Positions 1 through 64,000 of a stretch of 64,000 nt of DNA are shown piece after piece. How positions within the stretch are numbered: the first letter of the stretch is position 1; each line of letters starts with the position of its first letter. The notes beneath the pieces were generated by a model. That model had not been told where the DNA came from and did no database searches. It saw nothing but the letters and a program-made list of their open reading frames with translations. This DNA comes from an uncultured Clostridium sp. (GTDB lineage Bacteria; Bacillota; Clostridia; Clostridiales; Clostridiaceae), in assembly GCA_900539375.1 (NCBI GenBank), contig UQBY01000006.1:47722-111721 (forward strand), read 5' to 3'. The position numbers and the translations under genes were made by a program.

Positions 1-1161
1 TGGCCTTGGTCCTATTAAGCTCATATCCCCTTTTAATACATTAAAAAATTGAGGTAATTCATCAATACTTGTTTTTCTAATAAATGTACCTATTTTTGTT
101 TTTCTACTATCATTTTTTGTTGTCCAATCCTTTTTTTCTTCTTCAGGGTCTTGCATTTTCATGCTTCTAAATTTATACATTGTAAATGGCTTTTTATTTA
201 GACCTATTCTTTCTTGTTTAAATATAATAGGCCCCTTTGAAGTTAGTTTTATAAGTATTGCAACAATAAGCATAATAGGTGAAAAGATTATTATTGCTAC
301 TAAAGAACCAACAATATCTACTAATCTTTTTATGGTTTTATTTAATATATTATCTAGTGGTATATACCTCATATTAATCAGTGGCAACCCACCAATTTCT
401 TCTACATATGGCTTAGCTGGAAGATATTTATAGTAATCTGGAATTATTTGTGCTCTTACTCCAAGCTTTTCACAAACAGAAATTATATGTTTAAGCTTAT
501 CATAATCTTTTATTTCTAGTGTTATTATTATTTCATCAACTGCTCTATTTTCAGATAAATATTTTTCTAAATTATCAATAGTTCCAAGGTAAGGAATATT
601 ATCATTATTTATTTTATAATCTTCAAATATCCCTAAAACTTTATAACCCCAATGAGGATTTTCTTTTATAAGTCTATTAAACTTTTCTGTTCCATCACTA
701 TATCCAACAAAAATTGTATATTTAGTATTATAACCTGTTTTTCTAGCTCTTCTCATTATAATTCTTATACTTGCTCTTTCTATTGTAGTAAAAAGTGTAC
801 ATAAAATAAAGAATACTCCAAGAAGAGTTCTAGAATAATCTATTTGTTTTGTTACAAATAATATCCCAGAAAATATTAATATTCCTAATATGTTTGCTAC
901 TATAATATTTCCAAGTTCTTTGCTTAAAAATATCATTCTTTCTGTATTATAAAGCTTTTTAAAATCATAAATAACTAAATATACTGGTATCATAACTAAT
1001 ACAGGAATAAGAAATTCTCTAAAACTTAAAACTCCACCTTCAACTTCTATAAGCCCACTATGTATTCTAATATACCAACTTAATAGAAATGCTAAAAAGA
1101 TTGTTACTATATCTAATATTACTATTCCTCTATTTAACAGCTTTTGATTTTCTTTAATCAT
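1..1161 (-). CDS. Polyprenyl-phosphate glycosyl-1-phosphate transferase (WbaP/CpsE 'bacterial sugar transferase' family), priming enzyme of EPS/capsule synthesis; C-terminus lies beyond the window edge
   Basis: Not in the ORF track because there is no stop in the window. Hand translation of the minus strand from the ATG at ~1161 gives MIKENQKLLNRGIVILDIVTIFLAFLLSWYIRIHSG..., with several TM helices. It continues ...KGPIIFKQERIGLNKKPFTMYKFRSMKMQ...IDELPQFFNVLKGDMSLIGPRP (conserved Bac_transf motifs). The frame stays open to nt 1. The ATG lies 3 nt after the stop of the upstream GT2 gene. Confidence 0.85.
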   Translation of the reverse strand, partial: MIKENQKLLNRGIVILDIVTIFLAFLLSWYIRIHSGLIEVEGGVLSFREFLIPVLVMIPVYLVIYDFKKLYNTERMIFLSKELGNIIVANILGILIFSGILFVTKQIDYSRTLLGVFFILCTLFTTIERASIRIIMRRARKTGYNTKYTIFVGYSDGTEKFNRLIKENPHWGYKVLGIFEDYKINNDNIPYLGTIDNLEKYLSENRAVDEIIITLEIKDYDKLKHIISVCEKLGVRAQIIPDYYKYLPAKPYVEEIGGLPLINMRYIPLDNILNKTIKRLVDIVGSLVAIIIFSPIMLIVAILIKLTSKGPIIFKQERIGLNKKPFTMYKFRSMKMQDPEEEKKDWTTKNDSRKTKIGTFIRKTSIDELPQFFNVLKGDMSLIGPRP

Positions 1162-1164
1162 AAG

Positions 1165-2121
1165 TTATCCTCTCTTTAAAAGATTAAAAGTATTTTTAAA
1201 TAATGCTTTTTCTACTTTTAAATAATTGTGACTATTATTTTTTAATCTTATCTTTTCTATTTTTTTTCTATTTTTTATACCTTCTATTATTCCTTTTATA
1301 TATGTTTTACCAAATCCTTTCTTTATAAAGTATATCCATTTTACCAAAATTCCAACAAAAATGAATATAAAATTTATTACAATTTGGATAAAAGTCATAT
1401 TTTTATATATTAAAAAAATATTATTTCTAGCAGCTAATCCTACTTTAAAATCATTGTGCCTACTTCCACTAGTTGCACTTCCTATATGATATACTTTTGC
1501 ATTATGACAAAAATAATTTTTATAACCAAAAATATTTGCTCTATAAGAAATATCCATATCCTCTAAATAGGCAAAAAAATTTTCATCAAAATATCCTATT
1601 TTTTTAAATACAGAGCTTCTATATATAGCTGCTCCTGCACAAGAAGAAAAAACCTGTTCTGATTTATTATAACAGCTTGAAGGTTTTCCATCTCCTCTTT
1701 TTACTGCCCAACCTAATATTGTATATTCATCACCAACATCATCTATAATATCTCTTTTGTCATATCTAAGCATTTTGCTACAACATGAAAATATTTTTTC
1801 ATCTTTTTTTATACATTCATATAAATTCTTAAGCCAATCTTTATCTACCTCTGTATCATTGTTTAATAATGCTACAAATTCACTTTTATTATGTTTTATT
1901 CCTTCATTTACAGCCACACTAAATCCTTTGTTTTCATTAAGTTTTATTAATGTAACTTTTTCTTTAAAGATATTATTTATTATTTCTAAGCTTTTATCTT
2001 TTGAATTATTATCAACTATTATTATTTCTTCTGGTTTTAATGTTTGTTCCATTAAGGTATCTAAACATTTTTTTAAATACTTTTCTCCATTATAATTTGG
2101 AATTACTACTGAAACTCCCAT
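1165..2121 (-). CDS. Family 2 glycosyltransferase
   Basis: ORF track 1165..2187. GT2 signature VSVVIPNYNGEKYLKKCLDTLMEQT...IIIVDNNSKD and LLNNDTEV (DxD-like), plus a C-terminal TM helix. I moved the start to the internal ATG (MGVSVVIP), which follows a GGGAGA RBS. Confidence 0.85.
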   Translation of the reverse strand: MGVSVVIPNYNGEKYLKKCLDTLMEQTLKPEEIIIVDNNSKDKSLEIINNIFKEKVTLIKLNENKGFSVAVNEGIKHNKSEFVALLNNDTEVDKDWLKNLYECIKKDEKIFSCCSKMLRYDKRDIIDDVGDEYTILGWAVKRGDGKPSSCYNKSEQVFSSCAGAAIYRSSVFKKIGYFDENFFAYLEDMDISYRANIFGYKNYFCHNAKVYHIGSATSGSRHNDFKVGLAARNNIFLIYKNMTFIQIVINFIFIFVGILVKWIYFIKKGFGKTYIKGIIEGIKNRKKIEKIRLKNNSHNYLKVEKALFKNTFNLLKRG

Positions 2122-2216
2122 ATTTTTTTCTCCCATATCCTTAGAAAATGTTATGACTGTGTGGTATTTAAAATATCTCACAGCCATAACATTTTAAGAC
2201 TTAAAATTTTATTATA

Positions 2217-2783
2217 TTATTTGTATTCAAATGGTACATCTAAGTCTTTTAAACCTGGATGAACCTTATCTTTTTCTGAAAGAATTATATTATCAATTCC
2301 TTCTAGAGGCCATTCTATTCCTATATCAGGGTCATTCCATAGAACTCCTCCTTCTCCTTCTGGGCAATAAAAATCTGTACATTTATAATTAAATATAGCA
2401 TGGTCTGAAAGTACTAAAAATCCATGTGCAAAACCTTCTGGAATATAGAATTGTTTCTTGTTTTCTGCTGATAAAACAACTCCTTCCCATTGACCATAAG
2501 TTGGAGAGCCTTTTCTTAAATCTACTGCAACATCAAAAACTTCTCCTTTAGTAACTCTAACAAGTTTTCCTTGAGTATGCTTTGTTTGAAAGTGTAATCC
2601 TCTTAAAACTCCTTTACTTGAACTTGATTCATTATCTTGAACAAAATCCATAGTTAGGCCTGCTTCTACAAAATGTTCTTTATTATAAGTTTCCATAAAA
2701 TAACCTCTGTTATCTCCAAAAACTTTTGGTTCAATAATGTAAACACCTTTTATTTTAGTTTCATTAAATTTAAAATTTCCCAC
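2217..2783 (-). CDS. rfbC: dTDP-4-dehydrorhamnose 3,5-epimerase
   Basis: 188 aa. N-terminus TKIKGVYIIEPKVFGDNRGYFMETYN, then RGLHFQ...KLVRVTKGEVFDVAVDLR, the typical RmlC cupin motifs. Confidence 0.9.
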   Translation of the reverse strand: MGNFKFNETKIKGVYIIEPKVFGDNRGYFMETYNKEHFVEAGLTMDFVQDNESSSSKGVLRGLHFQTKHTQGKLVRVTKGEVFDVAVDLRKGSPTYGQWEGVVLSAENKKQFYIPEGFAHGFLVLSDHAIFNYKCTDFYCPEGEGGVLWNDPDIGIEWPLEGIDNIILSEKDKVHPGLKDLDVPFEYK

Positions 2784-2856
2784 TCTATACTCTCTTCCTT
2801 TCTGTTAATTCTATTCTAATTTTTTATTTTATTCTTATTATAATATATTGTCAAAT

Positions 2857-3870
2857 TTAAGCTTTATATCCCTTAGGATTGTTTTTTTGCCATCTCCATG
2901 AGTCTTCACACATTTGTGCTAAAGACCTTTCAGCCTTCCAATTTAGTTCTTTATTTGCTTTTGATGGGTCTGCATAGCAAATAGCCACATCCCCAGCACG
3001 TCTTGGTGCTATTTTATATGGAATTTTCTTTCCACAAGCCTTTGAAAATGCTTCAACTAATTGAAGAACACTAAATCCATTTCCTGTTCCAAGATTATAT
3101 GTAACTAATCCTGAATTACTTTCAAGTTTTTCTAATGCTCTTATATGTCCTATAGCTATATCTACAACATGTATATAATCTCTTACTCCTGTTCCATCAA
3201 TAGTATCATAATCATTTCCAAATACACTTAATTCTTTTAATTCTCCAACTGCAACCTTAGTAATATAAGGCATTAAATTATCTGGAATTCCATTTGGGTC
3301 TTCACCTATAATTCCACTTTCATGAGCTCCTATTGGATTAAAATATCTTAATATAGCAATGTTCCAAGAGGAATCTGAAGCAGCTAAGTCCCTTAATATT
3401 TCCTCTCCCATAAGCTTTGTTCTTCCATATGGATTTGTTGCTGTTAATGGAAAACTTTCTAATATAGGCATAGTTTCTGCATTACCATAAACTGTGGCAG
3501 ATGAACTAAATACTAAATTTTTAACATTATTTTTTTTCATAATATCAAGCAAAACTAAAAAGCTTACCATATTATTTTTATAATATTCTAATGGATTCTT
3601 TACAGATTCTCCAACAGCCTTAAGAGCTGCAAAGTCTATTACAGATTCAATTTTATTTTCTTCAAAAACTTTTTCTACAGCTTCTTTATCAGCTAAATCT
3701 ATATTGTAAAATATAACATCTTTTCCTGTTATCTCTTTTATTCTATCTTTTACTACTATGCTACTATTACATAAATTATCTATTATAATGACTTCTTTTC
3801 CTGCCTTTAACAACTCTACAGTAGTATGGCTACCTATATATCCCATACCCCCTGTTACTAATACTGACAT
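2857..3870 (-). CDS. galE: UDP-glucose 4-epimerase
   Basis: 337 aa. VLVTGGMGYIGSHT Rossmann motif, SSSATVYG, and the YGRTK (YxxxK) SDR catalytic motif. The length is typical of GalE. Confidence 0.9.
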   Translation of the reverse strand: MSVLVTGGMGYIGSHTTVELLKAGKEVIIIDNLCNSSIVVKDRIKEITGKDVIFYNIDLADKEAVEKVFEENKIESVIDFAALKAVGESVKNPLEYYKNNMVSFLVLLDIMKKNNVKNLVFSSSATVYGNAETMPILESFPLTATNPYGRTKLMGEEILRDLAASDSSWNIAILRYFNPIGAHESGIIGEDPNGIPDNLMPYITKVAVGELKELSVFGNDYDTIDGTGVRDYIHVVDIAIGHIRALEKLESNSGLVTYNLGTGNGFSVLQLVEAFSKACGKKIPYKIAPRRAGDVAICYADPSKANKELNWKAERSLAQMCEDSWRWQKNNPKGYKA

Positions 3871-4010
3871 ATATATTTTTCCTCCTGTTTTTAGCTTATA
3901 TTTTATATTAATATTTTATTAAAATTTAATCCCTACAACTTTTCTTAATTATATCATAAAAACTATAAGTTAGTATATTATTTTCTTTTCTTTAAAAATT
4001 TGAAAACTAA

Positions 4011-4051
4011 GAAAAAATGAGATGTTTTAAAGTATATTTAAAACATCTCAT
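4011..4051 (-). terminator. Rho-independent terminator downstream of amylase gene 4068..8018
   Basis: Perfect ~15-bp inverted repeat atgagatgttttaaa / tttaaaacatctcat. It is followed on the minus strand by a T-run (plus-strand gaaaaaa). Confidence 0.75.
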
Positions 4052-4067
4052 AAAAACTACTTATTAA

Positions 4068-7000
4068 TTATTTTATTGTATAACTTATTGATTTTCTTGT
4101 TACTTTTCCATTTGAGTCTTTTACATCTACATATAGTGTCTTATTTCCTGTTTTACCAGCTTTCCATATTGCTATATTTGATGATGAATAGTCTTGAATT
4201 ACAAACCAGTTTCCTGATGCATCTTTTACTAAGAATTTATATTGTAATTCTCCTTCTCCTGTTGCTTGTGCCATTAATAGAAGTTGTGTTCCACTTGCTT
4301 GTGGTGACTTCTTATCTGCTGTAAAGCTAGTTACTGTTGGTGCTGCTGCAGTTATTGTATAACTCATTGATTTTCTTGTTACTTGTCCATTTGAGTCTTT
4401 TACATCTACATATAATGTCTTATTTCCTGTTTTACTAGCTTTCCATACTGCTATATTTGATGATGAATAGTCTTGAATTACAAACCAATTTCCTGATGCA
4501 TCTTTTACTAAGAATTTATATTGTAATTCTCCTTCTCCTGTTGCTTGTGCCATTAATAGAAGTTGTGTTCCACTTGCTTGTGGTGACTTCTTATCTGCTG
4601 TAAAGCTAGTTACTTTTGGTGCTGCTGCTTTTACTGTATAACTCATAGAAGCTCTTGTTACTTTTCCATTTGAGTCTTTTACATCTACATATAATGTCTT
4701 ATTTCCAGCTTTACCTGTTCTCCATATATAAGTATTTGATTTTCCATAATCTCTTAATACTGCCCAGTTTCCTGATGCATCTTTTATTAAGAACTTATAT
4801 TGTAATGTTCCTGTTCCTGTTGCCTTTGCTGTTAACTTTACTTGTGTTCCACTTACTTGTGGTGATTTCTTATCTGCTGTAAAGCTAGTTACTTTTGGTG
4901 CTGCTGCTTTTACTGTATAACTCATAGAAGCTCTTGTTACTTTTCCATTTGAGTCTTTTACATCTACATATAATGTCTTATTTCCAGCTTTACCTGTTCT
5001 CCATATATAAGTATTTGATTTTCCATAATCTCTTAATACTGCCCAGTTTCCTGATGCATCTTTTATTAAGAACTTATATTGTAATGTTCCTGTTCCTGTT
5101 GCTTTTGCTGTTAATTTTACTTGTGTTCCACTTACTTGTGGTGATTGTTTACTTGCTGTAAAAGAATTTATAACTAAATTATCAGCTTCATTAGATTTTA
5201 TTGTATAACTAAAATTATCACTTACTTTGTTTCCATCTTCATCAGTTACATCAACATATACTGTATATGTTCCTGCTTTAGTTGGTTTCCATGTATAAGT
5301 GTTTGATGTTGTAGTACTTAATGTTGTAGTACTTCCATTAAATTTAACATAATACTTATAAGTAAGAGAACCTGTACCACCTTCTGCATCTGCTGATAAA
5401 ACTATTGATGTTCCTAATTGTTGTGGTGATGACTTACTTGAAGTAAAACTATTTAATGTAAGTTCTGTTGGAGTTACAACTGTAGCTATTTCATATGACA
5501 TTTCTTTAGAAACAGTTGTATTATCTGCATTTTGAACTTCTACTCTTACTTTATAAGTTCCTTCTTTAGTAGCTTTAAGAGTATAAGTATTTTTACGAGA
5601 ATAATATTGAACTACTTGTTCCTTACCATTAGGTTCAGTTACAAAGAACTTATAGAATAATAATCCATTTCCTACATTTTCTCCACCAATTGCATTTACT
5701 GTAAATGTAATGCTTGAATTTTTTGGTTGAGGTGCTGTTTTATTTACCTTTATGCTCTTAATTACTGGAGCATCACTATCTACATCACCAGTTTTAATAA
5801 CAAATTGTTTAGTTAATTCTGCTGTTTCACCTTTATCATTTTTAGCTTCAACTTTTATTGTATAAGTTCCAGCTTCACTTGGAGTCCAAGTTACTGTATT
5901 TTTAGTTGAAAAACTACTTAATGTTTCACTAGTTGAACCTTTTGTTACTGTAAATTTATATTGTATTGTCCCTTGTCCACTTGCATTTGCTGTAATCTTT
6001 ATATCTGTATCTGTAGATTGTGGTGATTGTAAATCAGTTGTTATTTCTTTAACCTTTAATGATGTATCTACTACTGTTTCTGACCAAGTTCCATTTTCAT
6101 ATTTCATAGATTTTGAAGATGTTATAGCATATCCTGATTGTTGTGCTCCTGGAATTTGATTGCTTCCATCATTAAAAATTATTAATGCACTACTTGTACC
6201 TTCTGGTAATGTGTAACTATAAACTCCATTACCTTCATCTTTCATAGCTTTTCCTGGCCATTCTCCATTAAGCTCAGTTACTGATGAACCACTTTTTGTA
6301 TATACATAAGCATTTGGTGTTCCCCAACCTGATGGTTTTACAAAATATGCTGAAGCTGCTCCTGATATAACAGTGCTTCCACCGCCACCAGTGCTTCCGC
6401 CACCACCAGTGCTTCCGCCACCGCCAGTGCTTCCACCGCCACTTGTAGCGCCTACATATAAAACAGCTATTGATGAACCTTCCATATTACCAGTTAATGT
6501 TCCATTTGAAACAGTAAATGTTCCGCCTGAAGCTGCTTGGTTTTCATAAGTACCATTTGGTAAACTTGTACTTGTGCTAATTGAAGTGCTTCCACCTACA
6601 TTAGTTAGAAGTATACCCTTATTTCCACGTTCTATTTTAAATACTTTATCATTATTTATAGAAGAAATTTTTTCTCCTTCGGAAGCCATAGCATTGTGGA
6701 ATAAGTTAACTGCCATGACATTTTTAGACGCAAAATCATCTGAACCTCTTTGACCCATTGTATTATAAGCTTCACCTTGAGGGTTCATAGGATTATCTCC
6801 AAATGATCTATCAGTTGGTCTATTAAAGAATAGTGGTACTATTTTAGCACGTCCTGCTAACATTGCCCAAGCCATTTCTCTTTGAATTTGAGTCATACCT
6901 CTTGTAGCACCTGCATTAGCATATAAGTCATGACTTTCTACCCAACCTACAAGCTTATCATTAGTTATACTTCCTGGTGTTTCACCATTTCCTGCTGCAT

Positions 7001-8018
7001 ATTGTGTTGTTGCAAGAGTATCTGTATGAGGATCTACCTTACCATTATTTCCATTACATCCAAGAACGTCTACTCCATTCTTTTCTTCTTGCCACATTTC
7101 ATAACCTACTGCTGATCTTAAATGCCAACCATAAGTACTAGCTGTAACACTCATATACTTAGTATAATTGTTAAAGTTTGTTCCAGGTTCATCACCTTGT
7201 AAAACTTCTCCATAAATAAATGCATCTGATTTTACTGATTTTACTCTGTTTATTATGTTAGGCCAGAAATCACTTGAAGGATTGTTACCTTCTTCAGATG
7301 CTGGTAATTCAATACTCTTAGCTGCATCAAATCTAAATCCATCAGCTCCTGCATTTAAACACTCTACTAAGTAGTCTCCTATTATCTTTTGTGAAGATAA
7401 ACTTGCTGTATTTATATCTGGCATACCAATACAACATCCTTGAGTAACCTCACTTCTTACATTCCAGTGATTTATTCTAGGTGACTTACGTGCTTCATTA
7501 TATAATGTTGCATCTGCATTTGAAGCATTAGCTCCATCTGCTAAGTGATTTGCTACTACGTCTACTATTATCTTCACTCCATATTTATGAGCTTCTGTAC
7601 ACATAGCCTTAAATTCTGCAACTGTTCCAAGATATTCATTACCTAATGTAAAATATGTTGGTTGATATAACCAATACCAAGATGGATTTGAATTAGTATT
7701 AGTTTTATCTGCATTATTCCAACCACTTCCTTTTCTACATGCTTGTGCTGGTGATGTTTGAATAGAAGTGTATCCTGCATCAGCAATTTCTTTCATATTC
7801 TCTTTAATTGAATTAAATGACCAGTTCCAAGCATGAAGTATAACTCCATCCTTAATGGAATCGGCTTGTGTAGCAGCCTTTTCTGATGCATATGTTGATT
7901 CATTATTTGTGCTTACAGTAGCAGCACTTGCATTAGTTGAAAAGCTTCCCACAAATAAACTTGAAGTTACTGCTAATGTAGCAACTATACTTGTAAGTCT
8001 TTTTCGTGTCTTCCCCAT
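4068..8018 (-). CDS. Secreted AmyE-like GH13 alpha-amylase with a Gly/Ser/Thr linker, a CBM25/26-like starch-binding module and 7 C-terminal triple-tyrosine (Y_Y_Y-type) Ig-like repeats
   Basis: 1316 aa. Signal peptide MGKTRKRLTSIVATLAVTSSLFVGSFSTNASA. GVILHAWNWSFNSIKENMKEIADAGYTSIQTSP...WYWLYQP...KIIVDVVANH...GFRFDAAKS...YGEVL...WVESHD closely resembles B. subtilis AmyE regions I-IV. These are followed by (GGGST)n, then AYVY..WPGKAM..YSYTLP..IIFNDG..QIP, then 7 x ~93-aa repeats carrying LQYKF..W..Y..YVDVKD. Confidence 0.9.
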   Translation of the reverse strand: MGKTRKRLTSIVATLAVTSSLFVGSFSTNASAATVSTNNESTYASEKAATQADSIKDGVILHAWNWSFNSIKENMKEIADAGYTSIQTSPAQACRKGSGWNNADKTNTNSNPSWYWLYQPTYFTLGNEYLGTVAEFKAMCTEAHKYGVKIIVDVVANHLADGANASNADATLYNEARKSPRINHWNVRSEVTQGCCIGMPDINTASLSSQKIIGDYLVECLNAGADGFRFDAAKSIELPASEEGNNPSSDFWPNIINRVKSVKSDAFIYGEVLQGDEPGTNFNNYTKYMSVTASTYGWHLRSAVGYEMWQEEKNGVDVLGCNGNNGKVDPHTDTLATTQYAAGNGETPGSITNDKLVGWVESHDLYANAGATRGMTQIQREMAWAMLAGRAKIVPLFFNRPTDRSFGDNPMNPQGEAYNTMGQRGSDDFASKNVMAVNLFHNAMASEGEKISSINNDKVFKIERGNKGILLTNVGGSTSISTSTSLPNGTYENQAASGGTFTVSNGTLTGNMEGSSIAVLYVGATSGGGSTGGGGSTGGGGSTGGGGSTVISGAASAYFVKPSGWGTPNAYVYTKSGSSVTELNGEWPGKAMKDEGNGVYSYTLPEGTSSALIIFNDGSNQIPGAQQSGYAITSSKSMKYENGTWSETVVDTSLKVKEITTDLQSPQSTDTDIKITANASGQGTIQYKFTVTKGSTSETLSSFSTKNTVTWTPSEAGTYTIKVEAKNDKGETAELTKQFVIKTGDVDSDAPVIKSIKVNKTAPQPKNSSITFTVNAIGGENVGNGLLFYKFFVTEPNGKEQVVQYYSRKNTYTLKATKEGTYKVRVEVQNADNTTVSKEMSYEIATVVTPTELTLNSFTSSKSSPQQLGTSIVLSADAEGGTGSLTYKYYVKFNGSTTTLSTTTSNTYTWKPTKAGTYTVYVDVTDEDGNKVSDNFSYTIKSNEADNLVINSFTASKQSPQVSGTQVKLTAKATGTGTLQYKFLIKDASGNWAVLRDYGKSNTYIWRTGKAGNKTLYVDVKDSNGKVTRASMSYTVKAAAPKVTSFTADKKSPQVSGTQVKLTAKATGTGTLQYKFLIKDASGNWAVLRDYGKSNTYIWRTGKAGNKTLYVDVKDSNGKVTRASMSYTVKAAAPKVTSFTADKKSPQASGTQLLLMAQATGEGELQYKFLVKDASGNWFVIQDYSSSNIAVWKASKTGNKTLYVDVKDSNGQVTRKSMSYTITAAAPTVTSFTADKKSPQASGTQLLLMAQATGEGELQYKFLVKDASGNWFVIQDYSSSNIAIWKAGKTGNKTLYVDVKDSNGKVTRKSISYTIK
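4071..6060 (-). repeat. Coding tandem array of 7 x ~279-bp units (triple-tyrosine Ig-like repeats); the last four (4071-5186) are two pairs of near-identical duplications
   Basis: Units 4629-4907 and 4908-5186 encode 80 identical consecutive residues. Units 4071-4349 and 4350-4628 differ at only a handful of residues. The period is visible directly in the nucleotide sequence. Confidence 0.9.
6372..6445 (-). repeat. 15-bp GC-rich tandem microrepeat encoding the (GGGST)n linker
   Basis: gtgcttcc(a/g)cc(g/a)cc(a/g)cca is iterated about 4 times. The translated sequence is GGGSTGGGGSTGGGGSTGGGGST. Confidence 0.85.
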
Positions 8019-8052
8019 TAAAAATTTCCCCTTTCATTTCATAATTACTTTT

Positions 8053-8066
8053 TGTAATCGTTATAT
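8053..8066. promoter_or_regulatory. cre-like (CcpA/LacI-family) operator upstream of the AmyE-like amylase
   Basis: TGTAATCGTTATAT matches about 12/14 positions of the Firmicute cre consensus TGWAANCGNTNWCA. It lies ~35-50 nt upstream of the start codon at 8018. Confidence 0.4.
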
Positions 8067-8201
8067 AATGTATTATACAATTTTTTTTAATCAGTATCAA
8101 TAAAATATTAGAAATTATTTGTTTATTTATTTAATTCCATAATATATTTATCTAAATATTTTATCTTCAATTAATAAAAGGTGCTTTTTCAATCATAATT
8201 T

Positions 8202-8242
8202 TAAAAAAAGATGTGGAAATAAATAAATTATATTTCCACATC
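8202..8242 (-). terminator. Rho-independent terminator downstream of 8255..11173
   Basis: Inverted repeat gatgtggaaat / atttccacatc, with a minus-strand T-run (plus-strand aaaaaaa at 8203-8209). Confidence 0.75.
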
Positions 8243-8254
8243 ATATATATCATA

Positions 8255-11173
8255 TTAATTTATTTCAAATGCATCTAAAGTTATTGCATTTCCTTTTGAA
8301 GAATTATTTTTTAATCCTGTCCACTCTACTTTTATTGTATGTGTTCCTGAAGTTAATCCTGATAATGAAAATGCTACACTTTGATCTTTAGCACTTGCAC
8401 TATATAAATCTATATAATACACTTTTGAATCTACTGTTACTTTAGCTATTCCTTTATCTGATGACTTTGATGCTATTAACTTTATTCCTGTTCCTGTAAA
8501 TTTATAAGTTGCTGTTGCTGTACTAGATGCATATTTACAAGTTCCTCCACTATGTTTTGTTGAAGTTGCTACTTTCCATATTCCAGTATATGATATTTTA
8601 GAATCAGTATCTTGTACTAAATTTGCATTTACTACATAGTTCATTGATTTTCTTGTTACTTGTCCATTACTATCTTTTACATCTACATATAATGTCTTAT
8701 TTCCTGTTGCCTTTGTTGTCCATGTATAAGTGTTTGATGTTCCATAATCTCTTAATACTGACCAGTTTCCTGCTGCATCCTTTATTAAGAATTTATATTG
8801 TAATGTTCCTGTTCCTGTTGCTTTTGCTGTTAATTTTACTTGTGTTCCACTTGCTTGTGGTGATTTCTTATCTACTGTAAAACTACTTACTGTTGGAGGC
8901 ACAGCTTTTACTGTATAACTCATAGATTTTCTTGTTACTTGTCCATTTGTATCTTTTACATCTACATATAATGTTTTATTACCAACCTTATTAGCTTTCC
9001 ATGTGCAACTATTTAATATTGAATAATCTCTTATTACTGACCAGTTTCCTGTTGTATTATCTTTTACTAAGAACTTATATTGTAATACTCCTGTTCCACT
9101 TGCAGCTGCACTTAAAGTTACTTCTGTTCCGCTAGCTTGTGGTGACTTTTTATCTGCTGCAAATGAAACTACTTTTGGTTTTTCTGCTTCTTTAACAGTA
9201 TAACTCATTGCTTTTCTTGTTACTTTTCCATTGCTGTCTTTTACATCTACATATAATGTCTTATTTCCTGTTGCCTTTGTTGTCCATGTATAAGTGTTTG
9301 ATGTTCCATAATCTCTTAACACTGCCCAGTTTCCTGCTGCATCTTTTATTAAGAATTTATATTTTAATGTTCCTGTTCCTGTTGCTTTTGCTGTTAATTT
9401 CACTTGTGTACCAGTTACTTGTGGTGATTGTTTATCAGTTGTAAAACTACTTACTATAGGTGCTACTACTGTACTAGCTTTAGTGTAAGAATAAGTTACA
9501 ATTATAGTACCATTTTTAAATGTTCCTTTTGCATTACTTGGTGTTGTTTTTAAAGTATATCCACTTATTGTTTTTGCTGTTGTTGTATAGCTTGTTCCTA
9601 CTTCTCCTGTCTTTGTTGTTGAAGAAGCTATTTCATTTCCATTTTCATCTACATACTTAACTATTACTGTTCCTTTATCAACATCATCATTATCTTTAGA
9701 ATATACATAAGTTACTGTTATTGTTCCATTTTTATATGTTCCACTTGCATTATTTGGTGTTGTTTTTAAAGTATAGCCTGCTATTGTCTTTGCTGTTGTT
9801 GTATAGCTTGTTCCTACTTCCCCTGTCATTGTTCTTGAAGAAGCTATTTCATTTCCATCTTCATCTACATATTGAACTTTTACTGTTCCTTTAGATACAT
9901 CACTATTTTTAGAATATACATAAGTTACTGTTGTTGTTCCACTTTTATATGTTCCACTTGCATTATTTGGTGTTGTCTTTAAAGTATATCCACTAACACT
10001 TACTGCACTAGTTGTATAACTATCTCCAACCTTCCCTGTCATTGTTTTTGAAGTAGCTATTTCATTTCCTTCTTCATCTACATATTGAACTTTTACTGTT
10101 CCTTGACTAACTGGTGGTGGAGTTACTCCTCCATTATTACCTACTTGTGCTAATGGTACTGTAATAATATCTGTATCATCTTTTTCATGTGAAGTTGATG
10201 GGTCAACAGCACAATCACCTGTAGCATTATCTAACATTGATGGGTCATGAGGTAAACAATCTATTGCTGATATTCCTCTAGTTGAAAGTTGCATTACTCC
10301 AATACCATTACTTGTAATATAATTTTTATCTATTCCTAAAACTGATAATGGAATTGACATTTCATAGAAAGAATCATATTTTCTATCATGACCTTTAGTC
10401 ATCATATCTACCCAATTGGCACTATCACTATAAACATCATCTGGTGAAGTAGATGATTCTAATCCCCATATTTGAGCTGGTATAGAAGTTTCTGCCATAT
10501 TATATTTTACTCCTATATCTTTAAAGGATTGACAATATTCTGCATCATAGCTAGTTCCACCTGATTCATCAGCTGCTGTAAACATTGCTGGAGTTCCTAA
10601 ACCTACTTTTCCACTCATTAAAAATAAATGGTCAACTCTTGTTTCATACTCTATTTGTAAGGCATCCCAAAGTAATTTCCCATTTGCCATTTTTCCATTC
10701 ATTGCAGTTTTATTTCCTACATTTAATGCAATTACAAGAGGTACATCTAAAACTCTTCCACCATCACTTAATGGCCCATCTCCCTCTCTTGCCCAAGTAT
10801 CAGTAGTATTTACCATTTGCCATCCTATATAAAGATTATCGTCATCCCATGCTGCATACAAAGCATATGAGTCAAGAACACAGTTTTCATGTCCACCCTT
10901 CCAGTTATTAGCTATGTCCCATGCTGCACCTTGAGCTATTAACATGTCATCAGACCAGTCACTTGCATCTCCATCAATTGTTATTGTTTTTTCTTTACCT
11001 ACTCCATTAGGATTAGTTGCATACTTTCCTCTTGTTTCAGCTACTGTTGCTTTTTCAACTATATTTTCTTTGCTTATTGTTGCTGCATTTACACTAGCAA
11101 AGCTACTTAAAACGCTTACCGAAACTGCTACAGTTGTCGCAATACTCATAAGTTTTTTTGACATTGTTTTCAT
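8255..11173 (-). CDS. Secreted non-catalytic multidomain carbohydrate-binding/adhesin protein (CBM9/DOMON-like N-domain, 3 MucBP, 3 triple-tyrosine repeats, C-terminal beta-sandwich CBM-like domain)
   Basis: 972 aa. Signal peptide MSIATTVAVSVSVLSSFASVNA. ITIDGDASDWSDD...ALYAAWDDDNLYIGWQMVN follows the CBM9-like pattern. There are three GTVKVQYVDE(E/D)GNEIA...GYTLKT...VTYVYSK (MucBP) units and three Y_Y_Y repeats. The tail ends ...ITLDAFEIN. I could not see any GH13 catalytic regions. Confidence 0.7.
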   Translation of the reverse strand: MKTMSKKLMSIATTVAVSVSVLSSFASVNAATISKENIVEKATVAETRGKYATNPNGVGKEKTITIDGDASDWSDDMLIAQGAAWDIANNWKGGHENCVLDSYALYAAWDDDNLYIGWQMVNTTDTWAREGDGPLSDGGRVLDVPLVIALNVGNKTAMNGKMANGKLLWDALQIEYETRVDHLFLMSGKVGLGTPAMFTAADESGGTSYDAEYCQSFKDIGVKYNMAETSIPAQIWGLESSTSPDDVYSDSANWVDMMTKGHDRKYDSFYEMSIPLSVLGIDKNYITSNGIGVMQLSTRGISAIDCLPHDPSMLDNATGDCAVDPSTSHEKDDTDIITVPLAQVGNNGGVTPPPVSQGTVKVQYVDEEGNEIATSKTMTGKVGDSYTTSAVSVSGYTLKTTPNNASGTYKSGTTTVTYVYSKNSDVSKGTVKVQYVDEDGNEIASSRTMTGEVGTSYTTTAKTIAGYTLKTTPNNASGTYKNGTITVTYVYSKDNDDVDKGTVIVKYVDENGNEIASSTTKTGEVGTSYTTTAKTISGYTLKTTPSNAKGTFKNGTIIVTYSYTKASTVVAPIVSSFTTDKQSPQVTGTQVKLTAKATGTGTLKYKFLIKDAAGNWAVLRDYGTSNTYTWTTKATGNKTLYVDVKDSNGKVTRKAMSYTVKEAEKPKVVSFAADKKSPQASGTEVTLSAAASGTGVLQYKFLVKDNTTGNWSVIRDYSILNSCTWKANKVGNKTLYVDVKDTNGQVTRKSMSYTVKAVPPTVSSFTVDKKSPQASGTQVKLTAKATGTGTLQYKFLIKDAAGNWSVLRDYGTSNTYTWTTKATGNKTLYVDVKDSNGQVTRKSMNYVVNANLVQDTDSKISYTGIWKVATSTKHSGGTCKYASSTATATYKFTGTGIKLIASKSSDKGIAKVTVDSKVYYIDLYSASAKDQSVAFSLSGLTSGTHTIKVEWTGLKNNSSKGNAITLDAFEIN
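8630..9465 (-). repeat. 3 x ~279-bp triple-tyrosine repeat units (coding), highly similar to those in the two flanking amylase genes
   Basis: The peptides SPQ(V/A)(S/T)GTQVKLTAKATGTGTL(K/Q)YKFLIKDAAGNW recur here and are shared with 4068..8018 and 11272..15057. Confidence 0.85.
9475..10105 (-). repeat. 3 x ~65-70-aa MucBP-type repeats (coding)
   Basis: GTVKVQYVDEEGNEIATSKTMTGKVGDSYTT..., GTVKVQYVDEDGNEIASSRTMTGEVGTSYTT... and GTVIVKYVDENGNEIASSTTKTGEVGTSYTT.... Confidence 0.8.
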
Positions 11174-11196
11174 TTACTCTTTCCCCCTATTTAAAT

Positions 11197-11244
11197 ATAA
11201 AAATTTTATGCAGTATTAATATTTTCACTTAAATACTGCATAAA
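11197..11244 (-). terminator. Hairpin/terminator between amylase 11272..15057 and 8255..11173
   Basis: Inverted repeat ttatgcagtat / atactgcataa with a 13-15 nt loop and a short minus-strand T-run. Little room is left for a separate promoter, so read-through is possible. Confidence 0.55.
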
Positions 11245-11271
11245 ATATTTTTTAATTAAAGATTTTTTACA

Positions 11272-14200
11272 TTACTTTATTGTATAAGATATAGATTTTC
11301 TTGTTACTTTTCCATTACTATCTTTTACATCTACATATACTGTCTTATTTCCAGCTTTTCCTGTTGTCCATGTATATGTGTTTGATGTTCCATAATTTCT
11401 TAAAACTGCCCAGTTTCCTGTTGCATTATCTTTTATTAAGAACTTATATTGTAATGTTCCTGTTCCTGTTGCTTTTGCTGTTAATTTTACTTGTGTTCCA
11501 CTTGCTTGTGGTGATTGTTTACTTGCTGTAAGGCTACTTACTACCGGAGCAGTTGCTGATGCTGCCTTTACTGTATAAGCCATTGACTTTCTTGTTACTT
11601 TTCCATTTGTATCTTTTACATCTACATATAATGTTTTGTTTCCTGTTTGGTTTGGTTTCCATGTGCAACTGTTTAAAGTTGAATAATCTCTTATTACTGC
11701 CCAATTTCCTGTTGTATTATCTTTTACTAAGAACTTATATTGTAATACTCCTGTTCCACTTGCACCAGCCATTAATAAAACACTTGTTCCACTTACTTGT
11801 GGTGATTTTTTATCTGCCTCAAAAATAACTACTGTTGGTGCTGATGAAGTAACATTATAACTCATTGATTTTCTTACAACTGTTCCATTTGTATCTTTTA
11901 CATCTACATATAATGTCTTGTTTCCTGTTGCATTGGTTGTCCATGTATATGTGTTTGATGCTCCATAATCTCTTAATATTGCCCAGTTTCCTGATGCATC
12001 TTTTATTAAGAATTTATATTGTAATGTTCCACTTCCACCAGTTGCCTTTGCTGTTAATGTTACTTGTGTTCCACTTGCTTGTGGTGATTTTTTATCTGCT
12101 GTAAAACTACTTACATTAATATTTGAAACAACTGTTTTCTTATAAACATAAGTTACTGTTATTGTTCCATTTTTATATGTTCCATTTGCATTTGATGGTG
12201 TTGTCTTTAAAGTATATCCACTTATTGTTTTTGCTGTTGTTGTGTAGCTTGTTCCTACTTCTCCAGTCTTTGTTGTTTGTGATGCTATTTGATTTCCATC
12301 TTCATCTACATACTTAACTACTACTGTTCCTTCTTCTGATACATCATCTTTAGAATATACATAAGTTACTGTTGTTGTTGCTTTAGCAAATTTTCCTGAT
12401 GCATTTGATGGTGTTGTCTTTAAAGTGTATCCATCTATTGTTTTTGCTGTTGTTGTATAGCTTGTTCCCACTGTTCCTGTCTTTGTTGTTTGTGATGCTA
12501 TTTGATTTCCATCTTCATCTACATACTTAACTACTACTGTTCCTTCTTGTTCATTATCAGATGATTCTGACCATACTCCATTATTATATTCCATTGAACC
12601 CTTAACAACATATCCCGGTTGTTGTGCTCCTGGTTCTTGTCCCCATGTTCCATTAAAGATTACTCTTACTGAATAATCATCTCCTGCTGCTTCACCTGGT
12701 TCATATCTATATACATACCAGTCTCCTTCTTTAGTCATAGCAGTTCCTGGCCATGCTGGTCCTATAGTTGTTTCTGCTGTGCTATTTTCATATACATAAA
12801 TATTAGGTGCTGATGTCCATTTACTACTTTTTGCTTTTATAACAATATCATTTTTAGGCTTTTCTGCCATTGTATAAGTATAAGTCTTAGTATCTACAGT
12901 TCCTTCTGATGATGTACCACTAACTTCTAAAGTTGTGCTTTCTCCTATTGATAATCCTTCACCAACTGTAATAGTATCTCCATTAGAGAACTTAGTCTTA
13001 GCTCCACCATCTATTGAATAATATCCTGTTACACCTTTGCTAGCACTTAAAGTAACTGTCTCTGCTTTATATATTTTCTTACTTCCTGGATTTGCACCAA
13101 CTGATGGTTTGCTTACTCCTGTTGATTCTAAAAGAACAACTCCATTTTCTCCAGCTGTTACTGCTACGCTACCACCACTTACTACATATTCTTCTCCAGT
13201 ATAGTAATCTCTTACTCCATCACCATCATTAAATGTATCTCCAACAGATACTGTACATGGACCTGATTTTCCTGGAAGAGATATTACAACTTTATCTTCT
13301 ACACCATTTTTACTATAAACTCTACTGAAAGTATAAGGTGAAGCTGATATTTGAGTATGACTACCTGCACCTACTGCTAAGTGATTACTTCTAAATTGTC
13401 CAACTTTTTGCCAATTTGAAAGAATAGAATTATTCATTGAATTCCAATTCATATTACTACGAGTTGGTTGCTTATCACTTGTTCCATCACCTTGTCTTCC
13501 TGATTCATCACCATAATAAATTTGAACTCCACCAGGTGTAAGTAATAATGCTGTACCTGCATTAGCACTTCTAGCACCTAATGCTGTATCGTGAGATGAA
13601 ATATAGCTTAATACATTAAATGTAGGATCACTATTAATTTGTCTTGCATAGCTTGAATATGTTCCTTCTAATGCTGAACCAGTTTTATTTTCATTTCCTT
13701 GGAAAGAGAAGTTAATCATTGAATCAAATCCACCAGTTGTATAGTAAGAATCCTTACCTACACCATGATCCCAGTGTTCTCCTGTCATCCAGAAATCATC
13801 TGTCCACTTAGCTCCTGGTTTATTTGGATTATTTTGTCTCCATTCTTTAAGAGCTTGTACACCAGCTTTCTTTAATTTACCCCATTCAGTAACATTTATG
13901 TGTTTAGCTGTGTCACATCTAAATCCATCTACACCATATTCTCTTACCCAATCAGTAAGCCATTTTACTAGATATGTTGTAACACATTTTTGCATACCAT
14001 AATTTTGACAGAACTCATTTAACTCTTGTTCTTCTTGAGCTAATTTTGCTGAGCTCCACTTTTTCTTTAATATACTTGGCATTCCTGGGTCTGTAGTTCC
14101 TTCTGTAACAAAGTCTGGTAAACCATCTACACAAGTTTCAACTCCTGCAGCTTCTGGTGCTTGATTAGCATATGCTGTAAATCTTCCTTGTGTCATTCTT

Positions 14201-15057
14201 ACCCATTTAGAACCCCACCAGTTAGTTTCCCAGTCACCATTTTGAGCATCCATCATACCTTGTGAACCATTTTGAGAAGCTTCTGCAACATAGTCGTTAT
14301 ACCACTTATATTGGCTTTCTGACCAATCATAATAGATTTCTTTCCAGTTAGAAGCTAACTTACCATATCCAAATTCATCTGCATCCTTTGGATTTGCATA
14401 ACCAGCATGGTTCATAACTATATCAAATATAACTCTTATACCATGTTCATGAGCTGTATCTATAAAGTTCTCTAAATCTTGTGCAGTACCCATATTTTCA
14501 TCAACTTCAGTGTAATCTAAAGCATAATATCCATGATAAGCATAATGTTTAAATCCACCAGCTGATAATGCACCATGTATTTGTTCATAAGGTGCTGTTA
14601 ACCATATTGCATTTACTCCTAAATTATCAAAATATCCATCTTCTATTTTACTAGTTAAACCTTTTAAATCTCCACCATGGAAATATCCTTCTTTGTTTTG
14701 ATAATTTGCTATTTCATTACCACTTTTATCCAAACCTCTTCCGTAAGAATGGTCATTGCTAGTATCTCCATTAACAAATCTGTCTGTTACAACAAAATAT
14801 ACACTTGCATTATCCCAAGAGAATGTTCTATTTTCGTCATAAGTAACATCTCCATAAGACCCACTCTTTGGAACTGAATAACTTAATTCACCAGCATCAT
14901 CCATCTTAACTTTTAATACGTTTTCATCTGATTCAGAAGCAGATGTTGAATCACTAGATTGACTTGGAATAGTTGCTGCACTTGCAAATGTACTACCAAA
15001 CATACTAGTCAAAACTGTTACTGATGTAATTAGTTTTGTTAATTTCTTTAGTTTCAT
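11272..15057 (-). CDS. Secreted GH13 alpha-amylase family enzyme with a CBM25/26-like module, 2 MucBP and 3 triple-tyrosine repeats
   Basis: 1261 aa. Signal peptide LTSMFGSTFASAAT. GH13 regions are DRFVNGD, IRVIFDIVMNHAGY (I), GVDGFRCDTAKH (II), MTGEHWDHG (III) and YISSHD (IV). Then come IYVYE..WPGTAMTKEGDWYVY..VIFNG, two GTVVVKYVDEDGNQIA units and three Y_Y_Y repeats. Confidence 0.9.
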   Translation of the reverse strand: MKLKKLTKLITSVTVLTSMFGSTFASAATIPSQSSDSTSASESDENVLKVKMDDAGELSYSVPKSGSYGDVTYDENRTFSWDNASVYFVVTDRFVNGDTSNDHSYGRGLDKSGNEIANYQNKEGYFHGGDLKGLTSKIEDGYFDNLGVNAIWLTAPYEQIHGALSAGGFKHYAYHGYYALDYTEVDENMGTAQDLENFIDTAHEHGIRVIFDIVMNHAGYANPKDADEFGYGKLASNWKEIYYDWSESQYKWYNDYVAEASQNGSQGMMDAQNGDWETNWWGSKWVRMTQGRFTAYANQAPEAAGVETCVDGLPDFVTEGTTDPGMPSILKKKWSSAKLAQEEQELNEFCQNYGMQKCVTTYLVKWLTDWVREYGVDGFRCDTAKHINVTEWGKLKKAGVQALKEWRQNNPNKPGAKWTDDFWMTGEHWDHGVGKDSYYTTGGFDSMINFSFQGNENKTGSALEGTYSSYARQINSDPTFNVLSYISSHDTALGARSANAGTALLLTPGGVQIYYGDESGRQGDGTSDKQPTRSNMNWNSMNNSILSNWQKVGQFRSNHLAVGAGSHTQISASPYTFSRVYSKNGVEDKVVISLPGKSGPCTVSVGDTFNDGDGVRDYYTGEEYVVSGGSVAVTAGENGVVLLESTGVSKPSVGANPGSKKIYKAETVTLSASKGVTGYYSIDGGAKTKFSNGDTITVGEGLSIGESTTLEVSGTSSEGTVDTKTYTYTMAEKPKNDIVIKAKSSKWTSAPNIYVYENSTAETTIGPAWPGTAMTKEGDWYVYRYEPGEAAGDDYSVRVIFNGTWGQEPGAQQPGYVVKGSMEYNNGVWSESSDNEQEGTVVVKYVDEDGNQIASQTTKTGTVGTSYTTTAKTIDGYTLKTTPSNASGKFAKATTTVTYVYSKDDVSEEGTVVVKYVDEDGNQIASQTTKTGEVGTSYTTTAKTISGYTLKTTPSNANGTYKNGTITVTYVYKKTVVSNINVSSFTADKKSPQASGTQVTLTAKATGGSGTLQYKFLIKDASGNWAILRDYGASNTYTWTTNATGNKTLYVDVKDTNGTVVRKSMSYNVTSSAPTVVIFEADKKSPQVSGTSVLLMAGASGTGVLQYKFLVKDNTTGNWAVIRDYSTLNSCTWKPNQTGNKTLYVDVKDTNGKVTRKSMAYTVKAASATAPVVSSLTASKQSPQASGTQVKLTAKATGTGTLQYKFLIKDNATGNWAVLRNYGTSNTYTWTTGKAGNKTVYVDVKDSNGKVTRKSISYTIK
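11275..12115 (-). repeat. 3 x ~279-bp triple-tyrosine repeat units (coding)
   Basis: SPQASGTQV(T/K)LTAKATG..LQYKFLIKD..GNWA(I/V)LR(D/N)YG.SNTYTWTT...NKT(L/V)YVDVKD occurs twice, plus one more divergent unit (SPQVSGTSVLLMAGASGTGVLQYKFLVKDNTTGNWAVIRDY..NKTLYVDVKD). Confidence 0.85.
12120..12545 (-). repeat. 2 MucBP-type repeats (coding)
   Basis: EGTVVVKYVDEDGNQIASQTTKTG(T/E)VGTSYTTTAKTI.GYTLKTTPSNA occurs twice. Confidence 0.8.
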
Positions 15058-15249
15058 TTAAAATCCCCCTTTTTTTTCTAAAAAGTTCACCTAATATTTA
15101 GTAGTTATCCTTTAATTATTGCTAATTTTTCATACCGCTACAACAAGATTAAAGCAATAAAAAACTCACTACATTAATTATATCATAATCTTTTTTCCGA
15201 AAAATTTCAATATATTTATAAAAAATATTAAATTTAAAACAATAATTTT

Positions 15250-15283
15250 AAAAAAAGCCAAAGATAATTGAAAATATCTTTGA
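15250..15283 (-). terminator. Rho-independent terminator ending the wzz-to-GT2 EPS operon
   Basis: ccaaagata / tatctttg inverted repeat with a strong minus-strand T-run (plus-strand aaaaaaa at 15250-15256). It lies immediately after the stop at 15292. Confidence 0.7.
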
Positions 15284-15291
15284 CTTTTAAT

Positions 15292-16260
15292 CTATTTATT
15301 CTTTAAATTTTTAATAAAATTAAATACTCTTGTTCTCCATAATACTACCCTAAGTTTATCCTTAAAAGGAATATTATTTAAACTTATAAATTCATGAATT
15401 TTTATATCTAATTTTTTAAATTCAGATTTATAGAAATACTTATATACATCATTCTTTTTATAATTTGTATACATTGCAATAAAATTTGATAAAACTATAG
15501 TTCTAAAAGCTATATAACTATTTTTATTAACTTTAATATTTTCTTCTTTTACATAATTCATTATAGAATACATTGCATGAAAATAGTCCTCAGCTAATTT
15601 TTTACTTTTTTTATTTACAGTAGAAGACATTCTTTGTCTATAGTAATACAATGGTTCATCTATAAAAGTAATGTTACTACTTTTTAATACCATCTTAAAG
15701 ACTGGGAATATATCTTGAATATATCGTCCTGGTTCAAATTTAAAATTATTATTTATAAGAAGATCTTTTTTAAATAATTTATTCCATAATTGCCCTTGCA
15801 GTTTATAATTTAACATCATATCTATTACTTCTAAAGAAGATAAAGTTTTATTTTCATTTATTCCATATGTAAAAATTTTATTATTAGCATTATCTTTAGA
15901 ATAATATAAGTAATATCCACATATAGTAATATCTGAATTATATTTTTCAGCTTTATTCACCATTTTTTCTATCATATTAGGTTCTAAAAAATCATCTGGA
16001 TCTATATATAATACAAATTCTCCACTTACATAATTAAGGGCTAAGTTTCTTGCTTCTGAAACCCCCTTATTTTGTTGTGTGAATATCCTTATTTTTTTAA
16101 ATTTATTTTCATACTCCCTTATTAATCCAAGACTATTATCTGTGGACCCATCATCAACTATTAATAACTCTATGTCTTTATAAGTTTGAGCTAAAATACT
16201 TTTTAAACATTCTTCTATATATTCTTCAACATTATAAACAGGTATTATAATACTAACCAT
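15292..16260 (-). CDS. Family 2 glycosyltransferase
   Basis: MVSIIIPVYNVEEYIEECLKSILAQTYKDIELLIVDDGSTDNS and YIDPDD (DxD). Confidence 0.85.
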   Translation of the reverse strand: MVSIIIPVYNVEEYIEECLKSILAQTYKDIELLIVDDGSTDNSLGLIREYENKFKKIRIFTQQNKGVSEARNLALNYVSGEFVLYIDPDDFLEPNMIEKMVNKAEKYNSDITICGYYLYYSKDNANNKIFTYGINENKTLSSLEVIDMMLNYKLQGQLWNKLFKKDLLINNNFKFEPGRYIQDIFPVFKMVLKSSNITFIDEPLYYYRQRMSSTVNKKSKKLAEDYFHAMYSIMNYVKEENIKVNKNSYIAFRTIVLSNFIAMYTNYKKNDVYKYFYKSEFKKLDIKIHEFISLNNIPFKDKLRVVLWRTRVFNFIKNLKNK

Positions 16261-16275
16261 ATCTTTCTTTCACCT

Positions 16276-17019
16276 TTATTTTTTCTTTATCTTTTTAACA
16301 ATTTTTTCTACTCTTTCATATCCAAATATTTTAATTAACACATTCTTTAATTTACTTCTATAAATTTGAATTGGGCTTCTCCAAGAACCTTCATAATGAT
16401 GAATAGTATATGTATTTTCTGTAATTGTAGGAACTGCCCAAGATTTATTTTTAGGATAAAAACTTTCTTTTGAATATATCATTGTTCCATTGCTTAATCT
16501 TTCAGGAAAATGCTTTCCTGTATAACCTTCTTTTTTAGCTAACATAGTTATTATTTTAGGAATTGCTAAAGTAAATAAATTATCAGTATAATCATTAAAG
16601 TTTAAATTATCATAATAATTTAGTAATTTTTCTAAAAATTTATCTCCTTTTTTGCAACCCCAAATAGCAGCATTAATCTCAAATTCATCATCCTTAACTA
16701 ATTCAACTCCTGCAAAAGCTTCATTAGTTAAAAGAACATCAAAGCTTTTTATAACTTCCATATCTGTGTCTAAGTATATTCCACCTTCATTTAACAAAAC
16801 ACTTATTCTACAATAATCTGCTACAAATGCCCACTTCTTATTTTTATATGCATTATACGCAAAATCACTTGATTTTATATCAAAATTGTTTTCATTCCAT
16901 TCTTTAATTTCATAATCAGGTAACTTTTCTTTCCAAGTTTCCATACATTTTTTTATTAAGTCAGGCTTTTCTTTACCTCCAAACCAACAATAATGTATAA
17001 TCTTAGGTATATTGTTCAT
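16276..17019 (-). CDS. GT32-like glycosyltransferase (DXD sugar-binding region / capsular polysaccharide synthesis type)
   Basis: IPKIIHYCWFGGKEKP...WAFVADYCRISVLLNEGGIYLDTDMEV, the typical Gly_transf_sug/Caps_synth pattern. Confidence 0.7.
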   Translation of the reverse strand: MNNIPKIIHYCWFGGKEKPDLIKKCMETWKEKLPDYEIKEWNENNFDIKSSDFAYNAYKNKKWAFVADYCRISVLLNEGGIYLDTDMEVIKSFDVLLTNEAFAGVELVKDDEFEINAAIWGCKKGDKFLEKLLNYYDNLNFNDYTDNLFTLAIPKIITMLAKKEGYTGKHFPERLSNGTMIYSKESFYPKNKSWAVPTITENTYTIHHYEGSWRSPIQIYRSKLKNVLIKIFGYERVEKIVKKIKKK

Positions 17020-17054
17020 ACTACTCTCCTATCTAATATATTAATCTAAAAAAA

Positions 17055-18230
17055 TTATTCTTCTATATTACTTTTACTTACATCAATATTATTTATTATC
17101 ATCAAATAAAAATAAACCATATATATTAATGTTAAAAATAAACTTGTAGTTTCAGCTATTCCATTATAAGTATATGGAATAATATATACTGCTAAAAATG
17201 TTAGTAATATAATAAACTTTTTATTAATTATAAGCTTTATAATTGGAATTAAAAAAGTAATTAAGATTATTAATATAGTAATTAACCATCCATAATCAAA
17301 AGCAAACATTAATATGGGATTTTCAAAATTTAATGTTCCAAATAAATAAATGGTAATATAATTAGAATATCCTATTCCTCCTCCAAGTAAAAAACTTGGA
17401 TAAACTTCATAAAACATTATTTCTCTAATACCTAATAAACGCCCATTAGTTATATCCCCGTAACCAGATGCATATTCAAATTTTTGCCAAATTTTTTCAT
17501 TAAAATAATTAGAATTTATAAACAACATTATTGCTAGTGGTATTAAAATAAACTTAATAAATCTATTTTTTATACATTTAAATGCATAAATTAAACATAG
17601 AATAATTGATATAAACATTGCAACTCTTCCTGTAGTAAAAATAACACCTATAAGTGTAATTGCAATATCTTTTATAATATATATATCTTTTTTAGGTTTT
17701 ACATATATTGAATATATCATATTTAATGAAACAAATATTATATAATACCATGCAGCTGTTAAAGAGTGTCCAACAATTCCTGATAAACGAATATCAAAAC
17801 TAGCCAACTTAAAAGCTGTATATAAAGAATATATAAGTGATATATACATAAATATATTTAAAATCTTAACACACTTACTAATTATATATTTTATATCTAA
17901 ATTCCTAGAATTAATTATCAATAACAACATAGGCATAAAAATAGTAAAGTTTTCTCTTATAAATGTTGCTGTATCTATATCATTTATAAAAAAACTCAAA
18001 ATTCCAAAGAAAAATATTATTATATCAACAAATATGTTAACTTTATTTCTATCACCTTCAACAATTAAAATATATATAATAAATATAAATGATTCTATTG
18101 TATAATTGAATATACTTGTTGAAAGCATATTATTTAAAATTCCTCTAATACCTTGACTAAACACAACAGTTAATATAAATAATATTACTCTTCTGTCTTC
18201 TTTTTTATAATCCTTTAAACTTGTATCCAT
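17055..18230 (-). CDS. Polytopic membrane protein, O-antigen/EPS polymerase (Wzy) or ligase-like
   Basis: 391 aa with about 10 predicted TM helices, sited between GTs and the chain-length/kinase module. There is no clear motif beyond context and topology. Confidence 0.6.
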   Translation of the reverse strand: MDTSLKDYKKEDRRVILFILTVVFSQGIRGILNNMLSTSIFNYTIESFIFIIYILIVEGDRNKVNIFVDIIIFFFGILSFFINDIDTATFIRENFTIFMPMLLLIINSRNLDIKYIISKCVKILNIFMYISLIYSLYTAFKLASFDIRLSGIVGHSLTAAWYYIIFVSLNMIYSIYVKPKKDIYIIKDIAITLIGVIFTTGRVAMFISIILCLIYAFKCIKNRFIKFILIPLAIMLFINSNYFNEKIWQKFEYASGYGDITNGRLLGIREIMFYEVYPSFLLGGGIGYSNYITIYLFGTLNFENPILMFAFDYGWLITILIILITFLIPIIKLIINKKFIILLTFLAVYIIPYTYNGIAETTSLFLTLIYMVYFYLMIINNIDVSKSNIEE

Positions 18231-18257
18231 TTTCTAATAATATCCTTCTTAACATTT

Positions 18258-19022
18258 TTATTTATTTCTCCAAAAAAAGTATTTTTTCTTTGGAGTAATA
18301 ATACTAGGATTTTGTATTTCTTTATCCTTTAACATATCTTCAGCATTTTCAAAAAATAGTTTAGTATTTATATATTTTTTCTTATCTATTATTTTTATTG
18401 CTTTACTTAATCCTGTAGTCCTTTTTATGTTATCATGAGCATCTGACCCAATAAATGAATATATGTTGTTTTTTAACAAAGTTTCTGCTGTTTTCTCTAC
18501 TTTCTTACCAAATTGTCCACAAATACTTCCAGCATTCATCTGAAATAATAATCCTTCTCTTACATAGTCATTTATTACACAAGGATTATTTATAACTGGA
18601 ATATACCTTTCTGGATGAGCTAGTATTATCTTTATTCCTTTTAATTGCAATTCATATATCATATCTAATGTATCACTTTCAAATTCTCTTAATGGAAGTT
18701 CCACTAACATATATTTTGTATCATTTATTGTTCCTATTTTATTTTCTTCATATTGTTCAACTATATATTTAGACATATATACTTCTTGTCCACAAAATAA
18801 TTCTAAATCTATATGATTTTCTTTTATTATTTGTCTTAAATTTTCTACTCTCTTAATAATTTCACCAAAAGGAACTTCTGCATAATTAATACAATAATGA
18901 GGTGTTGCTACTATTTTCTTTGTTCCATCTTGTACTGCATTTTTTAACATGTCTAATGTCATATCTAAGTTTTTAGCTCCATCATCTGTATCAAATAAGA
19001 TATGGGAATGAATATCTATCAC
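18258..19022 (-). CDS. PHP-family protein-tyrosine phosphatase (CpsB/YwqE type)
   Basis: MIDIHSHILFDTDDGAK...ATPHY...ILAHPERY...GSDAHD metal-binding histidine motifs. Confidence 0.9.
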   Translation of the reverse strand: MIDIHSHILFDTDDGAKNLDMTLDMLKNAVQDGTKKIVATPHYCINYAEVPFGEIIKRVENLRQIIKENHIDLELFCGQEVYMSKYIVEQYEENKIGTINDTKYMLVELPLREFESDTLDMIYELQLKGIKIILAHPERYIPVINNPCVINDYVREGLLFQMNAGSICGQFGKKVEKTAETLLKNNIYSFIGSDAHDNIKRTTGLSKAIKIIDKKKYINTKLFFENAEDMLKDKEIQNPSIITPKKKYFFWRNK

Positions 19023-19028
19023 ATTTAT

Positions 19029-19694
19029 CTACCTACTCTCTTCTTTAGATCCATAATAGTAATAGTGTTTTTCAGAATTATTTTCAGCACCATTTAAAAC
19101 TACTCCAAGAATTTTTGCATTTACTTGATTTAGAAGTTCTTTTGCTTGCAATATAGCCTCTCTTTTAGTTAAACCAGCTCTTATTACAAGTAATGTTCCA
19201 TCAACCTTATTAGAAATAATTTGTGCATCTGTTACTGCTTGTAATGGTGCTGAATCTATTATTATAATATCATACATAGTTTTTAATTTTTCTAATAACA
19301 TAGTCATAGCATTAGAAGCTAATATTTCAGATGGATTTGGTGGTATCTTTCCTGAAGTAAGGATATCAAAATTATCTCTGTAATTGTACATAGCTTTTTC
19401 TAAATCACTATTTCCTACTATAACATCAGAAAGTCCTTTAAAATTTGACAACTTAAACATTTTATGTAATGCTGGTTTTCTTAAATCGCAATCTATTACT
19501 AATACTTTCTTATCTTGTTGTGCAAATGATAATGCTAAATTTCCTGCAATAGTTGACTTTCCTTCACCTGGAATAGTACTGGTAACAAGAATAGTTTTTA
19601 TTTCTTTATCAAAAGAAGAATATTGTATATTAGTTCTTAATGTTTTATATGCTTCTGCTGATATAGATTTAGAATTCTTTTCCACTATAAGCAA
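19029..19694 (-). CDS. BY-kinase catalytic subunit (CpsD/CapB/YwqD-type tyrosine autokinase)
   Basis: Walker A STIPGEGKST, Walker A' VLVIDCDLRKP, Walker B IIIIDSAP, and a C-terminal tyrosine cluster EKHYYYYGSKE. Confidence 0.9.
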   Translation of the reverse strand: MLIVEKNSKSISAEAYKTLRTNIQYSSFDKEIKTILVTSTIPGEGKSTIAGNLALSFAQQDKKVLVIDCDLRKPALHKMFKLSNFKGLSDVIVGNSDLEKAMYNYRDNFDILTSGKIPPNPSEILASNAMTMLLEKLKTMYDIIIIDSAPLQAVTDAQIISNKVDGTLLVIRAGLTKREAILQAKELLNQVNAKILGVVLNGAENNSEKHYYYYGSKEESR

Positions 19695-19708
19695 TTTTGT
19701 TCACCTCT

Positions 19709-20383
19709 TTAATTTATTTTTTCATTTGGAATAACTCCTATAACAGTTAAACCAATAAATTCTTCTACATCTTCTTTAGTTTTTATTGTTGTGTCAATAT
19801 ATTCTAAAATTAATGCTATGGCTATCCCTAACATAAATCCACTAAAAATTCCAATTGAAATATTTAACTTTTTGTTTGGAGTAACTGGATATTTAGGCAA
19901 ACGTACACTTTCTACAACTTGAACATTTGCATTTGTTATTAGACTTTCTGACTTTTTTATAAATTCTTCTGTTATAGCTTCTACTACATCTCTTGCTTCT
20001 TCTTTGTTAGTGCTAGTGTACTTTACTTCCATTATTTGAGTATTTGTTGTTGTTATAACTTCCAATTTAGATATTACTGATTCAGAAGATAAATTTATTC
20101 CCTTTTCTTCTAAGGCACTTGATACTAAATCATTTGTTTTTACTATACTAGCATATGTCTTTAATAAGTTTTGGTACATTTGAATATCATTATTATTGTA
20201 TTTTTCATCAGTGCTACTTTCTTTACCTATAAAAAGCTTTGTTGATGCTTGATATTTAGGTGCTATAATAAAAAATGTTGCAATCAAAGAAATTATTGTA
20301 GTTATCATTGTACATATAGCTATCAATTGCCATCTCTTTTTTATAGAATTCAGTATACTTTTTAATTTTTTAAGGTCATTCAT
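19709..20383 (-). CDS. Wzz/CpsC-type chain-length determinant / BY-kinase transmembrane modulator
   Basis: 224 aa with an N-terminal TM (LIAICTMITTIISLIATFFII), a periplasmic-type segment and a C-terminal TM. It lies directly upstream of the kinase. Confidence 0.8.
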   Translation of the reverse strand: MNDLKKLKSILNSIKKRWQLIAICTMITTIISLIATFFIIAPKYQASTKLFIGKESSTDEKYNNNDIQMYQNLLKTYASIVKTNDLVSSALEEKGINLSSESVISKLEVITTTNTQIMEVKYTSTNKEEARDVVEAITEEFIKKSESLITNANVQVVESVRLPKYPVTPNKKLNISIGIFSGFMLGIAIALILEYIDTTIKTKEDVEEFIGLTVIGVIPNEKIN

Positions 20384-20426
20384 AATTTATTTCCTCCAAA
20401 ATTTACAATATGTAAATATACATTGT

Positions 20427-22037
20427 TTATTCATAAGTATTGTCTTTTCCAAATCCTGATAATATAATATCTTTGTTATGATCTAATGCCCAACTTATTC
20501 CCCAGTCATTTTGGAATATTAATAAATTCCTATCTTTAAGATCTTTAACTTTCTTTGTATCTGAAGTAAGGTTTAATGTTTCAGGATCTAAATTTTCATT
20601 TTCAATCCATCTTACATATCTATAAGGTAATCTTTCCATTTTTATATCTACATTATATTCACTTTTTAATCTGTATTCTAAAACTTCAAATTGAAGTACA
20701 CCAACAACTCCAACTATTATCTCTTCCATTCCTATGTGGAGTTCTTTAAATACTTGTATTGCTCCTTCTTGTGCTATTTGAGTTACTCCCTTTACAAATT
20801 GCTTTCTCTTCATTGTATCTACTGGTCTAACTCTTGCAAAATGTTCTGGTGCAAAGGCTGGTATTCCTTCAAATTTAAACTTTTTAGCTGGCATACATAA
20901 TGTATCCCCTATTGAGAATATTCCTGGGTCAAACACCCCAATAATATCTCCTGCATATGCTTCTTCAACAATTTCTCTATCCTGTGCCATAAATTGTTGA
21001 GGTTGAGAAAGTTTTATTTTCTTTCCTCCTCCTTGCATATGAACAACTTCCATTCCCTTTTCAAACTTACCTGAACAAATTCTCATAAATGCAATTCTAT
21101 CTCTGTGAGCTTTATTCATATTTGCTTGAATTTTAAATACAAAAGCTGAAAAGTTTTTGTCAAAAGGATCAATTTCTCCTATATTTGAATTTCTTGGAAG
21201 TGGAGCTGTTGTCATTTCTAAGAAATGTTCAAGGAAGGGCTCTACACCAAAGTTTGTTAAGGCTGAACCAAAGAATACTGGAGTTAATTCTCCTGCTCTT
21301 ACTTTTTCTACATCAAATTCATCTCCTGCTATATCTAAAAGCTCTATATCTTCCATAAGCTTATCATGAAGTGATTCTCCTAAGATTTCTCTAAATCTTT
21401 CATCATCAACACTTCCTTCAATAGCTGAAGCTTCATTTTGACCATGATTTCCACCATTAAAGGCTATTATTCTATTGTTATCTCTTTCATATACACCTTT
21501 AAAGTCTTTGCCAGAACCTATTGGCCAGTTCATAGGGTATGTTTTTATTCCTAATTCATTTTCTATTTCTTCTAATAATTCAAAAGGATCTCTTGCTTCT
21601 CTATCCATCTTATTTATAAAAGTAAATATAGGAATTTCTCTTAAAGCACATACTTGGAATAATTTTCTTGTTTGGTCTTCTACACCCTTTGCTGCATCTA
21701 CAACCATTACTGCAGAATCTGCTGCCATAAGGGTTCTATATGTATCTTCTGAGAAATCTTGGTGTCCTGGTGTATCTAGTATGTTTATACAATGTCCTGC
21801 ATAATTAAACTGCATAACTGATGAAGTTACAGAAATACCTCTTTGCTTTTCTATTTCCATCCAATCAGATACAGCATGCTTTGAAGCTTTTCTTGCTTTT
21901 ACAGAACCTGCAAGTCTTATTGCTCCTCCATATAATAAGAACTTTTCTGTTAATGTAGTTTTACCTGCATCAGGGTGAGATATAATCGCAAAAGTTCTTC
22001 TTTTTTCTATCTCTATTTTATAGTCTGACAAGGTCAA
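20427..22037 (-). CDS. prfC: Peptide chain release factor 3
   Basis: 536 aa. RRTFAIISHPDAGKTTLTEK (G1), DTPGHQDF (G3), NKMD (G4), with the typical RF3 length and N-terminus. Confidence 0.92.
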   Translation of the reverse strand: MTLSDYKIEIEKRRTFAIISHPDAGKTTLTEKFLLYGGAIRLAGSVKARKASKHAVSDWMEIEKQRGISVTSSVMQFNYAGHCINILDTPGHQDFSEDTYRTLMAADSAVMVVDAAKGVEDQTRKLFQVCALREIPIFTFINKMDREARDPFELLEEIENELGIKTYPMNWPIGSGKDFKGVYERDNNRIIAFNGGNHGQNEASAIEGSVDDERFREILGESLHDKLMEDIELLDIAGDEFDVEKVRAGELTPVFFGSALTNFGVEPFLEHFLEMTTAPLPRNSNIGEIDPFDKNFSAFVFKIQANMNKAHRDRIAFMRICSGKFEKGMEVVHMQGGGKKIKLSQPQQFMAQDREIVEEAYAGDIIGVFDPGIFSIGDTLCMPAKKFKFEGIPAFAPEHFARVRPVDTMKRKQFVKGVTQIAQEGAIQVFKELHIGMEEIIVGVVGVLQFEVLEYRLKSEYNVDIKMERLPYRYVRWIENENLDPETLNLTSDTKKVKDLKDRNLLIFQNDWGISWALDHNKDIILSGFGKDNTYE

Positions 22038-22372
22038 TCCTCCTCATTTTTAATATTCATATTTTTTTACACATATCCTGTATTATATCATATAAAGTAT
22101 ATATATAACATTATTTATTTCTTATTATTAGGCTCTAATAGAATAATATTTCATATAATTCCCCACCTGTAATATATTATACAAGAAATCTATTTAAAAC
22201 AAATATATTTTATTAGGTTTTAGTAAATTTATTGCAACAGGTCAAAGCCTATTTTTATTTATGTTTTCTTACAGTACTTAAATTATACCCTATATAAATT
22301 TCTATCTCAACTTTATTTTTTCATATTTTAAGTATAATTCATTATTTTGTAAAAACTTTCATTTGTAACTTT

Positions 22373-23671
22373 TTATGAAAAAAACTTTGTAAAAGCTTTT
22401 ATTGTATATTCATTATCCTTAACTGATGCTAACTCTCTAATAGAATGCATTCCTATTATTGCTGCACCCATGTCTATTACAGGTATTGACAAATCTGCTG
22501 ATGTAATTGGACCTATTGTAGTCCCTCCTCTTACATCTGACCTATTAACAAATTTTTGATAAGGAACTTTTATCTCCTTACATATACCTTGAAATATTGC
22601 TGAAGCATAACTATCTGTTGAATAACTTCCTGAAGCAGCTATTTTTATTACTGGTCCTCTTCCTAAAACTGGTCTATTAGTTGGGTCATGCTTTTCTACT
22701 TGATTAGGATGAACTGCATGTGCTAAATCCGCTGATATCATTACTGACTTAGCTATTGTCCTAAAAAATTCTTCTTTATTTTTTCCTAAGGATAAAGTTA
22801 TTCTTTCTAATATATTTTTTAGTAATGATGACCTTGCTCCTTGAGATGTTAAGCTGCCAATTTCTTCATTATCAACACAAACCATAACTTTAGTTGCCTT
22901 ATTTTGTTTGCTTTCAAGAAGGGCTTTAACTCCTGAAAAAACCATCCATAAATCATCTAGTCTTGAAGCTGAAATCATTTCTTCATTTAATCCTAAAACA
23001 CAGCCCTTTTCATGTTCATAAAGGAATAAATCAAAATCTAAAATATCTTCTTTTTCTACTTTTAATTGATTTTTTATTATTTCTAAAATTCCTGTTTTTT
23101 CTTTATTTCCTTCAAGATTTTCATTTATAAATCCCAAAAGAGGAAGAGTATCCTTTTGTTTATTAATAGCATATCCTTCATTAACATTTCTGTTCATATG
23201 TATAGCTAAATTAGGAATAACTAATAAAGGTTTGTTTATATTTATTAATTTTGTTAAAGGCTTAAAGGGTGTTTCTCCTTTTAAAGTTACTCTTCCTGCT
23301 AAAGATAATGGTCTATCAAACCAAGTGTTTAAAATTGGTCCTCCATATACTTCTGTATTTAGCTTTACATATTTATTTTCAATAACCATTTCAGGAGCTG
23401 GTTTAACTTTAAAAGAAGGTGAATCAGTATGAGCACCTATTAATCTAAAGCCTTCCTCTTCTATTTCTCCAGTTCCTATTTCAAAAGCTATTATTGCAGA
23501 ATCATTTTTTATTACATAGCATTTATCTCCTTTATTAAGCTTCCATGTATCACTTTCCTTTAATTCCTTAAAGCCCTTTTCATCTAACATCTTTTTTACA
23601 GTATTTGTAGCATGATAAGAAGTAGGGCTTTCATTTATAAATTCTAATAACTCATTAGCTAAATCATTCAT
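22373..23671 (-). CDS. M18 family (aspartyl) aminopeptidase
   Basis: 432 aa. FINESPTSYHA, IGAHTDSPSFKVK, VDNEEIGS and GMHS motifs of M18/M42-fold aminopeptidases. Confidence 0.85.
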   Translation of the reverse strand: MNDLANELLEFINESPTSYHATNTVKKMLDEKGFKELKESDTWKLNKGDKCYVIKNDSAIIAFEIGTGEIEEEGFRLIGAHTDSPSFKVKPAPEMVIENKYVKLNTEVYGGPILNTWFDRPLSLAGRVTLKGETPFKPLTKLININKPLLVIPNLAIHMNRNVNEGYAINKQKDTLPLLGFINENLEGNKEKTGILEIIKNQLKVEKEDILDFDLFLYEHEKGCVLGLNEEMISASRLDDLWMVFSGVKALLESKQNKATKVMVCVDNEEIGSLTSQGARSSLLKNILERITLSLGKNKEEFFRTIAKSVMISADLAHAVHPNQVEKHDPTNRPVLGRGPVIKIAASGSYSTDSYASAIFQGICKEIKVPYQKFVNRSDVRGGTTIGPITSADLSIPVIDMGAAIIGMHSIRELASVKDNEYTIKAFTKFFS

Positions 23672-23836
23672 TTAATTTTCCTCCAAACTTTAATTATCTA
23701 TAATTATAACACAACAGTATATAGTATTTCTCTTTGTAAATTATTCTTATTTTTTAACTTATTGTATTCTATTTGATTAATATACATATTTATTATAAAA
23801 TTAACTTATTCTATATTTAAGGAGTGTTTAAATTTT

Positions 23837-25018
23837 ATGTTTTCAAAATTTCTTGTATATAAATTCATTAAAAATAGTGAAGATATATCTAATGAAAAAG
23901 TTAGAGGTAAATATATCTTCCTTGGAGGAATTGTAGGAATACTTTCTAATCTTCTCCTTTTTCTTATAAAACTTTCTGTTGGACTTATTACTTCTAGTAT
24001 AGCTATAATGGCAGATGCCTTTAATAATTTATCTGATGCTGGCTCTTCAATAATAACTATTGTAGGATTTAAGCTTTCAGATAAACCAGCTGATGCTGAG
24101 CATCCCTTTGGACATGGTAGAATGGAATACATTTCTGCTTTAATTGTTTCATTTATGGTAATGCTTGTTGGTTTTGAATTTGTTAAATCATCTGTTGAAA
24201 GAATTTTTAATCCTATAAAAATAGAATTTGAAACTATTCCATTTGTACTTCTTTTAATCTCAATTTTAATAAAATTATGGCTTTCACATTTTAATAAATT
24301 TATAGGAAATAAAATAGATTCTTCTGCTTTAAAGGCTGCATCAACTGATGCTTTAGGAGATGTTTTTACTTCTTCTTCTGTTGCTATATCATTTTTAGTA
24401 TCAAAGTTTACATCATTTCCTATTGATGGATACTTAGGTGCATTAGTAGCCTTATTTATACTTTATTCTGGATTTAGTTTAACAAAAGAAACTTTAAATC
24501 CTTTGCTTGGAGAAGCTCCAGACCCAGAGCTTGTACAAAAAATTAAAAATATGGTTTTAAGTTATGATAAAATAACAGGAGTTCATGATTTAATAATACA
24601 TAACTATGGTCCTTGTAGATGTATGGCTTCTATACATGCAGAAGTTCCAAGTAATATTTCTATAATGGAAATTCATGAAATAATAGACAAAGCAGAACGT
24701 GAAATTTCTGAAAAACTTAAAATTTATTTAGTAATTCATATGGACCCTATTGCTATTGATGATAAAGAAGTAAAAAAAGATTATGATATGATTTGTGATA
24801 TAATAAAACAAGATGAACGCATTAAATCTATTCACGACTTTAGAGTAGTTGGAAAAGGTGATGTTAAAAATCTTTTATTTGATATAGTAATTGACTCAGA
24901 AAAAATGTTTAAAACCATGACAAAACGAGAAACCCTTGTGGCAAATATAAATAAAGCTGTAAAAGAAAATCATCCTAAATATAATTGCATTATAACTGTG
25001 GATAATGATTACCTATAA
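23837..25018 (+). CDS. Cation diffusion facilitator (CDF) family transporter
   Basis: AIMADAFNNLSDAGSSIIT...PADAEHPFGHGRMEYISAL, six TM helices and a C-terminal cytoplasmic domain (HDLIIHNYG...HAEV). Confidence 0.85.
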   Translation: MFSKFLVYKFIKNSEDISNEKVRGKYIFLGGIVGILSNLLLFLIKLSVGLITSSIAIMADAFNNLSDAGSSIITIVGFKLSDKPADAEHPFGHGRMEYISALIVSFMVMLVGFEFVKSSVERIFNPIKIEFETIPFVLLLISILIKLWLSHFNKFIGNKIDSSALKAASTDALGDVFTSSSVAISFLVSKFTSFPIDGYLGALVALFILYSGFSLTKETLNPLLGEAPDPELVQKIKNMVLSYDKITGVHDLIIHNYGPCRCMASIHAEVPSNISIMEIHEIIDKAEREISEKLKIYLVIHMDPIAIDDKEVKKDYDMICDIIKQDERIKSIHDFRVVGKGDVKNLLFDIVIDSEKMFKTMTKRETLVANINKAVKENHPKYNCIITVDNDYL

Positions 25019-25028
25019 TTTTCCCTAT

Positions 25029-25070
25029 AAAAAAAGCTATCACACCTTGAAAAAATGTGATAGTCTTTTT
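25029..25070. terminator. Bidirectional terminator between convergent genes
   Basis: ctatcaca / tgtgatag hairpin flanked by an A-run (left) and a T-run (right). Confidence 0.65.
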
Positions 25071-25086
25071 CATTTTAACTTTATTA

Positions 25087-25809
25087 TTAAAGAACCTTAG
25101 ATAAGAAATCCTTTGTTCTATCATTTTTAGGATTATTTAAAACCTCTTCTGGAGTTCCTTCTTCAAGGATTTTTCCTCCATCAATAAATAATATTCTATC
25201 TCCTACTTCTCTAGCAAAGCCAATTTCATGAGTTACAACAACCATTGTCATTCCTTTTTTAGCTAAGTCCTTCATAACATTTAAAACTTCTCCAACCATT
25301 TCTGGGTCAAGAGCAGAGGTAGGTTCATCAAATAATAAAACATCTGGTTCCATTGCAAGAGACCTAGCTATTGCTATTCTTTGTTTTTGTCCTCCTGATA
25401 AAGAAGCTGGATAAGCATCTTTTTTATCTTCTAGTCCAATAAGTTTTAAAAGCTCTATTGCCTTTTTATTTGCATCTTCAACCTTTACTCCCTTAACCTT
25501 TATAGGAGCTAAAGTTATATTTTCTAAAACTGTTTTATGTGGGAATAAATTAAAATGTTGAAAAACCATTCCCATTTTTTCTCTTGTTTTATTTATATCA
25601 ATTTTCTTATCAGTAATATTTTTTCCTTCAAATATTATTTCTCCAGAGGTTGGCTCTTCTAATAAGTTAAGGCATCTTAAGAATGTAGATTTTCCTGAAC
25701 CTGAAGGTCCTATTATTACAACAACCTCACCTTTTTTTATATGCTCATTAATTCCATTTAAAACATTATTCTTTCCATAACTTTTCTTTAAATCCTTAAC
25801 GTGAATCAC
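25087..25809 (-). CDS. Polar amino-acid ABC transporter ATP-binding protein (GlnQ-like)
   Basis: [30 protein letters not shown]; 240 aa. Confidence 0.9.
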
Positions 25810-27280
25810 TAGCCTTCATCCTCCTTTCAAAATATCCCATAAGTCTTCCTAAACTGAAGGTTAATATAAAGTAAAGTACTGCAGATACTGCTAAAGGTTC
25901 TATACTCATAAAGGTTGCCCCAGTAACTATATTAGCAGCAAACATTAACTCTCCAACACCTATAACTGATGCCATTGAAGATTCTTTTATTACAGCAACA
26001 AATTCATTACCTATAGCAGGTAAAATATTTTTAACAGCTTGAGGAATTATAATTTCTTTCATAGCTAAAGCCTTAGACATACCAAGACTTCTTGCTGCTT
26101 CCATTTGTCCCTTATCTACAGCTTCAATTCCTGCTCTTACTATTTCTGATACATAAGCTGCTGAGTTTAGAGAAATTGCTATTACAGCTGATAAAAAGGC
26201 TGTTATATCTAAACCTAACACCATTTTAGAACCAGAATAAACAAGCATTATTTGTAAAAGCATTGGAGTTCCTCTTATTATTTCTATATAAATATTAGCT
26301 ATCCACTTTAAAGGCTTTATTCCAAATATAGATAATTGAGAGCTTTTCATAAAGAAAAGAATTGCTCCAAGTATTGTTCCTAAAAATACTGTAATTAAAG
26401 AAATTTCTAATGTTATCTTTAATCCACTAAGAAATACACTTGAATATTTAGTTAAAAAGCTTTGGTCTTGATTTTCAGCAGATAATTCATTAGCTTTTAC
26501 TATAAAATCATCCATTTCTCCACTTTCTTTTAATCTCTTAATAGTACTATTTACCTTTTCTCTTAATTCATCATTGCCTTTTCTAATACCAACTGCATTA
26601 CCTGTATCATCAGTTTCTATCTTTATATCTGATAAAACTAATTCCGGATTATTTTTTATAGCTGAACTTACAACAGGTGCTTCTGTAACTAAAGCATCTA
26701 TTTTTTCAGTTTTTAATTCTAATACTAACTTTGGAACCTTAGAAAGTATTTGTAAATCACTATATTTAATATTCTCTTCAACAAAATCTTGTTGAGTGGT
26801 ACCTAGTTGTACACCTATCTTTTTTCCATCTAAATCAGATAAATTTTTATATTTATCTTTTTCATCTGCTCTTACTAAAACTGAATGTTGTGATTGATAA
26901 TAAATATCAGAAAAATCAATTTCCTTTTTTCTTTCTTCTGTTGGATTCATTCCTGATATTATAAGGTCTATTTGACCTGCTTTAAGTGCTGTAATCAAGT
27001 TATTAAACTCCATTTCCTTAATAACAAGGTCACAATTCATATCCTTTGCTATTTCTTTAGCAAGGTCTACATCAAAACCAACAACTGTGTCTTTTCCATC
27101 TATCATAGCATGGAACTCATAGGGTGCATAATCTGCACTAAGACCTACAATAAGTTTGTCTTTGTTTGATGATGCTTCTTCAGATTCATTTTTTGTACTT
27201 TTCCCACAAGCTACCATTGATATAGTAAGTAATAATGCGATAGCTATTGTAATAAATTTCTTAAAATAAATTTTCTTCAA
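25796..27280 (-). CDS. Fused amino-acid ABC substrate-binding lipoprotein + permease
   Basis: ORF track 25796..27313. I moved the start to the TTG preceded by GGAGGA, giving (M)[26 protein letters not shown] with a lipobox. The N-half is a family-3 SBP ([14 protein letters not shown]..., [10 protein letters not shown]). The C-half is a His/Glu/Gln/Arg-type permease (EAARSLGMS...IIPQA). Confidence 0.8.
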
Positions 27281-27454
27281 CTTTCTTCCTCCTACTTTAA
27301 AATAACATATCAATTATACATTAAAAAGCATACTTATTCATAGTGTATTTAAAATTTTGTTGAATTTTATTTATTCATTTATATCATTATTTTATTTTTA
27401 AACATATAATATAATAACTGAATTTATAAATTTATAAGGAGCTGATTAATATTT

Positions 27455-28537
27455 ATGATAGTTTGCAAAGAGAGACACCTCTTTCCTGGTGGAAATACAT
27501 CTAAAGGATTTTATTCATTTTATAGATATATACTAACTCAAGAAAATGCAAACAGAATAATTTGTATCAAAGGAGGACCTGGCACTGGGAAATCATCTTT
27601 AATGAGAAAAATAGGGTTGTATTTTGCTAATTTAGGTTACTCTATTGAATATCATCACTGTTCTTCTGATAATAATTCTTTAGATGGAATACTAATTAAA
27701 GAAATTAATGTAGCAATGCTTGATGGTACTTCTCCTCATGTTGTAGACCCATTAACTCCTGGGGCTGTAGATGAAATCCTTAACTTAGGTGATGCTTTAG
27801 ATAAAGATATTTTAGTTAAAAATAAAAAAGAAATTATAAATTTAAATAAAGAAATAGGAAAGCAATTTAAGAAAGCTTATAGATTTTTAGGAGCTGCTAA
27901 ATATATTCATGATGATTGGAGTGTACTAAATTCTGAATCAATAAATCCAACAAAACTTAATGAATTTATTGATGAGTTAAAAGACAAATATCTTACTTCT
28001 AAATTATCAGGTTTTGGTGGAGAAAGACATTTATTTGCTACTGCTTTTACTCCTAATGGAATTGTCACCTTTATAAAAGGATTATCTAGCCAATTAGAAA
28101 ATGTGGAAATTTTAAGAGGAGGACCTGGCCTTGGTAAAACTACTATTTTAAAATCTATAGGTTCACAAGCTCAAAAACAAGGCTATTTTGTTGAATACTT
28201 ACACGACCCTCTTATTCCAGAAAGAATTGAAAATTTAATTATACCAGAACTTTCTTTTGGAATATTTACTACAAATGAAATAAGCAGAACATATTTTGAT
28301 ACAACAGATTTTAATTTAAAAGATTTATGTTATAAAAAAAGTATGTCTTGTAAATTAAACGAAATTGTATGGGATAAGCAGGAATTTGACCACTTAGTTG
28401 ATAAAAGCTTATCTTGTATAAAAAATGCAAAATCATTACATGATGAATTAGAAAGTTACTACATTTCTGCTATGAATTTTGATATGATTAACTCAATTTA
28501 TATTGATTTATTAAATAAAATAAAAACTTATGTTTAA
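27455..28537 (+). CDS. Uncharacterised ATPase with two Walker-A P-loops
   Basis: 360 aa. IKGGPGTGKSS is near the N-terminus and LRGGPGLGKTT is in the second half. It has a strong RBS (AAGGAG). No further functional motif was recognised. Confidence 0.55.
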   Translation: MIVCKERHLFPGGNTSKGFYSFYRYILTQENANRIICIKGGPGTGKSSLMRKIGLYFANLGYSIEYHHCSSDNNSLDGILIKEINVAMLDGTSPHVVDPLTPGAVDEILNLGDALDKDILVKNKKEIINLNKEIGKQFKKAYRFLGAAKYIHDDWSVLNSESINPTKLNEFIDELKDKYLTSKLSGFGGERHLFATAFTPNGIVTFIKGLSSQLENVEILRGGPGLGKTTILKSIGSQAQKQGYFVEYLHDPLIPERIENLIIPELSFGIFTTNEISRTYFDTTDFNLKDLCYKKSMSCKLNEIVWDKQEFDHLVDKSLSCIKNAKSLHDELESYYISAMNFDMINSIYIDLLNKIKTYV

Positions 28538-28636
28538 TCTTTAATAAAAAAATTTTAGGTTCATTATTGTTTAGCTACTTTGACCTATAAATTCTAAGTC
28601 ACTGCTTCATAAATAATGAACCTAACCAAAATATAA

Positions 28637-30781
28637 TTAATATTTAATAACAGATAATCTATGAAGGGCTCTTGTGCACATTATATATTTAACTAAATTG
28701 TTAGTTTTGCCCTCTTCTAATAAAATAACTCCATCAAATTCTAATCCTTTAGCATAATAGGCAGGAATAAGAACTTTCCCTCCTTTATAAAGAATATCTT
28801 CTCTATCAAAAGTTAAGACTTTAATTTTTTCCTTTAATAATGGTGATAATTTTCTTAAGCTTTCTTTATCTTTAGTTATAATAGCTATACTTTCAAGACC
28901 TTCCTCTTCATAATCTTCTATTATTGAAATTATGGTTTCTATCATATCTTCTTCAGATTCTGCCTCTTCTTCAATAACAGGCTCTCCATTTCTAACTAAA
29001 GGTACAACATTATTTTCATTTAAAAACTTACTTGCATACTCCATTATTTCTTGAGTTGACCTATAACTTTTTTCTAATTTAAATAACTCTATGTTATTTT
29101 CAAAAAGTTCCTCTAAATTAGTCATAGCAGGTGCTTCATCTGTTGTTATTAATCTTTGATTTGTATCTCCAACTATAGTAAAGCTTTTGCAACCTGTAAG
29201 TTCTTTAATTAACTTAAATTGAGTTAAATTATAATCTTGAGCTTCATCTATAACAACATGTTTTATTTCTTTTTTACACTTCTTACCTTCTAAAACAACC
29301 ATAAAATATAAAATTCCAGCAAGGTCCATATATCCTAATTCATAAGTATTTGTTATCTTTTTATAAAGCTCTATTACATTTTCATGTTTTATCCATTCAT
29401 CAAGTTCTGCTCTAGAATTCATAACTTCTCTTACTATTTCTCTTATTTTTACTCTTCTTAAGAATTCTAAATTATTTCTTTCTATAACAAGCTCCTCTTG
29501 AGATAATTTTGATATTTTATCTTTAATTTCTTTATTTAATTCTCTAACCTTTTCATCTCTTTTATCCTTTATTTTAGAAGTTAATACTCTTTTTATTTTT
29601 TCACTTCTTCTAAATAAAGGCATATAGCTATAATATTTATCAAATAATTCTCTTATTTCTTCTATAGATACTATTTCTTCCCCATAATATGTAACAGGCT
29701 TTATATTGAAATAATTTTTATTCATATTATTAAGTTCACTATCTAAAAATCTTGTAAATTCTCTTGAACTTTTATATTTATATTCTTCTAAGGCCTTTTC
29801 ATTTCCTACCATAGCTTCTTCCATATATTCTGAAAATCCTTTAACTGATTCTTCTAAGCCTATTTCATCTATAGCGAAATTTTCAAAAGTAGTTTGCTCT
29901 ATTCCTCCACTTTCACCTAATGAAGGTAATACTTGAGCTATATAATCAATAAATATATCATTAGGTCCTAATATAAGAACTTTATCTCCAAACTGTTTTC
30001 TATAATTGTATAAAAGATATGAAACTCTATGTAATGCTATTGTTGTTTTACCTGACCCTGCAACACCATTTACAACTACTACTTTTTCTTTAGGAGCTCT
30101 TATTATGTTATCTTGTTCTTCTTGTATTGTCATTACTATATCTTTAAGCTTTTCACTAGAATTTGAAGTTAAAACCATTTGTAATATTTCATCCTTAACA
30201 TCTACTGCAGAATCAAATATTCCCTTAAGCTCACCCTTTTTAATTATAATTTGTCTTCTTCCAATTATGTTTGTTTTTATTTCTCCTACTGGATAAGAAT
30301 ATTCAGCTTCTCCAAGATTTCCTTTGTAAAATAGACTTGCTATAGGTGCTCTCCAATCTACAATGACAGGTTCATAGGTTTCTTCAGGAGTTAATCCAAA
30401 TCTTCCTATATAAAGTTCTTCTGCTCCTTCTTCCTCTTCTGTAAAAGTAACCTTTCCAAAGTAAGGTACCTCTTTAAGTTTGAAAAACTCACTTAATCTT
30501 TTATCTATAGTTTTAAAAGCTTCTTCCTTTACATAAGCTTCATGGTCAAAGTAATCTATTACCTTATCTTCATCATCTTTATAATCTTCTACAGTTTTCT
30601 TTCTATAATCTAATATATAATCTGTTACAGCTTTTCTTTTTTCAATATATTTTAAAATTTCTTCATTTAATATTTTTAAAACCTTTTGTAACTTCTCTTC
30701 TTCTATTATAAATTCTAAATTTTTTTCCAAAAAAATTGCACCTCCTAGAAAATTAAAAGTGAAAAGTTTATCACTTTTCAC
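28637..30781 (-). CDS. UvrD-like superfamily-1 helicase, HelD (helicase IV)-like
   Basis: VVVNGVAGSGKTTIALHRVSYLLY (Walker A), VVIDEAQD (Walker B), YRST, GLEFDGVIL. The N-terminal arm typical of HelD is present. The real start is probably the TTG ~51 nt downstream, preceded by AGGAGGTG. Confidence 0.75.
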   Translation of the reverse strand: MKSDKLFTFNFLGGAIFLEKNLEFIIEEEKLQKVLKILNEEILKYIEKRKAVTDYILDYRKKTVEDYKDDEDKVIDYFDHEAYVKEEAFKTIDKRLSEFFKLKEVPYFGKVTFTEEEEGAEELYIGRFGLTPEETYEPVIVDWRAPIASLFYKGNLGEAEYSYPVGEIKTNIIGRRQIIIKKGELKGIFDSAVDVKDEILQMVLTSNSSEKLKDIVMTIQEEQDNIIRAPKEKVVVVNGVAGSGKTTIALHRVSYLLYNYRKQFGDKVLILGPNDIFIDYIAQVLPSLGESGGIEQTTFENFAIDEIGLEESVKGFSEYMEEAMVGNEKALEEYKYKSSREFTRFLDSELNNMNKNYFNIKPVTYYGEEIVSIEEIRELFDKYYSYMPLFRRSEKIKRVLTSKIKDKRDEKVRELNKEIKDKISKLSQEELVIERNNLEFLRRVKIREIVREVMNSRAELDEWIKHENVIELYKKITNTYELGYMDLAGILYFMVVLEGKKCKKEIKHVVIDEAQDYNLTQFKLIKELTGCKSFTIVGDTNQRLITTDEAPAMTNLEELFENNIELFKLEKSYRSTQEIMEYASKFLNENNVVPLVRNGEPVIEEEAESEEDMIETIISIIEDYEEEGLESIAIITKDKESLRKLSPLLKEKIKVLTFDREDILYKGGKVLIPAYYAKGLEFDGVILLEEGKTNNLVKYIMCTRALHRLSVIKY

Positions 30782-30802
30782 TCTTTCCTTAATTTTAAAA
30801 AA

Positions 30803-32818
30803 TTATTCTTCTGAATTTTTATTAAGTTCTATAGATTTCTTTTCTCCAATTTCTACAAATTCATCATCACATGAATCTTTAGCAGTTTTAGACATAGCTT
30901 CTGTATCTTTATCTTTAGAAGTATTTGTATCTTCAGATTCTTTAGAAAGATTTATACTCTCTTCATTTTCCTTAGATTCTTTTTTTTCTTCTTTTCTAAG
31001 TTCAGGATATTTTTCACAAACCACATTCATAAATTCATCTCCAAAAATAGTTTCTTTTTCAAGAAGAATTCCTGCAATTTTATCTAATAAATCCCTATTA
31101 TCTCTTAATAATTGTCTTGCCTCTTTATGAGCTTCTCTTATTATTCTTAATACTTCTTCATCAATAATTGTAGATGTTTCTTCACTACAATTTCTTACTG
31201 CTCTACCATCTAAATATCTATTTTGAACAGATTCTAAAGCAACCATGTCAAATTTATCTGTCATACCATATATAGTAACCATATTTCTTGCTGATTGAGT
31301 GGCTCTTTCTATATCATTAGAAGCACCTGTAGAAACTATATTAAACACTTCTTCTTCTGCAGACCTTCCTCCAAGCATAACCTTAATTTGATTCATAAGC
31401 TCATCTTTAGATACTAAATATTTTTCTTCTTCTGGAAGTTGCATTGTATAACCTAATGCTCCCATAGTTCTTGGAACTATTGTTATTTTATGTACTGGAT
31501 CTGTACCCTTTAATAAAGCAGCTACCAATGCGTGTCCAACCTCATGGAAAGCCACAATTTTCTTTTCCATTGGAGACAATATTCTATCTTTCTTTTCTTT
31601 ACCTGCTATTATTACTTCTACAGCTTCTCTTAAATCTTCTTGAAGAACTTGATTTCTCTTATTTCTTACAGCTCTTAAAGCAGCTTCATTAACAATGTTT
31701 GCTAAGTCTGCTCCTACAGCTCCTGGAGTACCTTTAGCTATTTCTTTTAAATCAACATCTGCATTTAAGCATACATCCTTAGCATGAACTTTAAGTATTG
31801 CTTCTCTTCCTATTAAATCTGGTCTATCCACAATAACTCTTCTGTCAAATCTTCCTGGTCTTAAAAGGGCTTTATCTAATATTTCTGGTCTATTTGTTGC
31901 ACCTAATATTACAATACCTTTAGAAGAATCAAATCCATCCATTTCTGATAATAATTGATTTAGTGTTTGTTCTCTTTCATCATTACTTTGGAATTGATTA
32001 TCTCTACTTTTACCTATAGCATCAATTTCATCTATAAATATTATACAAGGTGCTTTTTGTTCAGCTTCTCTAAATAGTTCTCTTACTCTTGATGCACCAA
32101 CACCTACAAACATTTCAACAAAGCTTGAACCTGATAAAGAAAAGAAAGGAACCTTTGCTTCTCCTGCTACTGCTTTTGCAAGTAAAGTTTTACCTGTACC
32201 TGGAGGCCCAACTAAAAGAACACCTTTAGGTAATTTAGCACCAATTTCTGTATACTTACCTGGACCATTTAAGAAATCTATTACTTCTTCTAAGGATTCT
32301 TTTGCCTCTTCTTGACCTGCAACATCTTTGAATGTAACTTCTATTTCATTTTCAGCATAAACCTTAGCTTTATTTTTGCCTATGCCTCCAACTCCACCAC
32401 CCATTTTATTCATTGCTTTAGAAAATACAAATTTCCAGAAAAAGAACATTAAAAGTAATAACGGTACCCAATTTATAAGTATCTCAATTATTAAACTTGT
32501 TTTTTCATTCTTTGCTTCAAATTTTACTCCTGAATTTTCTAAATCTTCAACAAGTTTAGTATCATTAACCCTTAAAGTGTATAATTCTTTTCCACCTAAA
32601 CCTGTATTGCTCTTTGGAGTAATTATAATAGTATCTCCTGTTATAACTGCTTTTGATATCTTTTGCTCTTTAACTAGTTGCTTAAACTCACTATAGGTTA
32701 TTTTTTCTTTAGAAGAAGTTGATGGTAAAAAAAGTTGTGCAATTAGTATTAAACCAAGTATTATAGTTAAGCAAAAAAAAGGATTTATTTTTTTTCTATT
32801 GTTTGGCTTTTGCTCCAT
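30803..32818 (-). CDS. ftsH: ATP-dependent zinc metalloprotease FtsH
   Basis: [22 protein letters not shown], the HEVGHA zinc motif and two N-terminal TM helices. It has an unusually long acidic/Ser-Lys-rich C-terminal tail. Confidence 0.95.
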
Positions 32819-32846
32819 ATATATGTCACCTCTTTCGTATATAAAT

Positions 32847-33368
32847 CTATTTTATCCATCCAAAATCACTAAATGGGTATATTTTTAATTGAGCCTTAGC
32901 TTCAATATATTTTCCATCAATATATGGATTGGACCATAATCTTGAATCATTAGATACTGGACGGTTATCTCCTAAAAAGAAATAACAACCTTCAGGAACT
33001 TTATAAGTTCCATATGAATGGTCTGTATTTTTTACATAGTCTTGGTTTATTTCTTCACCATTTACAGATACTTTTCCATCATTTATTTCAATGGTGTCTC
33101 CTGGTAAACCAATAACTCTTTTAATTAAAGTATCCTTTAATTCCACTGAATAAAATACTAAAATATCTCCTCTTTCAATTTTATCTAAATCATATATTTT
33201 AGTAACAAATAATCTATCACCAACATTTAATGTTGGTATCATTGAACCACTTGGAATTCTAACTTGAAATACTAAGAAATTTTTTATAAGTAGTGCTATT
33301 ATAAGAGCTATTGCTAATGGAAGTACCCAATCTACAATAAAAGATTTCTTCTTTCCTTCAATTTTCAT
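32847..33368 (-). CDS. lepB: Signal peptidase I (bacterial P-type, S26A)
   Basis: IPSGSMIPTL (Ser), IKRVIGLPGD (Lys), GDNRPVSNDSR. Confidence 0.9.
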   Translation of the reverse strand: MKIEGKKKSFIVDWVLPLAIALIIALLIKNFLVFQVRIPSGSMIPTLNVGDRLFVTKIYDLDKIERGDILVFYSVELKDTLIKRVIGLPGDTIEINDGKVSVNGEEINQDYVKNTDHSYGTYKVPEGCYFFLGDNRPVSNDSRLWSNPYIDGKYIEAKAQLKIYPFSDFGWIK

Positions 33369-33584
33369 TTAATCTTCCCACATTCCTTTCATTAACTTCT
33401 CAATTTTAATTTTTCTTTCCTTAGTTTTTTCTGTGTCTAAGAAAAATTTTTCATTTTCTTCTCTTAAACAATCTCCCTCTTTAATTTGTCCATTAACCTT
33501 ATTTTTATTAAGATTTATTATGTTCCCATTTTGGTCCTCAACTACTATAATACTTTCTTCTATTCTATCCACTATATAAAACAT
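33369..33584 (-). CDS. Small DUF3006-like protein
   Basis: 71 aa. MFYIVDRIEESIIVVEDQNG...IKEGDCL is the pattern typical of DUF3006. It abuts lepB with no gap. Confidence 0.6.
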   Translation of the reverse strand: MFYIVDRIEESIIVVEDQNGNIINLNKNKVNGQIKEGDCLREENEKFFLDTEKTKERKIKIEKLMKGMWED

Positions 33585-33697
33585 TTTTCACCTCTTTATT
33601 ACTTAAACAATTAGTTATATATAAAGTAATAAAAAATAGCATGAATTAAGTATATCATAAATTCTTACTTAAAAAAGCATAAATTTTTATTAAAATT

Positions 33698-34369
33698 TTA
33701 TAAATTTCTATATTTGTCCATTAGTTCACTCATTGCTTTTCCTGAAGTAGGAGGAGTATATGTTATTGCATTAGCGCCTGCTTCTATAGTTTCTCTTATT
33801 GTATCATCATTTGGACCTCCTGTAGCTATAATAGGAAATTCAGGGAACTCTTCTCTTATTCTTTTTACAATTTTAGGAGTATTGGCTCCTCCTGATACAT
33901 TTATAATTGTTGCTCCAGCTTCTATTCTCTTAGCTACATCATCATTTTCTGAAACTACAGTTACCACTACAGGTATATCAATAGTAGACCTTACCTTTCT
34001 AACTATTTCATCTTTAGTTGGTGAATTTAAAACTACTCCCATAGCTCCTTTAAACTCTGCATCTAAAGCAAGATTTATAACTCTTTTACCTTGAGTTATT
34101 CCACCTCCCACTCCACAAAACACTGGTACATCAGCTGCCATAATAAGTGCTTGTGTTATAAGAGGTTGAGGAGTAAATGGATAAACTGCTATTATAGCAT
34201 CTGCATTTGTATTTCTTATAATTGCTACATCTGTTGTAAACAACAAAGATTTTATTCTTTTCCCAAATATCTTTATTCCTCCACATTGTCTTATAATTTG
34301 AGGAACCTCAACTACATGGTTTCTTAAAGTTCCTTTTATCTCTGGAAGAAACTTAACCTCTTTTGCCAT
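33698..34369 (-). CDS. Uncharacterised protein, probable TIM-barrel fold
   Basis: ORF track 33698..34378. I moved the start to the ATG (MAKEVKF) after AAGGAG. Alternating beta/alpha pattern with CGVGGGI...IIATGGP glycine-rich phosphate-binding-like loops. Function was not recognised. Confidence 0.45.
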   Translation of the reverse strand: MAKEVKFLPEIKGTLRNHVVEVPQIIRQCGGIKIFGKRIKSLLFTTDVAIIRNTNADAIIAVYPFTPQPLITQALIMAADVPVFCGVGGGITQGKRVINLALDAEFKGAMGVVLNSPTKDEIVRKVRSTIDIPVVVTVVSENDDVAKRIEAGATIINVSGGANTPKIVKRIREEFPEFPIIATGGPNDDTIRETIEAGANAITYTPPTSGKAMSELMDKYRNL

Positions 34370-34537
34370 AAATACCAACTCCTTTTTAATACCTCTTTAT
34401 AAATTACTACATAATATTTCTAAAATTATTTTATACATTTTTATATTATACTACTTTATACCAATAAAAGAAAAATAAGAGACTAATTCTTGTCTCCTAA
34501 AATCTATTTATATTAATATATCATAGTGAAATTATTA

Positions 34538-35230
34538 CTACAATACAATATCTACTGATTTATCTAATACTATCTCTTTTTCTTTAACAATACATGAATA
34601 TGCAAATATATCTACTCCTGCCTTCTTTGCACTTCTTAAGGCTTCTCCAAACTTTGGGTCATTTTCATCATTTGGTGAAAATTCTGTTATTCCTTCAATT
34701 TGAATTAAAAAAAGTATTCCTGCACCTAATCCACTTTTCTTAACATCTATTAATTCTAAAAGATGTTTTCTTCCTCTTTCTGTAGGTGCATCAGGGAAAC
34801 TACATTTTTTATTTTCTTCTAAAGTAACCCCTTTAACTTCAAGATAATACTCTTCTCCTGTATAATTTGAAAGTTTAAAATCAAATCTACTTTTTCCAAA
34901 AGTTTTTTCACTTAAAATATTATCATATTTTTTTAATTTATTTATAGCTTTATTCTCTAAAGCTTCTCTTACTACTTTATTAGGAATTTGTGAATCAATA
35001 CTTATAAGCATATCTCCTTTATATGCAGCTATTAAATCAAATTTAGTTTTTCTATTTGGATTATCTTCTTCTCTTAAAAACACTTTACATCCTGGCTTTA
35101 AAATTTCTTTGCAACGTCCTGTATTAGGAACATGAACTACTATTTCTTCATTATTATATTTAACCTTTCCATTAAATCTATTAGGTCTATCTATAAAAAT
35201 TGCTTCATATATATTTTTATTATAATGCAT
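34538..35230 (-). CDS. sfsA: Sugar fermentation stimulation protein A (SfsA family nuclease-like DNA-binding protein)
   Basis: 230 aa. FIDRPNRFNGKV...VHVPNTGRCKEIL...YLEVKGVTL..FPDAPTERGRKHL. Confidence 0.88.
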   Translation of the reverse strand: MHYNKNIYEAIFIDRPNRFNGKVKYNNEEIVVHVPNTGRCKEILKPGCKVFLREEDNPNRKTKFDLIAAYKGDMLISIDSQIPNKVVREALENKAINKLKKYDNILSEKTFGKSRFDFKLSNYTGEEYYLEVKGVTLEENKKCSFPDAPTERGRKHLLELIDVKKSGLGAGILFLIQIEGITEFSPNDENDPKFGEALRSAKKAGVDIFAYSCIVKEKEIVLDKSVDIVL

Positions 35231-35244
35231 AAATTCCTCCTATC

Positions 35245-35275
35245 TTATCCACAAGCTATTTAATAGTTATCCACA
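35245..35275 (+). promoter_or_regulatory. Two perfect DnaA boxes (TTATCCACA) in direct repeat, 22 bp apart, in the sfsA leader/promoter region
   Basis: cTTATCCACAAGctatttaataGTTATCCACAAGttc. The repeated 11-mer is TTATCCACAAG, and the 9-mer equals the DnaA box consensus. Confidence 0.6.
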
Positions 35276-35380
35276 AGTTCTATTTTTATATCTTATATTA
35301 TACAAGTTTTTTGCAAAAAATAAGCCTAATTAATTAAAATAACTTATATTTAAAGTTATTTTAACTAACTAGACTTATGT

Positions 35381-36292
35381 TTAAACAGCCCATTTTTTAT
35401 CCCCTGTGAAATTAATATTAAGCCATTTATCTAATTTTATATCACTCATATTACTATATACATACTCTCGTACATTATCCATTTCTTCTAATTTATTAAG
35501 TTTTGATTCTTCATTAAATACAAAATCTATTTCTATTCTAAGTTCTTTTCCTATCTTACTTACTCTTGTTATAGAATCTTCAAAATTATATTCCTTCTCA
35601 ACGTCTTTAACTATTGTATAAATTTCATCATTAATATCTTTATCAGCATTTCTATTTAATATTTCTTTAAAGTTTTTAATTAAAGTAGTTACAGGAACCT
35701 TTATAAAGATAGATGATGTAATTAAAACCATAAAAGGATCCACATACTTAGATAAATATACTAAAGGAGTTTTATTTAATATAGTACATATTAAAAATCC
35801 AACTAAAACAGCAACACTTACTAACGTATCCATAAGCCATTGATTAACTTCAGCACCTACTATACCAGATGCCACTTCTTTATTACTCTTAGCTAATATC
35901 TTATATATAATTAAACATCCTAATATAGAAATTATTGAATATTCTAAGGCAAGACCTGTGTCAACAATCTTTCCACCTGCTAATATTTCCTTTGCTGAAT
36001 TTACAAAATTAATAACACACATAACAGTTAAAACTATTGAGTTAAAAACAACTGTAATTGGCTCTAAAATCCACTTCCCAAAAGGAAATTTTTCAAAATC
36101 ATTTTTATTTATATATCTTGTTATACATATAGCTAATACTGATAAAAATAAACTAATTAAAGAATATAATCCATCAAATATTATCATACTAGAATCAATT
36201 ATAACTCCCCATGCTACTCCTAAAACAGCAAAGAATAAAGCCCCTATTGCTGATAATGTTAGCATGTTTTTTTCACTTTTCATTTTTTTCAC
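35381..36292 (-). CDS. CDF-family cation transporter (second copy, divergent)
   Basis: 303 aa with six TM helices (SSMIIFDGLYSLISL..., FPFGKWILEPI) and a C-terminal cytoplasmic domain. Confidence 0.65.
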   Translation of the reverse strand: MKKMKSEKNMLTLSAIGALFFAVLGVAWGVIIDSSMIIFDGLYSLISLFLSVLAICITRYINKNDFEKFPFGKWILEPITVVFNSIVLTVMCVINFVNSAKEILAGGKIVDTGLALEYSIISILGCLIIYKILAKSNKEVASGIVGAEVNQWLMDTLVSVAVLVGFLICTILNKTPLVYLSKYVDPFMVLITSSIFIKVPVTTLIKNFKEILNRNADKDINDEIYTIVKDVEKEYNFEDSITRVSKIGKELRIEIDFVFNEESKLNKLEEMDNVREYVYSNMSDIKLDKWLNINFTGDKKWAV

Positions 36293-36512
36293 CTCATTAA
36301 ATCTCTTTAATATTATTATATTCTGTTAAAAAACTTATAACAACTCACTAAAATGAGGTTTATTTTATACTTTTAATAGATATAAGTTCACTTTACATTT
36401 TATAGTAATAACGTAATAGTACTTTATTCTATATTTATTAGTCCTTATTTAGCTAATAATATAAAAAAAGCTATTACACAAAATATATTATTCAATGCAA
36501 TAGCTTTATTAA

Positions 36513-37217
36513 TTATGAATTATTTTTTTCTTTATAAATACTAATTAATTCATTTGAAATCCTATCTTTTAAATCTTCTATGGATAAGTTTTCTCCTGGA
36601 CATAAAGTTTCATATACATCTCTATGGCCTAATACATCATTTAAATTATACTTAATAATCATATCAGCAGATAATTTTACTAAAGACTTCATTTGAGCTT
36701 CAGTAGGATTGTCCTTTTCAAAATTACCTTCTAATGCAATACCTATACTATTTTTATTATTCTTTTTCGCATGAGCCCCCACTGCATTTTCTGGTCTTCC
36801 CCTATAGATTGTCCCATCTGTTCTTATGTAAAAATGATAACCTATTCCAGCCCATCCATTTTCAATATGTATTTCATTCATTCTTTCAGGCGTTATTCCA
36901 CTATCTGCTGTATGATGAATTATTAACATTTCAGGCTTATTTTTATAATTAAGCTCTTCTGCCCATGTATAATCCACATCCTGTATATTTAAATTATCCT
37001 CATAACTTTTCCTTATAGCACTAAATTCATCTAATTTATATTTTTTATTTTCAGTTTCATAAAGAAAATTTACATACTCATGATTCTTTCCTAATGCTAC
37101 AGGTTTTTTACAAGCATAATATGTACAAATTATAATCACTATAAAAATTCCTAATAAAACTAAAGAACATACTATCCTTCGTTTTTTAAAATTAATAATC
37201 TTTGTCCCATTTTTCAT
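36513..37217 (-). CDS. Membrane-anchored N-acetylmuramoyl-L-alanine amidase (Amidase_2/PGRP fold)
   Basis: N-terminal TM, then MLIIHHTADSG...GWAGIGYHFYIRTDGTIYRGRP...GAHAKKNNKNSIGIALEGNF...LGHRD...CPG. Confidence 0.85.
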   Translation of the reverse strand: MKNGTKIINFKKRRIVCSLVLLGIFIVIIICTYYACKKPVALGKNHEYVNFLYETENKKYKLDEFSAIRKSYEDNLNIQDVDYTWAEELNYKNKPEMLIIHHTADSGITPERMNEIHIENGWAGIGYHFYIRTDGTIYRGRPENAVGAHAKKNNKNSIGIALEGNFEKDNPTEAQMKSLVKLSADMIIKYNLNDVLGHRDVYETLCPGENLSIEDLKDRISNELISIYKEKNNS

Positions 37218-37351
37218 TTCTTATATTCCTCACTAAATATTATTTAGTTTAATTATACCTCTAACATTATTCACTATATCTTAATAAATAATAAATAAAA
37301 TCTTACAAAATTTTAATATTTAGCTTAAAATATAACATTTATAGATACTTT

Positions 37352-37813
37352 TTAAAATAATTTCATTAAATTAGCCATTTCTATAGCAGTTACAGCTGCA
37401 TCATATCCTTTATTTCCAGCTTTAGTTCCTGCTCTTTCTATAGCTTCTTCAATTGAATTAGTTGTTAAAATTCCAAAAGCAACTGGCTTTTCTGAATTTA
37501 ATGATACTGTAGCTACTCCCTTTGAAGCCTCTGCACAAACATAATCAAAATGAGGAGTTGACCCCTTTATAACAGCACCTAAACATATAACCACATCATA
37601 CTTAGGACTTTCTGCCATCTTCTTTGCAACCAAAGGAATTTCAAAAGCCCCAGGAACCCAAGCAATACTTATATCCTCCTCACTAACCCCATGCCTTTTT
37701 AAACCATCCAAAGCACCAGAAACAAGCTTAGAAACTATAAACTCATTAAACCTCGCTGCAACAATCCCAACCTTAATCCCCTCTGCTACTAACTTACCTT
37801 CTAAAACTTTCAT
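37352..37813 (-). CDS. ribH: 6,7-dimethyl-8-ribityllumazine synthase
   Basis: ORF track 37352..37837. I moved the start to the ATG (MKVLEGKL) after [19 protein letters not shown]...WVPGAFEIP...[10 protein letters not shown]. Confidence 0.93.
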
Positions 37814-37878
37814 TATAAACTCTCCTTTTATTTTCATTTTTTATTTTTTAATATTTTGTATTATAAACTTTGCTTTAT

Positions 37879-38027
37879 AAAATCTTATATTACTTATTTT
37901 ATGAAGGTGCGACCCAAGAGCCTGCCAATAAGTGAGAATCAAAATTTTACATTTTGCACTTCGAACTTATCTAGCGAACAAAATGAGTCGGACTACATTA
38001 AAAATAACATAAGTAATCTAAGATTTT
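37879..38027. repeat. ~150-bp element bounded by 24-nt imperfect inverted repeats (22/24), inside the ribBA-ribH spacer; MITE-like or a long structured RNA
   Basis: Left arm aaaatcttatattacttattttat. The reverse complement of the right arm is aaaatcttagattacttatgttat. The ~100-nt core is locally GC-richer (ggtgcgacccaagagcctgcc...gagtcggac). The ribBA-ribH spacer is ~230 bp, whereas the other rib junctions are <25 bp. Confidence 0.55.
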
Positions 38028-38042
38028 TGAATCAAGTCAAAT

Positions 38043-39245
38043 TTATAACATATGAGACATTTTTTCTTTTTTGGTTTTTAAGTAAAATGCATCTATTTCA
38101 TTTGCTTCTATTTGTAGAGGCACTCTATTGCATATATTTATTCCACATGCTTTTAATTTTTCTATCTTATCTGGATTATTTGTCATAAGATTTATATTTT
38201 CTATTCCTAATTTTTTTAATATAGCAGCTGCTATATCATATTTTCTTGCATCTGCTGGAAAGCCTAATTTTAAATTTGCCTCTACTGTATCTAATCCTTC
38301 ATCTTGAAGGCTATAAGCCTTTAATTTATTTATAAGACCAATTCCTCTTCCTTCTTGTCTCATATAAAGTAAAACTCCAGAACCATTTTCAGCTATTTTT
38401 TTCATTGCTGCATCATATTGTTCTCCACAATCACATCTTTTAGAACCTAAAGCATCTCCAGTTAAACATTCTGAATGAACCCTTGTTAATACTTTTTCTT
38501 CTTTAGAAATATCACCTTTAACTAAAGCTACATGATGCTCTCCTGTCTTTTTATCAATAAATCCATAAGCTCTAAAGTTACCATATTTTGTTGGAAGCTT
38601 TGTTTCTACAACCTTTTCTACTAATTCTTCATTATTTGAATTTTTCTCTCTTGCTTTTCTATATTCAACTAAATCTGCTATTGTTATTATTTTCAAATTA
38701 TGTAATTTAGCAAATTCTTTTAACTCTGTTGTACGCATCATTTCTCCGTCTTCTCTCATTATTTCACAACAAAGTCCACATTCTTTTAATCCTGCAAGCT
38801 TAACTAAATCTACAGTTGCCTCTGTATGACCTGTTCTTTCTAAAACTCCTCCATCCTTAGCCTTTAAAGGAAACATATGTCCTGGTCTTCTAAAATCCTC
38901 TGGCTTTGCATTATCACAAACAGATTTTATAGCTGTTATTGAACGCTCCTTAGCTGATATTCCAGTGGTTGTATCTATATGGTCTATTGATACTGTAAAT
39001 GCTGTTTCATGATTATCTGTATTTTTTTCAACCATTTGATTTAATTCAAGCTTTTCAGTTAACTCTCTACTCATAGGCATACATATTAAACCTTTAGCAT
39101 AAGTTGCCATGAAATTTACATTTGCAGTGGTAGCAAATTCTGCTGCACATATACAATCCCCTTCATTTTCTCTATCTGGGTCATCAATTACTAAAACTAT
39201 TTTCCCATTTCTTATATCTTCAATTGCTTCTTCAATAGTGTTCAT
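38043..39245 (-). CDS. ribBA: Bifunctional 3,4-dihydroxy-2-butanone-4-phosphate synthase / GTP cyclohydrolase II
   Basis: 400 aa. [26 protein letters not shown]...CDCG and RQEGRGIGL. Confidence 0.95.
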
Positions 39246-39266
39246 ATTTTAAAAACTCCTTTCTTG

Positions 39267-39920
39267 TTACATAAATCCATTACTTCTTAAAAACTCTTCT
39301 GTTATGTTAGATTCCTTTTTCTCTTCTTTATTATTAAAACCTAAAAGTTTTTCAACATACTTTCCAACCATGTCACATTCAAGATTTACCTTATCTCCTA
39401 CCTTCTTTTTTAGTAAAGTAGTTTCTTCTCCTGTATGAGGTATAATTGAAACCTTAAAAACTTCTTCATCTACATAAGCCACTGTCAGGCTAATTCCATC
39501 AATTGCTATAGAACCTTTTTCTATAATATATTTAAGAATTTTTCTATCTGCTTTTACAGTAACCCATACTGCATTCTTCTCTCTTATTAATGAAAAAATC
39601 TCTCCACATCCATCAATGTGTCCACTTACAATATGCCCTCCAAGTCTTTTTTCTAAAGTTAATGCTCTTTCTAAATTTACTTTATCCCCAACTTTAAGCT
39701 TTCCTAAATTGCTTCTTCTAAAGGTTTCTTCCATAACATCAGCTTCAAAACTATTTCCTTTTATATTTGTAACTGTAAGACATACTCCATTAGTAGCTAT
39801 GCTATCTCCTATTAATGTTTTTTCTAAAACTTTTTTAGCTTTAATAATAAGCTTTGAGGATTCACTACCAAGTTTTAAGGATTTTACCTCTCCAACTTCT
39901 TCAATAATTCCTGTAAACAC
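39267..39920 (-). CDS. ribE: Riboflavin synthase alpha chain
   Basis: MFTGIIEEVG..., an internal repeat with GGHIVSGHIDG, and SIAIDGISLTV. Confidence 0.93.
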   Translation of the reverse strand: MFTGIIEEVGEVKSLKLGSESSKLIIKAKKVLEKTLIGDSIATNGVCLTVTNIKGNSFEADVMEETFRRSNLGKLKVGDKVNLERALTLEKRLGGHIVSGHIDGCGEIFSLIREKNAVWVTVKADRKILKYIIEKGSIAIDGISLTVAYVDEEVFKVSIIPHTGEETTLLKKKVGDKVNLECDMVGKYVEKLLGFNNKEEKKESNITEEFLRSNGFM

Positions 39921-41014
39921 TAGTTTTCATCCCCTTTTTCTACATATCCTTCAACTAAAATATCTTCTTTTATTGTTGATACTGATAAATTAGTTATTTT
40001 AAAAGCATCCTTTAAATTATCAATTCCCTTTCCTTCAATTGGAGTTTTAGAATCTTTTCCTCCTATTATTTTAGGTGCAATATAAATTTTAACTTTATCT
40101 ACTATCCCCTCTTCTAAAGCAGAAAAGTTTAATGTTCCTCCTCCTTCAAGAAGTATGCTATCTATTTTAAGTTTTCCAAGGATTGTCATTAATTCCTTTA
40201 AATTAACCTTTCCATTCTTTGAGGGAACTACTATAATCTTAACTCCCTTATCTTCAAGACTATTTATTTTATCCAAATTAGCTTTATCAGTTGTTGCAAT
40301 TATTGTTTCCACTTCTTTTGCTGTATTTACAATCTTGCAATCCATAGGAATTTTTAAATTGCTATCTACAATTATTCTTATAGGATTTCTTCCTCCATTA
40401 ACTCTACAAGTAAGTTGAGGGTTGTCCTTTAAAACAGTATTTATTCCAACCATTATTCCTGTAAGTTCATTTCTAAGGTTATGAACATCTTCTCTAGATC
40501 TTTCTTCAGTAATCCATTTAGATTCTCCAGAATAAGTAGCAATTTTTCCATCTAAAGACATTCCTGTTTTCATAACAACAAAAGGTTCTTTTTTTACTAT
40601 ATATTTCATGAAAACTTCATTAAGCTTATAACATTCACTTTCTAATATTCCATACTCTACATAAATCCCTGCATCTTTAAGTTTTTTAACCCCTCTTCCT
40701 GCAACTAATGGATTAGGGTCTAATGTTCCAATAAACACTTTAGAAATTTTCTTTTCTATAATCTTATCTGCACAAGGAGGAGTTTTTCCAAAGTGTGAAC
40801 AAGGCTCTAAAGTAACATACATTTCTGCTCCTTCAACATTTTCATTTTTCTCCTCTGCATCTTTAAAAGCATTTACCTCAGCATGACCTTCTCCACATTT
40901 TTTATGATAGCCTTGCCCTAGTATTTTGCCATCTTTAACAATAACAGCTCCAACCATAGGATTAGGATGAACTCTTCCAATTCCTTTCTTTGCAAGCTCT
41001 AAAGCTAACTTCAT
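39920..41014 (-). CDS. ribD: Bifunctional diaminohydroxyphosphoribosylaminopyrimidine deaminase / 5-amino-6-(5-phosphoribosylamino)uracil reductase
   Basis: ORF track 39920..41029 begins at a TTG. The likely ATG start is MKLALELAKKG. HAEVNAF...TLEPCSHFGKTPPC is the zinc deaminase motif, followed by a C-terminal reductase domain. It overlaps the ribE start by 1 nt. Confidence 0.93.
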   Translation of the reverse strand: MKLALELAKKGIGRVHPNPMVGAVIVKDGKILGQGYHKKCGEGHAEVNAFKDAEEKNENVEGAEMYVTLEPCSHFGKTPPCADKIIEKKISKVFIGTLDPNPLVAGRGVKKLKDAGIYVEYGILESECYKLNEVFMKYIVKKEPFVVMKTGMSLDGKIATYSGESKWITEERSREDVHNLRNELTGIMVGINTVLKDNPQLTCRVNGGRNPIRIIVDSNLKIPMDCKIVNTAKEVETIIATTDKANLDKINSLEDKGVKIIVVPSKNGKVNLKELMTILGKLKIDSILLEGGGTLNFSALEEGIVDKVKIYIAPKIIGGKDSKTPIEGKGIDNLKDAFKITNLSVSTIKEDILVEGYVEKGDEN

Positions 41015-41045
41015 ATATCCTTCTTTCAATTTCTTTCACTCCTTT

Positions 41046-41085
41046 TTTACAAAAGAAAAGTCCTGAACCTTAAAAAGTTCAGGAC
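41046..41085 (-). terminator. Second (proximal to ribD) intrinsic terminator hairpin in the rib leader
   Basis: gtcctgaac / gttcaggac stem followed on the minus strand by TTTTCTTTT. Confidence 0.7.
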
Positions 41086-41130
41086 ATAAAAATTTTTCAA
41101 AATATTTAATTATAAAACTACATAATTTAT

Positions 41131-41163
41131 TAAAAAAGCTCTGAAATAAAAATATTTCAGAGC
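41131..41163 (-). terminator. First intrinsic terminator hairpin downstream of the FMN aptamer
   Basis: gctctgaaata / tatttcagagc stem followed on the minus strand by TTTTTT. Confidence 0.7.
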
Positions 41164-41203
41164 AAATACACAAAATAAAAACATGGTTTTATAAACATAT
41201 AAA

Positions 41204-41317
41204 CTTTCTTCTTTCATCCAGACTATACTGTCGGCTTTGGAATTTCACCAAATCATGCTAATAATTAGCTCGTGGGCTATACCACCGGTAGGGACTTTCA
41301 CCCTGCCCTGAAGACTT
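41204..41317 (-). promoter_or_regulatory. FMN riboswitch (RFN element) aptamer controlling ribDEBAH
   Basis: The minus strand reads aagtcttCAGGGCAGGGTGAAAGTCCCTACCGGTGGTATAGCCCACGAGC...GATTTGGTGAAATTCCAAAGCCGACAGTATAGTCTGGATGAAAGAAGAaag, which contains the canonical conserved RFN core blocks. Confidence 0.95.
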
Positions 41318-41333
41318 ATTAAATTATAGATTT

Positions 41334-41362
41334 ATAATATAACTTAATTTTCTATATGTCAA
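41334..41362 (-). promoter_or_regulatory. Sigma-A type promoter of the rib operon
   Basis: The minus strand reads TTGACA-N17-TATTAT, placed ~15-20 nt upstream of the riboswitch 5' end. Confidence 0.55.
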
Positions 41363-41481
41363 TAATTTAAATAAAATTAAATTTAATTTGTCAATATTAC
41401 TAAAATATTTTTAACTTCTTAAGTATCTTTTTCATATTATACAATATATGATTTTTACATCATAAATAAAGGAGGATAAAA

Positions 41482-41793
41482 ATGGATACTAATATATATG
41501 ATTGTTGTAATACAATAAATAACTGCCCTTGTGAAGATTCTCATTGTGAATTTAGAAATCCTGCAGTAAAAATAGTTAGAAATTTAAATGATGAATTATG
41601 TAATATGAAAGTTGATTTAGCAGAAATTAAAGCTAATTTAATTTTTTTAGCACAAAGTCTTTGCAATTCTGGCTGTCTTTGTCAAACTGAAGAAGTTTTA
41701 TTATTAGCACTTGATGCTCAAGTAAAAAATTTAAATAGTAAGCTAAAAAGTGGTTTAGAAGAATTAGACCAATTAGAATGTATCTTACAATAA
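41482..41793 (+). CDS. Small cysteine-rich protein of unknown function (10 Cys in 103 aa; helical C-terminal half)
   Basis: Strong RBS AAAGGAGGA 6 nt before the ATG and its own terminator. N-terminal CC..CPC..HC cluster, then C..C..C.C, and a heptad-like LxxL C-terminal segment. No family was recognised. Confidence 0.6.
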   Translation: MDTNIYDCCNTINNCPCEDSHCEFRNPAVKIVRNLNDELCNMKVDLAEIKANLIFLAQSLCNSGCLCQTEEVLLLALDAQVKNLNSKLKSGLEELDQLECILQ

Positions 41794-41803
41794 ATATATA
41801 AAT

Positions 41804-41850
41804 TAAAAAAAGCTGTTGCATTAAGAATTCTTATACAACAGCTTTCTTTA
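41804..41850. terminator. Bidirectional terminator between the Cys-rich gene and malQ
   Basis: Long hairpin agctgttg-ca-ttaagaa / ttctta-ta-caacagct, flanked by an A-run and a T-rich tail. Confidence 0.75.
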
Positions 41851-41882
41851 TTTCTTAATTATTCCTTTTTAAAAAGAATGTA

Positions 41883-43379
41883 TTATTCACATCTTCCATA
41901 TAACTTAGTAAATTTATATATCTTATTTGCAAGATTTTCATTTATATCTTCTTTCTTAGCTCTCCATTGCCAGTTTGTACCTAATGTTGATGGTAAATTA
42001 ATTCTTGCTTCATTTCCTAAATTTAAGAAGTCTTGCATTGGAGCTATAGCTGTATCTGCAACACTACTCCAAATACCTCTAATGAATCCCCAGTTATAAC
42101 CCTCTTCTTCATTTAATCCTAAATATCTTATTGCATTTCTTACTTCTTTCTTACTTCCAGTTTTCTCAAACCAGCCTAAGAAAGTATCATTATCATGAGT
42201 TCCTGTATAAGCTATGCAATTTTTAATATAATTGTGTGGTAAATATTCACTATCTCCACCACCAAAGCCAAATTCTAATATCTTCATTCCAGGATATCCA
42301 GTTTCAGCTAAGAATTCTTTAACTTCTTCTGTTAAGAAACCAAGATCTTCTGCAATAACATCAATTTCTCCAAGTTCCTTTTTAACAGCATTAAATAATG
42401 ACATTCCTGGTCCTTTAACCCATTTTCCATTAACAGCTGTTGGTTCACCATAAGGAATTTGCCAATAAGCTTCAAATCCTCTAAAGTGGTCTATTCTAAC
42501 TATATCATATAGTTTTAAACTTTCTTTTATTCTTGAAATCCACCATTTATAATTGTTTTTCTTCATAGCATCCCAATCATAAATAGGATTTCCCCATAAT
42601 TGTCCTGTTGCAGAGAACATATCAGGAGGACAACCAGCTACAAATAATGGTTTCATTTCTTTTACATTCATCTTAAAGTTTTCAGGTGCACTCCAAGCAT
42701 CTACACTATCTTCAGCTACATATATAGGAATATCTCCTATTATTTTTATTCCTAAAGAATTAGTATAATCCTTTAATGCAGTCCATTGTTCAAAGAATAA
42801 ATATTGAACAAATGACCAAAATCCTATTTCATCCTTTAAAGATTCTTTGTATTTTTTAATTGCTTCTGGTTCTCTCTTTTTAATATCATCTGGCCATTCT
42901 TGCCATGAAACTAATTTAAAATGATTTTTTAAAGACATATATAATGCATAATCTTCTAACCAAAAAGCATTTTCTTCTTTAAACTTTTCTATTTTTTGAG
43001 CTAATTCCTTTAAATTACCCTTTTTAAAATTATCATAAGCTCTTTTTAATACTTTGTTTTTAGATTCAAAAATTGTTCCATAGTCTATTCTTTCTGGGTT
43101 ATCACCATAGTTTTCCTTTTTGTAATCCTCTTCTTTTAAAATTCCCTCTTCTCTTAATATATCATAGTCGATAAAGTATGGATTTCCTGCAAAAGCTGAG
43201 AAACATTGATATGGTGAATCACCATAACTAGTGTGACCTAAAGGTAGTATTTGCCAATACTTTAAACCAGATGTTTCTAAAAACTCTGCAAATTTAAATG
43301 CTTCTTTTCCTAATGTACCTATACCATATTCACCAGGTAATGAAGCTATATGCATTAAAATTCCTGCTCCTCTGTCCAT
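41883..43379 (-). CDS. malQ: 4-alpha-glucanotransferase (amylomaltase, GH77)
   Basis: 498 aa. GAGILMHIASLPGEYGIGTLG, SPYQCFSAFAGNPYFID, VRIDHFRGF and GTHDNDT. Confidence 0.93.
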   Translation of the reverse strand: MDRGAGILMHIASLPGEYGIGTLGKEAFKFAEFLETSGLKYWQILPLGHTSYGDSPYQCFSAFAGNPYFIDYDILREEGILKEEDYKKENYGDNPERIDYGTIFESKNKVLKRAYDNFKKGNLKELAQKIEKFKEENAFWLEDYALYMSLKNHFKLVSWQEWPDDIKKREPEAIKKYKESLKDEIGFWSFVQYLFFEQWTALKDYTNSLGIKIIGDIPIYVAEDSVDAWSAPENFKMNVKEMKPLFVAGCPPDMFSATGQLWGNPIYDWDAMKKNNYKWWISRIKESLKLYDIVRIDHFRGFEAYWQIPYGEPTAVNGKWVKGPGMSLFNAVKKELGEIDVIAEDLGFLTEEVKEFLAETGYPGMKILEFGFGGGDSEYLPHNYIKNCIAYTGTHDNDTFLGWFEKTGSKKEVRNAIRYLGLNEEEGYNWGFIRGIWSSVADTAIAPMQDFLNLGNEARINLPSTLGTNWQWRAKKEDINENLANKIYKFTKLYGRCE

Positions 43380-43394
43380 TAATTATCCTCCTAA

Positions 43395-44438
43395 CTAAAT
43401 TATATTTTTATTGTTTTGTAAATCTCTATGTTCAACTGTAGATTCTCTTTTTACAAGTTCTGTTTCTAATATTAGATTTTTATGAGTCCCCTTTTTACTC
43501 AAAATATCTAATAATAAATTTACACTTTCTAGTGCAATATCTTTTCTTGGTTGTTTTATAGTAGTAATTCCGGGATTATAATATTCACTTATATCTAACC
43601 CATCAAAACCAACTAGTGAAATGTCTTTTCCAATTATTAATCCTGAATCAGCAATAGCTTTTGCTACTCCTAAAGCCATTGTATCTGCTGTTACAAATAT
43701 TGCAGATATATAATTTTTCTTTTCCTGTAAATACCTTTTCATAACCTGATATGCTATCTTTGTTGAATATTCTCCAACAAGTAACTTTTGTGTATCAAAC
43801 TGTATGCCAGCTTCATCTATAGCTTTTCTATATCCCTTCAATCTAGAATAACTCATTCCTAAGTCATTTTCTTCACCAATCATTACTGCTATATCTCTAT
43901 GACCTAAGTTTATTAAAAACTTTGTTGCTTTATATGCTGCCTTCTCATTGTCTATACCTACTGTTGAATAAAGTCCCCTTCCTTTAGCAACTGTAGTATT
44001 TACAGATGTTAATATAACAGGCACCTCTAAAGCTTCCATTTTTTCTGGTGTAACACACTCAAAATTACCACCAAGACATATTGCACCTTGAAGCCTTTTT
44101 TCTTTTATAAATGACCTTAAAGTGTCAATATCCTCATCAAAATTGCCATAGCTTTGCTGCAATATCATAGTATACTTAGTATCATTTATAGTATTAGCTA
44201 TAAGATTTAACATTTCAGAAAAAAATGGATTAAACACACCTTTTACCAATACTCCTATATTCATAGAGTTATTTTGTTTTAAAATTCTAGCACTGTTATT
44301 TGGGATATAATTGCTCTCTTTAATTATCTTGTTAACCTTTTCTCTAGTACTCTCCTTAACATCTGGATGATTATTTATCACCCTAGATACTGTGCTAACA
44401 CCAACACCTGCTAACCTGGCAACATCCTTAATATTCAT
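43395..44438 (-). CDS. LacI-family transcriptional regulator (MalR-like by context)
   Basis: MNIKDVARLAGVGVSTVSRVINNHPDVKESTREKV is the HTH, followed by a periplasmic-binding-fold sugar sensor domain. Confidence 0.88.
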   Translation of the reverse strand: MNIKDVARLAGVGVSTVSRVINNHPDVKESTREKVNKIIKESNYIPNNSARILKQNNSMNIGVLVKGVFNPFFSEMLNLIANTINDTKYTMILQQSYGNFDEDIDTLRSFIKEKRLQGAICLGGNFECVTPEKMEALEVPVILTSVNTTVAKGRGLYSTVGIDNEKAAYKATKFLINLGHRDIAVMIGEENDLGMSYSRLKGYRKAIDEAGIQFDTQKLLVGEYSTKIAYQVMKRYLQEKKNYISAIFVTADTMALGVAKAIADSGLIIGKDISLVGFDGLDISEYYNPGITTIKQPRKDIALESVNLLLDILSKKGTHKNLILETELVKRESTVEHRDLQNNKNII

Positions 44439-44477
44439 TTATTAAACCTCCTAAAAGTATCCCTTTTTAGGACATTT

Positions 44478-44491
44478 TGGTATCGTTCCCA
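44478..44491. promoter_or_regulatory. LacI/CcpA-type operator candidate upstream of the regulator-malQ pair
   Basis: TGGTATCGTTCCCA fits TGNNANCGNTNNCA, with half-site symmetry around the central CG. It is similar to the site at 47856. Confidence 0.4.
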
Positions 44492-44582
44492 TAAGTATGT
44501 CGTATAAAAATCCCTATGTAACATAGGAATTTTTATACATACTTATAATCTGCTAATATTTATTAAATGAGAGCTTAAACTA

Positions 44583-45458
44583 TTAACCCTTTACTGAACC
44601 TGCTGTTAATCCAGTAGCTATGAATTTTTGTAATGCCATGAATATGATAACTATTGGTAATGAAGCTAAGATAGCTGCTGCTGAATATTCTGTCCAACAT
44701 ATACCTTGTGACTTATTAACAAAACTATATAATCCAATAGACATAGTCCATTTTGCTTGGTCTTTAATAATTGCTGTTGTATAAATAATTTCACTATATG
44801 CATTTATGAATGCAAATAAGAATATTACAAGTAACATGTTCTTAATTAGTGGTAAAATTATTTGAATAAATGTTTGGAAAGTAGTTGCTCCATCAACATA
44901 AGCAGCTTCTACAAGGTCATCTGGAATACCATCCATATTACCTTTCATAAGCCATACATTATATGCACTACCACCACATTGAATTAATACAAGCCATAGT
45001 AAACTATCCATACCATTAAACTTGTAAACTATACTTAACATAGCTGGTAAAGCCATTGAAGTTGGGAACATTTGAAGTATTAATAAAAACATTAACCCCT
45101 TACTTCTTCCCTTAAATCTTATCTTAGAAAATGCAAAACCTGCTGGAATTGTTAATAATAATTGAACTACTGCTATTGTGGTACAAACCTTAAGAGAATT
45201 CCATACCCAAGTTGTAAATCCCATTTCTGTAAATACTTTTTTATAGTTAACTAAAGTAAATGTTTTTGGAAAGACACTTGTAGTAAATGAGTTACCTTTT
45301 ATAACTGAAGTTGTTAATACAAGTAATATTGGGAATAATACAATTATCATTAATATCCATAATCCAATTCTACATAACCATGCACTTGTCTTTTGTGCTG
45401 GTGTTAATCTATCTACATATGGTTCATATTTTACATCATTATTTTTAGACATCTGCAT
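44583..45458 (-). CDS. Maltodextrin/sugar ABC transporter permease (MalG-like)
   Basis: 291 aa, 6 TM, with the EAA loop VEAAYVDGATTFQTFIQIILP. Confidence 0.88.
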   Translation of the reverse strand: MQMSKNNDVKYEPYVDRLTPAQKTSAWLCRIGLWILMIIVLFPILLVLTTSVIKGNSFTTSVFPKTFTLVNYKKVFTEMGFTTWVWNSLKVCTTIAVVQLLLTIPAGFAFSKIRFKGRSKGLMFLLILQMFPTSMALPAMLSIVYKFNGMDSLLWLVLIQCGGSAYNVWLMKGNMDGIPDDLVEAAYVDGATTFQTFIQIILPLIKNMLLVIFLFAFINAYSEIIYTTAIIKDQAKWTMSIGLYSFVNKSQGICWTEYSAAAILASLPIVIIFMALQKFIATGLTAGSVKG

Positions 45459-45459
45459 A

Positions 45460-46392
45460 TTACTTTACCTCCTCAAATTGTCCAGATAACTTCATTTGTA
45501 CATAAGATATCAATGCAAGTATTACGAATACTATAATTCCTAATGCTGCACCTGTTGCATATAATTCTTTCTTAACAGCGAATTTATATATAACTGATGC
45601 TAAGATATCTGTTTTACCAGCATAAATACTTTCACCTGCTGGATTACCATTAGTAACTAAGTATGCTGAACCGAAGTTATTGAAGTTAAATGAGAATGAT
45701 GATATTAATAGTGGATAAGCTGTGTTTGCTAATGATGGTAATGTAATCTTTATAAATTGAATAAATTTACCTGCTCCATCAACATCTGCAGCTTCATAAT
45801 AATCTTTAGGAATTGATGCTAAAGATCCAATACAAATATTCATCATGTAAGGGAATCCAAGCCATATATTAATTAATATTAACCACATTCTTGCAAAGAA
45901 TGGATTTTCTAGCCATAAAATTCTATTACTATCTGACATTATACCTAATGAAACTAATATATTGTTTATAGCACCTTCTGAACCATGTAAAAGACCTTTC
46001 CAAGAAAGTATAGCAACTGTTACTGGAAGTGCCCATGGTAATATTAATATAGCTTTATAAATTGCTCTTTCTTTAACATTTTCATTATTTAAAAGTAATG
46101 CTGCTATAAGACCAACTAAAAATGAACCTCCAGTTGATAGTAAAGCAAAAATTACTGTCCATCCAAATACAGGAAATAATGATGATGAAAATTTACCATT
46201 AAAGATTTGCAAGAAATTATCTATTCCTATAAACTTCCAATTTCCATTTAATCTATTATCACCACAATAATCTGTAAATGAAATGAATATTGTATACAAT
46301 ATTGGTAGTACTGTAAATATAAATATTGCAATAGCTGCTGGTAATAAATAAGGTATTGCAATTCTTGTATTCTTCTTATTTTCTACTGCCAT
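45460..46392 (-). CDS. Maltodextrin/sugar ABC transporter permease (MalF-like, short form)
   Basis: ORF track 45460..46413. I moved the start to the ATG (MAVENKK) after an AAAGGGGA RBS. EAA loop YEAADVDGAGKFIQFIKITLP. Confidence 0.88.
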   Translation of the reverse strand: MAVENKKNTRIAIPYLLPAAIAIFIFTVLPILYTIFISFTDYCGDNRLNGNWKFIGIDNFLQIFNGKFSSSLFPVFGWTVIFALLSTGGSFLVGLIAALLLNNENVKERAIYKAILILPWALPVTVAILSWKGLLHGSEGAINNILVSLGIMSDSNRILWLENPFFARMWLILINIWLGFPYMMNICIGSLASIPKDYYEAADVDGAGKFIQFIKITLPSLANTAYPLLISSFSFNFNNFGSAYLVTNGNPAGESIYAGKTDILASVIYKFAVKKELYATGAALGIIVFVILALISYVQMKLSGQFEEVK

Positions 46393-46495
46393 GGTAAAAA
46401 AGTCCCCTTTCAATAATTAATAAACATATTATAAGTATTTCTCAGAAAAATAAGGAGGAGAAAAACTCCTCCTATTTTCTTTATATAAAATCTTA

Positions 46496-47743
46496 TTACA
46501 TTTGATCCTTCATGTCTTGAACAATCTTAGCTGCAGCTTCTTCTGGAGTTGATTTTCCTTGAAGAACAGCCTTGATTCCGTTAGCACCTGGATCCCACAT
46601 GTAAGAAACTTCTTTTACGTTTGGTGTTGGAGTAGCAAATTCTGCTTGTTCAACGAATCCTGCCATTATTTCATTAGACTTGAAGCTATCGCTTTCTATA
46701 ACACTCTTAGAAACTGGCATTCTGTTTCCTTTTTCTAATAAAATATTAGCAACTTCATCATTAGATGTTAAATACTTAAGTAATGCCCATGCAGTAGTCT
46801 TTTCTTTATCTCCTGCTTGAGAGTTAACAAATGCTGCTTGTACACCTAAGAATGGTTTTGGGTTCTTTCCGTTTATTGTTGGGATAGGAGCAACTTTGAA
46901 GTTAACACCTGCTTCTTTCATTGTAGCAACATCCCATGGTCCTGAAATATAGAATGCAGTGTTTCCTGCCTTAAAGTCATCTCTTGCCTTATCTGGACTA
47001 ATATCAGCTGTCATTAATCCATCATCTACTAAACTCTTCAAGAAAGTAAGACCCTTAATAGCACCTTCATTTCCTAATCCAATATCAGATGTATCTAAAC
47101 CATCATCAGTGCTCTTAAATACATATCCACCTTGAGCTGATAACATTGTATAAGAATGGTAGAAGTTAGTTATGTCATATTCAAATCCTAACTTATCATC
47201 CTTAGCCTTCTTAACTAAGTCTTCCATAGTTGCTGGAACTTCTGGACATTTATCTGTATTGTAGAATAAAGCTACACATTCTTGAGCTATTGGAACTGCA
47301 TAGTACTTACCATCCCACTTACCAGCTGATAAACAAGATTCTGTAAGTTTAGATTCATCAATTATTCCATCTGGAACTTCTTCTAAGTATCCTGCTTTTT
47401 GACCAGTTCCTAAGTTATCTGCTGCAATACCAAAGTATAAAGCTGGTCCTGAAGAACTCTTAGCTGCATCCATGTAACCTTGCATATCGTTTTGGTCATT
47501 TTGGAAAGTAATTTCTACTCCATTATCTTTTCCCCATTGTTGTATTATTGGATCTAAAGCATTATGCTCATCTTCAGTTAAGTGGTCCCAAACAACTAAC
47601 TTATCTGCATATTCAGTTGAAGATGAACCTCCATTACTTGAAGAACCTCCATTGTTATCATCGCCTGCACAGCCTACAAATACTGAAGCCATCATCATTG
47701 TAGCCATTGCAGCTGCTAAAACTTTTGTACGTTTACTCATCAT
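46496..47743 (-). CDS. Maltodextrin-binding lipoprotein (ABC substrate-binding protein, family 1)
   Basis: Lipoprotein signal ...MMMASVFVGCAGD, then a Gly/Ser linker and an SBP_bac_1-like body (LVVWDHL..., FYISGPWD). Confidence 0.85.
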   Translation of the reverse strand: MMSKRTKVLAAAMATMMMASVFVGCAGDDNNGGSSSNGGSSSTEYADKLVVWDHLTEDEHNALDPIIQQWGKDNGVEITFQNDQNDMQGYMDAAKSSSGPALYFGIAADNLGTGQKAGYLEEVPDGIIDESKLTESCLSAGKWDGKYYAVPIAQECVALFYNTDKCPEVPATMEDLVKKAKDDKLGFEYDITNFYHSYTMLSAQGGYVFKSTDDGLDTSDIGLGNEGAIKGLTFLKSLVDDGLMTADISPDKARDDFKAGNTAFYISGPWDVATMKEAGVNFKVAPIPTINGKNPKPFLGVQAAFVNSQAGDKEKTTAWALLKYLTSNDEVANILLEKGNRMPVSKSVIESDSFKSNEIMAGFVEQAEFATPTPNVKEVSYMWDPGANGIKAVLQGKSTPEEAAAKIVQDMKDQM

Positions 47744-47855
47744 ATTAAATTCCTCCTCATATTTGTCCTTAAATATATATTAAATCTTAGTTTTAAGATT
47801 CAACTCTAATTAAGTCATATATTAATTGAAACTTGTCCGAATTTGATTTAATGTT

Positions 47856-47869
47856 CGGCATCGTTTCCA
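47856..47869. promoter_or_regulatory. LacI/CcpA-type operator candidate upstream of the binding-protein gene
   Basis: CGGCATCGTTTCCA shares the core GGnATCGTTnCC with the site at 44478. It lies ~115 nt upstream of the start at 47743. Confidence 0.35.
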
Positions 47870-47926
47870 ACTCTATTTTCATTTTACTACTTCGTGCAAA
47901 CATTTTCAAGTGTTTTTTCATGTTTT

Positions 47927-48877
47927 TTAAATTTTTTTTAATTTTTCTTCCTTAAAAAGTACAAATATAACCTTAAATAATGCTGCTTGATTAAAATCTC
48001 TAATATCAAAACCTGTATATTTTTCTACTTTGTCTAGTCTGTATATAAGAGTGTTTCTGTGAATATATAACTCCTTTGCACCCTCGCTTAAATTCAAACC
48101 ACAATTAAAAAATACTTCTATTGTCTTTATCATTTCGTTATCAAGTCTAATGAACCCATCATAAAATCTATTTATAAGTTCTTTTTTCTTATAATCATTT
48201 ATATTATCAACCATTTCTTCAAATATAAGATCATTTTCCCCTAATATATTAACTGAAATATTAAACTTTTTAACTAAGTCTATTTTTTTTATAGAACTTT
48301 TTAAGGCACTTCCTAAATTAGAATACCTATCTATATTGCAGTAACTTATAATTATCTTTCCACCTATATCTGATGTTATTGTTTCAAAAAGACTTTCTGC
48401 ATGGTCATATATATCATCTAAAATTCCCAACACCAAAATTTTTCCTTCATATTCCATAACAACATTTCCATCTTGGCTATAACCATTTTGAACAATTGAA
48501 AAAACTTCCTCAAAGCTTTTTTCTGTATAAATATAAAGCATTTGAAATTCCTTCATAAGAAATGGATAGACTTTACTTAGTTCATCTTCTTCAATATTTT
48601 TTCCATCTATAACTTCTAAAATAATATTATATTTTCTATCATTTAATTTTTTAATATTTGTTTTTATATAACTAGATAAAAGTGGTAAAACTCGTTCATC
48701 CTCTTTTGCTACTTCTACTATAAAATCTTCATTAGCTATTTTTAATGTAGCTTGAACCAAACCATCTTTTGGACAAAAATTTGGAGATGCATAAATGTCT
48801 CCTACTAATTTTTTTAACTTAAAAGGAATTTTAGATGTTTCCTCAATTTCCTTCATAAGTTTAAATAGCATCTTCAT
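47927..48877 (-). CDS. PucR/CdaR-type transcriptional regulator (C-terminal HTH_30)
   Basis: ORF track 47927..48892. I moved the start to the ATG (MKMLFKL). C-terminus LSEGAKELYIHRNTLIYRLDKVEKYTGFDIRDFNQA is the typical PucR C-terminal HTH. Confidence 0.75.
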   Translation of the reverse strand: MKMLFKLMKEIEETSKIPFKLKKLVGDIYASPNFCPKDGLVQATLKIANEDFIVEVAKEDERVLPLLSSYIKTNIKKLNDRKYNIILEVIDGKNIEEDELSKVYPFLMKEFQMLYIYTEKSFEEVFSIVQNGYSQDGNVVMEYEGKILVLGILDDIYDHAESLFETITSDIGGKIIISYCNIDRYSNLGSALKSSIKKIDLVKKFNISVNILGENDLIFEEMVDNINDYKKKELINRFYDGFIRLDNEMIKTIEVFFNCGLNLSEGAKELYIHRNTLIYRLDKVEKYTGFDIRDFNQAALFKVIFVLFKEEKLKKI

Positions 48878-48905
48878 ATACACACCTCTCAAATAAATTT
48901 TAAAA

Positions 48906-50015
48906 TTATGCTAATCTTACTTCTGTTTCTTTATCAAATACATGAATCTTAGTTGGGTCCATGTGAACTCTTGCTTTTTGTCCAACCTTTAATTCAGTTG
49001 TTCCATTAACTCTAATAGTTATATTGCTTCCTGCATTTTTAGTGTATATATAACTTTCAGCACCCATTAATTCAACAACTTCTACTCTTACTCCAATTAC
49101 TTCTTCTGGTCTTTCATCTATTAATTCTTCATCATCACTTAAATGTTCTGGTCTAATACCAAATGTTACAACCTTGTCCTTTAATAAAGCTTCATTTAAT
49201 TTCTTTGCCTTTTCTTCTGGTAAAAGAATCTTTTCTCCATCAAAAGTAGCATAAACCTTTCCATCTTCAAAAGATAATTTACCATCTATAAAGTTCATTT
49301 GAGGACTTCCTATAAAGCTTGCAACGAACTTATTTGCTGGATAGTTGTAAATATTTTGTGGAGTATCAACTTGTTGTACAATACCAGCCTTCATAACAAC
49401 TATTCTTGTACCCATTGTCATAGCTTCTGTTTGGTCATGTGTTACATAGATAAATGTAGTTTGTAATTTATGATGTAACTTAGATATTTCTGTTCTCATT
49501 TGAACTCTTAACTTAGCATCTAAGTTTGATAAAGGTTCGTCCATTAAGAATACCTTAGCATCTCTTACTATAGCTCTTCCTAAAGCAACTCTTTGTCTTT
49601 GACCTCCTGATAAAGCCTTTGGCTTTCTGTCTAATAAATGTTCTATTTCAAGAGCTCTAGCTGCTTCTGTAACTTTCTTTTCTATTTCTGCCTTTGGAAC
49701 TTTTCTTAACTTTAATGCAAATGCCATGTTATCAAATACTGACATATGTGGGTATAACGCATAACTTTGGAAAACCATTGCTATATCTCTGTTTTTTGGT
49801 TCTACATCGTTTACTAATTTATCCCCTATATATAATTCACCTTTTGAAATTGTTTCCAATCCTGCTATCATTCTTAATGTAGTTGACTTACCACATCCAG
49901 ATGGTCCTACAAATACTATAAATTCCTTATCTGCTATTTCTAAGTTAAAATCCTTTACTGCACATACATCTCCTGGATATATTTTATAAATTCCTCTTAA
50001 TGAAAGACTTGCCAT
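48906..50015 (-). CDS. Sugar ABC transporter ATP-binding protein (MsmX/MsmK/MalK-like)
   Basis: GPSGCGKSTTLRMIAGLE, LSGGQRQRVALGRA, FLMDEPLSNLDA and a C-terminal TOBE-like regulatory domain. Confidence 0.92.
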   Translation of the reverse strand: MASLSLRGIYKIYPGDVCAVKDFNLEIADKEFIVFVGPSGCGKSTTLRMIAGLETISKGELYIGDKLVNDVEPKNRDIAMVFQSYALYPHMSVFDNMAFALKLRKVPKAEIEKKVTEAARALEIEHLLDRKPKALSGGQRQRVALGRAIVRDAKVFLMDEPLSNLDAKLRVQMRTEISKLHHKLQTTFIYVTHDQTEAMTMGTRIVVMKAGIVQQVDTPQNIYNYPANKFVASFIGSPQMNFIDGKLSFEDGKVYATFDGEKILLPEEKAKKLNEALLKDKVVTFGIRPEHLSDDEELIDERPEEVIGVRVEVVELMGAESYIYTKNAGSNITIRVNGTTELKVGQKARVHMDPTKIHVFDKETEVRLA

Positions 50016-50192
50016 GTTTAATTTCCTCCTTAATCTTTACCTTTAAAATTCTTTAATCTTTATTGCCATGATATTATTATACCTCTTGATATGGTTTACA
50101 GCCATTGATAAACATTACAAATAATACTTTACTTTTTTGTGAAAACCTCTAAAAAATTAGGATATATTTGCTATAAAAATAAACTTTTATCT

Positions 50193-50957
50193 TTATGCTC
50201 TCATTGCATCTATAGTTTCAAGACTTAATCCTGTTCCCTTTATAATTATTTCTATTGGCACATTCATACATAATAAATTTCTTACTATTATATTAACTCC
50301 ACTATTATCAATAAACCTTCCTATTTCTTCTATAGAAAGACCAGATGCTTCTGATATTAATTCTATAGATACATTCATTTTTAAAAGATTTCTTATTATT
50401 TCTCCAACTTTTCCTTGTTCAACTTCCACCTCATTAAGTTTTTCAGAATTTATTATAATGTCAGCAACTCTTTTAAGTTTTAATCCTGTAACTTGAACAA
50501 TACTTTCAATAGAAAAGTCAAGTTCCCACATTTTCCTTACTATAGATGAAAAGATTTCATTTTCTCTAATATTTATTAATCTGTTAATAGGCATATCTAC
50601 TGCTTTTGATATATCTTCTATTGGCATATTAGTACTTATTAAATCACTTACTACCCTTTTATATTTTGAAGTAATTTTATCTTCTTCAGGTATAGGTTCA
50701 AATTTGTTTTCTTCTTTTTGTGAAAATTTTTCATTTCTTATAACTTGAAATCCATCTTTTTTATCATTTTCAATAGGCTTTTCACTAACAGCAATAACTT
50801 CTTCCTTCTTTATTTCATTTTCACAAACTTTTTCTTCTTTAATAATATCCTTCTCTATGTTTTTATTGGTTATTTTATTTTTTTTATCTTTAACAAAAGG
50901 ACTTAAAATTTTATTCTTTAATTTTATTAATTTTCTATTAACTTGTCTTTTTTTCAC
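50193..50957 (-). CDS. Soluble protein: K/E-rich N-terminus plus 4 tandem ~35-40-aa HTH-like modules (same module as the C-terminus of 51831..54074)
   Basis: The modules are ...LISTNMPIEDISKAVDMPINRLINI, MWELDFSIESIVQVTGLKLKRVADI, IIRNLLKMNVSIELISEASGLSIEEIGRFI and IVRNLLCMNVPIEIIIKGTGLSLETIDAM. There is no TM helix or signal peptide. Confidence 0.6.
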   Translation of the reverse strand: MKKRQVNRKLIKLKNKILSPFVKDKKNKITNKNIEKDIIKEEKVCENEIKKEEVIAVSEKPIENDKKDGFQVIRNEKFSQKEENKFEPIPEEDKITSKYKRVVSDLISTNMPIEDISKAVDMPINRLINIRENEIFSSIVRKMWELDFSIESIVQVTGLKLKRVADIIINSEKLNEVEVEQGKVGEIIRNLLKMNVSIELISEASGLSIEEIGRFIDNSGVNIIVRNLLCMNVPIEIIIKGTGLSLETIDAMRA

Positions 50958-51008
50958 AATATATGTCCCCCCTAAAGTACAATAGAAATTTTCTTTAGTT
51001 ATTTTACC

Positions 51009-51725
51009 CTAGCCTCTCTTTATATAGTATTTTCTAACCATAATAACCATTGCTTCCATAGATATTACCATTACTACTGCTAAAATTAATGCTTGTGTAT
51101 ATATTGGGTCTTCTGTTCTTACTATTTCTTTATCATTAGCATTAGATGATTTTTTATTTGTTGTATTTTTATTTTCTTTTTCATACTCTTCTTTACTTAA
51201 AGTTGATTTATATACTTTAGGATTAAATATATATGTATATCTTTCAACTATTCCATCTTTATTTGTGTCTTCTTCCCCTTCTACTGAAATGCTCATTTTA
51301 AAACTTACATATGTATTTAATCTTAAATAGACGTTTTTTACTCTAAGCTTTAACCCTTTTAGTTCACTTAATTTTCCTGAAAAAATATGAACCTTTCCAT
51401 ATTCCTTATCATCCATAACTATTTTTACATTATAATTACTAATAATACCCTTTTCTATAGCTTCTTCTAAGGTATAATTTTCTCCAAAACTTGTATTTTT
51501 TATATAACTGTCATCAAACTCAATATAATCTACATATCCCTCTTCATTCCATGTATTGTTTATTGTAAATTCATGGTCTTTCCCATTTATAGGACACCAA
51601 AACTCTTCCCCACCAAGGTCTTTGTCTTCGTCAGCCATAACATTTATATAAGGAATACTTATAAGAGAACTTATTAATGCAAGACATAGGAAAAAAATCA
51701 CACCTATATATCCTATTTTTTTCAT
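51009..51725 (-). CDS. Secreted protein of unknown function with a C-terminal sorting-like signal (VRTEDP + TM + basic tail); paralogue of 63211..64000
   Basis: ORF track 51009..51746. I moved the start to the ATG (MKKIGYIGVIFF...) after GGAGGAG. It has a signal peptide. The shared core is SYIKNTSFGENYTLEEAIEKGIISNYNVKIV. The C-terminus is IVRTEDPIYTQALILAVVMVISMEAMVIMVRKYYIKRG. Confidence 0.6.
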   Translation of the reverse strand: MKKIGYIGVIFFLCLALISSLISIPYINVMADEDKDLGGEEFWCPINGKDHEFTINNTWNEEGYVDYIEFDDSYIKNTSFGENYTLEEAIEKGIISNYNVKIVMDDKEYGKVHIFSGKLSELKGLKLRVKNVYLRLNTYVSFKMSISVEGEEDTNKDGIVERYTYIFNPKVYKSTLSKEEYEKENKNTTNKKSSNANDKEIVRTEDPIYTQALILAVVMVISMEAMVIMVRKYYIKRG

Positions 51726-51788
51726 AAAAACTCCTCCATTACCCATTAATATTCTTTATTATAACATATGACCTTCTTATAATAAATT

Positions 51789-51826
51789 CAAAAAAAATGT
51801 GCAAACATTATGTTTGCACATTTTTT
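51789..51826. terminator. Strong hairpin terminator after the SipW-fusion gene
   Basis: atgtgcaaaca / tgtttgcacat stem flanked by an A-run and a T-run. Confidence 0.8.
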
Positions 51827-51830
51827 ATAG

Positions 51831-54074
51831 CTATTTTATAGCTCCAAAGTCTATAGATATAACATCTGTCTTCTTTAATGGTTCTATTTCTATAACAGAT
51901 ATAACATCCATTGGTAAATTTACAATTTCTGAAACTTCTTCTTGTGCCAATCCCATTTGTAATAAATTTTTTGCTATTTGAATTATGTCATCATTTCCTT
52001 TAAGCTTCATAATTCTGCTTATGGCTAATCCTGTTGCTTCTGCAATATACTTAGAAGATATTTTCATATCTATTAAATTCTTTGCTATAGCTTCCATTTC
52101 TATATCTTCTTTAACTGTTCTAATTTCCTCTAAAGTTAAACCAGTTGCTTTTATTATATTTGCCATTGGCATTTGCATAGTTAATAAGTTTCTAACTACA
52201 TCTGCCACTGTATTTTCTTCATAGTCTTCATAATTTACTGGTTCTTCTGAAACATAAGCTTTAACTTCTCCAACTGTTAATGCAGTAGCATGAGCTATAT
52301 CCTCATATGCCATTCCCATAGAATATAAATTCTTAGCTATTGAAATAACTCTATATTGTTCTTTTATTCTTTCAACTCTTGTTACCTTTAATCCAGTTGC
52401 TTTTGCTATTTTTTCTAATGACATATTAGCATCTATAAGTTTTCTAGCTATACTTAATATTCTTTCATCTTCCCAATTTTCATCAAAAGAAACTGACTTT
52501 TCTTCAGACATTATTTCATTTAATCTTTCTTCACTTAATCCAGTTGCAAGTTTTACTTCATCCATTGCCATATTCATGTCTAGTAAATTCTTTGCTATAG
52601 TTACAACTCTATCTGCATCTTTAAGTCTATTTACTTTTTCTAATGCAATTCCTGTAGCCTTTACAATATCTTCTGAAGTAATATTTATTCCTGCTAAAGT
52701 TCTTATAAGTTTTAACGTTCTATCACTTTTAGGCTTTGAAGGTTTCTTCTTTTCTTCTACCTTTGGTGCTTCAAAAGGATTCATTCCTTGATTAATATCT
52801 TGTTGATTTTGTTGTACATACCCCTTTGAATTTTGATACATAAACTCATTTTGTTGTTGATTTGGTTGTACATTTTGTTGCATATATTCATTTGTTTGTC
52901 CATAACCATTTTGTTGGAAATTTGGTTGTTGTATATTCTGTTGACTATAACCATTTGGTTGTTGTATATTTTGTTGACCATAGCCATTTTGTTGAAAATT
53001 AACATCTTGTCCAACATAAGCATTTGGCTGTTGCACATATCCATTTTGAACAAATCCGTTTTGCATTTGCATTCCTTGAACTGCTGCCATATTGTTTTGA
53101 AGATTTGGCATATTTTCACTTACCTTTGATGTCTTTACAATATTTTTATTTTCTTCTAAAGCATCTTCAAGCTTTTTATTCATATCTTCAATTTCTTTCT
53201 TTCTTGCTTCATCTAAAAGCTTTTGAGCATCTAAAATTTTCTTTTTTTCCTCTCTAAGCTTAGTAAGTTCTGCAATTAAATCTATTCTATCATCTTCATT
53301 ATCATCTATAATAGGTTCTGTTACTTTTGCAAACTTTTTCTCTTCATGAATAGTAGCTTTTTCTTTAGGAACTTCTGCTTCATTTTTCACTAAGTTTTGA
53401 GAAACTTTTTCTTCTTCCACTATATCTTCTTTTGGCTCTTTCTTAATTAAATTTAAATTACCAATAGGAAGTTTTTTCTTCTTAGGCTTTTCCTCTACAG
53501 TAGGCTTTTTATACTGCATTTCTTCTTCTTCTTCTTCATTTCTATCCTTTTTAGGTTCAGTTATCTCCCAGAATATAACTGCTAATATAAGACCAACTAT
53601 TAATATAATACCTGTTGTTGATGATAAAAACTTCATTACCCAACCTAATTTAGGAATTGTAAGAATATGCTTACCTATAATATCATCCTTTGTTATAGGG
53701 TCATCTGCATTAGTATTACTTGAAGAAATACCTTGAGTAATAACTTGGTCTCCATCAATACTTATAATTTGGTGAGTAACCCTTTCCTTATCACCTGAAT
53801 CTGTTGTACGAACATAGGTAACAACATCTCCAACCTTATAACTATCTCTATTCTTTTTAATTACTGTAATATAATCTCCTGGTTTAATCTCTGGTTCCAT
53901 TGACCCAGTTAATACTACTTCATTCATATAGTGAGATATACTATAAATAGTCGAATTATTTGCTGCAAGATTACCTATTAAAACATAGCCTAAAACTATA
54001 CAAATTAAAATAAAGCCAACATTTTTTACTATAGCCATTGTATTTTTTGAGTCTTTACTTTTTACTCTTGCCAT
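51831..54074 (-). CDS. SipW-type (S26B, archaeal/ER-type) signal peptidase I fused to a ~570-aa extension: charged/coiled region, Q/N-rich low-complexity segment, 7 HTH-like modules
   Basis: 747 aa. TM1, then VVLTGSMEPEIKPGDYITV (Ser motif), ERVTHQII (His motif), ITQG...NADDP and TM2 (GIILIVGLILAVIFWEI). These are followed by EEEEEE/KKKK, REEKKKILDAQKLLDEARKKEIEDMNKKLEDALEE and QNGYGQQNIQQPNGYSQQNIQQPNFQQNGYGQ. Last come seven IAKNLLxMxMxxExIxxATGLxxExI modules. Confidence 0.8.
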   Translation of the reverse strand: MARVKSKDSKNTMAIVKNVGFILICIVLGYVLIGNLAANNSTIYSISHYMNEVVLTGSMEPEIKPGDYITVIKKNRDSYKVGDVVTYVRTTDSGDKERVTHQIISIDGDQVITQGISSSNTNADDPITKDDIIGKHILTIPKLGWVMKFLSSTTGIILIVGLILAVIFWEITEPKKDRNEEEEEEMQYKKPTVEEKPKKKKLPIGNLNLIKKEPKEDIVEEEKVSQNLVKNEAEVPKEKATIHEEKKFAKVTEPIIDDNEDDRIDLIAELTKLREEKKKILDAQKLLDEARKKEIEDMNKKLEDALEENKNIVKTSKVSENMPNLQNNMAAVQGMQMQNGFVQNGYVQQPNAYVGQDVNFQQNGYGQQNIQQPNGYSQQNIQQPNFQQNGYGQTNEYMQQNVQPNQQQNEFMYQNSKGYVQQNQQDINQGMNPFEAPKVEEKKKPSKPKSDRTLKLIRTLAGINITSEDIVKATGIALEKVNRLKDADRVVTIAKNLLDMNMAMDEVKLATGLSEERLNEIMSEEKSVSFDENWEDERILSIARKLIDANMSLEKIAKATGLKVTRVERIKEQYRVISIAKNLYSMGMAYEDIAHATALTVGEVKAYVSEEPVNYEDYEENTVADVVRNLLTMQMPMANIIKATGLTLEEIRTVKEDIEMEAIAKNLIDMKISSKYIAEATGLAISRIMKLKGNDDIIQIAKNLLQMGLAQEEVSEIVNLPMDVISVIEIEPLKKTDVISIDFGAIK

Positions 54075-54238
54075 GTTTTCTTTCCCCCCTTTTATAATAT
54101 GTTTCCATTATATCACATATTTTCATAGGAATGAATACGTTTCGACTTTTTTTTAGGATTTATTTTGAAAATTTTGTTTCATTTCTTACATTTATGCTAT
54201 TTAATATTTTATTATCCTTATAGTTTCACCTTTAATTA

Positions 54239-55621
54239 TTATGGTATTACATCACTAAAAGTAATATTGTCAATATATATATTCCCCTTTGCCCAATATC
54301 CTATCCATATACAAGTTATAGAATTAAAATCAAAATTTTCTGGTTTCCATATTCCATTTTCCTTAGTTGTGTTTTTTTGAAGATTTAATAAATCCACACA
54401 AATAGTTTTCCATTTTCCACTTTCTATTTTATTATCATACTTAAAAGAATCTGCTGTAAAATTTTCACACCATCCCGCTATTTGATTTCCCTTTGAATCT
54501 CTTAAAGCAACAAAGGGTGAACCTTCTACCCCTTCACTTTCATTAAATATATCAAAAATTAAATACTTATCTATATAAGAAGATAAATTTAAAACTTCCC
54601 CATTATCATACATTATCTTTGTTCTAAAATCTTCAGGCTTATCTTTATAAGAATTTTTTAAATCTACATTTAAAACTACTTTATGATTATCATTAATCAT
54701 AACCCCATCTTTAATAAAATCAAAGCTATTTCCTTCAATACATTCTATTTTGCTATCATCATTCCAAGAATTATAAAGAGTTCCTTGGTAGATTTGTTTA
54801 TTATCTTCTTTAATATCCTCTTTATTTTCTTCTTCATCTTTTACTGTATCAGATGAAACACTAACACTACTTTCACTAGAAGTTTCATTATTTACTAAAG
54901 TTTCAGTTGAAACCCTAACCTTATTTCCTGCAATATTTTCTAAATTTATAAATCTATTATAAACAAAAATTCCTGCTGCTAAAATAATTCCTACTACTAC
55001 AACAAAATTTATTATAGATAGTATATTCCCTGTTTTTTTAATAGGATCGTTTTTATAATTTTTAAGAACACCTTTAGGATATGAATTAATCATTATTACA
55101 ATAGAAATAAGCATAAAAATTAAAGATACCCCTAAAAATATTAATCCAGTTTTTAACCCTTTGAAAAAGGATAGATAAGTAATACTCATCATTATAATTC
55201 CTGGCAATATTGTTATAGTATTAAAGGTGGTTTTCTTTCTTTTATTCATATTATTTGTAACTACTCTATCATAAATTCTCCATATAATAACTATAGTTAA
55301 AACTGCTGCTGAAATTATATAGGTTATTTCTAAATTCATAATATCAAACTTATAATCATATAAAAAACTTGATATAGTAATACTTACTAATATAAAAGTA
55401 ATCATAAACCTAAGCATATCTACAATATTAAGCTTTCTATGTCTCATATTTTTTCCAATAATAAAATGCTTTATAATTAAAAACATTATAGAAGCTATTG
55501 ATAAAATTAAAAAAGCTATAGAAAAATAATTAACCCCATCTTTAAACATATAAAAGCCAATTCCAGAAGCTCCACTTATAATTAAAAACATAATTAATAA
55601 TACAATCACCTGAAATACCAT
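54239..55621 (-). CDS. Polytopic membrane protein (repeated 2-TM modules related to 61490..63211) with an extracellular C-terminal beta-sandwich/CBM-like domain
   Basis: 460 aa. KKTTFNTITILPGIIMMSITYLSFFKGLKTGLIFLGVSLIFMLISIVIM aligns with the KTTFNQKMIILLSTIIMVSLTCGGFLKNLKAGIVFLIISMLF module of the 573-aa protein. The C-terminal ~200 aa end ...IWIGYWAKGNIYIDNITFSDVIP. Confidence 0.55.
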   Translation of the reverse strand: MVFQVIVLLIMFLIISGASGIGFYMFKDGVNYFSIAFLILSIASIMFLIIKHFIIGKNMRHRKLNIVDMLRFMITFILVSITISSFLYDYKFDIMNLEITYIISAAVLTIVIIWRIYDRVVTNNMNKRKKTTFNTITILPGIIMMSITYLSFFKGLKTGLIFLGVSLIFMLISIVIMINSYPKGVLKNYKNDPIKKTGNILSIINFVVVVGIILAAGIFVYNRFINLENIAGNKVRVSTETLVNNETSSESSVSVSSDTVKDEEENKEDIKEDNKQIYQGTLYNSWNDDSKIECIEGNSFDFIKDGVMINDNHKVVLNVDLKNSYKDKPEDFRTKIMYDNGEVLNLSSYIDKYLIFDIFNESEGVEGSPFVALRDSKGNQIAGWCENFTADSFKYDNKIESGKWKTICVDLLNLQKNTTKENGIWKPENFDFNSITCIWIGYWAKGNIYIDNITFSDVIP

Positions 55622-55651
55622 AAAAATCCCCTTTACTTCAAAACAAAATAT

Positions 55652-64000: not shown

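Follow-up and report, generated by a model that had tools for sequence, protein, structure and literature searches.

Three secreted proteins and their modules

The window analysed here, a 64-kb stretch of DNA from an uncultured Clostridium sp., carries on its minus strand three ORFs (4068-8018, 8255-11173 and 11272-15057) encoding proteins of 1316, 972 and 1261 aa, referred to below as A1316, B972 and C1261; all features located within them lie on the same strand. Each protein starts with a typical signal peptide in which the lipobox cysteine is absent, confirming the three secreted proteins claimed in a preliminary description of this DNA.

Homology and catalytic motifs identify C1261 as a secreted Amy4-type GH13_19 alpha-amylase with a CBM26, predicted to be active, in which the signal peptide is followed by GH13, an Ig-like domain, CBM26, two MucBP and three Y_Y_Y units. 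It is colinear with Amy4 of Ruminococcus bromii (PDB 9qf3, E 1.7e-171) over residues 69-828, a span covering GH13, the Ig-like domain and CBM26, and also matches E. coli MalS (8im8, E 5e-115) and NCBIfam PRK09505 (E 4e-143). The catalytic region was placed by Pfam, NCBIfam and PDB homology at residues 76-640 (13138..14832), and the translation holds the GH13 motifs GFRCDTAKH, GEHWD and SSHD. CBM26 follows at residues 736-830 (12568..12852; Pfam PF16738, 46.4 bits), the MucBP pair at residues 838-976 (12130..12546; PF06458, 129.8 bits, TRF period 213 bp) and the three basic Y_Y_Y/BIg units, located by pattern search and HMM, at residues 981-1261 (11275..12117). These units have a pI of 9.6-10.1 and a net charge of +5 to +10 each, and the protein ends in ...SISYTIK.

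The same kinds of evidence assign A1316 as a secreted Amy16/AmyE-type GH13_28 alpha-amylase with a CBM26, again predicted to be active, which matches 1bag (E 8.5e-96) and R. bromii Amy16 (9qf9, E 3.9e-68) and holds the motifs GFRFDAAKS, YGEVLQ and WVESHD. Its signal peptide, GH13 and Gly/Ser linker precede CBM26 (residues 553-640, 6099..6362; Pfam, 83.5 bits), three divergent and four basic Y_Y_Y units. In both enzymes CBM26 scores above the Pfam gathering cut-off (28.1 bits), bearing out the CBM25/26-like modules described earlier. Unit alignment and charge set apart the near-neutral units A1-A3 (residues 654-946, 5181..6059), of which A3 matches Sas6 BIgB in sequence (E 1.5e-7); the conserved unit type is limited to units 4-7, to which units 1-3 are just 27-47% identical. 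The basic units A4-A7 (residues 948-1316, 4071..5177) represent two tandem duplications of very recent date: dS is 0.08 for A4-A5 and 0.03 for A6-A7, and TRF gives 3.9 copies with 92% matches. One strain has a variant of 1223 aa with one unit fewer. Promoter-like sites, recognised by consensus match only, lie upstream of A1316 (TTGATA-17-TATAAT, 11/12, 8072..8100) and of C1261 (TTGAAA-17-TATGAT, 15182..15210), and terminator-like hairpins with T-runs follow A1316 (15-bp stem, 4017..4051) and B972 (8202..8241, by inspection), all on the minus strand.

B972, assigned by Pfam and PDB homology as a secreted, Sas6-like non-catalytic starch binder, comprises a signal peptide, CBM74, three MucBP, three Y_Y_Y units and a CBM-like jelly-roll. 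A CBM9 had been suggested for its N-terminal 320 aa, an identity ruled out by their match to the CBM74 of R. bromii Sas6 (residues 31-352, 10118..11083; 7uwv/7uwu, E 1e-52), a family with a CBM9-like core. Residues H95, E96 and W169 correspond to H289, E290 and W373 of Sas6, and among 31 non-redundant homologues E96 and W169 are invariant while the H95 position is H, W or Y, the same conservation pattern as in the Sas6 paper. The W373A exchange in Sas6 abolishes binding of both maltodecaose and corn starch granules, showing that the CBM74 groove binds starch. Judged from these alignments, B972 is a non-catalytic protein of the Sas6 type, and its CBM74 retains the residues that bind double-helical alpha-glucan. 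It has neither a cohesin nor any other scaffolding module, and the scaffold role once proposed for it gives way to that of a CBM74 binder. The three MucBP stretches occupy residues 356-568 (9470..10108; Pfam, 178 bits), strain variants of 901 aa being shorter by 71 aa, that is, by one 213-bp period, and the three basic Y_Y_Y/BIg units, found by pattern search and HMM, occupy residues 572-852 (8618..9460). The last 120 aa (residues 853-972, 8258..8617; pI 9.3) are modelled as a beta jelly-roll (AF2 pLDDT 68) with a weak Pfam match to CE2_N (E 6e-4); Foldseek ranks the xanthan-binding module 7ehg first (E 5e-5, TM 0.55), with xanthan lyase 6f2p and CBM6/35 among the further best matches, and a putative carbohydrate-binding module is proposed with low confidence. 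Altogether, a pair of GH13 enzymes with predicted activity plus a starch binder without catalytic function agree with the starch capture and degradation originally envisaged.

The MucBP and Y_Y_Y tail

Pattern search and a custom HMM recovered the claimed seven, three and three copies of a ~93-aa unit in A1316, B972 and C1261 (per-unit E 1e-33 to 1e-48), while the HMM found none in the other ORFs of the window; TRF periods at the three genes were 279-291 bp and 213 bp. The arrays had been said to end all three proteins, which holds for A1316 and C1261 but not for B972, where the 120-aa domain follows. Pfam Y_Y_Y exceeded its gathering cut-off of 26.6 bits in every protein (93.6, 33.1 and 31.0 bits), Pfam MucBP (cut-off 23 bits) reproduced the three and two copies expected in B972 and C1261, and repeat units common to different genes have 75-84% aa identity. 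The proteins also match NCBIfam PRK14081 'triple tyrosine motif-containing protein' (E 1.6e-74 to 2.7e-29), but with 251 against an equivalog cut-off of 842 bits they are not members of that family. Pfam Y_Y_Y (PF07495) is best known from a periplasmic sensor context, whereas here they stand in C-terminal arrays of enzymes secreted by a Gram-positive bacterium.

Structure prediction upheld the Ig fold claimed for the repeat: the AF2 model (pLDDT 97.4) is a seven-strand Ig-like sandwich, as in the PKD/FN3-type bacterial Ig domains (ColG PKD and FN3), and shows the modelled tail as an Ig-like beta-sandwich stalk. Its best-fitting fold match is the BIg of Sas6 (TM 0.75-0.78, rmsd 1.9 A), the Ig-like domain flanking CBM74, which is the closest match in both sequence and structure. 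The dN/dS of 0.3-0.7 among tail units indicates moderate constraint only.

The absence of a known anchor stands, since a pattern search found no LPXTG and Pfam no dockerin, cohesin, SLH, CWB2, LysM, SH3 or choline-binding module in the three proteins. Among 340 Y_Y_Y-array proteins none has an LPXTG signal, and in 230 the protein ends with an array unit. The conserved tail units are strongly basic (pI 9.5-10.1, net +4 to +11), set against a pI of 4.3-5.2 for the catalytic and CBM74 domains. In 87 non-redundant terminal-array proteins, gathered by searches seeded with the window's own sequences and only roughly dereplicated, mean unit charge rises from +0.1 at the eighth unit from the end to +5.7 at the last (last vs others, p = 3.6e-4; first vs others, p = 1.4e-6), and no such gradient appears in 74 proteins with other sequence after the array. 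Basic charge is not universal, however, the median mean-unit charge of terminal-array proteins being only +2 (interquartile range -3.7 to +5).

The genes had been regarded as a trio, yet at least two more enzymes of the same species bear the same C-terminal tail, namely the GH31 alpha-glucosidase P0071 and the pullulanases P0054 and P0057. The contig encoding P0071 has the 2.985-Mb length also reported for that of the binder. A three-unit cassette of subtype order I-II-I or I-II-III is common to five proteins of one pathway. Among the matches listed in a search with B972, all those that align with the tail only, at ~73% identity or higher, are pullulanase, GH31 or GH13; our scan covered the window and a few loci, so that confinement of the tail to amylolytic proteins is a statement about database matches alone.

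Proposed function and alternatives

Pfam also identified a maltodextrin transporter/GH77 locus at a distance of 27 kb from the three genes (41883..50015, minus strand), with a GH77 4-alpha-glucanotransferase, a LacI regulator, two ABC permeases, a solute-binding protein, a PucR-type regulator and a MalK-like ATPase. It is likely the downstream partner of the starch genes, and in L024 and L025 a GH77 gene neighbours the homologous cluster. In the best reading, the three genes form the core of a cohesin/dockerin-free granular-starch system of an uncultured gut or rumen Clostridium. CBM74 and CBM26 would hold the proteins on starch granules, both amylases and a debranching enzyme would work side by side, and the MalEFGK-type transporter would import the oligosaccharides for processing by GH77.

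To the fuller proposal, a dockerin-free resistant-starch system whose tail serves as a stalk and probable electrostatic tether to the cell envelope, we give slightly less than an even chance. The two or three MucBP and the three or four Y_Y_Y units after them would form a semi-rigid stalk, and the strongly basic C-terminal units may bind anionic envelope polymers (teichoic acids or capsule) non-covalently, so that all components would be kept together on the cell, their starch-binding ends facing away from its surface. Tethering, and cell-wall binding by Y_Y_Y/BIg domains in general, are inferred.

The strongest competitor, which we consider rather unlikely, is that Y_Y_Y and MucBP are inert spacers or solubility modules and that the enzymes are free in the medium as independent multi-CBM proteins, as proposed for Clostridium butyricum. 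The Sas6 BIg domains are treated as structural spacers or hinges, and C. butyricum amylases were detected and active in culture supernatants (PMC10826348), two observations that also speak against a tether. Spacers of the Ig/FN3 type are widespread among GH13 enzymes. The repeat itself belongs to a very large, generic family, whose 8714 representatives occur together with LRR, peptidase, lysozyme and lectin domains. The strain differences in unit number and the dN/dS values fit the same explanation, the latter also counting against a tether. At the extreme C-terminus, however, a spacer has nothing left to separate, one cassette with the same subtype order is kept on five proteins of one pathway, and the charge rises only where the array ends the protein.

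Binding of the tail or of the B972 jelly-roll to starch, plant polysaccharides or host mucus, giving avidity or retention in mucus or digesta instead of on the cell, appears improbable. The database matches place the tail of this species only on starch-active proteins, MucBP is an adhesin module according to its Pfam description and also occurs in R. bromii pullulanases, the jelly-roll resembles MiXBM and CBM6/35 polysaccharide-binding modules, and basic surfaces could conceivably hold phosphorylated starch or sulfated/sialylated mucin. Nevertheless, the Y_Y_Y unit lacks any aromatic platform motif of the kind usual in starch CBMs and had no CBM match in the fold search, starch binding in Sas6 maps to the CBM74 groove (BIg was never assayed alone), and the jelly-roll model is of low confidence.

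Self-association of the shared tails through Ig-Ig contacts, by which amylases, pullulanase, GH31 and the CBM74 protein would co-assemble in place of cohesin-dockerin pairs, is less probable still. The synergy of R. bromii Amy4 and Amy16 depends on their being held together (PMC12663171), which makes selection for proximity plausible; in Sas6 the two BIg domains touch, with 354 A2 buried, every component here has a near-identical tail, and RbmA-type FN3 matrix proteins occur among the distant fold matches. Those matches are weak (TM 0.5-0.58), though, and like-charged modules of +5 to +11 each would be expected to repel.

Capsule (cps) genes flank the trio, with Wzz, a CpsD-type kinase, CpsB and glycosyltransferases on one side and rmlB/rmlC-type genes, Bac_transf and an ABC-2/Wzt exporter on the other, and the tail-bearing GH31 lies within a second cps locus. 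That the enzymes serve the cell's own capsule or exopolysaccharide instead of dietary starch is nonetheless very improbable. The families CBM74, CBM26, GH13_19 and GH13_28 are specific to starch, and the trio is insulated by predicted terminators and separate promoters. The tail-bearing pullulanase is outside any cps locus, a relative at 55% identity has the amylase-binder pair after prfC-CpsB without other cps genes, and in Clostridium sp. MSJ-8 and L025 the related clusters have GH77, and not cps genes, close by or as a direct neighbour.

Comparison with known systems

Neither MucBP with GH13 nor Y_Y_Y with GH13 is undescribed, as had been supposed: the former is known from R. bromii Amy10/11/12 (PMC5814915), and GH13-CBM26-Y_Y_Y proteins are common in databases, including 'starch-binding proteins' of Clostridium celatum, Agathobacter rectalis and Turicibacter with the same building blocks. 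The evidence added here is the very basic character of the conserved units and the rise of unit charge toward the C-terminus in terminal arrays. In Clostridium sp. MSJ-8 (GCA_018918325.1) the same building blocks make up the same kind of system: five neighbouring genes encode three GH13 amylases with Y_Y_Y, a pullulanase with MucBP and a protein combining CBM74 and Y_Y_Y, GH77 lies ~8 kb downstream, and L025 holds a similar cluster. The MSJ-8 genes are contiguous, with MucBP on the pullulanase alone, whereas here the genes are spread over at least three loci, two inside cps loci, and MucBP together with a nearly uniform, strongly basic unit type has spread across the components.

The resistant-starch enzyme set of C. 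butyricum (Amy13A of GH13_19, Amy13B of GH13_28, Amy13C and Pul13A; PMC10826348) offers the same genus-level setting, with GH13_19 and GH13_28 amylases paired with a GH13_14 pullulanase, CBM25/26 on all of them, cleaved signal peptides and no sortase motif, but it has no CBM74, for which the organism studied here has a dedicated protein. C. butyricum binds starch, and the terminal domains of its amylases, whose function is not known, are suspected by the authors of anchoring (PMC10826348).

The analogy with multi-protein surface amylolytic systems holds for the R. bromii amylosome, with part-by-part homology of C1261 to Amy4, A1316 to Amy16 and the B972 CBM74 to Sas6, and a pullulanase of this species shares the module order of Amy10 (CBM48, GH13, MucBP, MucBP, CBM26, MucBP). 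R. bromii, however, uses dockerins, cohesins and sortase-anchored scaffoldins, all lacking here, and at the dockerin/cohesin positions of its proteins stand two or three MucBP and three or four basic Y_Y_Y units. The gene set may show how such bacteria retain starch enzymes at the surface without a known anchor. In Ruminococcus albus, CBM37 is a C-terminal module on many secreted glycoside hydrolases that replaces the dockerin of a related species' orthologues and fixes the enzymes to the cell wall (PMC4081043). Pfam and Foldseek lists contain no sequence or fold relation between CBM37 and Y_Y_Y, and cell-wall binding is demonstrated for the former and proposed for the latter; in its role, the tail would be the counterpart of CBM37.

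The two amylases and the CBM74 binder

Two of the three secreted proteins are predicted GH13 alpha-amylases, for which alpha-1,4 hydrolysis is expected from family membership. A1316 (4068-8018, minus strand; 1316 aa) is assigned to subfamily 28 and carries a CBM26 and seven Y_Y_Y units, the ~93-aa triple-tyrosine Ig-like repeat, while C1261 (11272-15057, minus strand; 1261 aa) is assigned to subfamily 19 and carries a CBM26, two MucBP modules and three Y_Y_Y units. In searches of PDB sequences, the catalytic region of A1316 matched the Bacillus subtilis alpha-amylase (1bag, E 8.5e-96) and Ruminococcus bromii Amy16 (9qf9, E 3.9e-68), both GH13_28, and C1261 was colinear over residues 69-828 with R. 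bromii Amy4 (9qf3, E 1.7e-171) and also matched Escherichia coli MalS (8im8, E 5e-115), a GH13_19 enzyme. The subfamily assignments were based on these nearest characterised relatives and on the usage in a study of Clostridium butyricum (PMC10826348) rather than on a CAZy HMM. Besides the sequence similarity, the catalytic Asp, Glu and Asp of conserved regions II, III and IV are present in both enzymes, in the intact motifs GFRFDAAKS, YGEVLQ and WVESHD of A1316 and GFRCDTAKH, GEHWD and SSHD of C1261. The CBM25/26-like modules reported for both in the preliminary description were identified as CBM26 (Pfam PF16738), with scores of 83.5 bits (A1316) and 46.4 bits (C1261) that exceed the cut-off of 28.1. 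Both enzymes, as well as the third protein, B972, start with a typical signal peptide with an Ala-X-Ala-type cleavage site and without a lipobox Cys.

B972 (8255-11173, minus strand; 972 aa) combines a CBM74, three MucBP modules, three Y_Y_Y units and a C-terminal domain of 120 aa. Its residues 14-345 matched the CBM74 of R. bromii Sas6 in the PDB sequence search (7uwv/7uwu, E 1e-52), and membership is indicated by similarity over the ~300-aa module together with counterparts of the Sas6 binding residues H289, E290 and W373. Among 31 non-redundant homologues of this module, E96 and W169 are invariant and position 95 is occupied by His, Trp or Tyr, which parallels the invariance of E290 and W373 and the presence of His, Tyr or Trp at position 289 in the 99 CBM74 members of the Sas6 paper. 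The His-Glu pair aligns directly with Sas6, and W169 would correspond to W373 judging from its invariance rather than from direct alignment. The module can be regarded as a putative binder of granular starch and long alpha-glucans. A CBM9 had been proposed for the N-terminal 320 aa of B972; this segment had no match to any Pfam family even at E <= 10, and that identity gave way to CBM74, even though the guess came close because CBM74 has a CBM9-like core (Sas6 paper).

The model of the C-terminal 120 aa of B972 was mediocre (AlphaFold2, pLDDT 68) and resembled polysaccharide-binding jelly-rolls, namely the xanthan-binding module 7ehg, CBM6/35 and the N-terminal domain of CE2, so this domain is probably a CBM of unspecified ligand. 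In addition, a Big_4-rich protein of 1661 aa from a JGI metagenome (P0116) contains cohesin modules and a C-terminal CBM74 sharing 78% identity with the B972 module. The occurrence of nearly identical CBM74 modules in a cohesin-based and in a Y_Y_Y-tailed system suggests a recent exchange between lineages.

The repeat units and their C-terminal charge

The seven, three and three copies of the ~93-aa unit noted earlier in A1316, B972 and C1261 were recovered by pattern search and by an HMM built from the units (per-unit E 1e-33 to 1e-48), and the unit is absent from every other ORF of the 64-kb window. Tandem Repeats Finder returned periods of 279-291 bp for the Y_Y_Y units and 213 bp for the MucBP modules. 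The Pfam model PF07495 (Y_Y_Y, cut-off 26.6) scored 93.6, 33.1 and 31.0 bits in the three proteins, while the tandem MucBP modules (PF06458, cut-off 23) reached 178.4 bits over three stretches in B972 and 129.8 bits over two in C1261, in agreement with the three and two copies first counted. Two further statements of the preliminary description held in part. A1316 and C1261 do end in their arrays (...SISYTIK), but B972 continues beyond its array into the 120-aa domain (...LDAFEIN); likewise, the unit type common to the genes includes the last four units of A1316 (A4-A7, 75-84% identity between genes) but not A1-A3, which are 27-47% identical to the rest.

The AlphaFold2 model of one unit (pLDDT 97.4) is a seven-strand beta-sandwich, as anticipated when the repeat was described as an Ig fold, and among PDB structures the Sas6 BIg domain fits it best (TM 0.75-0.78, rmsd 1.9 A, 24% identity). 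By E-value, the fold search placed the Ig-like domain of BuGH158 marginally ahead of the Sas6 domain, with PKD domains of clostridial collagenases and FN3 domains coming next, and unit A3 matched Sas6 BIgB by sequence (E 1.5e-7). Both the PF07495 scores above the gathering threshold and the fold place the unit in the Y_Y_Y/BIg family. The NCBIfam equivalog PRK14081 (triple tyrosine motif-containing protein) scored at best 251 bits, below the 842 required, which indicates that only the repeat is held in common and not family membership.

The unit family has 8714 members among representative sequences (exhaustive search, E <= 1e-3), and the number of matched stretches per array reaches 45. Among the best 150 of these 8714 representatives, 133 had none of the amylolytic domains found in the present proteins, and 37 of the 133 carried partner domains such as BspA-type LRR, Big_2, PKD, SH3_3, glucosaminidase, SpoIID, S8/C1 peptidases and lectins. 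This diversity indicates that the unit is a generic extracellular Ig module and is not specific to starch. The statements on architecture rest on this search in place of that of a word-indexed protein database, in which the unit profile matched only 30 short fragments that held no architecture information.

Divergence at synonymous sites is low between tail units of different genes (dS 0.2-0.5) and lower still between A4 and A5 (0.08) and A6 and A7 (0.03), with dN/dS of 0.3-0.7 between tail units, pointing to moderately constrained units that were recently duplicated, shuffled or homogenised by gene conversion. Strain variants (loci L002, L004, L021 and L022; proteins P0032-P0036) showed A1316 forms of 1316, 1310 and 1223 aa, the last being one 93-aa unit shorter, and B972 forms of 972, 979 and 901 aa, the last being shorter by 71 aa, or one MucBP period. 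The 6-aa difference in A1316 is probably caused by an 18-bp repeat in a Gly/Ser linker (6371-6442).

The absence of a known anchor, as originally proposed, was borne out by motif and Pfam searches. None of the three proteins has an LPXTG-type motif followed by a hydrophobic segment and a basic tail, and none has a dockerin or cohesin at E <= 0.01; the set is amylosome-like in enzyme content only. SLH, CWB2, LysM, SH3b, GW, choline-binding, WxL and SLAP modules gave no Pfam match at E <= 0.01, nor at E <= 10 in the unassigned segments. Moreover, a sortase signal was absent from all 340 array-bearing proteins collected, of which 230 end in a unit.

The conserved units of the present proteins are strongly basic (pI 9.5-10.1, net +4 to +11 each, ~+21 to +30 in total per tail), and the catalytic and CBM74 domains are acidic (pI 4.3-5.2). 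In 87 terminal-array proteins drawn from searches seeded with the window's own sequences (from P0151-P0296 and P0031-P0411) and dereplicated by their last unit at 60% identity, the mean unit charge climbs from +0.1 in the eighth unit from the end to +5.7 in the last, which differs from the other units (Wilcoxon p = 3.6e-4), as does the first (p = 1.4e-6). The gradient was absent (p = 0.23) in 74 proteins with other sequence after the array, and many arrays across the family are not basic. A conserved Trp ('GNW') was only weakly enriched in terminal units (52% vs 41%, p = 0.048) and did not serve as their hallmark.

Such C-terminal polarity would be expected if the tip of the array faced an anionic surface such as the Gram-positive envelope, although it falls short of proof. 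The basic tip would then point toward the envelope, with the Y_Y_Y tail as a tether, and we include this tethering in the best explanation with somewhat less than even confidence. A reading of the tail purely as a spacer appears less likely; it has a parallel in the Ig-like domains beside the CBM74 of Sas6, which are regarded as spacers or orienting elements (Sas6 paper), and it has to be set against the charge gradient that points to tethering. The wider proposition that basic-tip Y_Y_Y arrays are a widespread, hitherto unrecognised and sortase-independent hold of Gram-positive surface proteins on the anionic envelope, replacing cohesin-dockerin pairing in one group of gut clostridia as a 'tethered amylosome' of Amy4-, Amy16-, Amy10- and Sas6-like parts, is doubtful at present.

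Tail-sharing enzymes and genomic setting

The tail (MucBP modules followed by basic Y_Y_Y units) extends beyond the 'trio' first described, since two other types of enzyme appear among the B972 homologues and have only this part in common with it, at 73-77% identity: a GH31 alpha-glucosidase with CBM25, two MucBP and three Y_Y_Y units (P0071) and two type I pullulanases with CBM48, GH13, two MucBP, CBM26, two or three MucBP and three Y_Y_Y units (P0054, P0057). These proteins all terminate in S-x-S-Y-T-[IV]-K; in B972 the 120-aa domain comes last. Three subtypes of unit can be distinguished, and their order is conserved as I-II-I (B972 and C1261) or I-II-III (GH31 enzyme and pullulanase), A1316 having I-I-III-III.

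Within the window, 27 kb from the amylolytic genes, a group of malto-oligosaccharide genes (41883-50015) encodes a GH77 4-alpha-glucanotransferase, a LacI regulator, two ABC permeases, a solute-binding protein, a PucR-type regulator and a MalK-like ATPase, which likely serve the secreted enzymes as their partner in uptake and processing. The cultured Clostridium sp. MSJ-8 has five adjacent genes encoding three GH13 enzymes with Y_Y_Y units, a MucBP pullulanase and a CBM74-Y_Y_Y protein, with GH77 ~8 kb downstream, and the same arrangement adjoins GH77 in a metagenomic relative (L025). Proteins combining GH13, CBM26 and Y_Y_Y are numerous; their hosts include C. celatum, unclassified Clostridium, Agathobacter rectalis and Turicibacter, and 'starch-binding protein' is a frequent annotation.

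The three genes interrupt a capsule/exopolysaccharide-type (cps) locus (1-3870 and 15292-20383; also in L019). One flank encodes Wzz, a CpsD-type kinase, CpsB, a 391-aa protein and two glycosyltransferases, and the other has rmlB/rmlC-type genes and a GT2, followed outside the window by Bac_transf and an ABC-2/Wzt exporter. The 391-aa ORF (17055-18230, minus strand) had no Pfam match and is a possible Wzy-type polymerase. A functional link to the capsule through capsule binding was attractive, as the GH31 gene with the same tail sits in another cps locus of this species; however, it is weakened because terminator-like hairpins and separate promoter-like sites set off C1261-B972 and A1316 as two units, and because relatives lack such context and the pullulanase gene lies outside cps loci. 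In the relative with 55% identity (L023), prfC-CpsB is likewise followed by genes for an amylase (1328 aa) and a CBM74 binder (922 aa), after which comes a C1 peptidase that includes a lectin domain; the remaining cps genes are missing there, and no cps context was found at the MSJ-8 and L025 loci. The cps position is most likely lineage-specific, and its occurrence in two of three loci remains a curiosity.

Elsewhere in the window, a secreted protein of 1167 aa (55652-61471) has one MucBP, a CarboxypepD_reg domain and an N-terminus ending ...TTSAYF, and no Y_Y_Y unit or LPXTG was found in it. A polysaccharide pyruvyl transferase and a GT2 adjoin it; pyruvylation would make a polymer anionic, so that basic surface modules might bind it. 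Upstream of riboflavin genes, of which the ribBA-type ORF (38043-39245) was supported by Pfam, there is an FMN riboswitch (Rfam RF00050, 113 bits; 41202-41319, minus strand). Matches to catabolite-responsive elements were no commoner than in shuffled sequence, and no rRNA genes were found in the 64-kb window. In the one genome collection scanned, the relatives recovered did not exceed 89% identity, and all of them were MAGs of uncultured Clostridium or Clostridiales.

Comparison with known resistant-starch systems

To our knowledge, resistant starch is attacked by only a few gut bacteria. The best understood of the degraders is R. bromii, which relies on cohesin-dockerin assembly. According to the homology searches, the three genes encode counterparts of its Amy4, Sas6 and Amy16. 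All parts are members of known families (GH13_19, GH13_28, CBM26, CBM74, MucBP and Y_Y_Y/BIg), their arrangement is seen in other clostridia and the enzymology is ordinary. What is new is a clostridial lineage with near-complete amylosome-like parts and one very basic, shared Ig-repeat tail without dockerins, together with a family-wide C-terminal charge gradient that points to envelope tethering. The locus offers a concrete candidate answer to how clostridia lacking both sortase motifs and dockerins attach to starch and retain their enzymes nearby. Should the tail tether the proteins or bring them together, it would represent a new principle of anchoring that surface-display engineering could exploit, and would make it easier to recognise resistant-starch degraders in metagenomes; if it does neither, this is an ordinary multi-CBM amylase set.

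In R. bromii, Amy4 and Amy16 act in synergy only when they are close together, and the pair drives resistant-starch breakdown (PMC12663171). The amylosome achieves its assembly through cohesins and dockerins, whereas the present set has the shared basic Ig-repeat tail instead of dockerins. The combination of MucBP with GH13, first thought to be undescribed, has been published for R. bromii Amy10/11/12 (PMC5814915); no mention of CBM74 together with MucBP was found in the literature searched, nor a published description of a clostridial CBM74/Y_Y_Y system. The enzymes with which C. butyricum breaks down resistant starch belong to GH13_19, GH13_28 and GH13_14, lack sortase motifs and have terminal domains of unknown function, and the authors of that study consider the attachment mechanism unknown (PMC10826348). 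They also note the absence of CBM74 from C. butyricum, in contrast to the present organism with its CBM74 binder B972, and C. butyricum Amy13B was not among the top 120 matches of A1316. In Ruminococcus albus, enzymes carry a C-terminal CBM37 where the R. flavefaciens orthologues have dockerins, and CBM37 mediates attachment to the cell wall (PMC4081043). A possible CBM37-like attachment to the cell surface by the tail finds indirect support in its C-terminal position, its high pI and the family-wide charge gradient, and the R. albus CBM37 provides a documented precedent for the logic of a tail as a tether.

Follow-up and report, generated by a model that had tools for sequence, protein, structure and literature searches.

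A SipW-type signal peptidase of uncultured Clostridium with a long tail of seven Rpn C-terminal-type modules

The gene, its neighbourhood and the peptidase unit

In the 64-kb window, by which we mean the whole stretch of DNA that was analysed, an open reading frame at 51831..54074 on the minus strand starts at an ATG preceded by a strong Shine-Dalgarno-like sequence (AAGGGGGG) and encodes a protein of 747 aa. All genes and protein features described below lie on this strand. Residues 1-172 make up a peptidase, and residues 173-747 a tail of 575 aa composed of an E/K-rich stretch, a long helix, a Q/N-rich linker and seven modules. The extent of the gene is given by the open reading frame and by intact orthologues, which carry the name 'MAG: signal peptidase I [Clostridium sp.]' at NCBI. 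Directly 3′ of the stop codon lies a terminator-like hairpin with a 16-bp stem followed by a T run (51792..51826), while a promoter scan returned fewer sites than expected by chance and was uninformative.

The gene lies in a matrix/adhesin cluster together with two proteins bearing 'AYF' signal motifs, and the gene order is kept in a locus of 60% identity. On the downstream side, a 245-aa protein (51009..51746) that has a signal-like segment at its N-terminus and a TM at its C-terminus adjoins the peptidase in all lineages examined. Two ORFs downstream, a gene that the original prediction overlooked encodes a 254-aa soluble protein (50193..50957) in which a K-rich N-terminus is followed by four modules (98-135, 135-172, 183-220 and 220-254) of the same family as those of the tail. 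The conserved upstream neighbour is a polytopic membrane protein of 460 aa (54239..55621) whose extracytoplasmic domain, at the C-terminus, is itself conserved; it is followed by a polysaccharide pyruvyl transferase (55652-56743) and a family-2 glycosyltransferase (56774-57745). Further upstream, two same-strand ORFs are the only ones in the whole window that combine a hydrophobic segment with xAYF[NT]. The first encodes a 1167-aa secreted protein (57968..61471) with three MucBP domains, a CarboxypepD_reg domain and a signal peptide reading ...TTSAYFNS. The second encodes a 573-aa polytopic protein (61490..63211) with an internal hydrophobic segment and then LAYFTAQTD at about residue 364. Both are candidate SipW substrates, with scores of 14.2 and 17.1 bits, respectively, against TIGR04088 ('SipW-dependent-type signal peptide'), below its cut-off of 19.

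Sequence comparison and the AF2 model show that residues 1-172 correspond to a complete predicted S26B enzyme, with an N-in TM1, a catalytic domain outside, the residues Ser58, His101 and Asp124, and a TM2. This bears out the original prediction. A cytoplasmic stub with a net charge of +3 (residues 1-16; 54027..54074) precedes TM1 (residues 17-40; 53955..54026). The extracytoplasmic catalytic domain (residues 41-150; 53625..53954) was delimited by profile, alignment, AF2 and Foldseek, and is followed by TM2 (residues 151-172; 53559..53624), which is 90-100% identical across all orthologues. Hydropathy finds only these two TM-like segments in the whole protein, and AF2, which models residues 10-172 confidently, places helices at 9-39 and 153-172. 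The motifs GSMEP and THQI begin at residues 57 and 100. Ser58 (codon 53901-53903) and His101 (53772-53774) align with the catalytic Ser56 and His96 of human SEC11A and, together with G57, M59 and Asp124 (53703-53705), they are invariant among 37 S26B sequences down to 23% identity. The enzyme thus has the S26B signature, with a catalytic His rather than the Lys of P-type enzymes. In a Foldseek search against the PDB, no match reached E<=0.001; the best neighbour was SEC11A (7p2p_A, E 2.8e-3, TM-target 0.54), and 14 of the next 15 matches were signal peptidases, including SipA, LepB and SpsB.

At the family level, the archaeal/ER-type signal peptidase I model TIGR02228 matches residues 16-168 with 68.6 bits (cut-off 51.85). 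Pfam Peptidase_S26 remains sub-threshold for the 747-aa protein (18.4 against 22.9), and the Bacillus SipW equivalog model NF046067 gives 63.9 bits, far from its cut-off of 190. As judged from these profiles, the protein is SipW-type, yet it has no orthologue-level match to Bacillus SipW.

The fusion might be an artefact, either a sequencing or assembly frameshift joining two genes or a decaying fusion. This was one outcome that could have undone the original prediction, and it is effectively refuted, no support for it having been found. Indeed, nine 90%-identity clusters, spanning 60-100% identity, preserve the full-length frame, and the fusion occurs on more than 100 contigs from NCBI, JGI, ENA and Logan and in four GTDB species genomes, all uncultured MAGs. 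The hosts belong to a small number of Clostridium species of gut and rumen, all uncultured. In each of the seven orthologous genes obtained from loci L001-L007, the modules number exactly seven and are in register; the nine aligned proteins have no gaps inside modules, and codon comparison shows that the modules are under purifying selection at the protein level. There is no Shine-Dalgarno-preceded, RpnS-like internal start ahead of the array; the only candidate is a weak AGGA before Met337, in the Q/N region. Some cluster members are fragmentary, such as P0007 (537 aa), but since its sequence simply stops mid-array, it would fit a truncation at a contig end.

Anatomy of the tail

Residues 173-747 contain no further hydrophobic segment, and we infer that the tail sits in the cytoplasm, in line with what had been expected from the topology. 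Its first part is a poorly conserved, predicted disordered stretch (residues 173-259; 53298..53558) that was rightly described as E/K-rich: over residues 173-275, E accounts for 22% and K for 19%, with pLDDT below 50. Residues 260-318 (53121..53297) are modelled by AF2 as one long charged helix of 59 residues, in a region that is 54-56% conserved in distant orthologues (window 276-325). This region had been called heptad-like, a description that does not hold, as no single heptad phase performs better than shuffled sequence over residues 260-318. Then comes a disordered Q/N/G/Y-rich linker (residues 319-451; 52722..53120), which contains a 33-bp tandem DNA repeat (52920-52994). Q, N and G make up 27%, 16% and 9% of residues 326-445, where pLDDT is again below 50. 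The Q/N-rich segment is therefore present as predicted, but with a length of about 120 aa rather than about 100.

The predicted tandem array of modules of about 37 aa was recovered with exactly seven units, each 37-38 aa long: M1 (residues 452-489; 52608..52721), M2 (489-526; 52497..52610), M3 (538-575; 52350..52463), M4 (575-612; 52239..52352), M5 (622-659; 52098..52211), M6 (659-696; 51987..52100) and M7 (696-733; 51876..51989). AF2 predicts three helices in each, with pLDDT mostly 75-93. The protein ends with a peptide of low pLDDT (residues 734-747; 51834..51875) that includes an invariant VISIDFG (738-744). With no more than 5-45% identity among themselves, the modules are old and individually specialised. 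M1 is nearly invariant, being 92% identical in orthologues whose catalytic domain is at 70-72%, and since its synonymous codon identity is ordinary (0.63-0.66), this conservation acts at the protein level. Structural searches with the tail were of little use. A Foldseek search of the PDB with the tail model (302 aa) gave nothing at E<=0.001, with TM-scores of 0.1-0.2, and four BFVD matches at E<=0.001 (TM-scores about 0.15) were set aside as generic multi-HTH viral proteins.

This anatomy could be that of a structural scaffold or spacer with no regulatory role, in which the helix and the prion-like Q/N segment bring peptidase molecules together by oligomerisation or clustering, and in which the rigid array recruits the family-2 glycosyltransferase, the pyruvyl transferase or the Sec machinery to the export site of the giant adhesin. 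The succession of disordered linkers, a 59-residue helix and stacked helical repeats would suit such a role. Helix 3 of one module runs unbroken into helix 1 of the next in the AF2 model, as in solenoid repeats, the tail-only model reaches a pTM of 0.54, and a repeat protein designed de novo from units of similar sequence adopts a continuous repeat fold. The same cluster also encodes the two cytoplasmic transferases and two polytopic proteins. However, the Q/N segment, the length of which differs from strain to strain, is dispensable, since the 60%-identity orthologues P0009 and P0010 have almost none of it; the helix has no coiled-coil heptad phase; and the near-invariant surface residues of M1 argue for a specific partner over bulk scaffolding. 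Altogether, we consider it improbable that the tail only scaffolds, in which case the fusion would be a curiosity confined to one lineage of uncultured Clostridium from rumen and gut.

An Rpn C-terminal domain in seven copies

According to four independent resources, the modules are the C-terminal domain of Rpn nucleases, and the resemblance to the Rpn/YhgA C-terminal motif that was noted from the sequence alone proves to be one of homology. Two profiles are matched at their C-terminal ends, best by M3: TIGR01784 (positions 240-273 of 273, E 1.3e-9, the protein scoring 38.3 and thus below the family cut-off of 52.1) and phrog_3300 (positions 277-312 of 313, E 4.4e-17), so that the 37-aa module corresponds to roughly the last 34 positions of both. 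Pfam PF27070 (HTH_Rpn_C) has precomputed matches, flagged as 'faint' for each module on the distant orthologues P0009 and P0010. In the PDB, the module profile matches residues 17-45 of the RpnA(S) crystal structure 7TH0 with E 0.013. The best PDB sequence match of the profile, the 'CAP repeat' of 8VD6, is a de novo design (ProteinGenerator) and no homologue, and it was rejected as functional evidence.

Like RpnS, the intragenic antitoxin of the YhgA-like, recombination-promoting Rpn nucleases (TIGR01784, PF12784/PF04754), the module is predicted to be a three-helix unit. The 747-aa protein differs from Rpn proteins in three respects. First, it has no PDDEXK_2 or Transposase_31 match, and the PD-(D/E)XK nuclease domain of Rpn was not found in it. 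Second, it has seven abutting copies with a 37-aa period, whereas Rpn has one C-terminal copy. Third, the domain is joined here to a membrane protease, in a neighbourhood that is not one of defence. In a search of 1.84 billion representative proteins, only the 747-aa and the 254-aa families have more than three modules. Among the best 148 other representatives, 104 have one copy, 35 two, seven three, one four (the 254-aa family) and one none, and the module period of other multi-copy proteins is about 70 aa, compared with 37 aa in the 747-aa protein. We also considered the 254-aa protein as a colinear duplicate of part of the tail and rejected this, since there is no colinearity; only its modules O4 and O2 pair with M5 and M3, with 14-17 identities of 38.

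RpnS was described as a three-helix-bundle dimer that binds RpnL specifically, a specificity that rests on a long helix 1 containing 4-aa repeats (PMC10400941). This RpnS-RpnL dimerisation, a protein-protein contact, is the only characterised function of the HTH_Rpn_C domain. In another reading, the tail would serve in defence, holding Rpn-type PD-(D/E)XK nucleases at the membrane in the manner of a multivalent RpnS-like antitoxin or decoy. While the module is the RpnS antitoxin domain and PDDEXK_2 nucleases account for 11 of the 44 longer proteins that carry it, such 4-aa repeats are not evident in the aligned modules of the tail, PADLOC returned no matches, and the conserved neighbourhood is a secretion/matrix cluster rather than a defence island. 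Moreover, beyond the 747-aa and 254-aa proteins no ORF of the window carries the module, hence no Rpn gene is nearby. We therefore regard a defence role as very improbable.

The helix-turn-helix character of the domain leads to the main rival of the proposal made below, namely that the tail forms a DNA-binding array tethered to the membrane. All seven HTH modules, or a basic subset of them (M1, M3 and M6), would bind DNA directly, and the SipW protein would be a membrane-anchored transcription regulator or would tie the matrix locus or the nucleoid to the place of export. Indeed, AF2 gives each module a helix-turn-helix geometry, and HHpred relates RpnS to HTH motifs (PMC10400941). Pfam HTH_26 scores 26.7 over the whole protein (cut-off 22), though no single stretch is significant, and the 747-aa protein and other module carriers show weak similarities to HTH_3, HTH_18, sigma-70 region 4, KorA and Trp-repressor. 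The basic modules, M1 (+3) and M3 (+6) only, have third helices (ALEKVNRLK and KVTRVERIK) that look like recognition helices, a conserved basic patch precedes M1, and M1 is, as described, nearly invariant. The B. subtilis SipW tail is reported to affect matrix-gene transcription (PMC8767453).

By its composition, however, the tail does not favour DNA as a ligand: the array as a whole has a net charge of -11 and a pI of 4.9, with -6 for M7 and -4 and -5 for the linkers, and most modules have Glu or Asp in the third helix (SEERL, LEEI, IEEI). A search of the intergenic stretches in the cluster turned up no operator-like repeat arrays, the sole arrays (63389-63705) being coding repeats of an upstream ORF. 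The experimentally characterised role of the domain is dimerisation, and the module-bearing protein P0031 has a lipoprotein signal, so that the module is not restricted to DNA-facing contexts. Taken together, these observations make a DNA-binding array rather unlikely.

A possible regulatory platform

We propose, with a probability of roughly 40%, that this SipW is bifunctional and that its tail forms a multivalent platform for regulation that binds mainly proteins. The enzyme would cleave the 'AYF'-type signal peptides off two co-encoded proteins, the 1167-aa MucBP adhesin and the 573-aa protein, as suggested by their context, in a cleavage resembling that of TasA/TapA by SipW in Bacillus and of BsaA in C. 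perfringens. The disordered linkers and the long helix would hold the seven-module array away from the membrane, where it may serve for docking and regulation mainly through protein-protein contacts comparable to those of RpnS and RpnL. Likely partners are the co-encoded four-module soluble protein and/or another conserved cytoplasmic partner of M1. The state of matrix-protein export at the membrane could in this way be passed on to cytoplasmic regulation of the matrix/adhesin programme. The gene of the 254-aa protein lies two genes downstream in the window and in L004, L005 and L006, and the loci of 79-97% identity have it. The protein can be neither the sole nor an obligatory partner, since it is absent next to the peptidase gene in L002, the only contig of the 60%-identity lineage that extends this far, while the tail is still conserved there.

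The glycosyltransferase and the pyruvyl transferase within the cluster also point to a matrix context. Against a protein-binding platform stand the basic M1 and M3 with the basic patch before M1, which would suit nucleic-acid or membrane binding, the fact that the weak Pfam similarities are all to DNA-binding HTH families, and the strong terminator-like hairpin that separates the peptidase gene from the downstream genes. The 'faint' flags on the PF27070 matches of the distant orthologues and the sub-threshold TIGR04088 scores of the candidate substrates also count against the proposal.

In a more specific form that we find improbable, the protein would be a secretion-coupled signalling device. 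The peptidase would sense the flux or presence of its matrix/adhesin substrates in the membrane and pass this on through the tail, and the seven diverged modules, acting as a 'zipper code', would capture or release specific cytoplasmic partners (the four-module protein and a conserved partner of M1), switching matrix expression or biosynthesis. Were this true, it would provide a housekeeping, non-defence function for the RpnS antitoxin fold and a mechanistic model for regulation by SipW tails. For the regulatory dock in general, the Rpn C-terminal domain would have been recruited outside phage defence, type I signal peptidases would have a new architecture, and the tail would be a tractable handle on how matrix-protein export feeds back to the cytoplasm.

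A precedent comes from B. subtilis SipW, whose last 20 aa, located in the cytoplasm, are reported to activate matrix genes in a way that does not require the peptidase activity (PMC8767453; PMC13566338). No mechanism for this regulation was found in these papers on the role of the SipW tail. Both enzymes have the S26B Ser-His-Asp triad (S47/H87/D106 in B. subtilis, S58/H101/D124 here), both are anchored in the membrane N- and C-terminally and end in a cytoplasmic tail, and both are co-encoded with dedicated matrix-protein substrates, here candidate ones. The B. subtilis protein is about 190 aa long and its 20-aa tail has no recognisable domain, whereas the tail described here has 575 aa and seven HTH_Rpn_C modules. 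The substrates are TasA/TapA there, and the candidates here are the 1167-aa MucBP protein and the polytopic protein. On the reading that we prefer, that of a regulatory platform, the tail would be an enlarged version of this peptidase-independent role. It would be a natural exaggeration of the SipW regulatory tail, with the same enzyme type bearing a large, structured and strongly conserved array of an RpnS-type domain.

In C. perfringens, a clostridial SipW is encoded in the biofilm operon sipW-bsaABCRSD with regulators and with a secreted matrix protein that needs SipW (PMC7395162). While the association with a secreted matrix protein is shared, regulation in C. perfringens is performed by a separate two-component system, BsaS/BsaR, and no long tail is described; here, the putative array for regulation or docking belongs to the same polypeptide as the peptidase.

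Membrane-tethered regulators of the ToxR/CadC type have one N-terminal winged-helix DNA-binding domain and a sensor domain outside. With these the 747-aa protein shares, as a functional analogy only, an HTH-type cytoplasmic domain tethered in one polypeptide with an extracytoplasmic domain. It differs from them in that the outside domain is an enzyme and the inside one a sevenfold acidic array, and there is no sequence relationship.

The claim that no signal peptidase with such a tail had been described stands as far as the literature searched is concerned: no description of one was found, nor anything relevant on PF27070/HTH_Rpn_C or on SipW with an HTH or cytoplasmic tail. It has to be qualified by the 20-aa precedent of B. 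subtilis. The clostridial SipW relatives P0177-P0198 (189-314 aa) have peptidase domains 48-60% identical to that of the 747-aa protein. Their tails are four to ten times shorter and have no match to the module; we considered them as degenerate single modules and rejected this, as hmmsearch gave nothing at E<=1 and hhalign a probability of 0.3%. Given the SipW tail of B. subtilis and the 20-140-aa tails of these relatives, the novelty of the 747-aa protein thus lies in degree and domain content rather than in principle. In the relatives too, TM2 leads through the same FWExTDP junction into a charged tail, which in some of them has a conserved motif of its own.

A complete signal peptidase with a composite tail

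The peptidase ORF (51831..54074, minus strand) starts with an ATG, is preceded by a strong Shine-Dalgarno-like sequence, AAGGGGGG, and encodes 747 amino acids. We showed that its N-terminal part is a complete S26B enzyme, as first read from the sequence. Indeed, TIGR02228 (archaeal/ER-type signal peptidase I) scores 68.6 bits over residues 16-168, against a cut-off of 51.85; the match to the Bacillus SipW equivalog model is weak (63.9 bits vs a cut-off of 190) and the Pfam Peptidase_S26 score lies slightly under threshold. The GSMEP and THQI motifs begin at residues 57 and 100, and phmmer aligns Ser58 and His101 with Ser56 and His96 of human SEC11A. Across 37 aligned S26B sequences, with identity down to 23%, the sole invariant columns are G57, S58, M59, H101, D124 and I132. 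From these two alignments the catalytic triad is assigned to Ser58/His101/Asp124, the equivalents being Ser47/His87/Asp106 in B. subtilis SipW (PMC8767453) and Ser56/His96/Asp122 in SEC11A. Between residues 101 and 125 (53700-53775, minus strand), this SipW clade has His-Gln/Lys for His-Arg and Gly-Thr/Ile for Gly-Asp. SEC11A has a structural Arg97-Asp116 salt bridge, of which the clade has therefore lost the two residues together, retaining the catalytic Asp (D124).

AlphaFold modelling was one of the checks proposed with the original prediction. The AF2 full-length model is confident over residues 10-172 (helix 9-39, beta domain, helix 153-172) and returns three-helix modules in the tail, but no PDB structure is matched at E<=0.001, the nearest being SEC11A, then SipA, LepB and SpsB. 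By hydropathy, the protein has TM-like segments at 17-40 and 151-172 and no others. Because the catalytic domain must face outside, the tail following the second segment (residues 173-747) would be cytoplasmic, as it is in B. subtilis SipW (PMC8767453) and as the original prediction proposed.

The tail opens with an E/K-rich stretch that is predicted to be disordered (residues 173-259), followed by a single long charged helix (260-318, pLDDT 64-90). This helix had been described as heptad-like, but no single heptad phase was better than in shuffled sequence and a coiled coil is therefore not established. Next comes a Q/N/G/Y-rich disordered segment (319-450) whose length differs among strains, giving proteins of 721-804 aa, and which is nearly absent in the 579-aa and 614-aa orthologues; it thus behaves as a dispensable linker. 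A 33-bp tandem repeat within its coding sequence (52920-52994, 2.3 copies, 90% match) probably explains the strain length polymorphism. Seven modules of 37-38 aa, M1 to M7, then occupy residues 452-489, 489-526, 538-575, 575-612, 622-659, 659-696 and 696-733; two acidic linkers, 11 aa after M2 and 9 aa after M4, divide them into groups of 2+2+3. Helix 3 of each module is predicted to be continuous with helix 1 of the following one. After the last module, an invariant VISIDFG peptide of low pLDDT (residues 738-744; 51843-51863, minus strand) is a possible docking motif of the short linear kind.

Identity, conservation and rarity of the array

Four independent resources agree, by sequence comparison, that the module is the Rpn C-terminal domain, which bears out the resemblance to Rpn/YhgA proteins noted in the original prediction. 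TIGR01784 (Rpn family) is matched solely at its C-terminal end (positions 240-273 of 273, E 1.3e-9) and PHROG 3300 ('transposase', Rpn-like) at positions 277-312 of 313 (E 4.4e-17). PF27070 (HTH_Rpn_C) is a precomputed Pfam match on all orthologues, with a 'faint' flag for the most distant pair, and a profile of the eleven modules of the window matched the RpnA(S) crystal-structure sequence 7TH0 at E 0.013. RpnS, an intragenic antitoxin, is a dimerising three-helix bundle that binds full-length Rpn nuclease and that HHpred relates to HTH motifs (PMC10400941). Since profile searches found no PD-(D/E)XK domain in the 747-aa protein, its tie to the Rpn family is a shared domain and not membership.

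An artefactual fusion, such as a frameshift or misassembly joining two genes, is scarcely credible. The full-length frame is intact in nine clusters (90%-identity level), which range from 60% to 100% identity. The window's own cluster, named 'MAG: signal peptidase I [Clostridium sp.]' at NCBI, is found on over 100 contigs (NCBI, JGI, ENA and Logan), and every recovered copy (seven orthologous loci) carries exactly seven modules, in register. By pattern scan, the fusion occurs in 4 of 185,579 GTDB species genomes (RUG296, RUG13060, SUG910 and OH_SBB_8), all uncultured MAGs. The fusion is real, rare and mechanistically suggestive, and restricted to a few uncultured lineages; a possible function is proposed below.

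A module profile searched against 1.84 billion representative proteins retrieved 1905 proteins, in a ranking biased towards the fusion family, from whose own modules the profile was derived. Only three clusters exceed three modules: the two of the fusion, with seven stretches, and one of 260 aa, with four. Of the 148 representatives that rank next, 104 carry a single module, 35 carry two and 7 three, the last module lying nearly always at the C-terminus; PDDEXK_2 nucleases make up 11 of the 44 longer module-bearing proteins.

No gap falls inside any module across the aligned orthologues. In those whose catalytic domain is at 70-72% identity, M1 reaches 92%; M6 is at 73-76%, and M3 and M7 at about 47%. 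The codon identity of M1 at conserved residues (0.63-0.66) is similar to that of other regions, so its conservation acts on the protein and not on the DNA. Identity between modules of the array is 5-45%, a divergence that marks them as old, individually specialised units and not as a recent expansion.

A matrix/adhesin-type neighbourhood

We showed that the peptidase lies in a neighbourhood of matrix/adhesin type, in a cluster whose genes are all on the minus strand. Upstream genes encode a 573-aa polytopic protein (61490-63211), an 1167-aa secreted protein with MucBP and CarboxypepD_reg domains, a family-2 glycosyltransferase, a polysaccharide pyruvyl transferase and a 460-aa polytopic protein. 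In the whole window, xAYF[NT] follows a hydrophobic segment solely in the 1167-aa and 573-aa proteins, which score 14.2 and 17.1 bits, respectively, against TIGR04088 ('SipW-dependent-type signal peptide'), below its cut-off of 19. The peptidase would process such AYF-type signals encoded beside it. In the 573-aa protein, about five repeated two-TM units precede a hydrophobic, signal-like segment with LAYFTAQTD behind it (near residue 364), which places a SipW-type cleavage motif deep within a polytopic protein; internal cleavage would free its C-terminal 200-aa domain. This gene setting is similar to tapA-sipW-tasA of Bacillus and to sipW-bsaA of C. perfringens (PMC7395162).

Downstream, a terminator-like hairpin (51792-51826) separates the peptidase from a 245-aa signal/TM protein (51009-51746) and then a 254-aa soluble protein (50193-50957, minus strand) with a K-rich N-terminus, whose C-terminal 157 residues form four HTH_Rpn_C-type modules. 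Besides the peptidase fusion, its family is the sole one to exceed three modules among the 1.84 billion representatives searched. This four-module protein is present in three loci of 79-97% identity (L004, L005 and L006). The 60%-identity locus L002 has the genes for the large secreted protein, the polytopic protein, the peptidase and the 245-aa protein in conserved order, and has two unrelated small ORFs in the place of the four-module protein.

A partial ORF that runs off the end of the window (63214-63999, minus strand; 262 aa or more) encodes a paralogue of the 245-aa protein; the two share a ...LEEA.EKG.I..Y.V... domain and the same layout at the C-terminus ([IV][KR]T[GE]D, then TM, then basic tail), which looks like a sorting-signal-type ending. 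The partial ORF also has a PxPD(K/N)P proline-rich repeat, seen as 15-nt and 9-nt DNA repeats at 63448-63705. A 35-nt inverted repeat (57853-57925, 80% complementary, 3-nt loop) in the 222 bp that separate the 1167-aa and GT2 genes may be a terminator or attenuator inside the cluster. Three tandem giant ORFs (1316, 972 and 1261 aa; 4068-15057, minus strand) have neither the AYF signal motif nor the module.

Possible roles of the tail

We tentatively propose, with a probability of about 0.4, that the tail would be a multivalent docking and regulatory platform, acting mainly through protein-protein contacts and linking export to cytoplasmic regulation; the co-encoded four-module protein is a possible partner. 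Two precedents point this way: the 20-aa tail of B. subtilis SipW switches on matrix genes without a need for peptidase activity (PMC8767453, PMC13566338), and RpnS-RpnL recognition runs through the HTH_Rpn_C domain (PMC10400941). The main rival, which we consider less likely, is that basic modules bind DNA directly. The array as a whole is acidic (net charge -11, pI 4.9), with M1 (+3) and M3 (+6) basic. Moreover, the module-bearing protein P0031 (379 aa) combines a lipoprotein-type signal peptide (...LFFGC) with two C-terminal modules; HTH_Rpn_C-like modules may thus also occur outside the cytoplasm, which counts against an obligatory DNA-binding role. Set beside the docking platform, a tail serving purely as a structural scaffold appears improbable, and a defence decoy built on the Rpn-type modules very improbable.

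The SipW-type peptidase, the Rpn C-terminal domain and a functional cytoplasmic SipW tail are already known. What is new is the attachment of HTH_Rpn_C to a signal peptidase, the tight array of seven modules at a 37-aa period (other proteins have 1-3 copies, usually about 70 aa apart) and the pairing of a soluble four-module protein with the peptidase. A literature search found no description of anything like a seven-module signal peptidase.

Close clostridial SipWs differ in having other tails, of 20-140 aa, unrelated to the module. Sister-clade SipWs (P0177-P0184, 245-283 aa) have a different conserved tail in the cytoplasm (about 60 aa; LRELIFDNLKEFGRLSKEDEEIIL...W...SIExFF), likewise unrelated to the module. 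In these clostridia, the C-terminus of SipW seems to be a hot spot at which cytoplasmic domains are gained. Finally, in P0011 (531 aa, a JGI 'signal peptidase') an S26B peptidase precedes a K-rich loop, a third TM, the motif TKAYFSD and a lamin-tail domain; apparently a fusion between the peptidase and a substrate-like secreted module, P0011 may be self-processing.
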